A DNA stretch of 64,000 nt, from positions 864,001 to 928,000 of the forward strand of contig CAXXVS010000002.1 in the NCBI GenBank assembly GCA_963674755.2. Reading direction: 5' to 3'. Source of the DNA: Desulfobacterales bacterium. GTDB lineage: Bacteria > Desulfobacterota > Desulfobacteria > Desulfobacterales > UBA5852. The notes beneath the pieces were generated by a model. That model was given only the letters and a program-made list of their open reading frames with translations. It did not search any database and was not told the origin of the DNA. This document shows positions 1 to 64,000 of this stretch, in pieces (position 1 is the stretch's first letter; every line of letters starts with the position of its first letter). The position numbers and the translations under genes are program-made.

Positions 1-716
1 CACTGCCGGAAGTGAATCGGGTCATCGTTCCGGTGGGCGGCGGAGGCCTGATCGCCGGAATGGCGGTGGCCCTGCGGGCCCTGAAGCCCGATGTCACAAT
101 TACGGGCGTCCAGGCCGAGGTTTGTCCGTCCGCCGCGGCAGCCCTGCGGAAAGGTGCGGTGGTCTCGGTGCCGGGGGGCATATCGATTGCGGACGGCATT
201 GCGGTGCGGCAGACGGGAAAGGCCACTTTTGCGATTATTCACGATCAGGTGGACGAAATTGCGGTGGTCAGGGAAGAGGATATCGCCGCCGCCATTCTGC
301 TGCTGATGGAGCGCAAAAAAATTGTCGCCGAAGGCGCCGGGGCAGTGGCCCTGGCCGCCTTAATGGGCAGCGTCGTGAACATTCAGCCGGGCCAGAAAAC
401 CGTCCTGCTGATCAGCGGCGGCAATCTGGACAGCCCGTTGCTGGGACGCATCATCCGCAAGGGGTTGATTCAGAGCGGGCGCATCATGCGCATCAATGTC
501 ATGCTGGAGGACATTCCCGGCGCATTGGCCGGCCTGCTGAACCTTATTGCCGACAACAATGCCAATGTGCTCCACATCCACCACGATCGATCCCGTCGGG
601 ATTTTCCCGTCAACGTAACCGCCGTCGAACTTGAGCTGGAGACCCGGGGTGAAGACCACATCGCCACCATAAAGCAGGCCCTGGACCAAGCCGGATACTC
701 CCTGGTATTTTGCTGA
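1..716 (+). CDS. ilvA: Threonine ammonia-lyase with C-terminal ACT domain (5' truncated by window edge)
   Basis: PVGGGGLIAG, SIADGIAV, VAEGAGA and ISGGNLD motifs of fold-type II dehydratases; C-terminal ACT domain (EDIPGALAGLL...LETRG). Confidence 0.85.
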   Translation, partial: LPEVNRVIVPVGGGGLIAGMAVALRALKPDVTITGVQAEVCPSAAAALRKGAVVSVPGGISIADGIAVRQTGKATFAIIHDQVDEIAVVREEDIAAAILLLMERKKIVAEGAGAVALAALMGSVVNIQPGQKTVLLISGGNLDSPLLGRIIRKGLIQSGRIMRINVMLEDIPGALAGLLNLIADNNANVLHIHHDRSRRDFPVNVTAVELELETRGEDHIATIKQALDQAGYSLVFC

Positions 717-745
717 ACCATCGGGTGCCAACCCGGGCACCTGTT

Positions 746-1984
746 CTATAAATTCCAGGCCAGTGAGAGTTGGTTTTTATTCACCGCCAGATTGAGGGTG
801 TCCGACACCAGCTCATGGTGGCGGTCTTCAAAGGGCAGATAGACCAACAGACCCTTGCGGGCGTTGATGCCGATGTGGGGGAGCATTTCAGCCATGCGCT
901 CCAGGGGTCTGATGAGCCCGGCCAGGCAGGTGCGCAGGGTTTCCACGGCGTCATTGACCGGAAGATTGATCCCAAGGCAGTTATTTTCCGGAAAGCGGTG
1001 TTCCAGGTGCCCGGGCGGCAGGGCGGTCGACAACACCTGCATCAGCCGCAGGAAGACGCGCGGACGGACTTTGAAGGCCGGGATCCAGAACCTGAAGGGA
1101 AGCGTCTCCCAGGCATCTTGAGGCGCCTTGGGCAGGTTGGCCAGGCGCACCAGATCGGCATAGGAGTTTAGTGGCAGCCCCTTGACATCCGCCTTGATAC
1201 GCCAGAAGGGCAGATAGTGCGGATCGGGAAAATTCGCCGGGGCGTAAGCGCAGGGAACGCTGGTGAATCCTGATCCGGCCGGTTGCCAGAGGGAACGGCA
1301 GTTTGCGCATGCCAGGACATGGGCATTACGGGCCCCCGTCAGATCCCATCCACAATTGGGACAGAGGGTCGCAATGAATTGAAGGCGCGTGCGAGCCGCC
1401 CCTCCCGGGAAATCCTCCGGCTGCCAGGGAAAGGGGACTTCATTGGCCAGGGGCCGGTTGAGAACGGCGTCCACCAATCCGTTGCCCAGATAGTAAGGGG
1501 CATAGATCATGCTGACCGTCTCCCCGATATGGGCCTGATGGAGAAGAGGTTGCGCCATGCCGCGGTTGAATCGCCGGCTGAAGATGGCCATGACATCCCC
1601 CAGTTCGGTCTGGGGGGTCACAAAATACCCTGGCGTCTGGCCGGTGACCAATCCCAGCGTCAGGGCCTGGCTGCGAAGGCCCAGCGAGACCGGAAAGCGG
1701 GGAGACAGGCAGGCCTGATGACTCGTGTCGATGAATTGGGCTTGGGGACCTTCAGGGAGGCAGGCGAACCGCATGCCTTTGAAGCGCCAGTAAGGGAAGT
1801 AGATCAATTCCTTCCCCTCCGGTGCCTTGTGGGGTAAGTGGTATTGGGAAACCCCGCGGGCTACAATATAAGATTTGACGCGGCAGTACGCGCAGGAAAA
1901 CAGACGGTCGGATTCCAGAAGGGTGGCCGGTGCACCGCATTGGGGGCACTGACACTGGATTTGAAGATCAGAGTTTTTCACCAC
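746..1984 (-). CDS. Conserved hypothetical protein with two Zn-ribbon modules
   Basis: 412-aa ORF with CPQC..CAYC near the N-terminus and internal CPNC..CANC; overlaps the upstream SPFH gene by 17 nt. Confidence 0.75.
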   Translation of the reverse strand: MVKNSDLQIQCQCPQCGAPATLLESDRLFSCAYCRVKSYIVARGVSQYHLPHKAPEGKELIYFPYWRFKGMRFACLPEGPQAQFIDTSHQACLSPRFPVSLGLRSQALTLGLVTGQTPGYFVTPQTELGDVMAIFSRRFNRGMAQPLLHQAHIGETVSMIYAPYYLGNGLVDAVLNRPLANEVPFPWQPEDFPGGAARTRLQFIATLCPNCGWDLTGARNAHVLACANCRSLWQPAGSGFTSVPCAYAPANFPDPHYLPFWRIKADVKGLPLNSYADLVRLANLPKAPQDAWETLPFRFWIPAFKVRPRVFLRLMQVLSTALPPGHLEHRFPENNCLGINLPVNDAVETLRTCLAGLIRPLERMAEMLPHIGINARKGLLVYLPFEDRHHELVSDTLNLAVNKNQLSLAWNL

Positions 1985-3107
1985 AGGCGTTGCAATAGAC
2001 CGCGTCCGTCAGGTTTTCGTTGCCGCACTGGCCGCAGACCCGTTTGGCAGGGGCCTGATCGGCCGGATGGCCGCAGCGGGAGCAGAAACGCGCGTTGGGG
2101 GCCAGGTTTTTACCGCAGGCCGCACACTGATGAAATACGAGCTGCTGGTGGCCGCAATAGGGACAGAAACGGGCATTGAGCGGAATGTGTTGTCGGCATT
2201 CAGGGCATTGGGCCTCGGGATCATCGGCCGCCGGCCGCTTTTGAGGGTCGGCGTCAGTAAAATAGCGCGCCAGCATGGCCGGCATCATCAGGCCGATGCC
2301 GGCCCCCATCCCGGCCCCGGTCATATCTCCGCTGCCCTCAGTCGCTTTTTCCACGGCCATGGCCGTTTTCATCTGCATGAGTTTGTGCATGTCGTTGATG
2401 GCCCCCATCCGGCTGCGATCGTCGATGGCCTTCTGGACTTCCGCCGGCGGCGTGATGGCATTGATGTAAAGATGGGTAAGCGCCAAACCGAAATGGCTGA
2501 AGTCCTCCTGCATGCGCGTCATCAGGCCTTCCGATAAACGGTCATAATGTGACGGGAGCGCCAGCAGGGAGTCCAGATTTTCGCCCATATAATCATTGAA
2601 GCGGCTGATGATCACCTGGTTGAGGTAGTCTTCGATGGCGTCCGCGGTATAGACGCCTTGGGTACCCACCAGGCGGTTGATCATCAGGACGGGCTGGACG
2701 ACCCGCAGGTTGAACACGCCATAGGCCCGCAAACGAACAAGACCCAGCTCGCTGTCTCTGAAGGCCACCGGATCCCGCGTGCCCCACTTAAGATTCGTGA
2801 ACACCTTCATGTTGACGAAATAAACTTCGGCGCGCAGTGGGCTGGACATGCCCCAGGGCAGGCTGGCGATTTTGGTCAAAATGGGGATGTTGGCGGTTTT
2901 TAGGGTGTGCCGCCCCGGGCCGAAGGCTTCCAGCGCTTTGCCCTTGTAGAAGAAAACGGCGGTCTGGTTTTCCCGCACCGTGAGCTGGGCTCCGTATTTG
3001 ATTTCACCGGAGCCCTCCTGGGGAATGCGCTGGACCAGCTGGGCACCCGTATCATCGAACCACTCCAGGTTTTCCAGAAACACAAGGTTCATTCGATTCA
3101 TGCTCAT
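1968..3107 (-). CDS. SPFH/band-7 domain protein (YdjI-like) with C-terminal Zn ribbons
   Basis: GAQLTVRENQTAVF, GRHTLKTANIPIL and KWGTRDP motifs; Gly-rich GAGMGAGIG segment; three CxxC..CxxC units. Confidence 0.85.
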   Translation of the reverse strand: MSMNRMNLVFLENLEWFDDTGAQLVQRIPQEGSGEIKYGAQLTVRENQTAVFFYKGKALEAFGPGRHTLKTANIPILTKIASLPWGMSSPLRAEVYFVNMKVFTNLKWGTRDPVAFRDSELGLVRLRAYGVFNLRVVQPVLMINRLVGTQGVYTADAIEDYLNQVIISRFNDYMGENLDSLLALPSHYDRLSEGLMTRMQEDFSHFGLALTHLYINAITPPAEVQKAIDDRSRMGAINDMHKLMQMKTAMAVEKATEGSGDMTGAGMGAGIGLMMPAMLARYFTDADPQKRPAADDPEAQCPECRQHIPLNARFCPYCGHQQLVFHQCAACGKNLAPNARFCSRCGHPADQAPAKRVCGQCGNENLTDAVYCNACGEKL

Positions 3108-3392
3108 GAAGGCGCCTCCTCCTCGGGCTGCATGAACTGCGAATTCGGAGATTTCTTCCTAGTATAGAAGCATGGACCGGGATCGATGTCAATCATCCGG
3201 GCACCTGATGATGCCGGTGCTAACCGGCGCAATTGTAGATGAGGCGCCGATATCCAGTTGCCTTTGGAAGCGATATTTGGTAATCCCCAATTCTTTCAAC
3301 CCTTGGCCGGAAAGGCGAATTCAGGTCCTCTCGGGTTGGATTCATGGTGACCAATCCGTCCCCAGCATAGGAAAAACATAGCGAGGCTGACC

Positions 3393-3539
3393 ATGACCAA
3401 ACAGGTCGTTTTCTACGGGGTTAAGCTCCCGTTCATGCTGCTGCTGATGATCTTCGGGTTCATGCTGGAATATGTCGTCGAGCTCCCCTTTGGCCTGATG
3501 ACGCGCCTGGATGCCAGGCCGCGGCGCAAGCCCTGGTGA
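3393..3539 (+). CDS. Putative 48-aa small membrane protein (not in ORF track)
   Basis: GAGG RBS at 3383-3386, ATG 3393, MTKQVVFYGVKLPFMLLLMIFGFMLEYVVELPFGLMTRLDARPRRKPW; hydrophobic core with basic tail. Confidence 0.5.
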   Translation: MTKQVVFYGVKLPFMLLLMIFGFMLEYVVELPFGLMTRLDARPRRKPW

Positions 3540-3549
3540 CCGGCCGGTT

Positions 3550-3578
3550 TTGACTTCACCGGGCTCCTTGGCTATAAC
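3550..3578 (+). promoter_or_regulatory. sigma70-type promoter for the ParM-like gene
   Basis: TTGACT-N17-TATAAC about 45 nt upstream of ATG 3622; GGAGG RBS. Confidence 0.55.
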
Positions 3579-3621
3579 AACACCTGAATAGGGATCCAAC
3601 CCCCAACCCCACGGAGGCGCC

Positions 3622-4680
3622 ATGCAGATCTTGGGCATTGATGTCGGCTTCGGTTTTACCAAAGCCACCGACGGCAAAGAGACGGTCGTCTTCAAGTCCA
3701 TTTACGGCGATGCTACGGAAATCCAGTTCTGGGTGGATTTCCAGGATCGCAGCCTCACCGAGTATTTTCATGTCACCATGGACGGGAAGTCCTATTTTGT
3801 AGGGGATCTTGCCGAACAACAATCCGATGTCGTAAGCTTCACCCTCGATCAGGACCGCATGATCGCCGATTTCGTGCGGCTTTTTGCGCTGACCGTGGCC
3901 GGTCTTTTCCATAAGAATGACGAAGCCGGGGAGGCGCCCCTGCGCATTGTTTCCGGTCTTCCAGTGGGATTTTTCAAACAATACCAGGACCGTTTCAAGG
4001 AAGCCCTCAAGGGCCGGCATACCATTACCTACCACAGCCCCGACGGCAGCCGCATCACCAAGAAATTTGTTGTCGACGCTGTTCAATTGCTGCCCCAGCC
4101 CATGGGCAGCGTGCTCAATCTCCTGATGGACGGCACCGGGCAGATCACCGACACCGAACTGGCCCGTCAGAAGATCGGGGTGGTCGATATCGGCTTTCGC
4201 ACTACGGATTATACGGTGATTGACCGCCTGCGGTATATTGAACGAAGCAGCCGGACCATGGACAGCGGCATCGCCAAAGCCTTCGCCGTGATCGCCAATA
4301 AGCTGCGCGAGAAGAGCGGCGTCAATGTGGAACTCTACCGGCTTTTCGAAGCCGTGCGCAAAGGCACGATCAAGATGCGCGGGCAGGGGTTCAATTTCGC
4401 CAAAATCCGCGACCAGATTTACGCCCAGTTGGCGACGACCATCGCGGGCGACATGGATCGGCTCTGGGCCGGCGACTGGGATATCGATACCATTGTCCTG
4501 ACCGGCGGCGGCTGCCAGGATCTGGCAACCCATCTGCAGCCCTTGATCACCGGCAATATCCGCACGGCCCCGAACCTTCACGATCCACGGTTGTCCAATG
4601 TCGAGGGCTATCTTAAATACGGCCGTTATCTTTGGGCGCCCAGGCAGGCAACAGACGAGGAGACACCTCCGCAAGATTGA
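3622..4680 (+). CDS. ParM/StbA-family actin-like ATPase
   Basis: Actin-fold motifs GIDVGFGFTK, SGLP, PQPMG, VVDIGFRTTD and LTGGG. Confidence 0.85.
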   Translation: MQILGIDVGFGFTKATDGKETVVFKSIYGDATEIQFWVDFQDRSLTEYFHVTMDGKSYFVGDLAEQQSDVVSFTLDQDRMIADFVRLFALTVAGLFHKNDEAGEAPLRIVSGLPVGFFKQYQDRFKEALKGRHTITYHSPDGSRITKKFVVDAVQLLPQPMGSVLNLLMDGTGQITDTELARQKIGVVDIGFRTTDYTVIDRLRYIERSSRTMDSGIAKAFAVIANKLREKSGVNVELYRLFEAVRKGTIKMRGQGFNFAKIRDQIYAQLATTIAGDMDRLWAGDWDIDTIVLTGGGCQDLATHLQPLITGNIRTAPNLHDPRLSNVEGYLKYGRYLWAPRQATDEETPPQD

Positions 4681-4757
4681 GGGGGAGGGGTGGCGCGCCG
4701 TGTGTAAAACCACCGGATCGCAGCGCAACAGCAGCGCTCATCGCGGTGATCGCTTCC

Positions 4758-4961
4758 CTATGGCTGTTTAAAATACCACACGGCTATGGGAAGAAGAATG
4801 GTGGCTAGGACGACCAGGATACCCGGCGGCGTGAGATAGACCGCATACCAGGGCTTGCCGTTGCGCCGCGCCGCGCGAAGTTCGTTCAGAAACCAGTTGC
4901 CCAGCAAGGCGGCTGCGGCCAGGATGGCAACCATTTTAACGAGTTGGATAAGCATGCTCAT
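4758..4961 (-). CDS. Small two-TM membrane protein
   Basis: MSMLIQLVKMVAILAAAALLGNWF...GKPWYAVYLTPPGILVVLATILLPIAVWY; start reassigned downstream of the kinase stop. Confidence 0.6.
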   Translation of the reverse strand: MSMLIQLVKMVAILAAAALLGNWFLNELRAARRNGKPWYAVYLTPPGILVVLATILLPIAVWYFKQP

Positions 4962-4977
4962 CTCAGGCGGCGGAGCA

Positions 4978-6657
4978 TCAGAGCGCCTGCTCCTCGGAAG
5001 TCGGCGGGGGGTTATGATCCGGTGAGCTACTTTCTCCGGCGGCTTGGTGGTCATCCAGAACGCGTCGTATGGATTGGGCCAGGTCTTTTCTAGTCAGAGG
5101 TTTCATCAAACAATCTTTGATACCCAGTTCCGTGAATCGTTCACGGGATACGATGTCGCTGTATCCGGTGAAAAGGATGATCGGCAAATCCGGTCGGATA
5201 CGCATGGCCTCGCGGGCCAGAACCTCGCCCGTCATTTTAGGCATGGTCAAATCACTAATGAGGAGATCGAAGCGATCGGGCTCATTTTTAATGCGTTCGA
5301 TGGCCTCCAGACTGGAGGTGGTCGTTTCGACCTGATAGCCGAGGGTCTTCAGGATTTCCTGTCCGATATCCACCAGCGCCGGTTCGTCATCCACAAAAAG
5401 AATGCGTTCATGCCCGTGATAGGTATCCGGCGTGACGGACTGAGGTCGCTCTTCAGTACGCGCATTCTTGTGTCGTTCCGGGAAATAGATATGGAAGGTG
5501 GTGCCTTCGCCGATCTTGCTTTCCACCGCAATGGCACCTCCATGGCTGCTCACGATACCGTGCACCACCGCCAGTCCGAGTCCGGTCCCTTCGCCCTTTT
5601 CCTTGGAAGTGAAATAGGGGTCGAAAATGCGGTCGATGTACTCGCGGGGGATGCCATGGCCGGTGTCCTGGATGCGCAGCTCGAGGTAGGCCCCGGGCTT
5701 TATGCCACCCAGCTGGGCGGCCCTGCCGTTGTCGATTTCACTCGTTGAAAGGCTGATTTCAAGCTTGCCGCCCTTTTCCCGCATGGCATGATGGGCGTTG
5801 GTGCACATGTTCATCAGGATTTGATGGATCTGAATCGGATCGGCTTCCACCACAGCGCCGTGATTGAGATTGTGGCCGCAGATTTCGATCGTTGACGGGA
5901 GCGAAGCGCGGATAAGTTTGAGAACTTCCTTGACGATCAGGTTGATTTGGACCGGCTGTTTTTCCTGTTCAGTCTGGCGGCTGAAGGATAATATCTGGTT
6001 GATCAAGCCTTTGGCCCGTTGACTGGCCGTGAGAATGTTGTCCAGCGCTTCGGTGGGGGTTTTCCCCTGGGAGAGCTGCAGACCGGCGATTTCGGTATAG
6101 CCGAAGATGGATTGCAGAATGTTATTGAAATCGTGGGCGATACCGCCGGCCAGCGTGCCGATGGCCTCCATTTTCTGGGCCTGGCGAAGTTGTGCTCTGA
6201 GCTTGGCCTTTTCCCGGTCGGATTGAATCCTTTCGGTGATATCGCGGGCAATGGTTAATACGGCGGGTTTGTTGTCGTATTCAATCGCCCGGCAGCTCGT
6301 CTCCACCGGCAGGGTTTTGCCTTCCGAGGATACCAGGGCCGTCTCGAAAATAATGTGACGCAGCCGGCGCAGCTCATCCATGCGTTCCGGCCAGAAAGGC
6401 GCGTGTTCGGGCGATATGATATCCATTGTGGTTTTGTTGAGGAGGTCATGGTGCGAGATGTGCAGCTGCTCGCAGGCCACACGATTGCCATCGATAATCT
6501 GGCCCTTGAAATCCATGACGAATATGGCGTCACCAGCGCTTTCAAACAGCGTTTTATAGCGGTTGGTGGACGCCATCAACGCCTTTACCGTGCACACATC
6601 AAAGGAGAGGCTGCGGAAGTCAGCGTTGTCGCCCTTGCCTGAGCGGCTGTTTTTCAT
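4978..6657 (-). CDS. Hybrid sensor histidine kinase (PAS-HisKA-HATPase-REC)
   Basis: [12 protein letters not shown]-box, [11 protein letters not shown]-box, DTGHG, GTGLGL; REC domain FVDDE..DLTMP..KP; start taken at MKNSR. Confidence 0.9.
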
Positions 6658-7155
6658 GATATCACCGCATTTTCCATTGGTCGCCAGCGTGGATTGCCGA
6701 AAACGGGTTGCATGGGATTGGTGCCGCAAGGGCCTTACACAAAACAGGCCGGCAAGCCTTAAAAAGCAGCCTGATTCGTTAAACTTCGCTAAATATTCTA
6801 TCAGGTTGTCGAGCCTGTGTAAATACGGATTTCGGACGCCGGCACAGGCCAATCACTGGCTAGGGGTAAGGCACAATGATCACAGTGGGGGCCGGCATGC
6901 AGGGCCGGCGCGCCACTATTTCAGCAGCGATATAATTGCCGTTCATCCGATGAAGCTCGGATGCGCTCTTTCGCAAAAATAGAGCGGTTTTACGCCATTC
7001 TTGGAAAGTCGGATAAGGCGCTCAGGGCGTACCGGCTGCGCGCCCGGGCCACCCACGCCATTGTTTGTCGGCAATTTTGACCGACAATGAAGGGCAGGCG
7101 TGCTAAAATGGAAGAAGGGCGAAACCGAAGCGATTATGCATTCGCGATAAAATCG

Positions 7156-7232
<77 letters not shown>

Positions 7233-7735
7233 ATGAACGCGACAGCGTGGTTAGCATATGTCATCGATGTTGTCCATAAAATTTGAATTGATGCAGTGGC
7301 ACCGGCGTTCAGGCGTTTAGGATGACGCATGTCATCCCGAACCTCATTCCGATTTCCGCTTCCCAGGTAACAGGCGTTTTTTAAGATCGTCGCTGAAGGG
7401 GCGCGTTCCGAAAAAAAGCGGGTAGGGAACGAACAACGCAAATACAGTCATTTCAATGCGCAAATGGGGTCCTTGTATCTATTGATTGAAATTCGGCTCT
7501 CAACGAAAATGAATTGCTATGCGCGGCATTGAATGGTCTGGGTGGATATTCGGAATAATCCTTTGAGGTTCGATTGCAGGGAAAGGTAAATTATGGTAAG
7601 AAAACAAATTCCGCTTGCCCGATGTGTGAAGGGGAGCTAAAAAGTTACGCTTGTGCGGTAATTTTACCCTCGATCTTCAAGCGGTTATACGAAAACGAAA
7701 ATAACTACCCAACATAATTATGTAAAAAAGTATCG

Positions 7736-7791
7736 GGCCTAGTATAGAAGTCCGTTGCTCTCATCAGCTAAACTACCAGTGTATGAAACGC
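7736..7791 (-). repeat. Degenerate partial copy of tRNA-Arg (anticodon arm to 5' end)
   Basis: TAGAAGTCCGTTGCTCT is identical at 7195-7211 and 7745-7761; similarity continues (CAGCTAAACTAC vs CAGCTGAGCTAC). Confidence 0.7.
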
Positions 7792-7845
7792 ATCCGCGCC
7801 GTTTGCAAATGGCGTTTCGGGCGCACTTGATACGATAAGGGACCC

Positions 7846-8958
7846 ATGGTCAACAAGAAGACAAGCAAGCCCAAAGCAGCAAGCAACGAGGGCACCGCGG
7901 CGAATCGCTCCCACGCAGCCCAAAAGAAGCCCGCGACTGGGAAAAAGAGCGGTTCGGCTGCCAAGAAACCCAAGGCGGCCGAGGGCAAGAAAAAGCTGGC
8001 GGAAAAGCCGGACGTACTTGAACCCGAAGTGATCCCGGTGCCCCCGCTTGGCAAGGAAAAGAAAAAGAAGAGCACCGATTCGGAAAAAGCGCTGGTTAAA
8101 TTCGATCCGTTGCAGCGCTACCTTTCGGAGATCAGTACCTATCGGCTGCTGACCCGGGATGAAGAAAGGGAACTGGGAATCCGCGTGCGCGAGCAGGGCG
8201 ACAAGGAGGCTGCCTACGCCCTGGTGACTTCCAATCTGCGGCTGGTGGTAAAAATTGCGCTCGAGTTTCAACGCGTCTGGATGCAAAACCTGCTGGATTT
8301 GATCCAAGAGGGCAATATCGGTCTGATGCAGGCGGTGCGCAAGTTCGATCCTTATAAAAACGTGAAGTTTTCTTACTACGCTTCCTTCTGGATCAAAGCC
8401 TATATTTTAAAATTTATCATGGACAATTGGCGGCTGGTCAAAATCGGAACGACCCAAGGCCAGCGCAAATTGTTTTTCAAGCTGAAAAAGGAAAAACAAA
8501 AGCTCATCGAGCAGGGATTCGACCCCAAACCGAAACTGCTTTCGGAGCGGTTGGGCGTATCCGAGCGGGAAATCGTCGACATGGATCAACGTCTGGACGG
8601 CTGGGATGTTTCGCTCGACGCCCCCCTGAAGGACGATTCGGATACGGAGCGGATAGAATTTTTAAGCACCGAAGCCGTTTCGGCGGAAGACAAGGTTGCC
8701 AAAAAAGAAATCGAAGTTCTGCTTCACAACAAAATTGACGAATTCCGCAAAAATATGACTGATCGGGAAAAAGAGATCTTTGATTTGCGCATTTTTTCGG
8801 ACACCCCGGTAACCCTGCAGGAAATCGGTGATCGTTACGGTATCAGCCGGGAACGTGTACGGCAGGTCGAAAAGAATATCATCAAGAAAATGCGGGAGTT
8901 TTTCAAGCAGGAAATCCCTGATTTCTCCGCTTACACGGAAGGCCAGACAGCGGACTAG
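7846..8958 (+). CDS. rpoH: RNA polymerase sigma-32 family factor
   Basis: Region 2 motifs SNLRLVVKIA and DLIQEGNIGLMQAVRKFDP; RpoH box TTQGQRKLFFKL; region 4 TLQEIGDRYGISRERVRQVE. Confidence 0.88.
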   Translation: MVNKKTSKPKAASNEGTAANRSHAAQKKPATGKKSGSAAKKPKAAEGKKKLAEKPDVLEPEVIPVPPLGKEKKKKSTDSEKALVKFDPLQRYLSEISTYRLLTRDEERELGIRVREQGDKEAAYALVTSNLRLVVKIALEFQRVWMQNLLDLIQEGNIGLMQAVRKFDPYKNVKFSYYASFWIKAYILKFIMDNWRLVKIGTTQGQRKLFFKLKKEKQKLIEQGFDPKPKLLSERLGVSEREIVDMDQRLDGWDVSLDAPLKDDSDTERIEFLSTEAVSAEDKVAKKEIEVLLHNKIDEFRKNMTDREKEIFDLRIFSDTPVTLQEIGDRYGISRERVRQVEKNIIKKMREFFKQEIPDFSAYTEGQTAD

Positions 8959-9098
8959 CCGAACGGCGGGCTTTTCGTGATCGGCTTCGATCGATAGCGG
9001 CAGATCCGGACCGCCTTCTCACACGGCACATCCTCCACCCGTCATCGCGTTCACCCTCCATTGGCGCGCGCAAGACAGGACATCGGGAAGAAAATCGT

Positions 9099-10826
9099 AT
9101 GCAATCCAAACGGCGCAAGGGCATATTGATTGTTGTTTTAGGCGCGGTGCTGATACTCACCGGCTGTGCTGCGTGGCATGCGGCACCCCACAGCGGAACC
9201 GCCGGTCCCGTCGCCACGGCCCCGCCTCCCAATAGCTACTACTATTATACCGAAGCCCAGATCCTGCGAAATCGTGGGGATAACCTGGGCGCTATTAAAA
9301 TGATGCAGCGTGCCATGGAGCGCGATCCGGATGCGATTTACATCCGGCGGGAATTGGCCGCGTTGTATTTGCAGACCAATAAAGAGGACCAGGCGCTCGA
9401 CCTGCTGCTCGGTATCCTGAATGATGATCCCGGAGACGTGCCCACGCTCTTGATTCTTGGGCGCATATACCAGAACCGCAAAGAACTCGATAAGGCGAAA
9501 GCCGTCTATGAGGAAGTGCTGGATCAGGACCCGGAACAGGAAGATGTCTATTTGCTGCTGGGCAATCTTTACATGAACGATCACCAGTACGACGAGGCCT
9601 TCGACACCTTTCAGCGTATGACCGAACGGTTCCCCGGGGCCTATGCGGGATTTTTTTTCATTGGGAAAATCCAGCGCGAATGGGGCGACGATGCCAAGGC
9701 CGAACAAGCATTTTTAAAATCGCTGTCCATCGAGCCCAAGCTCGAGGGCGCGCGCTTCGAGTTGATCGACCTCTACGAACAGCGACCCGACACTGCCGCC
9801 GCACGCCGCAAAACGATCGAGCAATACCAGGCCATTCTGGACGAGGACCCTGAAAGTCCACGGGCTGTTTTCGGGCTGGCCCTTTATTACCGTAAAATCG
9901 GAAAGCCGCGACAGGCCGACGAATTGGTCCGTGAGTTGACCGATACGGCCTCCGAGAATGACTTGGTGCGCAATATTTTCAGACTTTATCTGGAACCGGG
10001 GCGCAATACCGACGCGGTTTATCTGCTGGAAAGGATTCTTCAGGACCGCCCTGATTTCACCAGCCTGCAATACCTGCTGGGGGTTGCTTACCACAACCTG
10101 GAAAACGACACCCAGGCCATGGTGCACTTCCGGGAGGTTCCGCATGACTCTCAGTTCTACCGGGACGCCATCATCCAGCAAGCCTTTTATTACAGTGACG
10201 ATGGTCAGGTCGACAAGGCCATCGCCACTCTTGAAACGGCATTGACGCATGATCCGGATAGCCCTGATTTCCTCGTTTACCTGGCCTCCATGTATGAGGA
10301 AAAGAAGGCTTACGACAAGGCCCTGGCGTTGCTCAAACATGCCATCGAGGTGGATCCGGAAAACGAACGGGCCTATTTTCGGCTGGGCGTCGTCTATGAC
10401 AAAATGGATCGCAAGGAAGATTCCATTGCCGCCATGAAACAAGTGCTCGCCCTGAAACCGGATCATGCCAATGCGCTCAATTATCTCGGCTACACCTATG
10501 CCGATCTCGGGATCCATTTGGATGAGGCCGAAAAGCTGGTTCAGAAAGCGTTGACCCTCAAACCGGATGACGGCTACATCACCGACAGCCTCGGCTGGAT
10601 CTATTACAAGCAGGGACGCTACCAAGAGGCATTGAGCTATTTGCTGAAAGCCGCCGAATTGGTCAAGGACGACCCCATCATTCTGGAACATGTGGGCGAT
10701 GCCTACCGGGAATTGGGTCAGAATGAAAAAGCCCTTGAATTTTACCGGAATTCTTTGAAGCTTCGCGAGAAGGACAAGGATGCCGTCATTGAGAAAATCA
10801 AGCTTCTGGAGCAACCCTCCTCTTGA
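9099..10826 (+). CDS. TPR-repeat lipoprotein
   Basis: Lipobox LTGC; many TPRs; ALNYLGYTYAD and DSLGWIYY motifs. Confidence 0.88.
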   Translation: MQSKRRKGILIVVLGAVLILTGCAAWHAAPHSGTAGPVATAPPPNSYYYYTEAQILRNRGDNLGAIKMMQRAMERDPDAIYIRRELAALYLQTNKEDQALDLLLGILNDDPGDVPTLLILGRIYQNRKELDKAKAVYEEVLDQDPEQEDVYLLLGNLYMNDHQYDEAFDTFQRMTERFPGAYAGFFFIGKIQREWGDDAKAEQAFLKSLSIEPKLEGARFELIDLYEQRPDTAAARRKTIEQYQAILDEDPESPRAVFGLALYYRKIGKPRQADELVRELTDTASENDLVRNIFRLYLEPGRNTDAVYLLERILQDRPDFTSLQYLLGVAYHNLENDTQAMVHFREVPHDSQFYRDAIIQQAFYYSDDGQVDKAIATLETALTHDPDSPDFLVYLASMYEEKKAYDKALALLKHAIEVDPENERAYFRLGVVYDKMDRKEDSIAAMKQVLALKPDHANALNYLGYTYADLGIHLDEAEKLVQKALTLKPDDGYITDSLGWIYYKQGRYQEALSYLLKAAELVKDDPIILEHVGDAYRELGQNEKALEFYRNSLKLREKDKDAVIEKIKLLEQPSS

Positions 10827-11734
10827 CGCCGGTAGCATCCCAATGGGCAGCCGTCGGTTGTGTTGCGGATCGTAGGTCGGTGGTGGCCGCTTCCATAGGC
10901 TTTGGCCGGTGCGCCTTTTTCCGCGCCCGTCAGGGACGCTGGAGGCGTCATCCGTCCTGGTGGAAGAAGTGGCTGCAGTTGACCCTGCTGGGGGCGCTCT
11001 TGAGCGGGTGCTCCGGATGGATGGGCCCCCCGGCTGAAATTCAATACGACAGTCAGGCCACACAGCAACTGATGTACCAGTTGCTGGCGGCCAATGCCGG
11101 GTTGGAAGCGATCAAAGGCCTGGGGCGGGTGACGGTCACGACGGGCGGCACGGCGCACACTTACGAGCGCGCGGTTTGGGTGGGCGCCGCGCCCGGCCGG
11201 TTGCGGTTTGTGTTCCAGGCGCCCACCGGGATGCCGGTGTTCTCCATGAGCTGCGATGCCGAGTGGCTCACTGCGCTGAACTATTCGGATGGCCGCTATT
11301 ATCGGCACCAGATTGGCGACAACAGCCTGTCCCGCTACCTGCCGGTATCCATCAAGTGCGCCGATTTATATGCGCTGCTGGTGGACCGGCCTCCGAAGGT
11401 GGCCTACGATGCCGTGCGCCTCGATGCCGCGCAATCCTCCGGCGGTGATTCCCTGGTCCTTTTATTGCAGCGGCGTTTTCGCGGCACGGTGGGGCGGATT
11501 CGCGTGGATCGCACTACCGGCGCCCTGCAGGCTGTGGAGTTGCTCGACATCCACGGCAATCGCCTCTATGAGGCACGCCTGCAAGCGATAAAAACCATAG
11601 ACGGGTATCGGCTGCCAACCCGCATAACCCTCAGCGGTCCCGACGGGAGTCTGGTTCTTGACGTCCGACGTTGCTGGCCGGAATCTTCTGTAACGGAAGA
11701 CCTTTTCCAGATCGCGCCGCCCCAAACGGAGTGA
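10823..11734 (+). CDS. LolB-like / DUF4292-like lipoprotein (true start probably downstream)
   Basis: Lipobox LLSGC after a hydrophobic stretch; beta-rich body ending IDGYRLPTRITL; follows the TPR lipoprotein gene. Confidence 0.6.
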   Translation: MTPVASQWAAVGCVADRRSVVAASIGFGRCAFFRARQGRWRRHPSWWKKWLQLTLLGALLSGCSGWMGPPAEIQYDSQATQQLMYQLLAANAGLEAIKGLGRVTVTTGGTAHTYERAVWVGAAPGRLRFVFQAPTGMPVFSMSCDAEWLTALNYSDGRYYRHQIGDNSLSRYLPVSIKCADLYALLVDRPPKVAYDAVRLDAAQSSGGDSLVLLLQRRFRGTVGRIRVDRTTGALQAVELLDIHGNRLYEARLQAIKTIDGYRLPTRITLSGPDGSLVLDVRRCWPESSVTEDLFQIAPPQTE

Positions 11735-11804
11735 AACCGACCATCGGCCTCCGCCAGCGGGTAGGCCGGCTTGTTTACCACTCAGGCGTATAGAGGGGCA
11801 CCAC

Positions 11805-12581
11805 GTGAACAAAGCCATCGCGCTGGAGTATCGCCTCAGGCCCTGCCGCAATGTCCGCACCTTGGGCGTGCGCCCCAATTTTCTGGATTATACGGATGAA
11901 GAAATCAAGGCCATCCGGCAGGCCCATAAAATTTATTATCCATCTGTTTTTTATGCGGATCTGTTCGACGCTATGGGGAAAGCCATCTTCCCTAGCTATC
12001 ACACCTACAAGTGCGTCCAGGATAAAATCAAACAGACTCAGATGTTCCACCTGCTGGATATTCCCCATCCCTTCACGCGGGTTTTTTACGGTAAACGGTG
12101 CTTTGAAAAAATCACCCGTACCTTTAAATTTCCCCTGATCGCTAAAATTCCGCGTGGCTCGGCACTGGGCCGCGGGGTTTTTCTCATTCACGATGAAGGC
12201 CAACTAAAGGACTATCTTCGACAGTCCCCTGTGGCCTATATTCAGGAACATCTGGCGCTCGATCGTGACATGCGAATTGTCGTGATCGGCGATCGTGTGG
12301 TGCACGCCTATTGGCGGCTGACGCCTGAGGGCGAGTATCGCAGCAATGTCGCCGTGGGCGGACGGATTTCCTGTGACAGCGTGCCGGAGGCGGCGCGGAT
12401 GCTGGCCTTGCATACCGCCCGGGTATGCGGTTGGAACGATGTCGGCATCGATATTTGTGAACATGAAGGTCGCTACCTCGTCCTTGAAGCCAATATGAAA
12501 TATGGTAAGGAGGGATTTCGCAAGGCAGGTATCGATTATTACCGCTTAATGGAGGAGTTGATCGACAATGGTGCCATATGA
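11805..12581 (+). CDS. RimK-family ATP-grasp ligase
   Basis: QDKI, FPLIAK, GRGV, YIQE, DMRIVVIG, RSNVAVGG, GIDI and LEAN motifs. Confidence 0.8.
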   Translation: MNKAIALEYRLRPCRNVRTLGVRPNFLDYTDEEIKAIRQAHKIYYPSVFYADLFDAMGKAIFPSYHTYKCVQDKIKQTQMFHLLDIPHPFTRVFYGKRCFEKITRTFKFPLIAKIPRGSALGRGVFLIHDEGQLKDYLRQSPVAYIQEHLALDRDMRIVVIGDRVVHAYWRLTPEGEYRSNVAVGGRISCDSVPEAARMLALHTARVCGWNDVGIDICEHEGRYLVLEANMKYGKEGFRKAGIDYYRLMEELIDNGAI

Positions 12582-13734
12582 CACCAATGTGCTGGACCTC
12601 TTGAAGACATCGCTGGACCAACGCGAGGCCGAATACTTGTCGCCGGTCGCTGCCAAGAGTTCCGATGGCCAGCGGCGCGAACCGGAGGAGCGTCCCGGGG
12701 GGTATCGACAGAATTTTTCCCTCGATGTGGACCGTATCCTGCACTCGCTGGCCTATACGCGCTATATCGACAAAACCCAGGTGTTCTATCTCATTCAGAA
12801 CGATCATATCACCCATCGTGTCCTGCACGTGCAGCTGGTATCCAAGATTGCCCGCACCATCGGCCGATTTCTGGGGCTCAACGAGGACCTGATCGAAGCC
12901 ATCGCCTTGGGACACGACATCGGCCATACGCCATTCGGCCATGACGGCGAACTCTTCCTGAGCGAGCTGTGCCGGGGCCACGGCATCGGCGCTTTTCAGC
13001 ACAACCTGCAGAGTGTGCAATTTCTGGACCGCGTGGAACGCAAGGGACGCGGGTGGAATCTCTGCCTGCAAACGCTGGATGGGATCGTCTGCCACGACGG
13101 CGAGGTTCACAATCAACTGCTCAAACCCGAATGGGATAAAACCTTTGAGGCCTTCGAGGGTAGCATGCTGGCCAAAAAGCAGGACGCCGACCTGCAACTG
13201 ACCCCCAAGACCCTGGAGGGCTGCGTGGTGCGCATGGCTGACACCATCAGCTATATCGGACGCGATATCGACGACGCCATTCGTCTGGGGATGCTGCATC
13301 GCAGCGAACTGCCCGAGGATGTCGTCAAAGTTCTGGGTGCCACCAACGGCACCATTGTCTACAATCTGGTGACCGACATCATTCGCAACAGCTACCGGCA
13401 GCCCTATGTGACCTTCAGCCCGGAGGTATCGCGGGCCTTGAAAGCCTTAAAAGGATTCAACATGCGACGCATCTATCAGAATCCTTTGATAAAGAAACAT
13501 ACGCTGAAAATTAAGCATCTTTTCGAGTTATTATTCAAGCGATACTTGAATGATATCGAGGCCGGGCACGAGGATTCGGTGATTTTTACAGGCTTTCTCA
13601 AGGACATGGACAACCACTACGTTCATGACCATTCACCCGCGGAAGTGGTGCGCGATTTCATCGCCGGCATGACCGACAAATACTTCCTGCGCCAGTGTCC
13701 CCCGGAATTGCGGCCGCAAGTGGAAGTCCGGTGA
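12568..13734 (+). CDS. HD-domain dGTP triphosphohydrolase-like protein
   Basis: DVDRILHS, DKTQV, HRVLH, GHDIGHTPFGHDGE, ADTISY and DFIAGMTD motifs. Confidence 0.88.
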   Translation: MVPYDTNVLDLLKTSLDQREAEYLSPVAAKSSDGQRREPEERPGGYRQNFSLDVDRILHSLAYTRYIDKTQVFYLIQNDHITHRVLHVQLVSKIARTIGRFLGLNEDLIEAIALGHDIGHTPFGHDGELFLSELCRGHGIGAFQHNLQSVQFLDRVERKGRGWNLCLQTLDGIVCHDGEVHNQLLKPEWDKTFEAFEGSMLAKKQDADLQLTPKTLEGCVVRMADTISYIGRDIDDAIRLGMLHRSELPEDVVKVLGATNGTIVYNLVTDIIRNSYRQPYVTFSPEVSRALKALKGFNMRRIYQNPLIKKHTLKIKHLFELLFKRYLNDIEAGHEDSVIFTGFLKDMDNHYVHDHSPAEVVRDFIAGMTDKYFLRQCPPELRPQVEVR

Positions 13735-13779
13735 GATCGCCCCCGCACGGTGGTCGGCATCAGCGCGACCAGACCATGA

Positions 13780-14577
13780 ATGGATAAGACGGTTATTGAG
13801 GTACAAAAGCAAGAGCGCATGACAGCATCGTTGCATGGTGCCAGCGGCGAACGGCGCACCTACCGGCGGCAGGCCATGGTGACGCATTTGCATTCGTTTC
13901 AGGTCACGGTCCAGGAAACCGATTTAATGGTCCAGGCCGAACAGGATCTGTCCGTCCTTTGCCGCGAGGAAGTACTGGCGCAGCGTGGCTATATCGAGCA
14001 GTATAGCACACGATTTCAGGAGTTTCTGCGAACCCTCCATCCTTGGGCCGATAGTGAACCGGCGCCTGAGATCATCCGCCGCATGACCCGGGCCGGCCAG
14101 GCAGCCGGTGTGGGACCCATGGCGGCGGTGGCCGGGGCCATCGCCGAAGCGGTCGGCCAAGTGCTCGGCCGGCATTCCCAGGAGGTCGTCGTTGAAAACG
14201 GCGGCGACATCTATCTGGTGTTGAAGCGACCGGTGACGGTCGGCCTTTATGCCGGGCAATCCCCTTTGAGCATGCGAATCGGTCTCCAGCTCGATCCCGG
14301 TGGGAAACCCCTGGCCGTATGCACCTCTTCGGGGACCATCGGCCATTCCCTCAGCATGGGACACGCCGATGCCGTCTGCGTCGTGGCCCGTCAATGCGCC
14401 CTGGCCGATGCGGCCGCCACGGCCGTGGGCAATCGCATCGCCGATGCCCGGGCCATCCCCGAGGCGCTTCAGTTTTCTCGCTCGATCGAAGGCCTCATGG
14501 GGGTGGTCGCCATCTGCGGAGACCGAATGGGCCTGTGGGGGGATTTGCGCCTCGTCAAGCTCGACAGAAGAAAATAG
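13780..14577 (+). CDS. UPF0280 / ApbE-superfamily protein
   Basis: VGPMAAVAGAIAE, VENGGDI, CTSSGTIGHSLSMG and ADAAATA motifs. Confidence 0.85.
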   Translation: MDKTVIEVQKQERMTASLHGASGERRTYRRQAMVTHLHSFQVTVQETDLMVQAEQDLSVLCREEVLAQRGYIEQYSTRFQEFLRTLHPWADSEPAPEIIRRMTRAGQAAGVGPMAAVAGAIAEAVGQVLGRHSQEVVVENGGDIYLVLKRPVTVGLYAGQSPLSMRIGLQLDPGGKPLAVCTSSGTIGHSLSMGHADAVCVVARQCALADAAATAVGNRIADARAIPEALQFSRSIEGLMGVVAICGDRMGLWGDLRLVKLDRRK

Positions 14578-14772
14578 GTTGAATTTTAAGGGCAAAAAGG
14601 TTAATTTAGCAGGCTTAGAAACGCTGATCGGGGCCCTGTGCATGTGCTGCAGCCGTGAATCGCACTCTCTGCCAGGAGACAATCCGCCGGTCTGGCGGGG
14701 GCGGCTCATCATGACCATCTCCGGCGGGCCCTTGTGCAATTGTCAACCCCCTCATGATGGGAGACCAGCCTG

Positions 14773-15180
14773 ATGAAAAAAGTCAAAATCGGCTTCTGGC
14801 TTATCGTTGTCGCCTTTCTGTTGCTCATCGGTTTCCAGAACGAAGGGTTTTTTCTGCAAAAGCACAGCTTCGATCTCAATTTATGGGTGAGGGAACCCTA
14901 TCACTCGCCGGACATCTACAATGCCGTTTTATTTGCGGGTTGTTTTCTGGCGGGCTTGATTATTGCCTACCTTTCAGGCTTGTTTGAACGCTTTAAAGCC
15001 AATAAAGCCTGTAAACAACTCCATAAAACCGTGGCCGATCAGAGAGGCGAACTGGCCCAGTTGAAAACCGAAGTAGAGGCCTTCAAAAATGCCGCCAAGC
15101 CGGCCACGGTGGTGCTGGCCGACGATACTGCGGAAGGAACGTCTCCAAGCGACGAGCCCAGCGCCGATGCTGAGCACTGA
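14773..15180 (+). CDS. LapA-family membrane protein
   Basis: Two TM helices with FQN motif, then coiled coil and acidic tail; GGAGA RBS. Confidence 0.65.
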   Translation: MKKVKIGFWLIVVAFLLLIGFQNEGFFLQKHSFDLNLWVREPYHSPDIYNAVLFAGCFLAGLIIAYLSGLFERFKANKACKQLHKTVADQRGELAQLKTEVEAFKNAAKPATVVLADDTAEGTSPSDEPSADAEH

Positions 15181-15269
15181 CGATCATGAAACAGCGTGCC
15201 AGGGACGTCCCCCGCGAAACGATCGCGGCCGGCGTCCCCGCTGTTGACGTACCCTGAGTTTTTGTCTGA

Positions 15270-17891
15270 ATGAGTTCTGCCAAACTAACCCCGATGCTCA
15301 AGCAGTATTTGTCCATTAAGGACACCTATCCGGATGCGATTCTGCTTTATCGTATGGGGGATTTCTTCGAGATGTTCTTCGAAGACGCTGAGGTAGCCTC
15401 CCGCGCCCTTGAAATCACCCTGACGTCCCGCAACAAAAACGATGCCCATCCCGTTCCCATGTGCGGGGTGCCCGTCCGTGCCGTACAGGGCTATATCGCC
15501 CGTCTGATTGAAAAAGGCTTCAAAGTGGCCCTGTGCGACCAGGTCGAAGATCCCGCCCAGGCCCAAGGTATTGTCAAACGCGAGGTGGTGCGGGTGTTGA
15601 CCCCGGGAATGATTCTGGAAAACGAGCTTCTCGAGCGGTCGGTCCACAATTATATCCTGGCCCTTGCCGTCCATGAACAACAGGTGGGGCTGGCCTACCT
15701 GGACATTTCCACAGGAACTTTTCGCCTTACTGAAACGGACGATCGCCAGGCCGCCCTGGAAGAAGCCCTGCGCATCGACCCCCGGGAAATTCTGATTGCC
15801 GAATCCGCCCAAACCAATGCGGTGCTAACAGACCTGACCGCTCCCTTCGCCGAGCGGGTCTTGACTGTTTTGGATGCCAGCGTCTTTTCCCATCGTCGGG
15901 CCCGGGAACAATTGCGGGAATTGTTTCATACGCTGTCCCTGGAAGGTTTCGGGTGCGAGGCCATGAAGACCGGACTGCGGGCCGCCGGCGCCTTGGTACA
16001 CTACCTCAAGGAAACTCAGAAGCAGGCAGTGGATCATTTCAGCGGCATTGAAACCTACCATCTCAGCGCGTATATGTGGGTTGATGAACGCTCCTGCCGC
16101 AATCTCGAGCTCACGGCCAATCTGCAAAGCGGCGGACGTTCGGGAACCCTGGTCAATGTTCTGGATCGCACGCGCACCGCTATGGGCGGGCGTCTGCTGC
16201 GGGAGTGGCTGCGCTACCCGTTGATGGATCACGAACAAATCGTCGCACGGCATGCCGCGGTGGACGAGGCCCTGGAACGTAAAGCCGAACGTCATGGGAT
16301 TCGGGAGCAGCTCAAGGGGGTGCACGACCTGGAGCGGTTGAGCAGCAAGATTTCCATGGGACGCGCTAACGCCCGGGACCTGGTGGCCCTCAAGGCTTCG
16401 CTGCAGGTCCTGCCCGAGCTGTTTGACGCCTTGGCCCAAATGGAGGCCCGTGCCTTTTGCTGCACACTGCCGCTGGAGGGATTGAATACGCTTGCCGCGC
16501 TGATCGAACGGGCCATCCGGGAAGATGCCCCCCCCGTCCTCAACGAGGGCGGACTCATTAAAGAGGGCTACAACGCCGAGTTGGACGATCTTGTCCAAAT
16601 CAGCCGCGACGGGAAAGGCTACCTGGCCAAGCTGGAATCCCGCGAACGGGAGGCCACCCGGATCGGGGCCCTGAAGGTACGCTACAACAAGGTTTTCGGC
16701 TATTATATCGAAGTGCCCAAAGCGCGCGTCACCGAGGTGCCCGAGCATTATGTGCGCAAACAGACCCTGGTCAATGCCGAGCGCTATATCACCGAAGAAC
16801 TGAAGAACTTTGAAGCGAAAGTGCTCAATGCCGAAGAGCGCCGGGCGAGCCTGGAATATGACCTGTTCAACGACGTGCGCCGACAGGCGGCCGGGCAGCA
16901 GGCTGACGTGAAACAGACGGCCATGTTCCTGGCGGCGGTGGACTGCCTGATGGGGCTGGCCGAGGTGGCCGAGCAGCGTCATTTCACGCGCCCGGCCATC
17001 AACAAGGACGGTGTGCTGCATATCGAAGAGGGGCGGCATCCTGTGGTCGAGCAGGTGCTGACCGGCGAGCGGTTTGTGCCCAACACCCTTCATCTGGACA
17101 TGGCCGACCAGCAGGTGCTGGTCATCACGGGGCCCAATATGGCCGGCAAATCAACGGTGCTGCGCCAGGCCGCCCTGACGGTGGTCATGGCCCAGATGGG
17201 GTCCTTCGTGGCGGCGGAAAAGGCCTCCGTCCCCATTGTGGATAAAATTTTTACCCGTGTGGGCGCCCTCGACAATCTTTCCCAGGGGCAAAGCACTTTT
17301 ATGGTGGAGATGCAGGAGACGGCCAATATCCTGCACAATGCCACCGAACACAGTCTGGTGATCCTGGACGAAATCGGCCGGGGGACCAGTACCTATGACG
17401 GCATGAGCATCGCCTGGGCGGTGGCCGAGTTCTTGCACGACCTGGCTGGCCGGGGGGTCAAGACGCTGTTTGCCACCCATTACCACGAATTGACGGATTT
17501 GGCCGGCCGGCGCCCCCGGGTGAAGAATTACAATATTGCGGTCAAAGAATGGAACGACGAGATCATCTTCTTGCGCAAACTGGTGGAAGGCGGTACCAAC
17601 CGCAGCTATGGGATTCAGGTGGCGCGGCTGGCCGGGATTCCCGAAGGCGTTATCACGCGTGCCAAACAAATCCTGCTGGCGGTCGAAAAAGACAACCAGG
17701 GCGCCTTCCGACCCGGCAAGACCGGTAACCCCCATGCGATTCCTTCCAGCCAGGTGCAGATGGACTTGTTCCGACGACCGGATCAGGACATTATTGAACG
17801 ATTGCGCCGGGTCGACATCGGCCAGACGACGCCTATTGAAGCGCTCAATTTGCTGAGTGATCTGCAGAGCCGGGCACGGGCGGACGACTGA
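15270..17891 (+). CDS. mutS: DNA mismatch repair protein MutS
   Basis: TPMLKQY, RMGDFFEMF, ITGPNMAGKST, STFMVEM, DEIGRGTST and SYGIQVARLAG motifs. Confidence 0.97.
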   Translation: MSSAKLTPMLKQYLSIKDTYPDAILLYRMGDFFEMFFEDAEVASRALEITLTSRNKNDAHPVPMCGVPVRAVQGYIARLIEKGFKVALCDQVEDPAQAQGIVKREVVRVLTPGMILENELLERSVHNYILALAVHEQQVGLAYLDISTGTFRLTETDDRQAALEEALRIDPREILIAESAQTNAVLTDLTAPFAERVLTVLDASVFSHRRAREQLRELFHTLSLEGFGCEAMKTGLRAAGALVHYLKETQKQAVDHFSGIETYHLSAYMWVDERSCRNLELTANLQSGGRSGTLVNVLDRTRTAMGGRLLREWLRYPLMDHEQIVARHAAVDEALERKAERHGIREQLKGVHDLERLSSKISMGRANARDLVALKASLQVLPELFDALAQMEARAFCCTLPLEGLNTLAALIERAIREDAPPVLNEGGLIKEGYNAELDDLVQISRDGKGYLAKLESREREATRIGALKVRYNKVFGYYIEVPKARVTEVPEHYVRKQTLVNAERYITEELKNFEAKVLNAEERRASLEYDLFNDVRRQAAGQQADVKQTAMFLAAVDCLMGLAEVAEQRHFTRPAINKDGVLHIEEGRHPVVEQVLTGERFVPNTLHLDMADQQVLVITGPNMAGKSTVLRQAALTVVMAQMGSFVAAEKASVPIVDKIFTRVGALDNLSQGQSTFMVEMQETANILHNATEHSLVILDEIGRGTSTYDGMSIAWAVAEFLHDLAGRGVKTLFATHYHELTDLAGRRPRVKNYNIAVKEWNDEIIFLRKLVEGGTNRSYGIQVARLAGIPEGVITRAKQILLAVEKDNQGAFRPGKTGNPHAIPSSQVQMDLFRRPDQDIIERLRRVDIGQTTPIEALNLLSDLQSRARADD

Positions 17892-17923
17892 CCCGACCTG
17901 ACGTTTGGCCCTTGCAGATAAGG

Positions 17924-19939
17924 ATGCCGGACAATTTGAAAACGATTCTGACCATACCGCGTGCCATCGCCCTGTCCGGGGCGCTTCTCGTGATGCTGCT
18001 CGCTTTTACGTCGACCGCCCCGGCGGACAATGTGCGCACCCGGTATTTCGAGGCCGAAAATGCCTACCAGAAATTGCTGAATACCCCACGGCTGAGTAAG
18101 TACCGCCATCATTGGCTGCGGGTGATCAAGGGGTTTCAGGCAGTCTATGAAGCGGATGCGGAGGGCCCCTGGGCCGCGGCCGGGCTCTATCGGACCGGCC
18201 TGACCTACCTCGAACTCTACCACCGTTCAGGGCTTAAAGCCGACCGCGATGCCGGTTTGGCACGGCTTGATCAGGTGCGCCGCGAATTTTCCGGCAGTGC
18301 CTACCGGGCCAAAGCCGAGGAGCAGCTCAAGGCCTATCCGGATATCAAAATCGCGCCCAGTCCTCCTCCCGCTTCCCCGAAACCCGACAGCGAACGCACC
18401 GCCCGCCAGAAATTCGAACGCGCGGAGGAATGCCATACCCGCCTGCAGCATAATCCGCGCCGCACCAAACATCGCGATGTCTGGCTGGCATGCATCGATC
18501 AATACCGTGGGGCCTATGACGTCGATCCGAAAGGACCGCTGGCGGCCGCAAGCCTTTTTAAAATGGGCGCCCTCTATCAACAACTGGCGGGCTATTCCAA
18601 AAACCGTTCCGACCGCGAAACAGGCGAAACCCATCTGCGCCAACTGATCAGCCGTTTTCCCGGAAGTCCGTACACCCCGATGGCCAAGGCGCTGTTGGGG
18701 GAGCGGAGCGTAACCGTCGCCGCTGACGAAGTGACAGACGCTGAGGCCGGGGACAGCCTTACCGACAGTGACGACGAAGCCGAATCGGTTTTTTCGGTTA
18801 CCGGCCTGCGCTACTGGTCCAACCCCAATTACACGCGCGTGGTCGTGGATACCAGCGGCAAAACACCCTATTTCCACAAGCTCCTCAAAAAAGATCCGCG
18901 GTTGAAGAAGCCCCCCCGGTTGTATGTCGACCTGCAAAGTGCGCGTCTGGCCAATGATTTTCCCAAGGTCGTCGCCATCAACGACGACCTGCTGATGAAC
19001 GCCCGGGCCGGCCAGTTCAAAGCGGACACCGTCCGCGTGGTGGTGGACATCAAATCGTTCAAGACGTACAAGATTTTTTCGCTGATGAACCCCTTTCGCA
19101 TCGTCATCGATGTGTGGGGGGAGGGCGCGGCCGCCCCCCAAGCTACGCTGCCGAAGGCCGCTGTCAAACTGCCGAGCGGCAAGATCCCGCCGGGATCCAT
19201 CGCCCGATCCCTGGCGCTCGGGGTCAGCCGGATCGTTATCGACGCCGGACACGGCGGCAAAGACCCGGGGGCCAAGGGATATTGCCGCAAGGCCCGCGAA
19301 AAGGACATCACCCTGAGCATTGCCAAACGCTTGAAGAAGAAACTGGAGACCCGCCTCGGATGCGAGGTCATCATGACCCGCAGCAGCGACAAATTTCTCA
19401 CCCTGGAAGAACGCACGGCCTTCGCCAATACCAAGGACGCTGATCTGTTCATCTCAATTCATGTCAATGCCCACCGGAACAAATCGGCCTACGGCGTCGA
19501 GACCTATTTTTTGAATCTGGCCACCGACGAAGACGCCATTCGCGTGGCGGCCATGGAAAATGCCACCTCCACCAAAAATATCAGCGATTTGCAAACCATC
19601 CTGATGGATTTGATGCAAAACGCCAAGATCAATGAATCCAGCCGCCTGGCGAGCCATGTCCAGACCCAGATCGTGGGCCATCTCAAACAGCATTACAGCA
19701 GCGTAAGGGACAAGGGCGTCAAACAGGCGCCGTTCTATGTGCTGCTCGGCGCCCAGATGCCGGCAATCCTGGTGGAAACCTCATTTATCAGCAACCCCCG
19801 GGAGTGCAAGCGGCTGATGGATCCAACCTATCAGAATCGCTTGAGCGACGGCATCGTTCTCGGCATCGAAAACTATATCAAGGCCACCAGTCCGACGGCT
19901 TTCCAAAAAAAACCGGCCTCATCGAACCGCCACGGCTGA
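17924..19939 (+). CDS. N-acetylmuramoyl-L-alanine amidase (duplicated TPR-like N-terminus, AMIN, Amidase_3)
   Basis: IDAGHGGKDPG, EKDITL, FISIHVNA and ILVETSFISN motifs; AMIN-like YTRVVVD; signal peptide. Confidence 0.9.
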   Translation: MPDNLKTILTIPRAIALSGALLVMLLAFTSTAPADNVRTRYFEAENAYQKLLNTPRLSKYRHHWLRVIKGFQAVYEADAEGPWAAAGLYRTGLTYLELYHRSGLKADRDAGLARLDQVRREFSGSAYRAKAEEQLKAYPDIKIAPSPPPASPKPDSERTARQKFERAEECHTRLQHNPRRTKHRDVWLACIDQYRGAYDVDPKGPLAAASLFKMGALYQQLAGYSKNRSDRETGETHLRQLISRFPGSPYTPMAKALLGERSVTVAADEVTDAEAGDSLTDSDDEAESVFSVTGLRYWSNPNYTRVVVDTSGKTPYFHKLLKKDPRLKKPPRLYVDLQSARLANDFPKVVAINDDLLMNARAGQFKADTVRVVVDIKSFKTYKIFSLMNPFRIVIDVWGEGAAAPQATLPKAAVKLPSGKIPPGSIARSLALGVSRIVIDAGHGGKDPGAKGYCRKAREKDITLSIAKRLKKKLETRLGCEVIMTRSSDKFLTLEERTAFANTKDADLFISIHVNAHRNKSAYGVETYFLNLATDEDAIRVAAMENATSTKNISDLQTILMDLMQNAKINESSRLASHVQTQIVGHLKQHYSSVRDKGVKQAPFYVLLGAQMPAILVETSFISNPRECKRLMDPTYQNRLSDGIVLGIENYIKATSPTAFQKKPASSNRHG

Positions 19940-20056
19940 TGGACGGCGGCGAAAATGAGGGAACTCCGGAAACGCCACTGACCTGGGAAACCGTTCCCCT
20001 TGATAGGCACCCGTACGGCCCGTCGGCGGATGTCTGTCTGAACTCAGAGGACAACC

Positions 20057-20950
20057 ATGGTGATGCCGAGTAGGGACCAGCCTCCTTTCTCACCCCTGGG
20101 GGCGCTTTCCATCGGCGTCGTGGCGGTATCCACGGGCGCTATTTTCGTGCGCATGGCCGATGCGCCGGCCTTGGTGACAGCGGCCTATCGGGTCGGTATC
20201 GCCGCTCTTGTGCTCCTGCCCCTGGCGTGGGTCAAGTGTCGGGAAGAACTTGTCGCCCTGAGCCATCGGGATTTGGGGCTGGCGGTAGCCGCCGGGGCCT
20301 TTCTGGCACTGCATTTTGCCACCTGGATTGCATCGCTTGACAATACCTCGGTTGCGGCCAGCGTCATCCTGGTGAACACCAACCCGATTTGGGTGGGGCT
20401 TCTGGCCCCTTTGCTGACCAGCGACCGTATCCCGCCTGGAACGGTCGTGTGCATTCTGCTGAGTGTCCTGGGGGCCACCATCATCGGGTGGGGGGATTTT
20501 GCCGTTGGCGGACCTGCGTTGTGGGGCGATGCCCTGGCCCTGATGGGGGGGATTTTTGCCGCCGTTTACCTGTTGCTGGGCCGTAAGCTGCGCCGCCGCC
20601 TCAGCCTGTTAGGCTATGTCATTTTGTGCTATGGCAGTGCGGCCGTTTTTCTATGGGCGGCCGTCCTCGTCAGCGGTCAGAGAATCACCGGATTCAGTGC
20701 GGCGACCTGGGGGGCGTTCGGCGGCATGGCGCTTTTTTCCCAGCTCGTCGGCCATACGAGCTACAACTGGGCTCTGAAGTGGGTCCGCACCAGCACGGTG
20801 GCTGTCAGTCTGCTGGGAGAACCCATCGGGGCGAGCATTCTGGCCTATCTTTTATTCAACGAAGCGCTGACCGGCGCCAAATTCATCGGCGGGGGGCTGA
20901 TTCTCCTGGCTATCTATCTGGCCGCGCGCCTGGAAGGCCGGACGTGTTGA
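20057..20950 (+). CDS. EamA/DMT family transporter
   Basis: About 10 TM segments; FLALHFATWIASL and LGEPIGA motifs. Confidence 0.88.
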   Translation: MVMPSRDQPPFSPLGALSIGVVAVSTGAIFVRMADAPALVTAAYRVGIAALVLLPLAWVKCREELVALSHRDLGLAVAAGAFLALHFATWIASLDNTSVAASVILVNTNPIWVGLLAPLLTSDRIPPGTVVCILLSVLGATIIGWGDFAVGGPALWGDALALMGGIFAAVYLLLGRKLRRRLSLLGYVILCYGSAAVFLWAAVLVSGQRITGFSAATWGAFGGMALFSQLVGHTSYNWALKWVRTSTVAVSLLGEPIGASILAYLLFNEALTGAKFIGGGLILLAIYLAARLEGRTC

Positions 20951-21105
20951 AGCCCATGTCGGTTGGCGAACATTTGGCCAACAGCCCGCCACCACCCCAT
21001 ACAAATTTCGGGAGCTGCCGCGAAGCCTGAAACACCGCAAGACGAAGGGCCTTTCAACGCAGATGCCGCAGATTTAATGACTCATAACCAAACAGGAGGA
21101 GACGC

Positions 21106-21900
21106 ATGACCTACAGCAACATCACCTTCGACGTCCAGGACAGGCTGGCCATCGTGACGTTCAACCGCCCCAAGGCGCTGAATGCCCTCAATCGCGCGTT
21201 GCTGGATGAATTCGCCCAAGCCCTCGATCAGGTCGAGGCCAGCGAAGAGATCCGCGTTCTGGTGCTCACCGGGAGCGGTGACAAGGCCTTTGTGGCCGGG
21301 GCCGACATCACCGAGATCAATCAGTTGGGACCGTTGGGGGCCAAGCAATTTGCCCGCCGGGGCATGGATACCATCAATCGACTGACCCAGTTGCCCATTC
21401 CGGTCATTGCGGCGGTCAACGGCTACGCCTTGGGGGGCGGCACGGAAATGGCCCTGGCCTGCGATTTCGTCTATGCGGCCGAGACGGCCCAGTTCGGACT
21501 GCCGGAAATCACCCTGGGTATCATTCCGGGGTTCGGCGGAACCCAACGGCTGTCCCGCCTCATCGGAGCCAACATGGCCCGGGAAATGATCTATACCGGC
21601 AAGATGATCGCTGCGGCCGAAGCCCTGCGTCTGGGAATCGTCAACAAGGTTTGCGCACCGGACCAATTGATGGCCGATGTTGAGAAGACGGTTGCCGCCA
21701 TCGCCCAAAAGGGGCGTGTGGCCCTGCGGGCCGCCAAACAGGCCATCAACAACGGACTGAATGTCGATCTGGCATCGGGCCTGGCTTTGGAAAACGATGC
21801 CTTTGCCCTTTGCCTGGCCAGTCCCGATGCCTATGAGGGCACGAGCGCCTTCCTGGAAAAACGCAAGGCGGACTTTACGGGAACCTTGAACGACGGCTAA
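21106..21900 (+). CDS. Enoyl-CoA hydratase (crotonase)
   Basis: NRPKALNAL, AFVAGADI, NGYALGGGTE and PEITLGIIPGFGGTQRL motifs; both catalytic Glu present. Confidence 0.92.
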   Translation: MTYSNITFDVQDRLAIVTFNRPKALNALNRALLDEFAQALDQVEASEEIRVLVLTGSGDKAFVAGADITEINQLGPLGAKQFARRGMDTINRLTQLPIPVIAAVNGYALGGGTEMALACDFVYAAETAQFGLPEITLGIIPGFGGTQRLSRLIGANMAREMIYTGKMIAAAEALRLGIVNKVCAPDQLMADVEKTVAAIAQKGRVALRAAKQAINNGLNVDLASGLALENDAFALCLASPDAYEGTSAFLEKRKADFTGTLNDG

Positions 21901-22025
21901 AGCCGTCCATCGGTATGGATGAACCGGCTGTGGCCCAAGGCCGCGGCCGGCCTGCCATTGCGGCTAAAGCGCGCGTAATACCCCGGTAACAGCGGGCAAA
22001 CCAGCTAATCCCGGGCGCTTTTCGC

Positions 22026-22054
22026 TTGACAGGCGCAATGACATCCGCTATGCA
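22026..22054 (+). promoter_or_regulatory. sigma70 promoter of the paaK leader
   Basis: TTGACA-N17-TATGCA about 30 nt upstream of the leader ATG. Confidence 0.65.
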
Positions 22055-22086
22055 GACAAAAACACTTCATCAGCCGGACACAATCC

Positions 22087-22173
22087 ATGATGAACGCGCG
22101 TATCTACTTTTATTTTTTTGGCTTTTGCGGGGGCTTTCACTTTAGGAAGTCCACCCGTGAGCCGTCATCGTAG
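22087..22173 (+). CDS. Phe/Tyr-rich attenuator leader peptide (28 aa)
   Basis: MMNARIYFYFFGFCGGFHFRKSTREPSS*; 6 Phe (all TTT) and 2 Tyr within 13 codons. Confidence 0.8.
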   Translation: MMNARIYFYFFGFCGGFHFRKSTREPSS

Positions 22174-22196
22174 ATACCGCCGACAACACGATTGAC

Positions 22197-22241
22197 AAGA
22201 CCATGGGGGGACGAAAGAAACCAACCCATGGTCTTTTTTTT
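22197..22241 (+). terminator. Intrinsic terminator of the attenuator
   Basis: 11-bp stem AAGACCATGGG/CCCATGGTCTT running into a T8 tract, between the leader peptide and paaK. Confidence 0.85.
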
Positions 22242-22358
22242 GGGCTGCGGGTTGCCGACCTGGCAGCTTTTTTTACGGCCGCGCCATTGGTTAACGCCCG
22301 CGCCGATGCGACATCGCTATGTTGATCTCTGATGGGTCTGAAAAGGAGGAAGACGTCC

Positions 22359-23660
<1,302 letters not shown>

Positions 23661-23670
23661 GGAGGCAACC

Positions 23671-24102
23671 ATGCGAGCAGAACAGATATCTGTTTTTTTG
23701 GAAAACAAGGCCGGCCGGTTATGCGAGGTAACGGGCGTGCTGGCCGAAGCCCAGGTCAATATTCGCGCCCTGGCCCTGGCCGACACGTCGGATTTCGGCG
23801 TGCTGCGGTTGATTGTAGACCAAGCTGAAAAGGCCAAGGAAGCCCTTAAAAAAGCCGGATTCACCGTGGGCAAGACCAACGTATTGGCTGTGGAAGTACC
23901 CGACCGCCCCGGCGGATTGTACGAAATTCTCAACCTTCTTCAGACCAACAACATCAACGTGGAATATATGTACGCCTTCGTCCAGCAGAGCGGCAGCAAT
24001 GCCGTTATGATATTCCGCTTCGACAATACGGACGAAGCGCTCCGGGTCATTCAGCAAAACGGGTTGCGGGTGATCGACGGACAGACCCTTTACGGCATGT
24101 AG
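23671..24102 (+). CDS. Tandem ACT-domain (amino acid-binding) protein
   Basis: QISVFLENKAGRL, PDRPGGL and NVEYMYAF motifs, typical of the paaK partner; GGAGG RBS. Confidence 0.88.
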   Translation: MRAEQISVFLENKAGRLCEVTGVLAEAQVNIRALALADTSDFGVLRLIVDQAEKAKEALKKAGFTVGKTNVLAVEVPDRPGGLYEILNLLQTNNINVEYMYAFVQQSGSNAVMIFRFDNTDEALRVIQQNGLRVIDGQTLYGM

Positions 24103-24240
24103 AACCTGCCGCCTAAGCAGCAGCGCGCCCGACGCGATTACGACTGGGCGATGGATCTCTTGCGAGGCCTGCAGGTAAAAATGGCATTCAACGGCTGGCG
24201 GAAGAAAAGGACCGGCCACATCCAAACAAGGGGAGGAGAC

Positions 24241-25392
24241 ATGGCACATCGAAGTGTTAAGTTCGTGATAGCTGTCCTGATCATCAGTTTGGTTGCGATT
24301 CCGGCCGCAATGGCCGAATCCGTCAAAATCGGTGCGATTCTGGCGGTCACCGGGCCGGCATCCTTTCTCGGTGGTCCGGAGGCACGGACCCTTGAAATGC
24401 TGGTGGAGCAAACCAATGCTGCCGGGGGCATCAACGGCATGCCGGTCGAGTTGATCATCAAGGATTCCGGTGCCAATCCGGAAAAAGCGATTTCCTTTGC
24501 CAAACAACTCATCGAAGAAGACCAGGTGGCCGTCGTGTTGGGTCCCACAACCTCCGGTGAGACCATGAAAGTCAAGAAGATCTTCGAGCAGGCCCAGACG
24601 CCGCTGATTTCCTGTGCCGCAGCCGAGGTGATCGTCAATCCGGTGGCACAATACGTTTTCAAGACCCCCCAGAAAGACTCCTTTGCCGCCCAGAAAATCT
24701 TTCAGACCATGAAGGCCATGGGCATTTCCAAAATTGCCGTTCTGGCGGGCAATACCGGCTTCGGCAAAGCCGGCCGCCAGCAACTGCTCAAACTCGCGCC
24801 TGAAATGGGCATCCAAGTGGTCGAAGATGAAGTTTACGACAAGGGCTCCAAGGATTTATCGGCCGTGGTGGCCAAGCTCAAAGCCAACCCGGATGTCCAG
24901 GCAGTGGTCAACTGGTCCATCGTCCCGGCCCAGGCCATCGTGGCCAAGAATATGCGCCAGGCCGGATGGGACGTGCCCCTGTTTCAGAGCCACGGATTCG
25001 GCAATATCAAATATGTCGAAACCGCGGGGGCGGCGGCCGAAGGCATCATCTTCCCGGCCGGTCGGCTGCTGGTTGCCGATCAACTGCCGGCGAGCAACCC
25101 CCAGAAAGCCCTGCTGATGGATTACATCGCCGCCTATGAAGGCCGTTACAAGGAAGCGGTCTCGACCTTCGGCGGACACGCTTACGATGCTTTCATCATC
25201 GCCAAGACCGCCATCGAAAAGGCCGGTACGGACAAGGCCAAAATCCGGGAAGCGATCGAAAACATCAAAGATCTGCCGGGCACCGGCGGCGTGTTCAGCT
25301 TTTCGGCGGAGGACCACAACGGTCTGGATATCGACTCCTTCGAGATGATCACCGTAAAGGACGGCAAGTTCGTTCCGTACAAGGGGATGTAA
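24241..25392 (+). CDS. Liv-type ABC transporter substrate-binding protein
   Basis: Signal peptide; VKIGAILAVTGPASFLG and AAGGING motifs; GGAGG RBS. Confidence 0.9.
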   Translation: MAHRSVKFVIAVLIISLVAIPAAMAESVKIGAILAVTGPASFLGGPEARTLEMLVEQTNAAGGINGMPVELIIKDSGANPEKAISFAKQLIEEDQVAVVLGPTTSGETMKVKKIFEQAQTPLISCAAAEVIVNPVAQYVFKTPQKDSFAAQKIFQTMKAMGISKIAVLAGNTGFGKAGRQQLLKLAPEMGIQVVEDEVYDKGSKDLSAVVAKLKANPDVQAVVNWSIVPAQAIVAKNMRQAGWDVPLFQSHGFGNIKYVETAGAAAEGIIFPAGRLLVADQLPASNPQKALLMDYIAAYEGRYKEAVSTFGGHAYDAFIIAKTAIEKAGTDKAKIREAIENIKDLPGTGGVFSFSAEDHNGLDIDSFEMITVKDGKFVPYKGM

Positions 25393-25437
25393 TCCGCCAA
25401 GCGGCGGTCTTTAAAAGGGCCGTCCTGTCGTATGGAT

Positions 25438-25497
25438 AGGGGCCGGGAGTGGCCGGCCCCTTTGCTGCTTTTGCAAGCCCCCGGACGAGGCTTTTTT
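25438..25497 (+). terminator. Hairpin plus weak terminator after the binding-protein gene
   Basis: AGGGGCCGG/CCGGCCCCT stem, then AAGCC..GGCTT with T tract. Confidence 0.5.
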
Positions 25498-25531
25498 GTC
25501 CGGCGTTTGCGCAACGCTATCGGCTGCCCCC

Positions 25532-26422
25532 ATGACCGCTGAACTGTTCATCCAGTATCTCTTCGCCGGCATTACCTATGGTGCGATCTACGCCATCGTG
25601 GCCATCGGTTTCAATATCATTTACAACACCACCGGCATCATCAATTTCGCCCAGGGTGAGTTTGTCATGCTGGGCGGCATGATCTCAATTTCACTTTTGC
25701 CCTATATGCCGCTTTGGATCGCGATTGCCATTGCCGTGGTCGTGACGATGGTTTGCGGAGGGCTGATAGAAATCTGCTTCATCCGTTGGCTGGAGAATCC
25801 GGGGGTTTTGCGGATGGTTATCATCACCATCGGATTATCCATCCTGATCCGCGAAGCCGCCCTGCATATCTGGGGCGAGTCCATCCGTTCGCTGCCCTAT
25901 TTTATCGGCGACGAAATCACCACCGTAGCTATTTTAGGCGCACGGATTTCTCCTCAAGTGCTATGGGTCATCGGCGCCTGCGGGTTGATGGTGCTTTTCC
26001 TGAGCGTTTTCTTCCAAACCACTTCGGCCGGAAGGCAGATGCGGGCCTGCGCGGCCAATCGCAAGGCAGCCCTTCTATGCGGGATCAACACCCGCAATAT
26101 GGTCACCCTGTCTTTCATGCTCAGCGCCGGTATCGGGGCCCTGGCCGGATGCGTCATGTCACCCATTACTTCCACCCAATACGATATCGGAACGGGCCTG
26201 GCGATCAAGGGCTTTACCGTGGCGATCCTGGGAGGGTTGGGCAACTCCATGGCGGCCGTAGGCGCCGGGCTGGTGCTTGGCATTCTGGAAGCCTTCTCCA
26301 TTTCGGTGGTCCCCCTGGCCTTCAAGGATGCCATTGCGATCTTTATTTTGCTGCTGATTCTTTTTGTGCGCCCTTACGGTCTTTTCGGCTCGCGCATGGT
26401 GGCCGGATTGAAGGAGTTTTGA
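25532..26422 (+). CDS. Liv-type ABC permease (LivH-like)
   Basis: IINFAQGEFVMLG, GRQMRA and ILGGLG motifs. Confidence 0.9.
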   Translation: MTAELFIQYLFAGITYGAIYAIVAIGFNIIYNTTGIINFAQGEFVMLGGMISISLLPYMPLWIAIAIAVVVTMVCGGLIEICFIRWLENPGVLRMVIITIGLSILIREAALHIWGESIRSLPYFIGDEITTVAILGARISPQVLWVIGACGLMVLFLSVFFQTTSAGRQMRACAANRKAALLCGINTRNMVTLSFMLSAGIGALAGCVMSPITSTQYDIGTGLAIKGFTVAILGGLGNSMAAVGAGLVLGILEAFSISVVPLAFKDAIAIFILLLILFVRPYGLFGSRMVAGLKEF

Positions 26423-26424
26423 CG

Positions 26425-27507
26425 ATGAAGAAAATGCTCCCCCTGGCAGTGTTGCTTCTCATCGTCGTTACCGTCCAACAAATCACCGCCTGGAGCGACA
26501 CCCGTTTCTACCTCACCCAATTGACCATGGCAGCCTACTACGCTTTGCTGATCATCGGGCTGTGTGTCGTGATGGGGTACGCCGGTCAGATCTCCCTTGG
26601 CCATGCCGGTTTTTTCGCCATCGGCGGGTATCTGTCCGCCGCGTTGACCACACGGAATCTGGTGGCTTACAGCGGCAGCGGATTCATCAAAGCCCTCGAT
26701 GCGCTAGGCCTGCTGGTGGCTGGCCAGGATATTTACGGTGACGCCCTCCTGGTAGTCAACCCATGGGCGGCCTGTATCGTGGCGGTATTGACCGCGGGCA
26801 TCATTGCCTGGATGCTGGGCATACCGGTACTCAAACTCAAGGGGCATTACCTGGCCATGGCAACCCTGGGATTCGGAATCATCGTCTACCGCATCGTGCT
26901 GGCCAGCGCTTACTTCGGCGAAGCGGACGGTATCTCCGAAGTGCCGGCCTTCCCCCTGATCTTCGGTCTCAGGGTGAGCGGCGATTTCGGGGCCCGGGAG
27001 CAAAACTATTACATCGCCTGGGGGTTGCTCATCATTGGCATGGTCCTGCTGCGGAACCTGATCGACAGCCGGGTGGGCCGGGCGTTACGTTCGATTCACG
27101 GATCCGAGGAGGCGGCCGATTCGGTGGGCGTCAACACGGCGCGCTTCAAATTGCAGGTGTTCGTGCTGTCGGCGGTTTTTGCCGCCCTGGCCGGCGTCTT
27201 CATGACCCATTACAACGGCGGCATCGGACCGTCTGAGGCCGGGGTTATGAAATCCGTACGTTATGTGGCTATTGTGGCGGTGGGGGGCATGGCCCATCTC
27301 TGGGGGGCCCTGATCATGGGGATCGTTCTCAATTTTCTATCCCTCAGGGGAGTTTTCGGCTCCTACGACGACGCGGTGTTCGGGGCGATTCTGATTGCCA
27401 TCATGCTGTTTGCGCCCAACGGTATTCTAAGCCTGAACTGGCGCGGAACCCTGGGGGGGCTGCTGAGGCTGCCCGGCCGGCGACAGGACGCGGGGAGGGG
27501 AGCCTGA
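26425..27507 (+). CDS. Liv-type ABC permease (LivM-like)
   Basis: GYAGQISLGHAGFFAIGGY, LKGHYLAMATLGF and SRVGRAL motifs; start reassigned to MKKML. Confidence 0.9.
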   Translation: MKKMLPLAVLLLIVVTVQQITAWSDTRFYLTQLTMAAYYALLIIGLCVVMGYAGQISLGHAGFFAIGGYLSAALTTRNLVAYSGSGFIKALDALGLLVAGQDIYGDALLVVNPWAACIVAVLTAGIIAWMLGIPVLKLKGHYLAMATLGFGIIVYRIVLASAYFGEADGISEVPAFPLIFGLRVSGDFGAREQNYYIAWGLLIIGMVLLRNLIDSRVGRALRSIHGSEEAADSVGVNTARFKLQVFVLSAVFAALAGVFMTHYNGGIGPSEAGVMKSVRYVAIVAVGGMAHLWGALIMGIVLNFLSLRGVFGSYDDAVFGAILIAIMLFAPNGILSLNWRGTLGGLLRLPGRRQDAGRGA

Positions 27508-28262
27508 TGGCGCTGCTCGAAGTATCCCACCTGCACAAGAAATTCGGCGGCCTGCATGCGGTCAACGACGTCTCTTTTGCTGTCGAGAAGGGGATCATCA
27601 AATCCGTCATCGGACCCAACGGGGCCGGCAAGACGACCCTCTTCAACCTTATTACGGGCGCCCTCACGGCCACTTCCGGGCAGGTGGCCTTCGACGGCCA
27701 GGATATCCAGGGGCGCAAGCCGCACCAGATCGCGGCCTGCGGGATCGCGCGGACTTTTCAGAATATCAAGCTCTTTCACGACATGACTGCCCTGGAAAAT
27801 GTCATGGTAGGGCGTCACCTGCGCAGCCGGGCCGGCTTTGTGGCCTCCATGCTGCACATGCCCTGGACGTTTAAAGAAGAAAGGGCCATCCGGGATAAAT
27901 CCATCGCGTTACTCGAATTGCTGGAGATCGCGGCTTATGCCGACGTGGACGCCGCCAGTCTGGCGTTCGGTCAGCAGCGGGCCGTCGAGTTTGCCCGCGC
28001 TCTGGCGCTGGAACCGACTCTGCTGCTGCTGGATGAGCCGGCCGCCGGACTGAATATGCAGGAAACCGTCGAAATCGGCCGGTTGATCACCAGGATCCGG
28101 GATCTCGGCATTACCGTCCTGCTTGTGGAACACGATATGTCTCTGGTAATGGATATATCCGATGAAATCGTGGTGCTGAGCTTTGGCCAGAAAATTGCCG
28201 ACGATGTCCCCACGGCCATCCAGAACCATTCGGAAGTGATCAAGGTCTACCTTGGTGCTTAG
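27507..28262 (+). CDS. Liv-type ABC ATPase (LivG-like)
   Basis: [25 protein letters not shown] and VEHDM motifs. Confidence 0.92.
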
Positions 28263-28277
28263 GAATCCGGCCGCGTT

Positions 28278-29018
28278 ATGTTGAAGATCCGCAATCTCCA
28301 GTCCGGCTATGGCAAGCTGAAGGTCCTCAAGAACGTCTCCATGCACGTGGAAGAGGGGGAGATCGTCACCATTATCGGGGCCAACGGAGCGGGCAAGACC
28401 ACCTTGCTGTCCACCATCGCCGGTCTGATCCGTGCCACTTCAGGGGAGATGGTGTTCAAGGGGCGGAACATCGACGGGATGGCGCCCCAGAAGATTCCCG
28501 CCCTGGGCTGTGTCATGGTTCCCGAAGGCCGACAGGTATTCGCCCCCCTTTCCGTCGAGGAGAACTTGATCCTGGGGGGGCACATCTTAAAGAAAGAGGG
28601 ACGTCCGACGCTGGAGCGGCAACTGGAAACGCAGTATGCTCTGTTTCCCATTTTAAAGGAACGCCGGAACCAGTATGCCGGTACGCTTTCCGGTGGTGAG
28701 CAGCAGATGCTGGCCATGGCCCGTGCGTTGATGTCCAAACCGGCGCTGATCATGATGGACGAGCCGTCCACCGGACTGGCGCCGCTCATCGTACAGGATA
28801 TTTTCAGGGTCATCGTCCAGTTGCGCGACGAGGGCAAAACCGTGCTGCTGGTGGAACAGAATGCCAAGGCGGCGCTCCAGGTGGCGGATCGGGGCTACGT
28901 GTTTGAAACCGGCCAAGTGGTTCTGCAGGGCAGCGCCCCTGAACTGCTGGAAGATGAAGAAGTCAAACGGGCTTATCTTGGAAAGGATTACGGAGAATTC
29001 TATGATGGAAAAGCCTGA
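28278..29018 (+). CDS. Liv-type ABC ATPase (LivF-like)
   Basis: GANGAGKTT, VPEGR, LSGGEQQM and VEQN motifs. Confidence 0.92.
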   Translation: MLKIRNLQSGYGKLKVLKNVSMHVEEGEIVTIIGANGAGKTTLLSTIAGLIRATSGEMVFKGRNIDGMAPQKIPALGCVMVPEGRQVFAPLSVEENLILGGHILKKEGRPTLERQLETQYALFPILKERRNQYAGTLSGGEQQMLAMARALMSKPALIMMDEPSTGLAPLIVQDIFRVIVQLRDEGKTVLLVEQNAKAALQVADRGYVFETGQVVLQGSAPELLEDEEVKRAYLGKDYGEFYDGKA

Positions 29019-30273
29019 CACCCATGTTTGCATCCCCGCCGATCGCAGCCAGATGGTGCTGGAGCGTCTGCAAAGCACCCTGAATCGCGCTTTCCGCAAT
29101 GTGTCCTTTCATCGGCAACGTTTCCAGGAAAAGGGGATCGACCCGTCCAATATCCAAGCCCTCGACGATATTCGGCGGCTGCCCTTTACAACCCGTCAGC
29201 ATCTCAGTGAAAATTACCCCTACGGCCTGTTTGCCGTGCCCCTGCGCGATATCGTGCGCATTCATACGGCCCCGGGAACCACGGCCAATCCCACGGTCAG
29301 CGGGTATACGCGACAGGATCTCGGCATATGGGAGAGCATGGTGGCCACGGCCCTGCGCAGCTCCGGGGTAACACCCGACGATATTCTGCAGATCAGTCTG
29401 GATCCAGGCCTGGCGACCTGGGGGCGCGACTACCAAAGCGGCGCGGAGACCCTGGGGGCCAGTGTCATCCCCAACACCCTCATGTCCGTCGAAAAACAGG
29501 TCATGGTCATGCGGGACTATAAGCCTTCCACCCTGGTGACAACCCCATCCTATGCCCAGCAACTGGCGGCTCATTTGGAAAACAAAGGGCTGGATCCCAA
29601 CGGGTTCAGCCTCCAGAAACTGATCTTGGTCGGTGAGCCGGCAAGTCCCGAGCAACGGGATTTCCTGGAAGACAAGCTGCAAGTGCGCACCTGGCAGCAT
29701 TTCGGCTTGAGCGAGGTTCCCGGACCGGCCCTGGCCTATGAATGTGAAACCCGGTCCTGCCTGCACGTCAACGACGATCATTTCCTGCCGGAAATTATCG
29801 ATCCTGTTACGGGAGAAGTCCTTCCGATGGGTCACGTCGGGGAGCTTGTGTTGACGACCCTGACCACCCGCGCCTATCCTTTGATCCGGTTCCGGACGGG
29901 CGACATGGCCCGCATCCTGCCCGATGCCTGCGATTGTGACTGCCGCCTGGTGCGCATCGAATGGCGCCCCGAGCGCAGCGACCGGCTGCTCCGGATAAGG
30001 GGCGTCAAGGTCCACGAGCAACAGATCCTCTCCGGCATTGAAAAGGCCCTGGGCATGGCGCCCCAACACGCCTGCATGTTCGAAAACCGCTATCGCGAAA
30101 AGATTTTTCTCGAAATCTGGATTGCCGTGGACAAGGCACTGTTCTCGGACGAAATCAAGATGCTCGAAGCCCGCATGAAAACCGTTCGCGATCAGGTCCA
30201 GGAGGACACGGGGGTTCCGGTAATCGTTCGCCTCAAGGAATGGGCCTCCATCGTTGCCTGCAAATTGGCATAG
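29002..30273 (+). CDS. Second, divergent phenylacetate-CoA ligase-family protein
   Basis: Colinear with PaaK (NYPYGLFAVP, GLSEV, PEIIDP, RFRTGD) but with altered P-loop and C-terminus. Confidence 0.8.
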   Translation: MMEKPDTHVCIPADRSQMVLERLQSTLNRAFRNVSFHRQRFQEKGIDPSNIQALDDIRRLPFTTRQHLSENYPYGLFAVPLRDIVRIHTAPGTTANPTVSGYTRQDLGIWESMVATALRSSGVTPDDILQISLDPGLATWGRDYQSGAETLGASVIPNTLMSVEKQVMVMRDYKPSTLVTTPSYAQQLAAHLENKGLDPNGFSLQKLILVGEPASPEQRDFLEDKLQVRTWQHFGLSEVPGPALAYECETRSCLHVNDDHFLPEIIDPVTGEVLPMGHVGELVLTTLTTRAYPLIRFRTGDMARILPDACDCDCRLVRIEWRPERSDRLLRIRGVKVHEQQILSGIEKALGMAPQHACMFENRYREKIFLEIWIAVDKALFSDEIKMLEARMKTVRDQVQEDTGVPVIVRLKEWASIVACKLA

Positions 30274-30671
30274 ACGTTCGGTGCCGGGCGGATCGGTTAG
30301 CATTTTGCTTCTTGGTGTACATCCATAAGCTGGAATATTGGGCTGAGATCAGGGCGTGGGGAAAATTTAACCGCAGGCATAGCGTTGATATCCCTCGGGT
30401 TCAATCTTTCACGCAACGCCGCCACCCCGATAATTGGCCCTTCATGGATGGACGCACGCCCTATCCGGATCGGCAACCGGCTGGCCAAATCGCTCCGGGC
30501 TTGCCTTCCGAAGGCAGCCGTTCAGCCGGCCGGTTATCGTCGTTTCCTCCATTCCCACAGGCACACTATCACCTCGGGATTATTCTCCATATTTGACTTA
30601 GACCGGATTTTGCGGCTATAAATGAGGTTATAATTCGTAATCTTTCAGACAAAGCTGCCGATGAGACTTTC

Positions 30672-30935
30672 ATGAATGCGAACCAAAACTACTTCCAACT
30701 GATCTGGGGGGCTGCCCTGACGGCCGCGGGTATCGGTGTCCTCGTAATCCTCCCCCACCGCATGGAACAAATTCGACAACTGCGACAGGCGGCACCCTAT
30801 GATCTGGACATGCTGTTCCTGTGGTTTTGCTTCGGGCTGCTTGGCGTACTGCTGATCGGCGGGGGTTTGCGCAAGATTTACACCCATTTCCGAAGCGCTT
30901 CCGGAAGCCGTCCCGACGACCGCGACCATACGTGA
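30672..30935 (+). CDS. Small two-TM membrane protein
   Basis: 87-aa ORF with two hydrophobic helices, directly upstream of the PilB-like gene. Confidence 0.65.
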   Translation: MNANQNYFQLIWGAALTAAGIGVLVILPHRMEQIRQLRQAAPYDLDMLFLWFCFGLLGVLLIGGGLRKIYTHFRSASGSRPDDRDHT

Positions 30936-30948
30936 ATCCCAACTCAAC

Positions 30949-33267
30949 ATGGATGAGATCATGAACCAGAAATCCCAGGAACTCAGGGTCAAAGGATCCG
31001 ATGTCCAGGAGCTCAAATCCGAAGTCGCCTACCGTGACCGACTGCAAAGCATTTGCAATAAAATATATGCCGCCGCCAATCTGGATGAAATCCTGATTGA
31101 TCTCAAAGACGATATCACCACTCTCTTTGACGCCAAACGGGTAACGGTTTTCGTCGTGGACGGCAAAACGCGTCAACTGGTATCACGCTTCAAATCCAAA
31201 GCCGAGATTTCCGAAATCCGGATCCCCATTTCGACGGGCAGCATTGCGGGCTATACGGCCAGCAAACAGATGCCGCTTAATCTGCGCGATGTATACAATG
31301 ATAAAGAGTTACGTCAGATCAGCCCGGATTTGAAGTTCGACCGCAGCTGGGACATGAAAACCGGTTTTCGTACCCGACAGGTGCTGACCTATCCCATCGT
31401 CTTCAAGAAATTTCTGCTTGGGGTGCTGCAACTCATCAATCGCCCCGGCGAAGGCCCTTTCACATCCGAAGACCAGGAATCGGCGGCCAAAGTCGCTGAA
31501 ATCATCGGCATCGCCGTCTACAACCAGAAACGCATCGCCAAAAGCCGCCCCCATCGCTTCAGCAATCTGATCGACAACCACTTCCTGACCCAAAAGGAGC
31601 TCGACACGGCCATTGCCGATGCCCGGCGGCAGAAACTGCCCATCGAGCAAATCCTAATGCGGGATCTGAACATCCCCAAAAAAGATGTCGGCAAATCCCT
31701 CTCAGAATATTTTGGTGTGCCGTTCATCGAGTTTTTTCGCAATGCCCAGGTGCCCGGCGCATTGATGCAGGGATTGCGGATCCCTTTTTTGGAACGCAAT
31801 TTCTGGGTGCCGCTGCGTTCGGAAGGCAACAAGGTGGTCATTGCCATCGACAACCCCCAAGACCTGGCTAAAATTGACGAAATCAAGGCGCTTTTCCCGG
31901 GGCGCGAGCTGGGGCTGTTTGTCGCCTTGAAACCCGATATTCTCAATTTCATCAAACTCTTTACCCAAAGCGATCAGAATCTCGAGGGCATCGACGAGAT
32001 TCTGGCAGACATGAAGGACGAAGAAGCCGCCGTGGAAGAAGCCGAGTCCATGGTGGGTGAAGAAGACAGCGCCGTGGTCAAGCTGGTCAACAAGATCATC
32101 CTGGATGCTTACAGCCGGGGCGCTTCGGATATCCATATCGAACCCTATCCCGGCCGGCAGGAAACCGAAGTCCGCATTCGTATCGACGGCTCGTGCACGC
32201 TTTATCAGAAGATTCCTTTTCAATTGCGCAACGCCGTATTATCCCGCCTTAAAATCATGGCCGATCTCGACATCGCCGAACGCCGCAAACCCCAGGATGG
32301 GAAAATCCGTTTCAAGAAATTCGGCGGCAAAGATATCGAACTGCGTGTCGCGACGGTACCCACCCAGGGCGCCATGGAAGACATCGTATTGCGCATCTTG
32401 GCGGCCGGGGAACCCATTCCCCTAAATCGCATCGGTTTCTCACACCGCAACTACGACAAGTTTGTCGAAGCCATTACCAAACCCTACGGGATCATTTTCG
32501 TGTGCGGCCCCACAGGATCGGGCAAGACCACAACCCTGCATTCGGCCCTGAGCTACATCAATAAAACCGATACCAAGATCTGGACCGCGGAGGATCCGGT
32601 GGAAATTACCCAGCGCGGCCTGCGGCAGGTGCAGGTCAAACCCCAGATCGGGTTTGATTTCGCCGCGGCCATGCGTTCTTTTTTGCGTGCCGACCCGGAT
32701 GTCATCATGGTCGGTGAAATGCGGGACAAGGAAACCACCCATATCGGTATCGAAGCCTCTCTTACCGGCCATTTGGTCTTCTCGACGCTGCATACCAATA
32801 ATGCCCCGGAGAGCATTACCCGTCTTTTGGACATGGGAATGGATCCCTTCAATTTCGCCGATGCCATCCTTTGTATTCTTGCCCAGCGTCTGGTACGCAC
32901 CCTGTGCCGCGAGTGCAAGCGCTCCTATTCTCCGACCCAGACTCAGTATGACGAATTGGTGCGGGAGTATGGCAAAGACGTGTTTGACGCGCATGTCGAT
33001 ACCCCCTTCAGCGACAACCTCAAGTTATACAAACCCGTAGGCTGCGAAGCGTGCAACAGCAGTGGCTACCTGGGCCGCATGGGCATCCACGAATTGCTGG
33101 CCGGAACCGATGAACTGAGACACCTGATACAAAACAAGGCGCGAGTGGAAAACATCCGTGAACAGGCAGTCAAGGATGGCATGACCACTCTCAAACAAGA
33201 TGGTGTGGAAAAAATCTTCGGCGGCAACTGCGATCTGTTACAGGTTCGCAAGGTAACCATCAAATAG
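30949..33267 (+). CDS. GAF-domain GspE/PilB-family secretion ATPase
   Basis: N-terminal GAF (FDRSWD..TGFRT..QLINR); ASDIHIEP, GPTGSGKTT, EDPVE, DPDVIMVGE and STLHTN motifs; tetracysteine motif. Confidence 0.9.
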   Translation: MDEIMNQKSQELRVKGSDVQELKSEVAYRDRLQSICNKIYAAANLDEILIDLKDDITTLFDAKRVTVFVVDGKTRQLVSRFKSKAEISEIRIPISTGSIAGYTASKQMPLNLRDVYNDKELRQISPDLKFDRSWDMKTGFRTRQVLTYPIVFKKFLLGVLQLINRPGEGPFTSEDQESAAKVAEIIGIAVYNQKRIAKSRPHRFSNLIDNHFLTQKELDTAIADARRQKLPIEQILMRDLNIPKKDVGKSLSEYFGVPFIEFFRNAQVPGALMQGLRIPFLERNFWVPLRSEGNKVVIAIDNPQDLAKIDEIKALFPGRELGLFVALKPDILNFIKLFTQSDQNLEGIDEILADMKDEEAAVEEAESMVGEEDSAVVKLVNKIILDAYSRGASDIHIEPYPGRQETEVRIRIDGSCTLYQKIPFQLRNAVLSRLKIMADLDIAERRKPQDGKIRFKKFGGKDIELRVATVPTQGAMEDIVLRILAAGEPIPLNRIGFSHRNYDKFVEAITKPYGIIFVCGPTGSGKTTTLHSALSYINKTDTKIWTAEDPVEITQRGLRQVQVKPQIGFDFAAAMRSFLRADPDVIMVGEMRDKETTHIGIEASLTGHLVFSTLHTNNAPESITRLLDMGMDPFNFADAILCILAQRLVRTLCRECKRSYSPTQTQYDELVREYGKDVFDAHVDTPFSDNLKLYKPVGCEACNSSGYLGRMGIHELLAGTDELRHLIQNKARVENIREQAVKDGMTTLKQDGVEKIFGGNCDLLQVRKVTIK

Positions 33268-33378
33268 CCATTTGACGGGCATGGCACCCGCACCCTTTTA
33301 ATCCCCCAAGCGATATTGGGAAAGGCCGCCCACCGAAATCGTTGACATGCTTAGAATCACGCAACATCAGTCTCTAAG

Positions 33379-36243
33379 ATGAAAGACGCTGATCGCCTAT
33401 ACAATAGTCGGCTGACCAGGGGCTATCTCGACTACCTGCAATACCGTTATCCCGAACTTGATACTGACCATCTGTTGATCTCTGCCGGTATGTCGAGACC
33501 GGAGGTGAACGATCCCGCCCATTGGTTCAATCAGGATCAGGTGGATCGCTTTCACGAGGTACTGGTGCAGGCCACCGGTGATGCAACCATCTCCCGCGAG
33601 GCCGGCCGCTACCTTTCATCTTCCAAAGGACTCGGTCCGGTAAAACGCTATGCGCTCGGATTCGTCAATCCCGCCAACATCTTTACCCTCAGCGGCAAAC
33701 TCATGCCCCTTCTCACGCGCGGTGCCGCCATTACAACGCACCGGATGGGGGCCTCCAAAGTCGAGATCACAGCCACGCCTTTTCCGGGTGTCAGGGAGAA
33801 ACCCTACCAATGCGAAAACCGCATCGGCAATTTTGAAGGTGTCGGCATGCACTTCTCCCACCAGCACACCCGGATCGAGCATCCCGAATGTCTCCACCGG
33901 GGCGATGATTGCTGCCGCTATATCATCAGCTGGGAAACATCACCCGCCATCCTGTGGAAACGGATCCGTAATTTCGCGCTTATATTCAATCTGGCCGCCG
34001 CCGCCCCCATCGCCGTCTATCTGCCGCTGTGGATGGGGATCTCGATAATCCTGGGCTTGACCCTGGTCACCGCGTTTATCGGTATCTACGGCCTGCATCT
34101 GGAAAGAAAAGACCTCACCCGCGTTGTCATGGCCCAGGGGGATGTCGCCCAGGAGAATATCGATGATATTGATACGCGTTACGACAACGCACTCCTTGTC
34201 CAGGAAGTCGGACAGGCTACCGCAACGATTTTCGACAAAGATGAGCTCATCACGGCGGTCATTCGCATCATGCGGAATCGTCTGGATTTTGACCGGGGTT
34301 CCATCCTGCTTGCCGATCGGGAGGGATTGCATCTGGAATATAAGGCCGGATACGGATTTAGTGCGGAAAACGAAGCGTCCCTGCGACGGATCCGGTTCAA
34401 TTTGGGCAATCCGGAATCCCGTGGGATCTTCGTACGCAGCTTTCGGGATCAGAAGCCGCTGATCGTCGAGAATATCGACAAGATCAAACAACAGTTTTCC
34501 CCCCGGAGTCGACAGCTGCTGGAAAACATCAAGGCCCGTGCGCTTATCTGTGTTCCGATCGTATACGAAAACAGGACCATGGGCATTCTTGTGGTGGACA
34601 ATCATACCTCGCAGCAAAAATTGTCCCAAAGTGATTTAAACCTCATGATGGGCCTGGCTTCCCAGGTGGCGGTGGCCATCAACAATGCCGAGTCATTCCG
34701 GAAATTGCAGAAAAGTGAGGAAAAATACCGGGATATTTTCGAGAATGTGTCCGATTTTCTCTATTATCATGATCTGGACGGCCGTATCCTGGAAACCAAT
34801 CGGTCCTTCCGAAAGGTTTCCGGATACAGTCGGGACGAACTTTCCCGCATGTCCATCAAAGCGTTGATCCCTGAAAACTACCGGTGGGAGTTCGTTGCTT
34901 ATTTGAAAGAAATCAAAGCGGCCGGTCGTTCCGAGGGATCTATACGGCTCGAGAAAAAAAACGGTACCGAGTTCATTGTCGAGTACAAAAACTCTCTGGT
35001 CTACGATCATGATCAGCCGGTCGGTGTTCGGGGATCGGCCCGGGACATAACCGAACGCTGGCAGGCCGCCAAAGAAAAACGCCGGCTGGAAAAAAAGCTC
35101 GAGCACGCTAAAAAGATGGAAGCCATCGGCACCCTGGCCGGCGGTGTGGCCCATGACCTCAACAACATTTTAAGCGGCATCGTGAGCTATCCCGATTTAC
35201 TTCTGATGGATCTTCCGCCTGGCAGCCATCTGAGAGAACCGATCAAGACCATTCGTGATTCAGGTCAGAAGGCGGCAGCCATTGTTCAGGACTTGCTGAC
35301 CATGGCCAGAAGAGGGGTAACGGTAACCGACACCGCTGATTTGAATGGCATCCTTAAAGAATACCTGGATTCCCCCGAGCATGCCAAAATCATGTCTTTC
35401 CACCCAAATGTACAGATCGAATGCCACCCGACCGATGCTGTCCTGAACATCCTGGGGTCGCCGGTTCATCTGGCAAAAACCGTTATGAATCTGGTGTCGA
35501 ATGCCGCCGAAGCCATCACCGATGGCGGTGAAATCACCATACGCACCGCCAATCGCTATGTGGACGCGCCCATCGAGGGCTATGAGATTATCACCGAAGG
35601 CGACTATGCTGTATTTGAAATATCCGACACCGGCGTGGGCATTTCGCCCGAAGATCAAAAGCGGATTTTTGAGCCTTTTTACACCAAGAAGACCATGGGC
35701 CGCAGCGGTACCGGTCTGGGCATGTCCGTCGTCTGGGCGACAGTCAAAGACCACCGGGGGTATATCGATGTCAGCAGCTGCCCGGATGAGGGTACCACCT
35801 TTACCCTTTATTTTCCGGCAACCCGCGCCGAGAAGGCCAAGAGCATGGCGGCGGGATCGGTCGAAGACTATATGGGAAAGGGGGAGCGTATCCTGGTGGT
35901 GGACGACGTCAGGGAACAGCGCGAAATCGCGGCCGGCATTCTGAAGCGGCTGGGCTATGAGGTTGCATCCGTGGCCAGTGGTGAAGAAGCGGTGGCTGCG
36001 GTCCGCAGTCATCCGCCGGACCTGGTGGTTTTGGATATGATCATGGAGCCGGGCATCGACGGACTTGAAACCTATCAGAAACTGCTGGAAATCAACGCCG
36101 GTCAAAAAGCCATCATCGCCAGCGGCTATTCCGAATCCGAGCGCGTCCGTGCAACGCTCCGCATGGGGGCCGGCGCCTACATCAAGAAGCCCTACCTGTT
36201 CGACAAGATCGGCAGGGCTGTCAGGGCCGAGCTGGATCGCTAA
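33379..36243 (+). CDS. Hybrid histidine kinase (V4R/HNOB-like, TM, GAF, PAS, HK, REC)
   Basis: HPECLHRGDDCCRY V4R-like motif; two TM helices; AHDLNNIL, GTGLGM; REC domain VVDD..DMIM..KP. Confidence 0.88.
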   Translation: MKDADRLYNSRLTRGYLDYLQYRYPELDTDHLLISAGMSRPEVNDPAHWFNQDQVDRFHEVLVQATGDATISREAGRYLSSSKGLGPVKRYALGFVNPANIFTLSGKLMPLLTRGAAITTHRMGASKVEITATPFPGVREKPYQCENRIGNFEGVGMHFSHQHTRIEHPECLHRGDDCCRYIISWETSPAILWKRIRNFALIFNLAAAAPIAVYLPLWMGISIILGLTLVTAFIGIYGLHLERKDLTRVVMAQGDVAQENIDDIDTRYDNALLVQEVGQATATIFDKDELITAVIRIMRNRLDFDRGSILLADREGLHLEYKAGYGFSAENEASLRRIRFNLGNPESRGIFVRSFRDQKPLIVENIDKIKQQFSPRSRQLLENIKARALICVPIVYENRTMGILVVDNHTSQQKLSQSDLNLMMGLASQVAVAINNAESFRKLQKSEEKYRDIFENVSDFLYYHDLDGRILETNRSFRKVSGYSRDELSRMSIKALIPENYRWEFVAYLKEIKAAGRSEGSIRLEKKNGTEFIVEYKNSLVYDHDQPVGVRGSARDITERWQAAKEKRRLEKKLEHAKKMEAIGTLAGGVAHDLNNILSGIVSYPDLLLMDLPPGSHLREPIKTIRDSGQKAAAIVQDLLTMARRGVTVTDTADLNGILKEYLDSPEHAKIMSFHPNVQIECHPTDAVLNILGSPVHLAKTVMNLVSNAAEAITDGGEITIRTANRYVDAPIEGYEIITEGDYAVFEISDTGVGISPEDQKRIFEPFYTKKTMGRSGTGLGMSVVWATVKDHRGYIDVSSCPDEGTTFTLYFPATRAEKAKSMAAGSVEDYMGKGERILVVDDVREQREIAAGILKRLGYEVASVASGEEAVAAVRSHPPDLVVLDMIMEPGIDGLETYQKLLEINAGQKAIIASGYSESERVRATLRMGAGAYIKKPYLFDKIGRAVRAELDR

Positions 36244-36246
36244 GTC

Positions 36247-36385
36247 GTGCCCGTCCCGCGATGGCATCTTTAGGCCCCGTCCGGCGATCTCGCTCTTTGG
36301 AAATCCTCGCCGTACCAGCTACGCCTGCGGTTTCCAAATCCCTGCGGCCTTGGCCGGAACCAAAATCGACCATCTCGGGACGGGC
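36247..36385. repeat. Nested palindromic intergenic element (REP/MITE-like)
   Basis: Terminal inverted repeat GCCCGTCCCGCGATGG / CCATCTCGGGACGGGC (15/16), with inner TTTGGAAA..TTTCCAAA and CGTA..TACG arms. Confidence 0.75.
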
Positions 36386-36394
36386 CCTAAGCAA

Positions 36395-38206
36395 TTAGCC
36401 GTCTTTTTTAGCCTTTAGAAACCGTTCCAGCTGGCCGCGGTAGTAGGCCTGTTTTTCCTTGGCGCTGTCCAGCGCCTGCCGGGCATATCGGATGGCGTTG
36501 TCGATATCGCCGTTGACGAAATAGCATTCTGCCAGGGTATCCAGCACATGGGAGGCGGGGTCCAGGGCGGCGGCCCGGCGGGCCAGGGCCAGGGCACGCA
36601 CCGGATTGCGGAGGGTCGCATCCTCGCTAGTGGCATAAAGCCAAGCCAGGTTGTTGAGCGCCTCCGGGTTGTCCGGCGCCAATGACAGGGCATGTTCGTA
36701 GGCTTCAGCGGCCTCTTTTAATTTGTTCTGGTTGTATTGAAATGTTGCCAGCTGTGTGTAAAGAACGGAAGAATTTGGATGGTCATGAATAGCCTGCATT
36801 AGCGCTTCTTCATAGTTTTCGGCGTTTCCGCTATTGAGCTTATAGCCCGTTATGCCGATCCCGGTCATAAGAATAACAAATAGCAGAATACTAAAACGCA
36901 CTTTTCGGTTTTGGCGATCCACCCAGCGACGGCTGCCCTCGCATTTGAGGAGATATTCGACGCGTTCCCGGATGCTGAAGTGATGCCAGTTGGGTTTGTC
37001 CGGGGACTGGCCGCTGGTCAGGGCAATTTTCTGAAAGGTGGAAATCATGGGACGGGCTGAATCGAAAAGGCTGTATACATACACATCGGCCTGGCGCTCG
37101 AAGTTGCGCATGAAATAGCCGAAGACGAAGCGGAAATAGACCAGGAAGACGGCCAGGAAAATCGCGCTGTGCAAGGACCAAAGGAGGGTTTCCTGATCCA
37201 TCCCCCAGTTGAGGGCGGCCTGCAAGAGGGGCTCGGCAAAGAGGATCAGGTAAATCGTGAGGTCGTAGGTCGCAAAGACGATCAGCATGAAGCAGGACAT
37301 GAAAAAGATATAGTAAAGCAGGTGGTACTTTTTCACATGGCCGATTTCGTGTGCGATGACGGCGTCCACCTCCTCGGGCGTCAGGGAGCGCAGGAGGGAT
37401 TCCGTCACCAAAATATAGCGATATTTGCGGACGATGCCCATGACGCCCGCGGTAAGCATACGCCCGCCGAAAATGGGCCAGTACATGATATTGCGGTAGC
37501 CGATCCCGGCCCGCCGGCACAATGCCTGGATACGGTCACGGTAAAATCCGTCTTCGACCGGGTAGCAGGCCCACAGCCACTGGATCACAAGCGGTGCGAA
37601 AACGGCCACGAAGACGAGAAAGCCCACGAAGTAAATGACTTCTCCCGCGGTGGTGGAGAGAAACCGCTTGGGGGCTTCAAAAGGCAGCGCAAAGATGATG
37701 TCGGCCAACAGGGAGATCATCACCCATGGAATGAGAATCGGCACGGACATGCGCAGATTGGAGGCGATATAGCCCTGGCGGGAGATGGCGCTTCCGTATA
37801 GCCGCCGGTAGCTCGGATAGGCATTGTACCAGACGATGGTCAGGAGCGATAGAAAGAGCATCAGAAATACGATGGCAAGCAAAGTGGGCAACTTCTTGAA
37901 CAGGAACCAATTTTCCATGGTCGAAGGCAACCCGAGAAGGTGCACCATCACGGCAAACAGGGCGATGGCCGTGATGGACTGGCGGGTTATCAGGTTTGAG
38001 TGCCGATCGTCGGCGCGGTAGGTATCGATACGGTCGATGCTGGCGGCCAGGCGGCCAAAGAGCCAGCGCGACGTCGCCGCAAACCCGGCGGTCAGCAGGG
38101 CGGCCAGCAGCCAGGCCTCGTCCGGCGGGAACCCGGGGTTGCCGGCCGGCTGGTAGATGGCGAAGATCAGAATGGCGATGATCAGGTAGATAAAGTTGGC
38201 AAACAT
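36395..38206 (-). CDS. M48 family membrane Zn metalloprotease with C-terminal TPR
   Basis: AVIAHEIGH, FERQAD and HFSIRERV motifs; multiple TM helices; ALNNLAW TPR. Confidence 0.88.
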   Translation of the reverse strand: MFANFIYLIIAILIFAIYQPAGNPGFPPDEAWLLAALLTAGFAATSRWLFGRLAASIDRIDTYRADDRHSNLITRQSITAIALFAVMVHLLGLPSTMENWFLFKKLPTLLAIVFLMLFLSLLTIVWYNAYPSYRRLYGSAISRQGYIASNLRMSVPILIPWVMISLLADIIFALPFEAPKRFLSTTAGEVIYFVGFLVFVAVFAPLVIQWLWACYPVEDGFYRDRIQALCRRAGIGYRNIMYWPIFGGRMLTAGVMGIVRKYRYILVTESLLRSLTPEEVDAVIAHEIGHVKKYHLLYYIFFMSCFMLIVFATYDLTIYLILFAEPLLQAALNWGMDQETLLWSLHSAIFLAVFLVYFRFVFGYFMRNFERQADVYVYSLFDSARPMISTFQKIALTSGQSPDKPNWHHFSIRERVEYLLKCEGSRRWVDRQNRKVRFSILLFVILMTGIGITGYKLNSGNAENYEEALMQAIHDHPNSSVLYTQLATFQYNQNKLKEAAEAYEHALSLAPDNPEALNNLAWLYATSEDATLRNPVRALALARRAAALDPASHVLDTLAECYFVNGDIDNAIRYARQALDSAKEKQAYYRGQLERFLKAKKDG

Positions 38207-38246
38207 GGTCAGAGCATCAAGGGGTTAGAGGTGAATTCAGGGGCAG

Positions 38247-38807
38247 TCACGTGTTTTTGCGGCCAGGAGAGGAGGATGAATTCCGATAGTAGCGTTCCTT
38301 CTCACTATAAATGCAGCCGCAGTAGGGTTGGCGGTACATGCCAAGCTTTTTAGATGTTTCGATACCCGCTTTCCAGCCCACCCGAAAATCCCGATAGAGA
38401 AACGGAACGCCGCTTTCCCGGCCAATGGTGTCGCCCATTTCACGGATCAAATCGTGTTTCTGGTGGCGGCTGTAGAGCAGGGTGCTGGTGAAGGCGTCGA
38501 ACTTGCCTTTGCGGGCCACCCGGGCGGCGGCCCGCAGGCGATCGTGGTAGCAGTAGCGGCAACGTTCTTTCTCGCGGAAGGCGACATTGCGGATGAAGCC
38601 CTCCATGTCGTAGCCTTCTTGAATGATGACCCGCAACTGCTGCTCGGCGGCATAGCGCTCCAGGGTTTCCTGGCGTCGCAGACATTCCGTGTAGGGATGG
38701 ATGTTGTGGCGGTAAAAGTATCCCATCACGGTGTAGCCCTCGTCCCGCAGAACTTCAAGGGGATAGATCGTGCAAGGCCCGCAGCAGCTGTGCATGAGGA
38801 TTTTCAT
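38247..38807 (-). CDS. queH: Epoxyqueuosine reductase QueH (DUF208)
   Basis: HSCCGPC, NIHP, RCRYCY and YRQPYCGCIYS motifs. Confidence 0.88.
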   Translation of the reverse strand: MKILMHSCCGPCTIYPLEVLRDEGYTVMGYFYRHNIHPYTECLRRQETLERYAAEQQLRVIIQEGYDMEGFIRNVAFREKERCRYCYHDRLRAAARVARKGKFDAFTSTLLYSRHQKHDLIREMGDTIGRESGVPFLYRDFRVGWKAGIETSKKLGMYRQPYCGCIYSEKERYYRNSSSSPGRKNT

Positions 38808-39487
38808 CGTCGCTCTCCAAAGATGGCCGTGCCGATCCGCACCAGGGTGGCCCCCTCATGGATGGCCGCCTCGAAGTCGCCGGTCATGCCCATGGAAAGT
38901 TCATCCATGGACACCCCGGGCAGCGCTTCGTCCCGTATGCGGTCCCGCAGTTCGCGCAAGGCCCGGAAATAGGGGCGCACCTTCTCAGGGGCATTGAAAT
39001 AGGGTGGCAGGGTCATCAGGCCTTTGATGCACACATGCTCCATCCGGCTGACCTGGCGGACCAGGCTCAGGGCTTCCTCCTCGTAAACCCCGGATTTGCT
39101 GACCTCCTTGCCGGTGTTGACCTGGATCAGAATGTCCTGCACCTTGCCGTTCTTGGCGGCCTGTTTGTCCAACTCACGGGCCAGTTTGAGGGAATCCACC
39201 GAGTGGATCATGTCGAACAGAGGCACGGCATACTTGGCCTTATTGCTCTGGAGATGGCCAATGAAATGCCATGATACGGCCAGATCGCCCAGGGCCTCGA
39301 TTTTTTCACGGGCCTCCTGGATATAGTTCTCTCCCAAAAGGGGAAGGCCGGCCGCCACGGCTTCCCGCACCCGTTCGGCTGGTACGGTTTTGCTCACCGC
39401 CACCAGCCGGACGGATTCCGGTCGCCGTCCGGCCGCGAGGGCGGCGGATCGAATGCGGTCGCGAATGGTATCGATTTGCATCTTCAT
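38804..39487 (-). CDS. yggS: YggS-family PLP homeostasis protein
   Basis: LVAVSK, GENYIQE, WHFIGHLQSNK, LSMGM and VRIGTAIFG motifs; start at MKMQ after GGAGA. Confidence 0.92.
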   Translation of the reverse strand: MKMQIDTIRDRIRSAALAAGRRPESVRLVAVSKTVPAERVREAVAAGLPLLGENYIQEAREKIEALGDLAVSWHFIGHLQSNKAKYAVPLFDMIHSVDSLKLARELDKQAAKNGKVQDILIQVNTGKEVSKSGVYEEEALSLVRQVSRMEHVCIKGLMTLPPYFNAPEKVRPYFRALRELRDRIRDEALPGVSMDELSMGMTGDFEAAIHEGATLVRIGTAIFGERR

Positions 39488-39557
39488 GTCGGAATCGTCT
39501 CCATCATAAGAGCCGGGCACAGTACCCCAAGGATTGAAATTCAGGGAACATGATCCT

Positions 39558-40163
39558 TCAACCCGGGGGGGCAAGGTCCATGATGCTTTCCCTGATCAGG
39601 ATTTCCACCACCTCGCAGACCGGCAGCCCGACCACATTGGAATAGGAACCGCTGATGCGGCGTACCAGAAAGGTGCCCATCCCCTGGATGGCATAGGCGC
39701 CGGCTTTGTCAAAAGGCTCTCCGGTGCGGATGTACCATTCGATCTCCTTATCGCTCAACGCCTTGAACGTCACGTCCGTGGACACCGCATCGCTGAACAT
39801 GGCCTGGGTGCTCGATCGACGGATGCAAAAGCCCGTGTACACCTGGTGGGTCTTGCCCGACAGGCGGTTCAGCATGGAACGGGCTTCCTCCATCGAGCCG
39901 GGTTTGCCGAGAAGGCGGTTGTCGGCCGCCACGATGGTGTCAGCTCCGATGACCCAGGCCGCAGGATATTGCAGCGCCACGGCGTTCGCCTTGGCCTCGG
40001 CCAGGCGCCGCACATAGGCGGCCGGCTCATCAGGGGCGATACGGTCCTCGTCGAACGGGCTGGGAATGACGGTAAAACGCAATCCCGCCTGTTCCAGCAG
40101 GTATTTGCGCCGCGGAGACTGGGAAGCCAGAATTAGTTCGGCATTGGTGACGCCGCTGGTCAT
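39558..40163 (-). CDS. maf: Maf-family nucleotide pyrophosphatase
   Basis: LASQSPRR, GADT, LGKP, DKAGAYAIQG and NVVGLP motifs. Confidence 0.92.
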   Translation of the reverse strand: MTSGVTNAELILASQSPRRKYLLEQAGLRFTVIPSPFDEDRIAPDEPAAYVRRLAEAKANAVALQYPAAWVIGADTIVAADNRLLGKPGSMEEARSMLNRLSGKTHQVYTGFCIRRSSTQAMFSDAVSTDVTFKALSDKEIEWYIRTGEPFDKAGAYAIQGMGTFLVRRISGSYSNVVGLPVCEVVEILIRESIMDLAPPG

Positions 40164-40291
40164 GGGGTTTCTGTTTCCACTTAAAGGTGAGTGATAAAAT
40201 TAAAAGATCAAGCCGGTGATTGTAGGTTTTTATCCTTTATCCGATATTCTTTTGCAGCTATCCTTACAGAAAAAAAGAAAAGGATTAACGG

Positions 40292-40380
40292 GTGCCCATC
40301 CCTAAACGGCATCGTTTGGCCCCTGGCGTCGTTCTCGCCTCCTGCCGGTCCTCGGCGTAGCTGGGCTGCGCCTGTGGGCG
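40292..40380. repeat. Degenerate, truncated second copy of the 36247-36385 element
   Basis: GTGCCCATCCC..GGCATCGTTTGGCCCC..TCTCGC..TCCTCGGCGTA..GCTGCGCCTGTGG aligns colinearly with the first copy. Confidence 0.6.
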
Positions 40381-40543
40381 CCAACAGGTTGCGGTTTGTT
40401 GAACACGGATGTGTTTAAAAATCAAACGTGAAATCCTGTGCGGTGTTACGGGACCAGGAACCGAAGTCTACTATTTTTGGATGGGCACTAACTACCAGAA
40501 GGCCATCGGATTGACAACCCGAGGCCAAAGTGCGGAGCAATTC

Positions 40544-41203
40544 ATGGTGTACTGGATCATCGGATATGGTCGGGTGGGGCGGCGGGCGCTCACACGCCTG
40601 CGGCACAAATCACCCGAAGCTGTTTTCACCGTTGTCGATCCGCGCCTTTCCAGACCGCCCGAGAAGATGAAAAACGTGCGTTGGCACCGCCAGGACGGCG
40701 TGGCGTTTTTGATGGATCACCACCCGGAGATGACGACCGACCCGTCGCCCTGGATCGTTCCGGCGTTGCCCCTTCATCTGGCCTTTGAATGGATCGTGGC
40801 CCGGATCAGGAAAACAGGCTCGGTGAGCACAATACCGGTACCCACCCATCTGGTGGCACAGCTCCCCAATGCGGTCGTCGGACCCGATGGGCAGGCCTAT
40901 GTCAGCAATGCGGATTTCATTTGTCCGATAAACTGCAGTGAGCCGGACGACAATTGCCCGGCGACCGGTCAGGCGAGACCATGTGATCTATATGCCTTTT
41001 TAGGCGACCTCCGGATCGAAGATTGCCGGTCTGTTGTTGTGCGCAGCCACCAGCTGGCCCCTGGCGTAGGGGGGTATCGCGGATGTCAATTGGAAGAGGC
41101 CCAGCGGGCTATTCAAACCCGACCGGGTAAGGTGTTGCTGAGCACCGCCAGCAAATGCCACGGCGTTGTGCACGCTTTAACGTTGGGAATGGATAAAGGA
41201 TAG
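40544..41203 (+). CDS. Hypothetical protein: Rossmann N-terminus plus Cys-rich C-terminal domain
   Basis: WIIGYGRVG nucleotide-binding motif; CPINCSEPDDNCP, SHQLAPGVGG and KCHGV motifs. Confidence 0.7.
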   Translation: MVYWIIGYGRVGRRALTRLRHKSPEAVFTVVDPRLSRPPEKMKNVRWHRQDGVAFLMDHHPEMTTDPSPWIVPALPLHLAFEWIVARIRKTGSVSTIPVPTHLVAQLPNAVVGPDGQAYVSNADFICPINCSEPDDNCPATGQARPCDLYAFLGDLRIEDCRSVVVRSHQLAPGVGGYRGCQLEEAQRAIQTRPGKVLLSTASKCHGVVHALTLGMDKG

Positions 41204-41334
41204 ATGGAACGATTCGGTTCACATAAATCCGTAAACGCCATCAAACATTCTGAATCCAGCATTCATACTAACGGGCTGATTTTCTTGACAGTCATCTGTA
41301 TTCCCGTTAAAAGCACCCTGGATATGCCCACCAT

Positions 41335-41422
41335 GCCCGGGTGGCGGAATAGGTAGACGCAAGGGACTTAAAATCCCTCGGTGTAATACACCGTGCCGGT
41401 TCGATTCCGGCCCCGGGCACCA
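41335..41422 (+). tRNA. tRNA-Leu(UAA)
   Basis: GCCCGGG acceptor stem, AGGGA-CTTAAAA-TCCCT anticodon arm, long variable arm, GGTTCGATTCC, CCA; TTGACA-N17-TAAAAG upstream. Confidence 0.97.
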
Positions 41423-41512
41423 CGCTTTTCCATTAATTTCCCAACGTATCGATTGCTTGAGTTTTTATCTTTTCATTTCAGGTCGTATGGCGATTCGAGG
41501 CACCGATAGATA

Positions 41513-41905
41513 ATGGATGAAGCTTCACCCGAAAAGTCTCTAACGATCCAGTTCGCGCGGGAGCGCAGTCGGGAGGCGGCCGAGCGGACATTGATGGCTT
41601 GGATTCGCACCGCTTTAGCCTTGATCGGGTTCGGGTTTACAATTGCCAAATTCCACGACTACCTTGAACAATCCGAGTTGATGGCGGCCATCGACCCTAT
41701 TCACAGCGCACTTGTATTCGGCGGGAGTTTTATCGCCATAGGCGTTTTTGGCCTTATCGCCGCGATTGTGCAGCATTGGCGGATTTTAAGGCGGCTTGAA
41801 AGCGATGTATTCATTTACGCCCAACCCCGACGATTGCCGATGTTTGTGGCAATTCTCATTGTACTGATCGGTTTGTTCGGTCTCATGGCCCTCCTGATTT
41901 ATTGA
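41513..41905 (+). CDS. DUF202 / YidH-family membrane protein
   Basis: AAERTLMAWIRTALALIGFG signature; three TM helices. Confidence 0.85.
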   Translation: MDEASPEKSLTIQFARERSREAAERTLMAWIRTALALIGFGFTIAKFHDYLEQSELMAAIDPIHSALVFGGSFIAIGVFGLIAAIVQHWRILRRLESDVFIYAQPRRLPMFVAILIVLIGLFGLMALLIY

Positions 41906-42144
41906 TCGTAACGAATGCTATTCCCCCCTCCTAATAGCTACGTGGAATCTGTGCTCTGGGCTTCCCGCAGGTTGGATTTTTCCGGCCCAATTATAGACCA
42001 ACCGAAGCATTGATACCCATCGATCAAATTAACTTCATCGTTATTTGACCAACAAAAAGGCGGGCTGCTTGCCCGCTGTCATCCAGATGCATCGATTGGT
42101 TTTTCAGGCCGAATGCCTGTTTTCAAGCGTATTGGGATAGTGTT

Positions 42145-42292
42145 GGGGAGGGGGCAAGACCCGATGTCTTGCCCCCGACGAAAGGAGTTGGAATGGAATC
42201 CGTTGACGGCAATCGAGGGATCGTGAACTTCAAAAGCGCTCAGGGTTGATAGGCCAGGTCTGTAGGCGGTCGATCCCTGATTGCCACTTGAC
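42145..42292 (-). ncRNA. Candidate sigma54-dependent small RNA
   Basis: Long 5' stem (GGCAATCAGGGATCG/CGATCCCTCGATTGCC), single-stranded C/U-rich TTCCATTCCAACTCCTTTC and 11-bp 3' hairpin, downstream of a consensus sigma54 promoter. Confidence 0.6.
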
Positions 42293-42302
42293 GCGGATTA
42301 AT

Positions 42303-42318
42303 AGCAATCCCTGTGCCA
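42303..42318 (-). promoter_or_regulatory. sigma54 (-24/-12) promoter
   Basis: Minus strand TGGCACAGGGATTGCT; palindrome TGACAG-N3-CTGTCA at 42392-42406 is a possible enhancer site. Confidence 0.75.
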
Positions 42319-42828
42319 GAACGCCCCTCGACGATTTAGGCTAAAATAACAGTAGGATGGAATTTTTCAGATAATTGGATCAATACCTGTTTGACAGGAT
42401 CTGTCAGTCGCAATGCCGTAAATTGTCAGGCCACACGATGAGAAAACCCCGCTTGGGAGCCTTATCGGAGAGATGAGGGGTGAAACAACCCACCCAAAAT
42501 AAAGACGGCTCTATTAGGGAAGTGTAGGGCGTTTGGGTGAGGAGGGCGCCATCATCGCTATATTTCAGTCAAAAAAGGGCGGAGCTTTCGCTCCGCCCTG
42601 CGAGGAAGGTTATAAGGAATGCCACCAATACCGGCGACACCCGTATTGATGATAAGGACGGCGGTGCAAATGTTCAAGGGGTTTCGGCAATCCATGCTGA
42701 GCAGAGGCCTTTTCCCTATCCCTTATGTGTCAAGGCAGATACCGGACCTTCGGAATGTATTAACGCCCCACGTCCGAATGTTGTCTTAGAACTCCCTCCC
42801 TTTATACGGACACTCGATTAAAAAGTTC

Positions 42829-42898
42829 TTGACAAGATGCCCCATTTTTTTTACGTGTTTGTCACACATAGCGAATATTTGTAACGCAATGTGTGACA
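42829..42898 (+). promoter_or_regulatory. Promoter and inverted-repeat operator upstream of the IclR-led cluster
   Basis: TTGACA at 42829; TGTCACACATAGCG (42860-42873) and CGCAATGTGTGACA (42885-42898) form a 13/14 inverted repeat. Confidence 0.55.
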
Positions 42899-42976
42899 CA
42901 TGTATGACCTATACTTTCCCTGTATACGACAATAGCGATTACACACGGATCTTTTTGCTTAAGGCGAGGGCACGCG

Positions 42977-43771
42977 ATGCCATCCAAAGGGAAAAAATAC
43001 TATGTCATTTCTTCGCTGGGAAAAGGTTTGCGGGTGTTGGAACTGCTGGCCGAACACGGCGAATTGGGTGTTTCGGCCGTGGCCGCCCATTTGGATACAA
43101 ATCGGGCCGGCTGCCATCGGTTTCTATTGAGTTTGAGAGACTTGGGTTATGTGGAGAAAACGGAGGAAGGGCGCTATAGGCTGACCTTTAAAGTCCTTGA
43201 ACTCGGCATGAAGAAGCTCGAACGTTTTGAAATACGACATACGGCCCATCCCATGATGCAGGAGCTTTCCCGCGCCTTCCGTGAGACCGTCAATCTGGGT
43301 TTCTGGGACGGGCACGCCATCGTTCATCTGGACAAAATCAATAGCACTGAAATTCTTCGCATGGATTCAGGGTTGGGCACCCTGGCACCGGCCTATTGCA
43401 CCGGGTTGGGCAAGGCGATTCTGGCATTTTTGCCGGAGGATGAAGTCGATATCTATCTTCAGACGATCGAGTTCGAACGACTAACACCGAATACCATCCA
43501 TTCGGCGGACACCTTCAAGAAAGCCCTTTACAGGATTCGTGAGAGAGGCTTTGCCGTTGACAACGAAGAACTCAGCATCGGATTGCGCTGCATTGGAGCT
43601 CCGGTTTTTGACTACACCGGAAGGGCTAGTTTTGCGCTCAGCATCTCCGGGCCTACGCACCGAATGTCGGACGAGCGCGTAGAGGCAATGTCCGAAATCC
43701 TACAAAGCGTCTGCCAGCGCTTGTCACAAAAAATCGGCAGCCCAGGCCAACAGGCCCCGGGTTTTGCCTAA
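42977..43771 (+). CDS. IclR-family transcriptional regulator
   Basis: SLGKGLRVLELL wHTH; ETVNL, CTGLGKAILA, GFAVDNEE and CIGAPV motifs. Confidence 0.92.
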   Translation: MPSKGKKYYVISSLGKGLRVLELLAEHGELGVSAVAAHLDTNRAGCHRFLLSLRDLGYVEKTEEGRYRLTFKVLELGMKKLERFEIRHTAHPMMQELSRAFRETVNLGFWDGHAIVHLDKINSTEILRMDSGLGTLAPAYCTGLGKAILAFLPEDEVDIYLQTIEFERLTPNTIHSADTFKKALYRIRERGFAVDNEELSIGLRCIGAPVFDYTGRASFALSISGPTHRMSDERVEAMSEILQSVCQRLSQKIGSPGQQAPGFA

Positions 43772-43791
43772 ACAGGGAGGAATCGAAACTC

Positions 43792-44634
43792 ATGGGGAAA
43801 AAACATACGCGGTTTGACTTGCAGAAGATGAAGGACGAGCGCCAACGGGCCGTATGGGTCACGGCCTATGACTATTGGACAGCCAGCTTTGCCGAACAGG
43901 CTGGGATGGACATGATTCTGGTGGGGGATTCCCTCGGGATGTGCATCTACGGTTACAGTGGAACGGTCCCGGTCACCATGGACCAGTGCATTTATCACAG
44001 CGAAGCGGTTCGCCGGGGAGCGTCCAACACGTTTGTGATCGGCGACATGCCTTTTCTCTCCTACCAGGTGAGCGTTCCGGAAGCGGTGCGCAACGCCGGC
44101 CGCTTTCACAAGGAAGCCGGGGTGGACGCCATCAAGCTTGAGGGCGGACAACGCGTCATTGGGCAGATCCGCGCCATTGCCGACGGCGGCATGCTGGTCA
44201 TGGGCCACATCGGACTGACCCCCCAGAGTTCGGGCATGCAGGGAGGCTTTAAAGCCCAAGGACGCACGGCCGAAGCCGCTAGGGACCTTATCGAAGACGC
44301 CGTGGCCATCGAGGCGGCGGGTGCCTTCGCCCTTTTGGTGGAGGCGGTACCGCCGGAAGTCTGCGGCATCATCCGTGACAAGTTGACGATTCCCGTCTAC
44401 AGCATCGGCGCCGGTTGGGAAGCGGACGGGCAGCTCATGATCTGCAGTGATGTGCTGGGCATATTCCAGGCCTTCACCCCCAAGTTCGTCAAGAAATACG
44501 AAAACCTGGGGAAAAAGACGGTCGAAGCCTTCCAGCAATACGTCCAAGATGCCCGTAGCGGCGAATTTCCCAAGGAAGAACATGCCTACAAGATGGTGAC
44601 GGGTGAGTTGGAGAAATTGAAACAAATGCTTTAA
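43792..44634 (+). CDS. panB: PanB-family (ketopantoate hydroxymethyltransferase-like) enzyme
   Basis: TAYD, LVGDSLG, GDMPF, KLEGG, GHIGLTPQ, SIGAG and PKFVK motifs. Confidence 0.8.
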   Translation: MGKKHTRFDLQKMKDERQRAVWVTAYDYWTASFAEQAGMDMILVGDSLGMCIYGYSGTVPVTMDQCIYHSEAVRRGASNTFVIGDMPFLSYQVSVPEAVRNAGRFHKEAGVDAIKLEGGQRVIGQIRAIADGGMLVMGHIGLTPQSSGMQGGFKAQGRTAEAARDLIEDAVAIEAAGAFALLVEAVPPEVCGIIRDKLTIPVYSIGAGWEADGQLMICSDVLGIFQAFTPKFVKKYENLGKKTVEAFQQYVQDARSGEFPKEEHAYKMVTGELEKLKQML

Positions 44635-44868
44635 CCGAAGGGGAAAGGTTAACATAGAAGGGCAACAAACGAAGATTTAGGATTTCGATAAAAACACCAG
44701 GATTACGGCATGCGGCCGTGATTAGAGAATTCAACAACAACGGTATGCATCGGCATACATTGAAAAACACATCAGCGTGTTCGCTCCCGAAATAAGGATT
44801 TTTGGTTTTGACAGGAAGGTCAGGAGCAGAAAAGCCATTTCCGGAGGGGCACATTACCGGAGGTCTTT

Positions 44869-45813
44869 ATGTCAGCAGTGCTTAAAACGATTCGTGATTT
44901 CATGGAAAAAGAAGGTATCCCCGGACGGGACGCCTATGATCTGCCCACATCGACCAAGTCCTTCCCGGACGGCGCCAGTTTCCGCATCGAAATCGCCGGC
45001 GTGGAGCGTGCCTCGACCATGGAGGCCATGATCGACGAGGCGCGCAAACGCAATGTGACTATTCACCGCTGCATCGCCGCGGTGGGCGGATCCACCTACT
45101 GCGATTTCGAGGAGCTCAAAGCCATGGCCCAGATGGCGCGCGACGAGAAGATCGAGATGATCATGACCGTTGGCCACCGCAAGGGCTGGGACGCGGGCTC
45201 CAAGGAGATCTCCACGGCGGAAGGCGCCATGCAGGGCTTTCGGCTGCGCGGATCGGACAACATCTCCTATCACATCGCTGACATCATGCGGAACATCGAC
45301 GCCGGCCATCGCGGTTTCCTGGTTTACGATGAAGGGGTGCTCTACATCCTGAACAAGATGCGGGCCGAGGGACTGATTCCGGCTGAGACCATCTTCAAGT
45401 TTTCGGTTTTTGGCGGGTACTGCAGCGCGGCCGGCGCCAAAGTGATCGAGTCCATGGGGGCCAACTCCATGAACCCCATCTCCGATGTGTCCCTGCCGAT
45501 TCTGGGCTCAATCCGGAAAGCCGCCGACCTGCCGCTGGATGTTTATCTCATCATCGTGGACTCATTCGGCGGCATGTTCCGGGCCTATGAAGCGCCCGAA
45601 ATCGCCCGGGTGGCCGCCCCCTGCTACTTCAAGTTCGAGCCGGGAACCTCGGAAGGCGACATCTACAAACCGTGGATTACCGAAGCCTTTCACGGCAACC
45701 TCATCCGCGAAAAAGTCAAGATTGCCTCCATCGTTATGGAGATCATGCAGAAGCACGCCCCGGATTTAAAGACTTCCGCAAAAGGGCCGGCGGACCTTGT
45801 TTTACCGCGATGA
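44869..45813 (+). CDS. Uncharacterised U32-like TIM-barrel protein
   Basis: DLPTS..FPDGASFRIEI, GFLVYDEG and PLDVY..GG motifs resemble proteins loosely annotated as U32 peptidase; function unknown. Confidence 0.55.
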   Translation: MSAVLKTIRDFMEKEGIPGRDAYDLPTSTKSFPDGASFRIEIAGVERASTMEAMIDEARKRNVTIHRCIAAVGGSTYCDFEELKAMAQMARDEKIEMIMTVGHRKGWDAGSKEISTAEGAMQGFRLRGSDNISYHIADIMRNIDAGHRGFLVYDEGVLYILNKMRAEGLIPAETIFKFSVFGGYCSAAGAKVIESMGANSMNPISDVSLPILGSIRKAADLPLDVYLIIVDSFGGMFRAYEAPEIARVAAPCYFKFEPGTSEGDIYKPWITEAFHGNLIREKVKIASIVMEIMQKHAPDLKTSAKGPADLVLPR

Positions 45814-45928
45814 CCGGAGCCAGCGGCTGATGGTTGAAGGTGCCATGCGATCCTGAGGACCGCGATCGTTACCCTTCGCCCTGCCCAAGAGGGAAAAAGA
45901 TACCGAATAGACCGTAAGGACAGCCCCT

Positions 45929-47104
45929 ATGACAACGATCGATAAACTAGCTCGACGCACCCACCAAGTGGAGTGGTCGGGAATTCGCATCATGTTCGCT
46001 ATGGCCGAACAAATCCCGGATGTCGTCAATCTGGGGATCGGTCAGCCCGACTTCGATACGCCGGCATTTATTCGCGAGGCCGCGAAAAAGGCTTTGGACG
46101 AGGGGTTTACCCGCTATCCGCCCGCCAAGGGCTTTGCGGATCTGCGCAAGGCCATCGCCCAAAAGCTCGCGGTCGAAAACGGCATCACGGCCGACCCCAA
46201 CGCCGAAATCTTCGTGGCCGTAGGGGCTATGCAGGTCATTTTCAACACCTGTCTGCACTTGCTCAACCCGGGCGATGAGGTGATCGTCATAGATCCAGGC
46301 TACGACTACTATTCCCAGATCCGGTTGTTCGGCGGGGTGCCTGTGCCGGTCAAGGTCTACGAGTCCAACCAGTTCAAGGTGGATCCGGCCGACATCGAGG
46401 CGGCCATCACCGAGAAGACCAAACTGATGATCATTAACACGCCCTCCAATCCCACCGGGGCACTCTTCGACGAAGAGATCCTCAAGACGATAGCCGACAT
46501 GGCCCAAGCCCGCGACATCTGGGTACTTTCGGACGAACCATACGAGCATATCCTTTTTGACGGGCACAACCATGTCAGCATCGGCGCTTTCGAGGGCATG
46601 GCCGAGCGCACCATTTCGGCCTTCACCCTTTCCAAATCCTATGCCATGACCGGCTGGCGGGTAGGCTACGCAGCCGCGCCTAAGGTGATCGTCGACGAGA
46701 TGGAAAAATTGATGGAGCATATGGTCTCCGGCGTGGCGGCCATGGCCCAGCGGGCTGCCTTGGCCGCCATCACTGCTCCCCAGGATTGCGTGCAGGAGAT
46801 GGTGGCCACCTACGACCAGCGGCGACAGCTCGTCTACGATGGACTCAACGCCATCGACGGCATCCGCTGCCTCAAGCCGGAATCGACCTTCTACGCTTTC
46901 CCGAACATCAAGGCCACCGGGCTCTCCTCCTGGGAATTTGCCAAATACCTGGTGCAAGAACACCGGGTGGCGGTGGTGCCGGGAAGCATTTTCGGTGAGG
47001 GTGGCGAAGGATACGTGCGCTTTTCCTTTGCCGCCGGAATGAATCAGCTCAAGGAGGGCATTGCCCGTATCGAGAGAGGGGTGGCAGGTTTGAAACGCCC
47101 ATGA
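45929..47104 (+). CDS. Class I/II PLP aminotransferase
   Basis: LGIGQPDF, NTPSNPTG, SDEPY and SKSYAMTGWRVG motifs. Confidence 0.92.
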   Translation: MTTIDKLARRTHQVEWSGIRIMFAMAEQIPDVVNLGIGQPDFDTPAFIREAAKKALDEGFTRYPPAKGFADLRKAIAQKLAVENGITADPNAEIFVAVGAMQVIFNTCLHLLNPGDEVIVIDPGYDYYSQIRLFGGVPVPVKVYESNQFKVDPADIEAAITEKTKLMIINTPSNPTGALFDEEILKTIADMAQARDIWVLSDEPYEHILFDGHNHVSIGAFEGMAERTISAFTLSKSYAMTGWRVGYAAAPKVIVDEMEKLMEHMVSGVAAMAQRAALAAITAPQDCVQEMVATYDQRRQLVYDGLNAIDGIRCLKPESTFYAFPNIKATGLSSWEFAKYLVQEHRVAVVPGSIFGEGGEGYVRFSFAAGMNQLKEGIARIERGVAGLKRP

Positions 47105-47149
47105 TCCGGAAACGCCTGTCCGGGCCTTTTTCTGAAGAGAGGAACGATC

Positions 47150-48322
47150 ATGCCGTTATTTCCCAAAGAAGAATATCTTGAACGGCTGCGCAAAACCAAG
47201 ACGCGCATGAGCGCGGCCGGCATCGATGTGCTGGTGGTGTCCGATCCGGCCAACATGAACTACCTAACCGGCTATGACGGTTGGTCCTTTTATGTGCCCC
47301 AGTGCGTGGTGGTCGGACTGGATGCCGATCTTCCCCTGTGGATCGGGCGGGGGATGGACGTGGCCGGCGCCCGTCACACCACTTTTTTACCCGAAGGCAA
47401 CATTGTCGGGTATCCGGACCATTACGTGCAGACCCTGGAGCGCCATCCCCTCAACTTTGTGGGGGATCGGATCAGGGATCGCGGCTGGGGAAACAAAACC
47501 GTGGGCGTGGAAATGGATGCCTATTATTTTTCAGCCCGCTCCTACGCCGAACTCCAGAAGCATCTACCCGACGCCCAATTCGCCAATGCCGACCTTTTGG
47601 TGAACTGGATTCGGTTGGTCAAGTCCGACGGAGAGATCGCCCTGATGAAAGAGGCCGGCAAGATTGCCGAGCGAGTTATGCAGACCGCCATCGACCGGCT
47701 TGAGCCGGGCGTGCGGGAGTGCGATGCCGTGGCTGCCGTCTACCAGGCCCAGATGTCCGGCACGCCGGATTTCGGAGGCGATTACCCCGCCATTGTCCCT
47801 ATGATGCCAACCGGCGAGAAGACATCGGCGCCGCACCTGACCTGGACCGACGCTCCCTACCAGAGCGAACAGATGGTCAACCTGGAACTGGCGGCCTGCC
47901 GCCATCGGTATCATTGCCCCATAGCTCGAACCGCTTATCTGGGGAAAAACCCGCCGGCCAAACTGGTGGAATTGGCCAATCACACCGTGGAAGGACTTGA
48001 CATCACGCTGGGGGCCATCAAACCGGGAATGCGGGCCGAGGAGGTGGAGCTGGTATGGCGCAACCATATCGCCAAGGCCGGTCTCGAGAAGGAATCCCGC
48101 ATCGGCTACGCCATGGGGCTGAACTACCCACCGGATTGGGGGGAGCACACCGCCAGTCTGCGCCCGGGGGATCAGACCGTGCTGGCGCCCAACATGACCT
48201 TTCATATGATTCTGGGCATGTGGATGGACGACTACGGATTCGAGTGCAGCGAGTCGCTGCGGCTGACGGAGACGGGCTGTGAAACCTTTGCCGACTTTCC
48301 GCGCAAGCTGTTTGTCAAATGA
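47150..48322 (+). CDS. eutD: Ectoine hydrolase EutD/DoeA (M24 fold)
   Basis: TGYDGWSFYV, GYPDHYVQTLERHP, GGDYPAIVP, APHLTW and YPPDWGE..SLRPGD signatures. Confidence 0.82.
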   Translation: MPLFPKEEYLERLRKTKTRMSAAGIDVLVVSDPANMNYLTGYDGWSFYVPQCVVVGLDADLPLWIGRGMDVAGARHTTFLPEGNIVGYPDHYVQTLERHPLNFVGDRIRDRGWGNKTVGVEMDAYYFSARSYAELQKHLPDAQFANADLLVNWIRLVKSDGEIALMKEAGKIAERVMQTAIDRLEPGVRECDAVAAVYQAQMSGTPDFGGDYPAIVPMMPTGEKTSAPHLTWTDAPYQSEQMVNLELAACRHRYHCPIARTAYLGKNPPAKLVELANHTVEGLDITLGAIKPGMRAEEVELVWRNHIAKAGLEKESRIGYAMGLNYPPDWGEHTASLRPGDQTVLAPNMTFHMILGMWMDDYGFECSESLRLTETGCETFADFPRKLFVK

Positions 48323-48378
48323 GGCGCGAGAAAAACGGTACCGGACGGAAAGAAACTTAAACCGAGAGGCTATGCACA

Positions 48379-49110
48379 TTGATTTACCGCACACGCCAAG
48401 GACAAGTGAGCAGCGGGGAGGCCATCGGCATCCTTTTGCTCGACACGGCGGTACCTTTCATCCCGGGGGATGTGGCCAATGCCACAACGTATAACTTTCC
48501 GGTGCGATTTAGGAAGGTAGAGGGATTCTCGGTAGCGCGGGCCATTGGCAAGGATCCCACGATATACGAGGTTCTCAAGGCGGCAGCCGAGGAACTGGTC
48601 GAACAGGGCGTGCGGGCCGTGACCGGGGATTGCGGATTTATGGCGTTGCACCAGGCACGCCTGGCGGATGAATTGGGGGTTCCCGTATTTTTGTCGAGCC
48701 TGCTGCAGATTCCGTTCATACTGAATATCCTCGGGAAAAGGGCCAAAGTTGGCGTGATTACGGCCGACAGCCGCAGTCTGGATGCCGGCCTTCTGGCGGT
48801 GGTGGGTGTCGGCGAGCCTGACCGCTTGGTCATCGAAGGACTGGAGGACCGCGAGGCCTTCTTCCGGTTCGCCATCGAGGAGACCGGTCTGCTCGATGCG
48901 GCGGAGGTGAAAGCCGAGGTGATCGAGGCCGGCCGACATATCGTGGCGCGCGATGATGCCGTGGGGGCGTTCCTGCTGGAGTGCAGTCTCTTGCCCCCCT
49001 ATGCCGCCGCCCTGCAGGAAAGGCTTCAAATGCCCGTGTTCGACTATATCACCATGATCAACCATGTTTTTTCAGCCGTCGTCCAACGACCTTACAACGG
49101 CTATCTCTAA
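48379..49110 (+). CDS. Asp/Glu racemase-superfamily protein
   Basis: FIPGDVANATTY, TGDCGF, SSLLQ and LECSLLPPY two-Cys motifs; TTG start. Confidence 0.75.
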   Translation: MIYRTRQGQVSSGEAIGILLLDTAVPFIPGDVANATTYNFPVRFRKVEGFSVARAIGKDPTIYEVLKAAAEELVEQGVRAVTGDCGFMALHQARLADELGVPVFLSSLLQIPFILNILGKRAKVGVITADSRSLDAGLLAVVGVGEPDRLVIEGLEDREAFFRFAIEETGLLDAAEVKAEVIEAGRHIVARDDAVGAFLLECSLLPPYAAALQERLQMPVFDYITMINHVFSAVVQRPYNGYL

Positions 49111-49151
49111 ACAAAAAGGGGCGCTGGATACCGAAGGAGACCGGTTACACA

Positions 49152-50363
49152 ATGGACGACCTTAAGCACCTATCCGAACAGATCGCGCAATATCACGACG
49201 AACTGATCGCGCTGCGACGGGACTTCCATCAGCATCCCGAGCTGGGCTTCCAGGAATTTCGCACCGCCGACCGGATCGAAGCTTATTTGAAGGCGATCGG
49301 CTTGACGCCCTGTCGCATGGCCGGCACCGGGGTCGTGGCCTGTCTCGAGGGCGCGTACCCCGGTCCTGTGGTGATGCTCAGGGCGGACATGGACGCCCTG
49401 CCGGTCAGAGAGGCAAACGCGATCTCCTACAAATCGCAGAATCCCGGCGTGATGCACGCCTGCGGGCATGATGCCCACATGGCCATGCTGCTGGTGGCAG
49501 CCAAGGTGCTGGCGCAAAACAAACAGGATATTCCCGGAACGATCAAGTTCGTTTTCCAACCCAACGAAGAGATCGCCGGCGCCCTGCCGATGATCGAGGA
49601 GGGGGTTCTCGAAAATCCCAAGGTCGATGCCGTCATGGGGCTGCATGTCTGGACCCCGGTGCCATCCGGCAGGATCGGCATCACGGCTGGACCGGTCATG
49701 GGGGGATTGGATGTCTTCAAAATGACCATTTCCGGCAAGGGGGGCCATACCGGGGTACCCGAGGACGCGGTGGATCCCATCCTGGCGGCCGCCAATCTGA
49801 TTCAAACGGTGCAGATGGTCCAGACCCGGGAGATCAGCAACCTGAAGTCCACCATCATCATGTTCGGCCGGATTGCCGGGGGCACCAAAAGCAACATCAT
49901 CCCCGACAAGGTCGATCTGGAAGGATCGATCCGGTTTCTCTACCAAGGGGGGCCGGACAGTGAGGAACAGCCCACGGAACGGTTTCTGCGCGTTGCCGAA
50001 AGCGTCAGCCGGACCCATCGCTGCCAATGTGGCATCGAGATCATCCACGAGAACATTCCCCTGATCAACGACCCCGGCATGGTGGCGCTGGCCCGCGCGG
50101 CGGCGGCAGAGGTCTTCGGCGACAAAAACGCTGTGGTCGACAATCAGACGATTGCCAGCGAGGACTTTTCCGAGTTCAGCACGCGGGTCCCGGGCGTATT
50201 TATGTTTCTGGGGGCCGGCAACGCCGAGAAAGGCACGGCCTTTCCCCATCACAATCCGCGTTTCAACGTCGATGAAGATGTCCTGTTAAGCGGTGTCGCC
50301 ATGCACGTGCAAGGCGCCTTGCATTATTTGACCCGGATTTCAGAAGAAGGAGGTGAACGATAG
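49152..50363 (+). CDS. M20 family amidohydrolase (N-acyl amino acid deacylase type)
   Basis: HPELGFQE, RADMDALP, MHACGHDAH, FQPNEE, SEDFS and HHNPRF motifs. Confidence 0.9.
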   Translation: MDDLKHLSEQIAQYHDELIALRRDFHQHPELGFQEFRTADRIEAYLKAIGLTPCRMAGTGVVACLEGAYPGPVVMLRADMDALPVREANAISYKSQNPGVMHACGHDAHMAMLLVAAKVLAQNKQDIPGTIKFVFQPNEEIAGALPMIEEGVLENPKVDAVMGLHVWTPVPSGRIGITAGPVMGGLDVFKMTISGKGGHTGVPEDAVDPILAAANLIQTVQMVQTREISNLKSTIIMFGRIAGGTKSNIIPDKVDLEGSIRFLYQGGPDSEEQPTERFLRVAESVSRTHRCQCGIEIIHENIPLINDPGMVALARAAAAEVFGDKNAVVDNQTIASEDFSEFSTRVPGVFMFLGAGNAEKGTAFPHHNPRFNVDEDVLLSGVAMHVQGALHYLTRISEEGGER

Positions 50364-50438
50364 CGGCAACCCTAACCTAAATGATCACTCAACAGCCCAA
50401 GGCTCGCCCGACGAGCTGTTTACGAAAGGAGCCCCACC

Positions 50439-51488
50439 ATGAAGAAATCCATCCTGCTATTGACGACCATTTTGGTCCTCACGTTTTTCGGCACCGCCAT
50501 GGCCGCTAATTACAACGGTCCGGCCATCAATGCCAAGCTGGCCTCGGAAGAGATCGAAGGCGACTTCATGACAGTCTGGGCGCGGAATTTTTCCGACCAC
50601 ATGAAAGAATGGTCAGGCGGCAAGATCAATATCGAAGTCTATCCCTACGGCACCCTGGGAGCCACCGGCGACATCAACGAGTTGGCCCAGATGGGCGTGG
50701 TGGAGTTCGTTTTTTCCGACCATGCCTGGATCAGCTCCTTTGTGCCCCAGGCCCAGGCCCTGGCTCTGAACTACATCTTCCCCACCGAAAAAGTGCCCGA
50801 GGTGCTCGGCTGGATGGCCCAAAACGGTAAATTTCTGCCGCTTCTGGAAGACGCCTTCCGTAAAAACGGCTTGGTACCCCTGTCCATCATGTTCGAGGGT
50901 TGGCAGTGGGTCACCTCCAAGAAGCCGATTACTTCCCTGGCCGACATGAAAGGCCTTAAGCTCCGTCTGATGTCCTCCAAGCTGCTGGTGGAAGACTACA
51001 AGGCCTACGGGGCCAGCCCCACGCCCATGAGCTACGGCGAAGTCTACAGCGGCCTGCAGATGGGTCTGATCGATGCGCAGGTCAACCCCCTGTTCGCCAT
51101 CTATTCCATGAAGTTCTATGAAGTACAGGATTACCTTACCCAGCTCAAGAGCGAGCCGTTTATCGGGATTCCCACGGTGAACGAGGATTTTTTTAACAGC
51201 CTGCCCAAGGAAGTTCAGGATGAGATGCGCAAATTCTGGATCGACGCCATCGTGCCGGCCGGAAACTGGATCACCAAACGCAATGCCGAGGATATGGAAA
51301 AGATGAAGGCGGCCAAGCCGTCGCTCAAGTTCGAGGTCCTGGACAATGCCACCATCGCCAAGTTTAAGGCCCGGGCCGAAACGGTCTACCCGGAATATAC
51401 TAAAATTGGCGGTGACGGGGCCCAGGCTATTCTGGACGCCCTGTTGAAAGACATCGCGAATGCGAAAAAGGCCCTGAATATCAAATAG
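50439..51488 (+). CDS. TRAP substrate-binding protein DctP (TeaA/UehA-like)
   Basis: Signal peptide; EEIEGD, YGTLG, EGWQW, RLMSS and NPLFAI..KFYEVQ motifs. Confidence 0.85.
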   Translation: MKKSILLLTTILVLTFFGTAMAANYNGPAINAKLASEEIEGDFMTVWARNFSDHMKEWSGGKINIEVYPYGTLGATGDINELAQMGVVEFVFSDHAWISSFVPQAQALALNYIFPTEKVPEVLGWMAQNGKFLPLLEDAFRKNGLVPLSIMFEGWQWVTSKKPITSLADMKGLKLRLMSSKLLVEDYKAYGASPTPMSYGEVYSGLQMGLIDAQVNPLFAIYSMKFYEVQDYLTQLKSEPFIGIPTVNEDFFNSLPKEVQDEMRKFWIDAIVPAGNWITKRNAEDMEKMKAAKPSLKFEVLDNATIAKFKARAETVYPEYTKIGGDGAQAILDALLKDIANAKKALNIK

Positions 51489-51499
51489 GGAAAGAGCGA

Positions 51500-51526
51500 T
51501 CTGCCGCGGCCTTGCGCCGCGGCAGA
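51500..51526 (+). other. Stable intercistronic hairpin after dctP
   Basis: Perfect 11-bp stem TCTGCCGCGGC/GCCGCGGCAGA with no U tract; likely an mRNA stabiliser. Confidence 0.55.
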
Positions 51527-51560
51527 ACCTGCTTGTTTACCGCAGCCCGAAGGCAAGCTC

Positions 51561-52145
51561 ATGAAAACAGACAATGAACCTCCGGTGAACCCCAGCGCTC
51601 TGCGCCGTTTCAACCGGGGCGTCGGCAAGGTCATCAACGCGGTGGAAGTCTCCATTCTGGTGTTCTGCGTGGCGGCCCTGGGGGTGCTCTTGATCACGGA
51701 AGTGGTGGCGCGCACCTTTTTCCAGAGCATCTATTTCGCCGAAGAAATCTCCATGTTTCTCGTGATGCTGACGACTTTTGCCGGCGTGAGCTACGGCGTG
51801 CGCAAAGCCCGGCACATCCGTATGGGCGCCTTCCTGGACATGATGCCGCCTAAAATGGAAAAGACCTTCATCATTATCATATCGCTGATCAGTGCCGTGG
51901 TAATGGGGATCATGGCCTATTTTTCCTTCGAATACCTGATGAACGCCATGTCCCGGGGCCATATGAGCCCGGCCCTGCGGGTCCCCAAGTGGATCTTTTA
52001 TGTGATCGTACCGGTGGGCTTCGGCCTTGCCAGTATCCAGTACATCCGCACGATCATTAAAAACATCATCGAGAAGGAGCCCTGGCAGAGCCCGGACCAG
52101 CAGAGCGAATACGAAGATGAAGAGATCGGGGGGGCCTCGCTATGA
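51561..52145 (+). CDS. TRAP small permease DctQ (TeaB/UehB-like)
   Basis: Four TM helices; FAEEIS and RKARHIRM motifs. Confidence 0.88.
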   Translation: MKTDNEPPVNPSALRRFNRGVGKVINAVEVSILVFCVAALGVLLITEVVARTFFQSIYFAEEISMFLVMLTTFAGVSYGVRKARHIRMGAFLDMMPPKMEKTFIIIISLISAVVMGIMAYFSFEYLMNAMSRGHMSPALRVPKWIFYVIVPVGFGLASIQYIRTIIKNIIEKEPWQSPDQQSEYEDEEIGGASL

Positions 52146-53428
52146 CACTATTCGGCATCAGTCTGGCCAGTATGCTTTTGATCGGGTTCCCCTTCATGGT
52201 GACCCTGCTGGGATCCCTGATTCTCTATGTCTATGTTTATATGCCGGGCATGGCACCTAAACTGGTGACGACCATGGTGCAGCAGGTGATCACTGGTGTG
52301 ACGCCGCCGGCTCTGGTATGCGTGCCCATGTTCATCCTCTCGGCCAGTATCATAACCTCCGGCAAATCCGCCCGGCGGCTGATCGAGATGATCAAGGCTT
52401 TCGTGGGCCACCTGCCCGGGGGACTACCCATTACCACCAATGCCAGTTGCACCCTCTTCGGGGCGGTCTCCGGTTCCACCCAGGCCACCGTGGCCGCCAT
52501 CGGCGGTACCATGCGCCCCATGCTGCTGGAAGCCGGCTATCCCAGCTCCTTTACCCTGGGATTGATTATCAATTCCAGCGACATCGCTTTTCTGATTCCC
52601 CCCAGCATCGGCTTCATCGTCTACGGCGTGGCGACCAGCACTTCCATCGGAATGCTGTTTCTGGCCGGGGTCTTCCCGGGCCTGATGATCCTGATTATGT
52701 TTTCCACCTACTGCTTCATCTATTCCAAGATCAAAAAGGTGGGGGTTCTTCCCCGCGCGAACTGGTCCCAACGGTGGAAGGCCGTCCGCCAGGGGCTGCC
52801 GGTCATGGGGTTTCCGGTCATTATTGTGGGCGGCATCTACGCGGGCTACCTCAGTCCCACGGAGGCGGCGGCGGTATCCGTGGCTTACGCCCTGTTTCTG
52901 GAGACCGTCGTCTACAGAAGCATTACCTTTGAGCGGATCGTGGACGCCTTTCTGCAGACCGGCGTCATCACCGGCGTGGTGTTCATCCTCGTGGGAGCCG
53001 GACAGGCCTTCTCCTGGATGATCGGTTTCATGCAGATCCCCCAGCAAATCCTGCCTCCGTTGTTCGGCGCCGACCCTTCCGTCTTGCGGGTGATCGTCAT
53101 CGTGGTTTGCGTGTACTTCGTGGCCTGCATGTTCGTGGACCCCATCGTGGCCATCTTCATCCTGAGCCCCATTTTCCAGCCCTATGTCCTGAGCTCCGGC
53201 GTGGATCCGATTTTGCTGGGGACCCTCGTGACCCTGCAGGCGGCCATCGGTTCCGCCACGCCCCCCTTTGGATGCGACATCTTCACCGCCCAGCTGATCT
53301 TCAGACGACCCTATGTCGAGGTCATCGGACATGCCCTGCCGTTTATCCTGATCCTGATCCTGGCGACCGTCATCCTGGTCGTCTTTCCCCAGATCACGCT
53401 GTTTTTGCCGCAGTTGGCCATGGGATAG
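52142..53428 (+). CDS. TRAP large permease DctM (TeaC/UehC-like)
   Basis: GAVSGSTQAT, IPPSI, SPTEAAA and TPPFGCDIF motifs. Confidence 0.92.
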   Translation: MTLFGISLASMLLIGFPFMVTLLGSLILYVYVYMPGMAPKLVTTMVQQVITGVTPPALVCVPMFILSASIITSGKSARRLIEMIKAFVGHLPGGLPITTNASCTLFGAVSGSTQATVAAIGGTMRPMLLEAGYPSSFTLGLIINSSDIAFLIPPSIGFIVYGVATSTSIGMLFLAGVFPGLMILIMFSTYCFIYSKIKKVGVLPRANWSQRWKAVRQGLPVMGFPVIIVGGIYAGYLSPTEAAAVSVAYALFLETVVYRSITFERIVDAFLQTGVITGVVFILVGAGQAFSWMIGFMQIPQQILPPLFGADPSVLRVIVIVVCVYFVACMFVDPIVAIFILSPIFQPYVLSSGVDPILLGTLVTLQAAIGSATPPFGCDIFTAQLIFRRPYVEVIGHALPFILILILATVILVVFPQITLFLPQLAMG

Positions 53429-53672
53429 TGAATTGGCCGTGCCGGGTCCGCGACATTAATGCGGATTAAAGACGAGACTCAGCGATTAAGAGAGGGATGT
53501 GAAGAAGGAAAAAGGGTAAAAAGCGGCATTGAAAAGGAAAAGGGGACCGGCTGACCGACATTGTCCGTTTTCCCAGTGCCGCTATCCGTTTGTTTGACGT
53601 TTTGAATGACAACTGGAATGCCTAAATCGCCTACCGGTCATTCGCCTGTGGGTGATCGCATGAGGAAATCCT

Positions 53673-54683
53673 ATGGCAAAAAATCATGCCACCCAACAGA
53701 TGCCGACGCTGCATGACACCTATCTGGCCCAACGCCGCATCCAGCCTTTGATCTGGGAAACCCCGCTTAGGGAATGCCGCGAACTGGCCGAGCGAACCGG
53801 AGCCCGAAGCGTACACTTCAAACTGGAATGCCTGCAGCATACGGGCGCCTTCAAGGTGCGGGGGGCCGCCAACAAGATCCTTGGCCTAACGGATGAGGCT
53901 CGGCAAAAAGGCGTGGCCACCTTTTCAACGGGTAACCACGGCAAAGCGGTGGCTTTTGTGGCGGAAAGGAGCGGCATCCCGGCCGTGGTCTGCCTTTCCG
54001 AGCACGTGCCCGTCTACCGGGCGGATATGATCCGCGCCCTGGGGGCCGAGTTGTCCATCAAAGGCCAATCCCAGGACGAAGCCGAGGCCAACTACCATCG
54101 GCTCGTCGCGGAGCGGGGACTCGTTCCGGTGGTCCCTTTCGACGATCCTGCCATCATTGCCGGACAGGGCACCATCGCGCTGGAGATCCTGAAGACGCTT
54201 CCCGACACGGACATCCTTATCATCCAACTGTCCGGCGGCGGCCTGCTGGCCGGCATCGCCATGGTGGCCAAATCCATCAATCCTGCTATTCGGGTTGTGG
54301 GGGTCTCCCTGGAACGATCCCCGGCCATGCTGAAAAGCATCGAGGCCGGACGGCCGGTACAAGTGGAAGAGATGGACACCATCGCCGATTCGCTTCTGGG
54401 GGGTATCGGCAGGGATAACCACTACACGCTGCCCCTGGTGAGGCGCTTCGTGGACCACCATTTGGTCGTTGCCGAAGATCCTATTAAGGACGCCATGGTT
54501 TATCTCTTTGACCGGCATCGGCTAATTGCCGAGGGCGCCGCCGCTGTCGGGGTGGCCGTGCTGCTCCACGGAATGCTGAATGTAACCGGTCAGCGGGTCG
54601 TTACCTTGCTGTCGGGCAGCACCATCGATTCAGAGGTCTATCTCCAAGTCCTGCAAGAGAGGAGCAAGGCTTCGCCGATTTGA
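53673..54683 (+). CDS. eutB: Hydroxyectoine-utilisation dehydratase EutB-like (Thr dehydratase family, no ACT)
   Basis: GAFKVRGA, STGNHG, LSGGGL and ADSLLGGIGRDN motifs characteristic of EutB. Confidence 0.72.
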   Translation: MAKNHATQQMPTLHDTYLAQRRIQPLIWETPLRECRELAERTGARSVHFKLECLQHTGAFKVRGAANKILGLTDEARQKGVATFSTGNHGKAVAFVAERSGIPAVVCLSEHVPVYRADMIRALGAELSIKGQSQDEAEANYHRLVAERGLVPVVPFDDPAIIAGQGTIALEILKTLPDTDILIIQLSGGGLLAGIAMVAKSINPAIRVVGVSLERSPAMLKSIEAGRPVQVEEMDTIADSLLGGIGRDNHYTLPLVRRFVDHHLVVAEDPIKDAMVYLFDRHRLIAEGAAAVGVAVLLHGMLNVTGQRVVTLLSGSTIDSEVYLQVLQERSKASPI

Positions 54684-54712
54684 TAGTTGCAGGGTATGAA
54701 AGGGGGAACACC

Positions 54713-55750
54713 GTGAGATGGAAAACGACTATCCTGGCGACCGTGTTTGCCGGAACGCTCATCTTCGGGACCACCACGCAGGCTCTGGCTGTTAAGCGCT
54801 TATGGCAGATTGCGCTCGAGGAGATCGAGGGCAGTATGCAATTTGCATATGCCCAAAAATTTGTCAATGTTATCGAGACCAACACCGGCGCGGAGATTCG
54901 CTGCGAAATTCATCCTTATGGCGAACTCGGCACTTCGGGAGATATCACCCGGCTCCTGCAAAACGGCGATCTTCAGTTTGCGTTTCAATCACCCGGTCAT
55001 TTGGGTGCCATTATTCCCGAGGTGCAGGTTTTCTCCATTCATTATCTCTTCCCGACGGATTCCAAACAACTTGAACGGATGCTTCGTCATGGGCCTCAAA
55101 CCCGGCGCACGCTTGGGAAATATTACCGCCAAAACCGCCTGGAATTGCTATCCATCATCGCAGAGGGCTGGCAGATCTGGACGGCCGACAAACCCATCCG
55201 TTCGCCCGCCGATTTTAAGGGCGTCACTTTTAGGGTCATGTCCTCACCGCTGCTGATAACCGCTTATCGCCTTTATGGCGCCTATGCGATCACCGTGCCT
55301 TATTCGGAGATTTACACTGATCTTGAACTGGGGCGCATCGATGCCGAAACGCAGCCTTTTTTTGCCATCCAGGAAATGAAGTTCTATGAAGTCCAGGATT
55401 ACATGATCAATGCCCGGCAGCTGCCCTTTATTGCCACCTTTGTTGCCAACCGTGATTTCATGGACGGCCTGCCCGAAGAAATCCGTCAAACGATTCAGGA
55501 AGCCGTCGAGACGTCCAACGACTTCATTTTCGATCTGGAGGCGCGGATGAATGCCGAGCGGTATCAAATGATCATGAAGACCAAGCCCTCCATGCAATAT
55601 ATAGAACTGACCAAGCAAGAGATCGATGTTTTCCGGTCCAAAGCAAAACCCCTGCGCCAAAAATATTTGAAAATGGGAGGCACGGGGGCGCAGGAGGTGC
55701 TGGATGCGGTCCTAAAGGACAAGGCCTGGGCGGAGCAGCAGGGGAATTAA
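54713..55750 (+). CDS. Second TRAP substrate-binding protein (TeaA/UehA-like)
   Basis: ALEEIEGSMQFAYA, SPGHLG, EGWQIW, RVMSS and PFFAIQEMKFYEVQ motifs; GTG start. Confidence 0.82.
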   Translation: MRWKTTILATVFAGTLIFGTTTQALAVKRLWQIALEEIEGSMQFAYAQKFVNVIETNTGAEIRCEIHPYGELGTSGDITRLLQNGDLQFAFQSPGHLGAIIPEVQVFSIHYLFPTDSKQLERMLRHGPQTRRTLGKYYRQNRLELLSIIAEGWQIWTADKPIRSPADFKGVTFRVMSSPLLITAYRLYGAYAITVPYSEIYTDLELGRIDAETQPFFAIQEMKFYEVQDYMINARQLPFIATFVANRDFMDGLPEEIRQTIQEAVETSNDFIFDLEARMNAERYQMIMKTKPSMQYIELTKQEIDVFRSKAKPLRQKYLKMGGTGAQEVLDAVLKDKAWAEQQGN

Positions 55751-55818
55751 CACTTTCGGAAACATCTCACCAAGCTGTTAAAGAAGAGTGCCATTTACTT
55801 CACATAGAGGATGATCAT

Positions 55819-57000
55819 ATGAATAAAAATCCTTTGTTTACATTGGATATTTATCAACAGCGGGTGCGCGATGTCAAAGCGCGTATGGACCATGCGGGAA
55901 TGGAACTCCTGCTCGTGATGGATCCGGCCAACATGAATTACCTGAGCGGTTACGACGGCTGGTCCTTCTACGTGCACCAGGGTCTGGTGGTCGATTTGAA
56001 TGCCGAATGCCCCTTCTGGTTCGGCCGGGAGCAGGATTCCAACGGGGCACGGCTGACATCATGGCTTCCGGAAGAGGCCATCTACGGATATCCGGACCAT
56101 TATGTCCAATCCCGCTACACCCACACCATGCGCTATTTGGCCGACCTCCTGCGGGAGAAGGGGCTGGATCGGAAACGCCTCGGTCTGGAGATGGACGGCT
56201 ACTGGTTCAATGCCCGCATGTATCTGACCCTTCAGGAAGAACTGCCCCGGGCGCACCTGATGGATGCCACCCACTTGGTCAACTGGGTGAAAACCGTGAA
56301 ATCACCCGAGGAGATTGCCGTCATGCGCGAGGCGGCCCGTATCTGCGAGGAGGTCATGGGAACCGCCGTCGAGGAGATCGAGGTGGGCGTTTGGGAGAAG
56401 GATGTGGCCGCCAAGGTGTGCGCCGCCCAAATCGCCGGAACGGAGACCTTTGGGGGGTCTTCGCCGGCCATCTTCCCGATCATGCCCTCGGCCGAACGGA
56501 CTTCGACGGCGCATCTCACTTTCGATCCGGACCGGCGCTACCAGAAAAACGACGTGGTGCTGCTGGAGTTGAGCGGCGTCCGGCACCGCTACCATGCCCC
56601 TCTTTCACGTACGGTTTACTTGGGCGATCCTCCCGAAGACCTGCGCCGCACCGCCGAAGCGGTGATCGAAGGGCTCCAGAAGACGCTATCCTATATGGGG
56701 CCCGGGGTGACGGCGGAGGAGGTGGAGGCCTGCTGGCGTGAGGCGATTGCCCATACCGGCCTGGTCAAGCCCTCGCGGGTCGGATACTCTTACGGACTCA
56801 ACTATGTGCCGGACTGGGGCGAGCATACGGTAAGTCTGCGGCCTGGGGACAAAACGGTTCTCAAAGCGGGTATGACCCTTCATTTCATGCCGGGCATCTG
56901 GCTGGACGACTACGGATTCGAATGTAGCGAACCCGTCTTGATTAACGAGAGCGGATGCGAAAAATTTATCGAATTCCCTCAGGAACTGGTGATCAAATAA
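55819..57000 (+). CDS. Second EutD/DoeA-like hydrolase
   Basis: SGYDGWSFYVHQ, GYPDHYVQS and PDWGEHTVSLRPGD motifs; paralog of 47150-48322. Confidence 0.8.
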   Translation: MNKNPLFTLDIYQQRVRDVKARMDHAGMELLLVMDPANMNYLSGYDGWSFYVHQGLVVDLNAECPFWFGREQDSNGARLTSWLPEEAIYGYPDHYVQSRYTHTMRYLADLLREKGLDRKRLGLEMDGYWFNARMYLTLQEELPRAHLMDATHLVNWVKTVKSPEEIAVMREAARICEEVMGTAVEEIEVGVWEKDVAAKVCAAQIAGTETFGGSSPAIFPIMPSAERTSTAHLTFDPDRRYQKNDVVLLELSGVRHRYHAPLSRTVYLGDPPEDLRRTAEAVIEGLQKTLSYMGPGVTAEEVEACWREAIAHTGLVKPSRVGYSYGLNYVPDWGEHTVSLRPGDKTVLKAGMTLHFMPGIWLDDYGFECSEPVLINESGCEKFIEFPQELVIK

Positions 57001-57015
57001 AAAAAGGAAGCCTTC

Positions 57016-57393
57016 ATGGATAAAGAGGTTATCTACACGGCAGAAGCCCCTGAGCCCGGCCCCTATTCCCAGGCTATTCGTTACGGCAACCTCATTTTCG
57101 TGGCTGGTCAGACATCGGAAGATCCCGAGACCAGCTGTCCAGTGCACGGCTCCGTTACAGTCCAGACCGAGCGGATTATGCGAAATATCGAAACCATCTT
57201 GAAGGCCGCCGGCACCGGGCTTGAAAAGATTCTGCGGGTGGATGTCTACCTGAGCTCGTTGGCCTTCAAGCCGGAGTTCAACGCGGCCTACGCCCAATTT
57301 TTTGCAGGTGCTCCCCCGGTGCGCAATTGCGTGGCCGTAGCGGGGATTGATGATGGCCTGGATGTGGAGATTGAGGTCATCGCGGGGGTATAA
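57016..57393 (+). CDS. RidA-family enamine/imine deaminase
   Basis: GPYSQA, VAGQ, FNAAY, PPVRNCV and VEIEVIA motifs. Confidence 0.88.
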   Translation: MDKEVIYTAEAPEPGPYSQAIRYGNLIFVAGQTSEDPETSCPVHGSVTVQTERIMRNIETILKAAGTGLEKILRVDVYLSSLAFKPEFNAAYAQFFAGAPPVRNCVAVAGIDDGLDVEIEVIAGV

Positions 57394-57416
57394 ACCCCAA
57401 TAGCATGGGAAAGACG

Positions 57417-57445
57417 AAATGCCCCTCAAGCCGATAGGGCATTTT
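57417..57445 (+). terminator. Possible terminator of the catabolic cluster
   Basis: AAATGCCC/GGGCATTT stem with a short T run, 24 nt after the RidA stop. Confidence 0.45.
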
Positions 57446-57622
57446 GAATCAAATTCTCGTTCTCTCGACTTCATCAAGCCCTGCAGTGTAACCCCGCCTA
57501 CCGTTCCTCGAAAGTGCGTTGAATGATGAATAATTCAACGGCCATGGATTTCCCCTTTTCATTTGCGGTATTAGAGCCGGCCCAGAGGCGCGATCTAAGG
57601 CGCCTTCACAACTGAAAAGGGC

Positions 57623-57649
57623 TCAAGTTTAGAAAACGCCGGGCGATAA
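57623..57649 (+). promoter_or_regulatory. sigma28 (FliA) promoter of the stator operon
   Basis: TCAAGTTT-N11-GGCGATAA versus consensus TAAAGTTT-N11-GCCGATAA. Confidence 0.7.
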
Positions 57650-57831
57650 ACTATGTGATGCTGCCCTTTGGCAACTGGGTGGGCTTGGATGCCGTCGCGC
57701 TCCTAAAGAGCGGACCGACTGCGACGTTTGCCAAAGGCAGATTGGATTAAAGGGGGCCTGTTGCGTTGAAAGTCCGGCGGTTATCATCTTCAATCGTTTC
57801 AAATTAAACCTGGAGGAGAAGCGATAGGGTT

Positions 57832-58629
57832 ATGGATCTGGCAACCATCATCGGGCTGATCGGCGGCACAGGATTGATCGTCACTTCCATTGTGTTGGGG
57901 GGAAGCGCCTCTGTTTTTTTCAATGTGCCGAGCCTTCTGATTGTCGTTGGGGGAACCTTTGCGACGTCTTTTATAAAATTTACCCTGTCGGATGTTTTCA
58001 ATTCCATCCAGGTCGGCATGAAGGCCTTTCTTGTCAAAGTGGAACCGCCCGAGGACATCATCCAGACCATGATCGGTTATGCCAAAATGGCCAAAAAGGA
58101 GGGGCTTATCTCTCTGGACCAGGAAAACCCCAAGGACCCCTTTATGGCCAAAGCCCTTCGCTATTTATCGGATGGTTACGATGAGCACCTGATCGAGGAA
58201 ATGCTCAACAAGGACATCCGCATGACGGTGACACGCCACACCACCGGCCAAAATGTTTTCAAGGGCATGGGGGACTCGGCACCGGCTTTCGGCATGATCG
58301 GCACCCTGATCGGCCTGGTGCAGATGCTGAGCAGCATGAGTGATCCGGCAAGCATCGGACCTTCCATGGCGGTGGCTCTGCTGACAACCCTTTACGGTGC
58401 CTTGGTTGCCAATTTCATCTGTTTGCCTCTGGCGGACAAGCTTGCCTTGCGGAGTCAGCAGGAACAGCAGACCAAGTCCATCATACGGGAAGCGGCTGTG
58501 GGCATCAACCAGGCCCTTTCACCCATGGTGTTGGAAGAATCCCTGAAAATTTACCTTGCCCCTACGGGACGCAAGAAGAAAGATAAAAAAGTCGACGAAG
58601 AGAGCGAACCTGTCAAGGAAGCCGCCTGA
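57832..58629 (+). CDS. motA: Flagellar stator A subunit (PomA/MotP-like)
   Basis: MDLATIIG, APAFGMIGTLIGLV and GPSMAVALLTTLYG motifs. Confidence 0.9.
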   Translation: MDLATIIGLIGGTGLIVTSIVLGGSASVFFNVPSLLIVVGGTFATSFIKFTLSDVFNSIQVGMKAFLVKVEPPEDIIQTMIGYAKMAKKEGLISLDQENPKDPFMAKALRYLSDGYDEHLIEEMLNKDIRMTVTRHTTGQNVFKGMGDSAPAFGMIGTLIGLVQMLSSMSDPASIGPSMAVALLTTLYGALVANFICLPLADKLALRSQQEQQTKSIIREAAVGINQALSPMVLEESLKIYLAPTGRKKKDKKVDEESEPVKEAA

Positions 58630-58631
58630 TC

Positions 58632-59453
58632 ATGTCTGAAGATGCCACATTCGACGCCCCGCCGGAGGATAAGGGGGCACCCAGATGGATGGTCACCTTT
58701 GGTGATTTAATGAGTCTCCTGCTTTGCTTTTTTGTGCTCCTGCTTTCATTTTCCGAGATGGATCGCCAAAAATACAAATTGGTGGCAGGCTCCCTGGCAC
58801 AGGCCTTCGGAGTCCAGCGCAAGACCAAGTCTGATGAAAGCCCCAAGGGCGCCACGATGGTCGCCCTCAGTTTTGACCAGGACCTTGTTCCGAAGTACAG
58901 GCAGGAGGAATACATTGCCATGGAGGCCATGGAAGCCCTGGGGAAGGATCTTAAAAAGGCGCTGGAGGGAAAGCTCAAGGGGATGGAAGACCAGGTGGAA
59001 ATCGACGTGAACGGCAACCAGACCATTATCCGTTTGCAAGGGGGGGCCACCTTCGATTCCGGCCAGGCCGGCATCAAGGCCCACTTGATCCCCATTCTGG
59101 AGGAAATCGGTCTTCGTTTAAAAGGTACCGACGGCGACATCATCATTGCGGGCCATACCGATAATGTGCCTATTCATGGAGGGCCTTTTGAAACCAATCT
59201 GAAGCTTTCCATCGCACGTGCTGCCGAAGTTGCCGAATTTATGATTGATCGTGTTGGAATTGCACCGGAGCGGATATCCACCATGGGGTTCGGTGAGTAC
59301 CGGCCGGCCTATTCCAACGATACTGAAGATGGCCGGGAAAAAAACCGACGCGTAGAAATCATTTTGACCGCCATGCCAAAAACAATCCCGGAATCTGCTC
59401 CATCGAAATCACCCCTGCCGACCGATTCAGGACCCGAAACGGTCCACCCATAG
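58632..59453 (+). CDS. motB: Flagellar stator B subunit (PomB-like) with OmpA domain
   Basis: WMVTFGDLMSLLLCFFVLL, GHTDNVP and NRRVEI motifs. Confidence 0.9.
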   Translation: MSEDATFDAPPEDKGAPRWMVTFGDLMSLLLCFFVLLLSFSEMDRQKYKLVAGSLAQAFGVQRKTKSDESPKGATMVALSFDQDLVPKYRQEEYIAMEAMEALGKDLKKALEGKLKGMEDQVEIDVNGNQTIIRLQGGATFDSGQAGIKAHLIPILEEIGLRLKGTDGDIIIAGHTDNVPIHGGPFETNLKLSIARAAEVAEFMIDRVGIAPERISTMGFGEYRPAYSNDTEDGREKNRRVEIILTAMPKTIPESAPSKSPLPTDSGPETVHP

Positions 59454-59558
59454 TGTCGTGCCGCCTGTGTCTATATCGGCAGGCGGCATCGGTGCCGTCA
59501 TGTTCAACCATGCCTAATTGTGTTACGATTGATCTGATGCGACCTGACAAAAATTCCT

Positions 59559-60755
59559 ATGAGCGGGAGTGGCGCTGTCCTTATGCCTGAACATGCCTGG
59601 ATCATAACCCCGGGAGCCTATGAGGATGTCGATCTGGCCGCCCTCGGGATTAACGCCCGCCCCAAGCGCGTTATGGCTTACGCCCTGTCCGATATCGGAC
59701 GCTATCTGCTTTCTCCCGCGCCCATCGAAATTGAAAGCCGCCTGCTGGGATGCGAATGTTGCTTCAAACCAGGGATTTGGCGAAGAGTGAAGTCGGCTGC
59801 AGTGGGTCTGATAAACCGCAAACCCCCTACGGAATCCATAGGCCATCCCGACACGGAGGATCGGCGTCTCCTGCTCGCCCGCCATTTCATGCGGATGCCT
59901 GCCTTGCGGGACCGCCAGCTGGCACGCCATATTGATCGTATACGCGGCCTGCTGCATCCTCTCGACCCTGTGGCCCGTGAAATCGCCACGACCCCTCTCC
60001 AGCGGTTGGCGGATATCCGTGGGGTGTGCGAAGACGAGGGCGGTCATCGCACCTATATCAACCTGAGCGGTGATCTGGAAGCCAAGCGGGGATATGTTCT
60101 CGACCATTTGCTCAAGCGCGTACCCATAACCCTGACACAAGCCCGCATTGCCGACCGTCTTTACGACTTGCGAGGGCTCGACCCGGCGCGCTATCGCTCT
60201 GAACGGCAGCACCGCCTTCTTAGATTCCAGACAAATGGACGTTTTTTCATATGTCTGCTGAGCCGGACCAATAAAGTGTCGTTTTGGGTCGATGATGCCG
60301 ACCGCCTTCGTCAACTGCTGCTGATCCAGCAGGCCCTCGAAACCGATCCTGTTCTGAACAAGGCCTTCGATGAGTGCTTTGAGGGAAGAGCCCGCGCTTT
60401 GCGGCTAATGATCAATCCCGAGATGGATATCGACTACTCCCGCAATCGCCTGCCCAAGGTCTATGAGACCCTATTTGCGTCACTGGAACTGGATGGTGCC
60501 CAGCAGCAAGGTGTGATTCACTCCCTGAACGCCCAGCAGATGGCCATCTCGTTCAGCTTTGTCCCCCAAGACCTGGGAGATTCCCGGGCGATGACCTGCA
60601 TATCGGTCCTGCATGATGTCAAAGCGCTGGAGACTTTTCGGCAGGCCGTGCCGGAACTCTATGCGGAAATCAACCGCAAGGCCACCCTGTCGGAAGCCGG
60701 TAGATACTATTTGTTGGAGTCGATTGAGGGGCATCCTGATGAAGAGGGCTTATAA
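59559..60755 (+). CDS. Hypothetical protein coupled to the Lon-like gene
   Basis: 398-aa ORF with genome-like codon usage; its stop overlaps the next start by 17 nt; no recognised motif. Confidence 0.7.
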   Translation: MSGSGAVLMPEHAWIITPGAYEDVDLAALGINARPKRVMAYALSDIGRYLLSPAPIEIESRLLGCECCFKPGIWRRVKSAAVGLINRKPPTESIGHPDTEDRRLLLARHFMRMPALRDRQLARHIDRIRGLLHPLDPVAREIATTPLQRLADIRGVCEDEGGHRTYINLSGDLEAKRGYVLDHLLKRVPITLTQARIADRLYDLRGLDPARYRSERQHRLLRFQTNGRFFICLLSRTNKVSFWVDDADRLRQLLLIQQALETDPVLNKAFDECFEGRARALRLMINPEMDIDYSRNRLPKVYETLFASLELDGAQQQGVIHSLNAQQMAISFSFVPQDLGDSRAMTCISVLHDVKALETFRQAVPELYAEINRKATLSEAGRYYLLESIEGHPDEEGL

Positions 60756-63027
60756 CGCCAACGACTATGCCTGGATCAAGGAATTGCTTCAGTACCCGCT
60801 TATCCTGAAAGAGCGGCTTGGTCATTTCGAGGATACATCCGAAATCCGGGTGCCGGATGACCCCATCGAGCAGGTTATTTTCCAGGATCGCGCCAAAAAA
60901 ACCATCCGCAAAATCGCGCATAAACGCGGACACATCCTTATGGTGGGCCGCCCGGGAACCGGCAAATCCATGCTAGCCGGCATGCTGCAGGACGTTCTCA
61001 CCCAATCGCTCCATGATTATATCCGGCCGCATGATTCGATTTTGGCCTATCCCGGCAAAGATCGCAACCATATCCGAATCGCCTATGAAGACCCCGCGGC
61101 AGCAGATCGACTGATCGAAGATTTGCAGGCGAGATTGGAATCCATCGCTTCCCGCGAAGCCTCATTTTCTTTGGCGGAGCAGATCGATGCGGTACGTCGC
61201 ATCAAAATCGCGCTTCTGCTGGCGACCTTCCTGCTGGGGGTCGGGAGCTGGTATTTGCCGCTCCTGCTGGCGGTGGCCGGCATCACCGGCATTGGGAGCA
61301 TTTTTCTTTTCCTCCAGGAGAACAACCACAGGGCCCAGGAAAAAATCCAGCAGAACCAGCAGCAGGGCACCCCGCCCAATATCAGACCGATATTCGACAT
61401 GCTGCCGGTGGTGCTCTACGACCCTCGTCAGAATCTAAGCCTGCTGGCCCGCATTGCCGAGCCGAATGCCCGCGTCATGAAAGGCGGATTTCGCCACGAC
61501 CCCTATCAGTCCGGTAATTTGCAGACCCCGCCCCACAAACGGGCCTATCTGGGGGCCCATGCCACAGCGCCCATTATTTACATTGATGAACTACGCACCC
61601 TGCTGCGCATCGGCTATATGCCGGAGCTGTTGGAAATCATGCAGGAAAAGCAGTACATCCTTGAAGGCGGCGGGTCGACGGGCAGCGGTGCGGCGGATCG
61701 CTCCGAGAATCCTTTGAAGGCCGACAACATCATCGTAGCCTGCTGCAACCATGATACCATCCAGCACCTGCGATCCGAGGGCGACGGCGCTTTCCTCAGC
61801 CGCATCGAGGACAAGGGGGAGATCGTCTACATGGAGAGTGCGGTCGCCGAGACGCCGGAAACCGTTGTTCAGGCGGCCCAATATGTCAAACAGGAGGTTG
61901 ACCATATTGCGGACGAATTCGCGTCCGCCTGGGGAGAAGTCCTCGCCAAGGAAGGCATGGAAAGCGTGCGGCAACGCTGCGAGACCATTTTCGGACGACG
62001 TCTGTCGCCGGGCTTCAGCTTGACGACCAGGGAATTTTCCCGGGATGCGGTCATGGAAATCATAAAAGAGATGCGCTGCCGGGCATCCGACCGCAAACTG
62101 ACCAGCATTTTGCGTCCCATCAACGGGATTATCAAAGGGGCGGTGTTCGAGGCCATTTTCAGCGATTCTCCAAGAGTGGAACCCCACCATGTCCAGATTG
62201 CTTTGCAGGAGCATCTCAGTTTGGAAGGGGCCATGCAGAGGGATATCGCTTCCCATAAGAAAGACCTGAAGAAATATATCGATTCTATTACCGACTCGAT
62301 CGGCTACGTGGTGGGTTTGGCCGTGATTGCTTCGGCCGCGTCCGGCCAAATGCACGGCCAGCCCCTCCCGATCCACGGCCAGGTGGATGCGGGCGGCGCC
62401 GACCGGGTGGTCGCCGCCGGGAAAATTGGTGAAATCGCCCTGGCCGCCGCCCAGAACGTGCGGGCTTCCATCCGACGGATCCTCAAAAAAATCGGTGCGC
62501 CGCATGTGGGCTATGAAATGCATATCGAATACATCCAAGCCCATGGCGGTGTGGAAGGGGACAGCGCCTCCGCCGCCATCGACGTGGCGCTGATATCGGA
62601 TTTTATCCGTCAACCGGTCAACGCCAAATTTGCCGTCACCGGGTCATTGACAGGCGACATCATTCTGGCGGTGGGCGGGGTTACTGAAAAACTGAGATCG
62701 ATCATGGACCCTGTTTTAGGCATGTCCGGTGCCTGCGTTCCCTGGCAGAACAAGCACGACATTGAACCCTTGCTGATCAACAAGACCGCAGAATTCTTGC
62801 TCCAAGATGAGATTCCCGGCATACGCATCTATCGCAAGGCCCACCGCCAGGCACCCTTTGACGTCTATTTCTGCAAGACTAAATGGCATGTCTATCTCAT
62901 CATGATGGCCATCGACCGGGATCAAGTCGAACGCCGGATGGCCGACCGCTGCCGACGCGATACGGATTTGATCAAACGCTCCGACCGATCGTGGCGTCGA
63001 TCGTCGACATCGTTGGAAACGCGATGA
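60739..63027 (+). CDS. Membrane-anchored LonB-type ATP-dependent protease (S16)
   Basis: Walker A GRPGTGKS, hydrophobic insert, Walker B IIYIDE, catalytic Ser in VEGDSAS and Lys in GGVTEK. Confidence 0.82.
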   Translation: MKRAYNANDYAWIKELLQYPLILKERLGHFEDTSEIRVPDDPIEQVIFQDRAKKTIRKIAHKRGHILMVGRPGTGKSMLAGMLQDVLTQSLHDYIRPHDSILAYPGKDRNHIRIAYEDPAAADRLIEDLQARLESIASREASFSLAEQIDAVRRIKIALLLATFLLGVGSWYLPLLLAVAGITGIGSIFLFLQENNHRAQEKIQQNQQQGTPPNIRPIFDMLPVVLYDPRQNLSLLARIAEPNARVMKGGFRHDPYQSGNLQTPPHKRAYLGAHATAPIIYIDELRTLLRIGYMPELLEIMQEKQYILEGGGSTGSGAADRSENPLKADNIIVACCNHDTIQHLRSEGDGAFLSRIEDKGEIVYMESAVAETPETVVQAAQYVKQEVDHIADEFASAWGEVLAKEGMESVRQRCETIFGRRLSPGFSLTTREFSRDAVMEIIKEMRCRASDRKLTSILRPINGIIKGAVFEAIFSDSPRVEPHHVQIALQEHLSLEGAMQRDIASHKKDLKKYIDSITDSIGYVVGLAVIASAASGQMHGQPLPIHGQVDAGGADRVVAAGKIGEIALAAAQNVRASIRRILKKIGAPHVGYEMHIEYIQAHGGVEGDSASAAIDVALISDFIRQPVNAKFAVTGSLTGDIILAVGGVTEKLRSIMDPVLGMSGACVPWQNKHDIEPLLINKTAEFLLQDEIPGIRIYRKAHRQAPFDVYFCKTKWHVYLIMMAIDRDQVERRMADRCRRDTDLIKRSDRSWRRSSTSLETR

Positions 63028-63274
63028 TAAAACATCCCCTATGAGGTCAAATTGCCCTCAAGTTGCCGTGAATTCAGGCGATAACCCCTATACAATCTAT
63101 TTTTTTGCAGTGTTCTTAGGACACGCGTTTGATCTTCGTGTTCAGCAATGCCAAGCGCTGTTGCATTACAGAACCGTTTTTTTGCCCTGTAAATGTAAGG
63201 GACCGCCGGCCGATCAGATCCAAACCGCTATGGTCGTGAAAACGCGCTAACCTTTATCAGGAAGAGTATGAATC

Positions 63275-64000
63275 ATGAAATTTGAGTGCCCCAGCTGCCG
63301 GAATAGCTACAATGTGCCTGATGAAAAGCTTCCCCCGAAGAAAATGGTCGTGTTCCCTTGTCCGAAATGCAAAGGTAAAATCGAGCTTAACCTGGAGACG
63401 GCCCGGAAGAATTCCCTTCCGCCCGAATCCCATACGACCGAAACCGCTCAAGATGTCGTGGCGGCAGAGGCGGGCCCGCCCAATAACACTCCGCTGATCG
63501 GCAACAACGGGGATTTTCGAAAAAAGGTCCTGCGCAAGCTCAAAGATCTGCCCCCCATGCCGCAGATTGTTTTCAAGGCCCGGCAGGTCATTGCCGACCC
63601 GGATTCCGAAATGGCCGAGCTGGCGGACCTGCTGGAATCTGATCAGGCGATTGCCACTAAAGTTCTCAAACTGGCCAACAGCGCCTATTATGGCCTGAGC
63701 GGAAAAGTCTCCTCTATCCGACATGCATCCAGCCTGCTGGGGTATAAGGCGCTGGGGCAGTTGATTTCTATGGTTGGCAGCGCGTCGGTTCTGGGAAAAA
63801 CCCTGGACGGATATGATCTGGATTCCGCCGGCGCCTGGCGGCATTCCTTGATGGCGGCGAGCGCTTCGCGCATCATCGCTCTCCGACGCCATCCGGGTCT
63901 GGAAGGCGACGCCTTTTCAGCCGGCCTAATCCATGACGTTGGCAAACTGGTCCTGGATAACTATGTCTTGGAGCGCAAAAGCGAATTCGAACGCATCACG
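63275..64000 (+). CDS. Zn-ribbon (MJ0042-like) plus HDOD domain protein, 3' truncated; absent from ORF track
   Basis: MKFECPSC...CPKC, then LPPMPQI, DQAIATKVLKLANSAYYG, WRHS and AGLIHDVGKLVL. Confidence 0.85.
   Translation, partial: MKFECPSCRNSYNVPDEKLPPKKMVVFPCPKCKGKIELNLETARKNSLPPESHTTETAQDVVAAEAGPPNNTPLIGNNGDFRKKVLRKLKDLPPMPQIVFKARQVIADPDSEMAELADLLESDQAIATKVLKLANSAYYGLSGKVSSIRHASSLLGYKALGQLISMVGSASVLGKTLDGYDLDSAGAWRHSLMAASASRIIALRRHPGLEGDAFSAGLIHDVGKLVLDNYVLERKSEFERIT

Follow-up and report, generated by a model that had tools for sequence, protein, structure and literature searches.

A predicted six-segment, ribosome-coupled attenuator with phenylalanine codons upstream of a paaK operon in Desulfobacterales and its probable role in aryl-acid salvage

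Why should a paaK-type gene, widely annotated under phenylacetate degradation, stand behind a leader peptide rich in phenylalanine codons? In a 64,000-nt stretch of DNA from a Desulfobacterales bacterium (the window), an earlier note had described a complete attenuator of the trp/pheA type in front of such a gene, and had called this control unexpected on a catabolic gene. Our overall reading, which we hold to be likely, is that a ribosome-coupled six-segment attenuator controls an operon of paaK, an ACT-domain gene, an ABC importer and a second paaK-like gene (paaK2), and that the operon salvages aryl acids to phenylalanine (Table 1). The attenuator part of this reading, taken by itself, is very probable on comparative sequence evidence.

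Table 1. Features of the paaK locus in the window and related leaders elsewhere in the same genome
Feature	Position	Strand	Remarks
Putative sigma70-type promoter	22026..22054	+	-35 TTGACA (22026-31), 17-nt spacer, weak -10 TATGCA (22049-54)
Leader peptide ORF	22087..22173	+	28 codons, with 6 Phe and 2 Tyr as control codons between 22105 and 22143
Segment 1	22129..22138	+	pairs with segment 2; within helix 22120-22163 in the window copy
Segment 2	22145..22159	+	partner 1 or 3; predicted to be covered by the ribosome at the leader stop
Segment 3	22197..22212	+	partner 2 or 4
Segment 4 and first U tract	22222..22241	+	U tract 22234-22241 (8 U) after 3:4
Segments 5 and 6 and U tract	22243..22274	+	hairpin 22243-22268, U 22268-22274; also found by terminator scan
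paaK-type phenylacetate-CoA ligase	22359..23660	+	TIGR02155 648.7 bits, cut-off 646.3
ACT-domain protein	23671..24102	+	weak ACT matches; PDB 2f06 E 1.6e-29
Liv-type ABC importer	24241..29018	+	binding protein, two permeases, two ATPases
Second paaK-like CoA ligase (paaK2)	28996..30273	+	TIGR02155 326 bits, below cut-off
Own genome, DAHP synthase leader (Phe/Tyr)	C3:567412-567590	-	
Own genome, DAHP synthase leader (Phe), pheA next	C2:661288-661445	+	
Own genome, DAHP synthase leader (Trp)	C2:571420-571602	+	
Own genome, Trp leader ORF (three Trp codons)	C1:590611-590760	+	before iorA2-iorB2 and TRAP-like transporter genes

The leader ORF of the window copy reads as the earlier note had given it, with all six Phe codons being UUU and with the six Phe and two Tyr codons packed into 13 codons. 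Under the codon frequencies of the genome, the probability of at least eight Phe/Tyr codons per 13 is 2.5e-7 (for one chosen 13-codon stretch), and that of six UUU among six Phe codons is 0.003, the genome-wide UUU share of Phe codons being 38%. The leader stop codon lies 22 nt past the start of segment 2, and the ribosome-binding site of the leader is weak. The putative promoter was not called by a consensus scan, and its -10 box matches at three of six positions. Its -35 box, which had also been pointed out before, recurs as an exact TTGACA 70-190 nt 5' of segment 2 in 44 of 47 homologues, compared with 44 of 1100 control windows, and each of these 44 homologues carries a T at +17 from TTGACA.

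Helices 1:2, 2:3 and 3:4 and the eight U after 3:4 were found where they had been placed earlier, with energies of -10.6, -13.7 and -18.3 kcal/mol for the three helices in the window copy, where 1:2 lengthens to the helix 22120-22163 (-23.8 kcal/mol). The palindrome CCATGG is a core repeated in segments 2-4. A folding check of the kind named in the earlier note gave a z of -3.99 for 22026-22260, which beat all of 200 shuffles (0/200 equal), and folds with masked RNA switched between 2:3 and 3:4. The claim that the element is complete at 22241 did not hold, since a further hairpin with its own U tract (5:6) had been missed. Segment 5 can also pair with segment 4, and in the window copy the best 4:5 fold (-14.8) equals 5:6 (-14.2), while a 2:5 pairing rivals 4:5 and would likewise break 5:6. 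Because the 5:6 hairpin with its U tract and the opposing helix 4:5 add to 1:2, 2:3 and 3:4, the device appears to have six segments in a cascade of the his-leader kind, its window copy bearing tandem terminators; in this cascade 4:5 would serve as a second antiterminator opposing 5:6 and 3:4 possibly as the first terminator.

For comparison, 80 paaK loci were taken from named records (Desulfobacterales, Desulfobacteraceae and Syntrophobacteraceae by title) and 30 further loci from relatives, giving 96 distinct upstream regions in total, and a motif search of these regions returned 52 candidates. Alignment A1 contains 47 of them (L041 and L052 were re-placed); L059, L068 and L101 (within coding DNA), L024 (truncated) and L098 (insertion) were left out. 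In 46 of the 47 homologues the automatic picker chose a leader ORF, whose frame is richer in aromatic codons than both other frames in 40 of the 46 and whose stop lies just 5' of segment 2 or about 22-28 nt past the start of that segment, save in three wrongly picked rows. The A1 leaders hold 302 Phe, 48 Tyr and 16 Trp codons, and the Trp count is inflated because the automatic picker took a wrong frame in L047, L052 and L106 (it found no ORF in L030). The check that the earlier note had suggested, a search for a Phe-rich upstream ORF and a terminator with covariation before paaK orthologs, found the element conserved in these homologues.

In A1, helix 1:2 is paired in 77.5% of cells, with both-side changes in 5 of 10 pairs, helix 2:3 in 95.2% (5 of 12 pairs), helix 3:4 in 90.3%, and helix 5:6 in 92.9%, with both-side changes in 8 of 9 pairs, the most of all helices. 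RNAalifold, unaided, chooses 2:3 and 5:6. At least six U within 8 nt follow 5:6 in 41 of the 47 rows and 3:4 in 26, and 5:6 with its U tract is the best-conserved terminator of the element. Helix 4:5 is paired in 89.6% of cells in these paaK leaders, with both-side changes in only 1 of 9 pairs, and a single G in segment 5 lacks a partner in segment 6 in 14 of the 47 rows, but lacks one in segment 4 in just 3 of them. To test 4:5 independently, we used a second alignment, A2, of 87 matches from 87 loci, in which the aligning model does not contain 4:5, the window copy is the sole training row and one antisense-artefact row was kept. Here, 4:5 is paired in 93.4% of cells, with both-side changes in 5 of 9 pairs, and these changes number 23 compared with 7.6 in shuffles, while slid controls are at most 54% paired. 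The pair counts exceed all 500 shuffles in percent paired, changed cells and covariation score, and exceed the slid controls in percent paired and covariation score, with the caveat that kinship can inflate covariation counts and that related sequences may beat shuffles without any structure. With this reservation, helices 2:3, 4:5 and 5:6 carry compensatory changes.

Upstream of paaK, the model built on A1 finds a full match at 39 of the 80 loci, 37 of which are training rows, an eroded copy in three and no match in 38, many of which have an enoyl-CoA hydratase gene closely preceding paaK. Eroded copies (L018, L019, L025 and L029) consist of 5:6 alone or of segments 3-6, and in the latter the leader ORF between promoter and segment 3 is gone; at such loci paaK expression may be constitutively low. 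No Rfam family matched; up to E <= 10 the search gave one hit, isrK (14.4 bits, E 1.3), which we take to be due to chance. A T-box and translational control were considered and set aside, there being no T-box hit and the ribosome-binding site of paaK lying about 70 nt past the terminator.

Read-through of attenuators usually depends on the order of synthesis, and the ribosome footprint reaches about 13 nt beyond the A site. In the full transcript of the window copy at equilibrium 3:4 beats 2:3, and with segment 3 removed 5:6 beats 4:5 in 35 of 47 homologues, so that read-through would need kinetic trapping. In the folding model, RNA free from 22135-22145 gives a 2:3 probability of at least 0.99 up to 22222, before segment 4, and RNA free from 22140-22145 still gives 0.95-0.97 at 22232, while 3:4 forms when the RNA is free only from 22155 onward (segment 2 covered) or from 22120 or earlier. 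With the above footprint, a modelled stall at the second to fifth Phe codon favours 2:3, and with the ribosome at the first Tyr codon the long helix 22120-22163 stays free. Together with the codon counts above, the latter makes the proposed sensing of Tyr look minor, and comparison of leaders and helices strongly supports the proposed stalling-based attenuation on Phe codons.

From this anatomy, its conservation and the compensatory changes, we infer leader translation, stalling and kinetics as follows. When Phe is plentiful, the ribosome would reach the leader stop and cover segment 2, 3:4 and then 5:6 would form, and RNA polymerase would terminate at one of the two U tracts. When tRNA-Phe is uncharged, the ribosome would stall in the Phe run and block 1:2, 2:3 would form before segment 4 is synthesised, and segment 4 would then take segment 5, so that both terminators are prevented and the operon is transcribed. 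In two metatranscriptomes, a fraction of 0.09 of the words was present, in the form of assembled contigs; a 270-nt contig of a relative (run X1) spans 22099-22366, such contigs being strandless and without defined ends and possibly DNA.

If this element senses aromatic amino acids, which genes does it precede elsewhere? At E <= 0.01 (E-values being rough), the A1 model matches 124 of 151 genomes of the class and 78 of 151 genomes of the phylum. Counting the top matches and the next 40 class matches, 86 of 89 matches read in other genomes precede paaK, a binding-protein gene, a DAHP or ADH synthase gene or an aminotransferase gene, and their leaders are rich in aromatic codons. The first 49 top matches precede paaK (20), a binding protein (4), DAHP synthase (11), ADH synthase (3), a PRK06836 aminotransferase (8) and three genes left without a name, so that 46 of 49 stand before one of the gene types just listed; in this first set (53 loci), 21 downstream proteins were scanned against NCBIfam and the others were assigned by eye. 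The next 40 class matches precede paaK (9), a binding protein (4), ADH synthase (17), DAHP synthase together with pheA (9) and DAHP synthase Ia (1). Read by eye, the leader codons follow the target, with Phe runs before DAHP synthase-pheA, Phe-dominated leaders before paaK and a Tyr/Phe mix, often plus Trp, before ADH synthase, and pheA-type copies alter the repeated CCATGG core in several segments jointly.

In the genome of the window itself, the cascade precedes three DAHP synthases, two of the three scoring weakly with the model; these three leaders mirror, at the RNA level, the three-isoenzyme logic of E. coli. The Trp leader before the second iorAB pair carries a terminator-like hairpin with a U tract, which suggests Trp-controlled salvage of indoleacetate or indolepyruvate, and no obvious leader was seen by eye at the main iorA copy of this genome.

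The operon itself encodes a ligase whose matches to PDB phenylacetate-CoA ligases have E <= 5e-126, and paaK2 is 42% identical to it. The ACT gene lies downstream of paaK in 75 of the 80 loci, and its product may act as a feedback sensor of amino acids. By annotation the importer belongs to the branched-chain amino acid type. The aryl-acid binder CouP of R. palustris is among the closest solved structures of the importer's binding protein (140 bits, compared with at most 108 bits for entries named Leu/Ile/Val-binding), though by our reading the carboxylate-binding residues of CouP are only partly retained. Modelling the structure of this binding protein from its sequence alone gave a poor result (pLDDT 48.6), which was left unused for fold search. 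Many loci hold paaK-ACT with no importer gene within the fetched flank. An enoyl-CoA hydratase gene (21106-21900 in the window) lies upstream of paaK in 63 of the 80 loci.

Is paaK then catabolic here? A search of the own genome (97% complete) for two sets of ring-attacking enzymes, PaaA/C and BamA/Oah, found none of the former and none of the latter over cut-off. It encodes all parts of a salvage route, namely arylacetate-CoA ligase, indolepyruvate oxidoreductase (Ior; two IorA over cut-off) and an aminotransferase (PRK06836). Ior is present in 144 of 151 class genomes and hence does not discriminate, and none of the 80 loci has iorAB close to paaK. Among the proteins that D. multivorans forms specifically on phenylacetate are other ligases, while two PadJ/PaaK-like genes, which together cover eight locus tags, are listed simply as present (excerpt of PMC5109826). 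The tags 22990-23060 of this organism, which by tag spacing and identities would correspond to the paaK operon, are not listed in the supplement of that paper. An anabolic role has been argued for Ior and an AMP-forming arylacetate-CoA ligase in Bacteroides (excerpt of PMC13285125), and PMC4162585 (excerpt) cites a route by which Methanococcus maripaludis makes aromatic amino acids from aryl acids.

Because the regulon consists of aromatic-pathway genes and the genome lacks PaaA/C and BamA, paaK is probably anabolic, in the salvage of aryl acids to Phe. With regulon and genome content pointing this way, most of the surprise over Phe control of a supposedly catabolic gene dissolves. It is fairly likely that the operon imports phenylacetate-type acids, activates them to CoA esters and salvages them to Phe, and this is the best reading of the lack of PaaA/C and BamA/Oah hits, of IorA, the aminotransferase, the likeness to CouP and the literature on D. 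multivorans, Bacteroides and M. maripaludis. The imported acids would be activated to CoA esters, Ior would carboxylate these to arylpyruvates, and transamination would yield Phe and perhaps Tyr; substrate and direction of flux are what we infer here.

Other explanations must be set against this reading, one of which concerns the device. It could be a four-segment attenuator of the trp/pheA type, in which 3:4 and its U tract are regulated and the downstream hairpin is separate or a back-up. Such a layout would suit a window copy with 3:4 as its strongest helix (-18.3) and 8 U directly after it, the 26 of 47 homologues with at least six U after 3:4, and L228 and L175, which show no clear 5:6 hairpin in the alignment. 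However, an unregulated 5:6 terminator would stop read-through regardless of 2:3, and 5:6 has both the most compensatory changes and the better U tract (41/47). Moreover, at least L010, L011, L013, L096 and L097 combine 5:6 and its U with no U tract after 3:4, and 4:5 is conserved though it lies outside the alignment model. We therefore regard a four-segment device as improbable; of the trp/pheA layout first proposed, the helices stand and the completeness does not, as the conserved terminator is 5:6 and several homologues have no 3:4 U tract.

The attenuator could also be real while the importer carries Phe/Tyr or arylpyruvates and the ligase is put to another use, for instance in making a secondary product by way of arylacetyl-CoA or in reclaiming an overflow acid, with no net reductive carboxylation. 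The branched-chain annotation of the importer, the binding of 4-hydroxyphenylpyruvate by CouP (excerpt of PMC3610893), the frequent position of the cascade immediately before a binding-protein gene, the many paaK-ACT loci with no importer in the fetched flank and the unlinked iorAB are all compatible with this. Yet the ligase is the first regulated gene in the 39 full-element loci, a CoA ligase induced by Phe shortage best fits salvage, and the second iorAB is preceded by a Trp leader, and we consider direct import unlikely. Finally, paaK could be catabolic and the leader act otherwise, as a protein-bound palindrome array or in control by phenylacetate supply, the ORF being a by-product of U-rich RNA. 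The recurrence of the CCATGG core in segments 2-4, the enoyl-CoA hydratase gene in 63 of 80 loci and the growth of some Desulfobacteraceae on phenylacetate (excerpt of PMC5109826) could be read in this way. Against it, the start codon, frame and stop position of the leader are conserved, its codons track the target gene by eye (Phe before DAHP synthase-pheA, Tyr/Phe/Trp before ADH synthase), the repeated core has changed jointly across segments in pheA-type copies, and ring-degradation markers (PaaA/C, BamA/Oah) were not found in the 97%-complete genome. A catabolic operon with a leader of this kind is thus highly improbable.

How does the six-segment cascade compare with known systems? In the his leader, helices A:B, C:D and E:F alternate with B:C and D:E. 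Segments A-F with the terminator E+F are described for Salmonella/E. coli (excerpt of PMC10065794), and the paaK element would share this alternating-helix relay, with the last hairpin as the terminator and two helices in the read-through state; it differs in its Phe/Tyr rather than His codons, in a target that is not the his operon, in having no Rfam match and in a middle hairpin that often bears its own U tract. With pheL-pheA of Gammaproteobacteria (Rfam Phe_leader; excerpt of PMC3082878), it shares a short ORF of Phe codons followed by pause, antiterminator and terminator helices, and the predicted freeing of segment 2 by a stall on Phe. Unlike pheL-pheA, it has no Rfam match, six segments instead of four and tandem U tracts, and it targets a CoA ligase and an importer rather than chorismate mutase/prephenate dehydratase. 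As in the routes of M. maripaludis (PMC4162585) and Bacteroides (PMC13285125), an AMP-forming arylacetate-CoA ligase and Ior are proposed to lead towards amino acid synthesis. Here, in contrast, the ligase gene lies apart from the Ior genes and shares its operon with an ABC importer, and the direction is argued from regulation, through a starvation attenuator, rather than from biochemistry. The catabolic PaaK/PadJ enzymes of the paa (aerobic) and pad (anaerobic) pathways belong to the same enzyme family (TIGR02155 over cut-off), whereas the present genome is without PaaA/C and without BamA/Oah over cut-off, and the predicted signal is lack of Phe instead of presence of the substrate.

The mechanism is classical (general attenuation model, excerpt of PMC1183508), and the attenuator family and its paaK target were not found in the literature searched, a search whose scope did not include a broad attenuator survey that perhaps covers deltaproteobacteria. 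The chances seem about even that, across Desulfobacterota, one modular six-segment cascade is a general aromatic amino acid sensor whose codons are swapped (Phe; Tyr/Phe/Trp) and whose regulon exposes a CO2-fixing salvage route. If this is true, a starvation-induced salvage route (importer, PaaK, IorAB and aminotransferase) has so far gone unrecognised, sulfate reducers of sediment and soil would build Phe, Tyr and perhaps Trp from phenylacetate-type fermentation products, and tandem terminators would multiply the dynamic range. Regulation, used as evidence, would move a widely annotated 'phenylacetate degradation' gene to biosynthesis in a major anaerobic phylum. Sulfate reducers would then compete for aryl acids as building blocks, and counts of paaK and ior in metagenomes would therefore overstate the potential for aromatic degradation. 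An RNA family absent from Rfam would also mark aromatic-pathway genes, among them DAHP/ADH synthases, binding proteins and an otherwise unassigned aminotransferase family, and the natural series of one- or two-terminator attenuators would offer a test set for relay kinetics.

Several single loci deserve mention. In L151, L168 and L174, the cascade precedes genes with no NCBIfam match at 1e-25, the leaders of L151 and L168 being Phe-rich, and these genes are possibly new members of aromatic pathways. Two Desulfamplus loci (L062 and L065) have a leaderless paaK-ACT; downstream of it, at about 7985-8170, comes a cascade with a Phe leader, together with a gene for DAHP synthase. L171 carries two cascade copies (87-279 and 1501-1692) 1.4 kb apart, the first preceding a DAHP synthase gene. 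In the own genome, a cascade with an Ala-rich leader (L113; C3:1399692-1399821, minus strand) stands before an alanine-transaminase-like gene, whose best match, PRK08175, is below cut-off; it is a candidate alanine-sensing attenuator, which would be unusual.

What the first reader, a model, noticed from the sequence alone, without database searches (positions are those of the whole stretch)
42977..57393. Non-canonical (hydroxy)ectoine degradation pathway in an anaerobe
Seen: TeaABC/UehABC-like TRAP, two EutD/DoeA hydrolases, EutB-like dehydratase, racemase-family protein and RidA. Known: the aerobic route continues with EutE/DoeB deacetylase, class III DABA transaminase Atf/DoeD, a semialdehyde dehydrogenase and EutC; none of these is in the cluster. 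Present instead are an M20 amidohydrolase, a class I aminotransferase, a PanB-like enzyme and a U32-like protein. Inference: ring opening, M20 deacetylation releasing acetate, alpha- rather than gamma-transamination of (hydroxy)DABA, RidA replacing EutC for the enamine made by EutB, then C-C cleavage. This would be an alternative compatible-solute catabolic route in sediments.
Basis: partly seen in the sequence, partly recalled or inferred. Interest (0 to 1): 0.85.

Follow-up and report, generated by a model that had tools for sequence, protein, structure and literature searches.

The report
Sulfate-reducer route for ectoine breakdown
A sulfate-reducing bacterium carries 14 genes that most likely import the salt-protectant ectoine and break it down by a route different from the known aerobic one, probably ending in pyruvate plus a folate-bound one-carbon unit; the cluster type was noted in print in 2026, but its chemistry is untested.

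Summary
The 14-gene cluster is real and lies in a dsrA-positive, Wood-Ljungdahl genome with no EutE, Atf, Ssd or EutC ortholog. The cluster type (two eutD, no eutE/ssd) was already reported for Thermodesulfobacteriota (PMC13188858), with no mechanism in the text read.

- The slot after the U32-like gene holds a class I aminotransferase (41 clusters) or a remodelled GDH-family dehydrogenase (29), never both. In one EutD-free locus a 2-hydroxyacid dehydrogenase fills it. So the slot makes a 2-oxo acid: alpha-, not gamma-, oxidation.
- RidA and EutC are mutually exclusive beside EutB (13 vs 15 loci, 0 both).
- The PanB paralog is a separate clade with a narrowed pocket, and once sits beside Fhs and FolD.
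- The U32-like protein is a TIM barrel without conserved cysteines whose distant relatives occupy aldolase-like positions.

Best model: ectoine to DABA, alpha-oxidation, then cleavage to pyruvate, methylene-THF and ammonia (about 0.45). No step is shown biochemically. Cultured strains carry the cluster, so it is directly testable.

The parts
42977..43771 (+). IclR-family regulator (in place of EnuR)
   Evidence: Pfam IclR_C and HTH_IclR; in 68 of 71 clusters with enough upstream DNA
43792..44634 (+). Catabolic PanB paralog; proposed C1 transfer from a 4-substituted 2-oxobutanoate to THF, giving pyruvate
   Evidence: Over panB cut-off; one of three PanB copies in the genome; clade separate from presumed housekeeping copies, catalytic residues kept, I at E. 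coli V214 in 82 of 82 vs V in 28 of 28
44869..45813 (+). Orphan TIM-barrel protein, distant U32 fold without conserved Cys; proposed 2-oxo-acid lyase or aldolase
   Evidence: No family hit; 31 of 70 homologs weakly hit PF01136; AF2 pLDDT 95; fold hits to class II aldolases, CutC and U32 Mk0906; conserved E41, R67, R141, D154, K177, S179, D224, R238, K255, no conserved Cys
45929..47104 (+). Class I aminotransferase; proposed alpha-transamination of DABA or N-gamma-acetyl-DABA
   Evidence: PF00155; closest PDB entries are archaeal aromatic/aspartate aminotransferases; replaced by a GDH-family enzyme in 29 of 70 clusters
47150..48322 (+). EutD/DoeA-like hydrolase 1 (core); ectoine ring opening
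   Evidence: E 1.8e-125 to 6TWK; TIGR02993 514.9 of 613
48379..49110 (+). Asp/Glu-racemase-family protein (PRK07475), not EutA; role open
   Evidence: no hit to canonical EutA; no PDB relative; in 65 of 73 clusters
49152..50363 (+). M20D amidohydrolase; proposed N-alpha-acetyl-DABA deacetylase
   Evidence: TIGR01891 over cut-off, DoeB2 model 287.5 of 550; PDB relatives include N-acyl-amino-acid hydrolases; in 68 of 73 clusters
50439..53428 (+). TRAP transporter DctP-DctQ-DctM of the TeaABC/UehABC group
   Evidence: top PDB hits UehA and TeaA; slot filled by a UehA-close binding protein in 15 loci or by EhuBCDA in one cluster
53673..54683 (+). EutB-like PLP dehydratase; proposed beta-elimination on hydroxy-DABA
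   Evidence: PRK07476 396.7 of 413; 47-49% to annotated EutB
54680..55750 (+). Second TeaA-group binding protein (start codon uncertain)
   Evidence: travels with EutB
55819..57000 (+). EutD-like hydrolase 2; accessory, probably the hydroxyectoine branch
   Evidence: E 1.8e-103 to 6TWK; second EutD in 0 of 11 clusters without EutB and 9 of 13 with EutB by the script filter
57016..57393 (+). RidA enamine/imine deaminase
   Evidence: TIGR00004 over cut-off; alternates with an EutC-like cyclodeaminase

Best explanation
An anaerobic ectoine/hydroxyectoine catabolic operon built from three modules. (1) Upper module: TRAP uptake; EutD1 opens the ring to N-acetyl-DABA (homology-supported); the M20 enzyme removes acetate from the N-alpha isomer (inferred). 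(2) Accessory hydroxyectoine module: DctP2 and EutD2; EutB dehydrates hydroxy-DABA to an enamine, which RidA hydrolyses to 4-amino-2-oxobutanoate (inferred; EutC-type clusters would reduce it to DABA instead). (3) Lower module: the aminotransferase (or a GDH-family dehydrogenase in relatives) oxidises the alpha-carbon of DABA to 4-amino-2-oxobutanoate (well supported by slot swaps). The orphan TIM barrel and the PanB paralog then split C3 from C4, giving pyruvate, ammonia and 5,10-methylene-THF (inferred). Most likely the barrel removes the 4-amino group or cleaves the Mannich base, and the PanB paralog puts the C1 on THF. Acetate, pyruvate and methylene-THF all feed the Wood-Ljungdahl pathway. 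No step is shown biochemically.
For: [quoted passage not shown] Alpha-oxidation: aminotransferase in 41, GDH family in 29, both in 0, of 71 clusters; 6 state changes on a quick tree, at least 2 forced; the 36 GDH-like proteins keep the alpha-deamination lysines and aspartate but have a rebuilt side-chain pocket; an FAD 2-hydroxyacid dehydrogenase follows the barrel in G205 and lies in the L118 operon. No EutE over cut-off in 37 of 37 relatives, and Atf-like (59% or more) in only 2 of 37. G041 lacks the barrel and the second PanB but has Atf (66%) and an aldehyde dehydrogenase near M20. C1 product: Fhs-FolD-PanB-barrel-IclR-formate channel in L118; host has Fhs, FolD, acetyl-CoA synthase and DsrA; E. 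coli PanB works as a 2-oxo-acid/formaldehyde aldolase, and I202, I212 and V214 variants change its substrate range (PMC7610986 passages). Barrel: in 34 of 37 EutD-positive and 2 of 263 EutD-negative relatives at 73% or more; distant homologs sit with lactonase plus sugar-acid dehydratase, KDG kinase, or CMP-sugar genes.
Against: No enzyme assay, growth or expression data. EutD, EutB and DoeB2 scores are below curated cut-offs. Both binding proteins are only about 35% like TeaA and have Ala at TeaA W188; DctP2 also has Gln at N184 (roles recalled). The lower module occurs without EutD (0 of 5 such genomes have it; the nearest relative L061 has only the four-gene module), so its substrate is not tied to ectoine. 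PanB is missing from 3 of 70 barrel-bearing clusters and M20 from 5 of 73. The GDH-like pocket has Arg where GDH has Lys89, which suits a neutral or acidic side chain better than free DABA (inference). The barrel's fold hits are generic (Z 12-15). The Fhs/FolD link rests on one locus. The genome has 17 class III aminotransferase matches that could do a gamma step, and G113 has both an Atf-like gene (59%) and the alpha module.
Confidence: 0.45

Rival explanations
1. Same operon and end products, but alpha-oxidation acts on N-gamma-acetyl-DABA, the second EutD product, giving 4-acetamido-2-oxobutanoate, which the barrel cleaves or deacylates. The M20 enzyme handles only the alpha isomer or acts later.
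For: H. elongata DoeA makes alpha and gamma isomers 2:1 and the gamma form is not a DoeB substrate (PMC5924519 section 8.4); R. pomeroyi accumulates gamma-ADABA (PMC8739950 passages). The GDH-like pocket is enlarged (Gly and Ala for Ala163 and Val377) and carries Arg plus Asp/Asn. 5 of 73 clusters lack M20.
Against: M20 is kept in 68 of 73 clusters. The RidA branch yields the free 4-amino acid. The lower module also serves EutD-free loci.
Confidence: 0.15
2. Ectoine is degraded to DABA here but finished by the classical gamma route using unlinked class III aminotransferase and aldehyde dehydrogenase paralogs. The PanB-barrel-aminotransferase module is a co-regulated passenger for another C4 substrate such as homoserine or 2,4-dihydroxybutyrate.
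For: Module found without EutD; many class III aminotransferases and aldehyde dehydrogenases in the genome; G113 holds both systems.
Against: 70 of 71 EutD clusters carry the barrel and an alpha-oxidising enzyme directly upstream; Atf-like genes in only 2 of 37 relatives; own best match 37%; no DABA aminotransferase over cut-off.
Confidence: 0.13
3. Alpha-oxidation occurs, but the carbon chain stays intact: the barrel eliminates ammonia to 2-oxo-3-butenoate, which is reduced to 2-oxobutyrate and enters propionyl-CoA metabolism; the PanB paralog is a side valve for hydrated product.
For: Barrel-bearing clusters without PanB exist (3 of 70); three clusters carry an FAD/Fe-S reductase pair (L024, L087, L090); beta-amino ketones eliminate readily (general chemistry).
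Against: PanB in 67 of 71 clusters, with 77-90% identity in most; no reductase in most clusters; Fhs/FolD linkage in L118.
Confidence: 0.1
4. A PLP gamma-lyase (PRK08249 family) converts DABA to homoserine or 2-oxobutyrate; the aminotransferase then acts on homoserine and PanB cleaves 4-hydroxy-2-oxobutanoate.
For: This family flanks some Desulfobacteraceae clusters and sits in the Priestia eut cluster; the host has an unlinked 74% copy.
Against: Only 9 of 37 EutD-positive relatives have it, and 16 of 263 others do; the host copy has no ectoine-related neighbours in view.
Confidence: 0.05
5. The operon degrades a different cyclic amidine or N-acetyl-diamino acid, not ectoine.
For: Sub-cut-off scores; divergent binding pockets; IclR instead of EnuR.
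Against: EhuBCDA over cut-off and UehA-close proteins (E 4e-89) occupy the same slot; EutB, EutC and EutA-like genes recur.
Confidence: 0.1

Closest known systems
Putative ectoine clusters of Thermodesulfobacteriota, e.g. Desulfospira joergensenii (Boas Lichty et al. 2026, PMC13188858)
   Same: 9-13 co-oriented genes, usually two eutD, no eutE or ssd; D. joergensenii (their Fig. 1D) has the same IclR-PanB-barrel-aminotransferase-EutD-M20-TRAP-EutB-EutD order (L126).
   Different: The text read gives no pathway and treats the extra genes as unknown; the terms panB, U32 and hydroxymethyltransferase were not found in its 2 supplement files, and M20 and RidA were not found in its main text. Figures could not be seen; the Fig. 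6 legend lists atf, so the class I aminotransferase may have been labelled Atf.
[quoted passage not shown]
   Same: EutD ring opening, TeaA/UehA-type uptake, EutB dehydratase, a racemase-superfamily gene.
   Different: No EutE, Atf, Ssd, EutA, EnuR or AsnC orthologs; alpha- instead of gamma-oxidation inferred; predicted products pyruvate and C1 instead of aspartate.
Methanotroph doeBDAC (Reshetnikov et al. 2020, PMC7192451) and NCBIfam DoeB2
   Same: A deacetylase only 22% like DoeB whose mutant accumulates N-alpha-acetyl-DABA; the DoeB2 model scores on this M20 protein. Linking the model to that paper is my inference.
   Different: Score 287.5 vs cut-off 550, so not an ortholog; methanotrophs keep DoeD and DoeC.
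Ketopantoate hydroxymethyltransferase PanB and its promiscuous formaldehyde aldolase activity
   Same: All catalytic residues kept; PanB partly served as 4-hydroxy-2-oxobutanoate aldolase in P. putida (bioRxiv 2025.02.17.638773 passages).
   Different: Separate clade with changed pocket residues; proposed to run in the cleavage direction on a non-branched 2-oxo acid.
U32 family (UbiU/UbiV, RlhA, Mk0906)
   Same: TIM barrel; weak PF01136 hits in 31 of 70 homologs; Mk0906 among top fold hits.
   Different: No conserved cysteines, so no 4Fe-4S hydroxylase chemistry. One Cys-free U32 subfamily is mentioned in bioRxiv 587956; membership in it was not tested.

Membership tests
Canonical ectoine catabolism (eut/doe) | EutD/DoeA hydrolase | tested here: met
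   51% and 45% to annotated DoeA, only close PDB relative 6TWK, key residues kept; below the equivalog cut-off
Canonical ectoine catabolism (eut/doe) | EutE/DoeB deacetylase | tested here: not met
   Best 25% and 42 bits in own genome; over cut-off in 0 of 37 relatives
Canonical ectoine catabolism (eut/doe) | Class III Atf/DoeD and Ssd/DoeC | tested here: not met
   Best 37% and 39% in own genome, unlinked; the same query finds 66% and 59% orthologs in 2 of 37 relatives
Canonical ectoine catabolism (eut/doe) | Ectoine-binding transporter | tested here: inconclusive
   TeaA/UehA group, most pocket residues kept, W188 replaced; binding cannot be measured here
Canonical ectoine catabolism (eut/doe) | Growth on, or induction by, ectoine | not testable with these tools
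   Needs cultures; no RNA run listed
Thermodesulfobacteriota putative ectoine cluster (PMC13188858) | Co-oriented 9-13 gene run, two eutD, no eutE or ssd | tested here: met
   14 genes counting the regulator; same order as D. joergensenii
Housekeeping PanB | Mg and catalytic residues | tested here: met
   82 of 82 cluster proteins
Housekeeping PanB | Same clade and ketoisovalerate pocket (V214, I/V212, H216) | tested here: not met
   Separate clade, FastTree support 0.92; I, L and S/A instead. 'Housekeeping' means best PF02548 hits under 55% identity; pan operon context was not checked
U32 Fe-S hydroxylases | Four conserved cysteines binding 4Fe-4S | tested here: not met
   No Cys column conserved in 70 rows
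2-oxo-acid aldolases (class I or II) | Barrel with Schiff-base Lys or metal site and aldol activity | tested here: inconclusive
   Barrel with conserved K177, K255 and acidic residues; generic fold hits
Glutamate dehydrogenase (relatives' slot gene) | Glutamate side-chain pocket K89/S380 | tested here: not met
   Arg and Cys in 36 of 36; catalytic Lys, Lys and Asp kept (numbering recalled)
DoeB2 deacetylase | NF038260 cut-off 550 | tested here: not met
   287.5 bits

The most novel reading that the evidence does not exclude
Sediment sulfate reducers degrade ectoine anaerobically through an undescribed C3 + C1 cleavage: a new DABA (or acetyl-DABA) alpha-dehydrogenase or transaminase, a new lyase family of U32 fold, and a catabolic PanB clade that loads the C1 unit on tetrahydrofolate. 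The same portable module also serves 2-hydroxy-acid substrates, making it a general natural route from 4-substituted 2-oxobutanoates into the Wood-Ljungdahl pathway, the reverse of the engineered homoserine cycle.
Probability: 0.4. Interest if true: 0.8.

Novelty: new variant of a known kind. Interest (0 to 1): 0.6.

Why it matters
Ectoines are abundant osmolytes whose breakdown is worked out only in aerobes and facultative species. About one in eight sampled genomes of this class carries the cluster (38 of 301), so it could be a significant carbon and nitrogen sink in anoxic saline sediments. It predicts three new enzyme activities: an alpha-dehydrogenase for a diamino acid, a function for a large orphan U32-fold family (1999 relatives), and a catabolic PanB clade. 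The RidA/EutC swap also bears on what EutB and EutC do in the canonical pathway, which the papers read call uncertain. Four cultured strains carry it (Desulfosarcina widdelii PP31, D. alkanivorans PL12, Desulfofustis glycolicus DSM 9705, Desulfospira joergensenii DSM 10085).

Tried and rejected
- PanB as vitamin B5 synthesis: rejected; a separate presumed housekeeping copy exists in the host and most relatives.
- Barrel as Fe-S U32 hydroxylase or protease: rejected; no conserved Cys.
- Racemase-family gene as EutA: no similarity to EutA.
- PRK08249 gamma-lyase as an obligatory step: only 9 of 37 relatives.
- Complex prediction of PanB paralog with the barrel: no answer (score 0.00), neither for nor against.
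- Promoter scan at chance level (6 vs 8.5 expected); terminator-like sites 26 vs 18 +/- 4, not interpreted.
- Fold searches singled out no family.
- Mais et al. 2020 is not held and its residue numbers were not found in the library, so those roles are recalled.
- Residue conservation of EutD, DctP, M20, racemase, EutB and aminotransferase across homologs was not computed; residue statements for these rest on the window proteins alone.
- Literature searches for the proposed intermediates or enzymes found nothing relevant (0 papers; listings only, none on this pathway). Subscription journals are not covered.
- The ectC search had no positive control.
Full report
OBSERVATION. The host has DsrA, acetyl-CoA synthase, Fhs and FolD, so it is a sulfate reducer with the Wood-Ljungdahl pathway; named relatives are Thermodesulfobacteriota. 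Against a complete annotated canonical cluster (Phyllobacterium), the 97% complete genome has EutD (51%, 45%) and EutB (47%) only in this operon. Best matches elsewhere are Atf 37%, Ssd 39%, EutE 25%, and none for EutA or EutC. Family searches agree.

PRIOR ART. PMC13188858 (abstract, introduction, section 8, part 1 of section 9, term passages and a supplement search read; figures not visible) reports Thermodesulfobacteriota clusters of 9-13 genes, usually with two eutD and lacking eutE and ssd, and calls them tentative. Its example D. joergensenii has this gene order (L126). So the cluster type is known; a mechanism was not found in the text read or (listings only). PMC7192451 (abstract, part 2 of 5, discussion) shows a divergent deacetylase in methanotrophs. 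Two earlier scan reports on other genomes reached the same filing.

DISTRIBUTION. EutD1 relatives occur in 38 of 301 genomes of the class and in 0 of 4 of the same genus. The orphan barrel at 73% identity or more is in 34 of the 37 EutD-positive relatives and in 2 of 263 others. Two misses (G140, G270) have contigs that begin inside the cluster. The third, G041, has an Atf ortholog (66%) on another contig, an aldehyde dehydrogenase near M20 and a single PanB. Kin are not independent, so these are descriptions, not statistics.

SUBSTRATE. Both hydrolases have DoeA as their only close solved relative and keep Y52, H238, E255 and R326 (roles recalled from Mais 2020, not held). The transporter slot holds the window type in 62 loci, another type in 15 loci (the one tested is much closer to UehA/TeaA, E 4e-89), and EhuBCDA over curated cut-offs in one cluster (duplicates not removed). 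Against: the window's binding proteins are only about 35% like TeaA and replace W188. I put ectoines as substrate at about 0.85-0.9.

ALPHA-OXIDATION. Of 81 distinct clusters, 71 had enough upstream DNA: 70 carry the barrel, 67 the PanB paralog, and 70 either the class I aminotransferase (41) or a Glu/Leu/Phe/Val dehydrogenase (29), never both. On a quick tree of 95 barrels the label changes 6 times, at least 2 forced by strong branches; 3 rows with no such neighbour were left out. All 36 dehydrogenases keep the alpha-deamination residues but differ from GDH at five side-chain pocket positions. In G205 the slot holds an FAD/Fe-S 2-hydroxyacid dehydrogenase with a tricarboxylate-type transporter, and a 53% identical enzyme is in the L118 operon. 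Three unrelated enzymes whose shared product is a 2-oxo acid make alpha-oxidation the best reading. Whether the amino substrate is DABA or its gamma-acetyl form is open; the enlarged, Arg-bearing pocket leans to the latter.

HYDROXYECTOINE BRANCH. Among 50 distinct EutB loci, 13 have RidA, 15 an EutC-like cyclodeaminase, none both, and 22 neither, mostly because the locus is cut. Among the 13 with 9 kb or more downstream the split is 8, 4, 0 and 1. A second EutD is in 0 of 11 EutB-free clusters and 9 of 13 EutB clusters by the script filter; searches show it in two more. RidA would hydrolyse the EutB enamine straight to 4-amino-2-oxobutanoate, converging on the lower module; EutC would reduce it (inference from family chemistry).

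LOWER MODULE. The PanB paralog keeps every catalytic residue but forms its own clade, with Ile for E. coli V214 (82 of 82 vs Val in 28 of 28 presumed housekeeping copies) and Leu for I212. Variants at these positions change the substrate range of E. coli PanB, which also acts as a formaldehyde aldolase (PMC7610986 and PMC10127515 passages). A narrower pocket fits a pyruvate rather than a ketoisovalerate fragment (inference). In a Syntrophobacter genome the pair sits directly after Fhs and FolD and before a formate channel, pointing to methylene-THF; this is one locus. The 314-aa protein folds as a confident TIM barrel with generic hits to class II aldolases, CutC and U32 and no conserved cysteine, unlike Fe-S U32 hydroxylases (bioRxiv 587956 passages). 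Distant homologs lie with a metallo-hydrolase or lactonase plus an enolase-family dehydratase, with KDG kinase, with IlvD, or with CMP-sugar genes, positions typical of 2-keto-acid aldolases. The module is portable: 0 of 5 tested genomes with the barrel and aminotransferase but no neighbouring EutD have EutD elsewhere (draft genomes), and 4 of 5 genomes whose barrel lacks an adjacent PanB have a 63-69% paralog elsewhere.

MODEL AND VERDICT. Ectoine gives acetate and DABA; DABA gives 4-amino-2-oxobutanoate; this gives pyruvate, methylene-THF and ammonia. Shown: gene content, absences, swaps, residue patterns, fold. Inferred: every reaction, most weakly the division of labour between barrel and PanB. 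Rough odds: substrate 0.87, alpha route 0.8, C3 + C1 cleavage 0.65, so about 0.45. It works like ectoine catabolism in its upper half but fails the canonical membership tests for EutE, Atf and Ssd. New variant of a known kind; interest 0.6, lowered from 0.85 because the cluster type is in print, and held up by the specific, testable new chemistry and the available cultured strains.

Noticed in passing
G000:C3:2759000-2770000 (L058): Second catabolic-type PanB (73%) with a tricarboxylate-type transporter, Zn dehydrogenase, glycerate 2-kinase, ferredoxin and an MtrA-like protein; fits tetronate breakdown to hydroxypyruvate plus methylene-THF (inference).
   Followed up: partly
L118:1024-14052: Syntrophobacter operon: 2-hydroxyacid dehydrogenase, DHDPS-like, Fhs, FolD, PanB paralog, barrel, IclR, formate channel; possible 2,4-dihydroxybutyrate pathway.
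   Followed up: partly
L192:7974-9230, L193:10499-11791, L194:3913-5178: A roughly 420-aa protein recurs directly beside 62-66% PanB paralogs, with an aminotransferase or FAD oxidase nearby; the one scanned has no Pfam hit.
   Followed up: no
L186:7923-13356 and L058:11058-12448: A ferredoxin plus a roughly 210-aa orphan gene pair recurs beside the barrel or the PanB paralog.
   Followed up: no
L181 (Priestia megaterium plasmid NZ_CP009919): eut cluster with a cystathionine gamma-synthase family gene where Atf is expected, plus M20, homoserine dehydrogenase and aldehyde dehydrogenase; possibly a third DABA route.
   Followed up: partly
L182 (Haloferax volcanii pHV3): eutD beside gdhB, amidohydrolase, threonine dehydratase, class III aminotransferase and BCCT; its GdhB keeps the normal glutamate pocket.
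   Followed up: partly
L081, L087, L089: Clusters fused with extra M24 hydrolases and, in L087, trimethylamine-methyltransferase family genes: a wider osmolyte island.
   Followed up: no
L178 (Enterobacter plasmid NZ_CP097174): Distant barrel homolog in an apparent small-molecule biosynthetic cluster with aminotransferase, oxidoreductase and iron redox enzyme.
   Followed up: no
G000:C3:1753000-1760200 (L059): Third TeaA-group TRAP system with ArgE-type deacylase, alanine racemase and glutaminase.
   Followed up: no
L069: The Olavius worm symbiont Delta 1 carries the cluster.
   Followed up: no
window 57832-63027: PomA/MotB-like stator pair, then a 398-aa orphan and a Lon-C domain AAA protein.
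   Followed up: no
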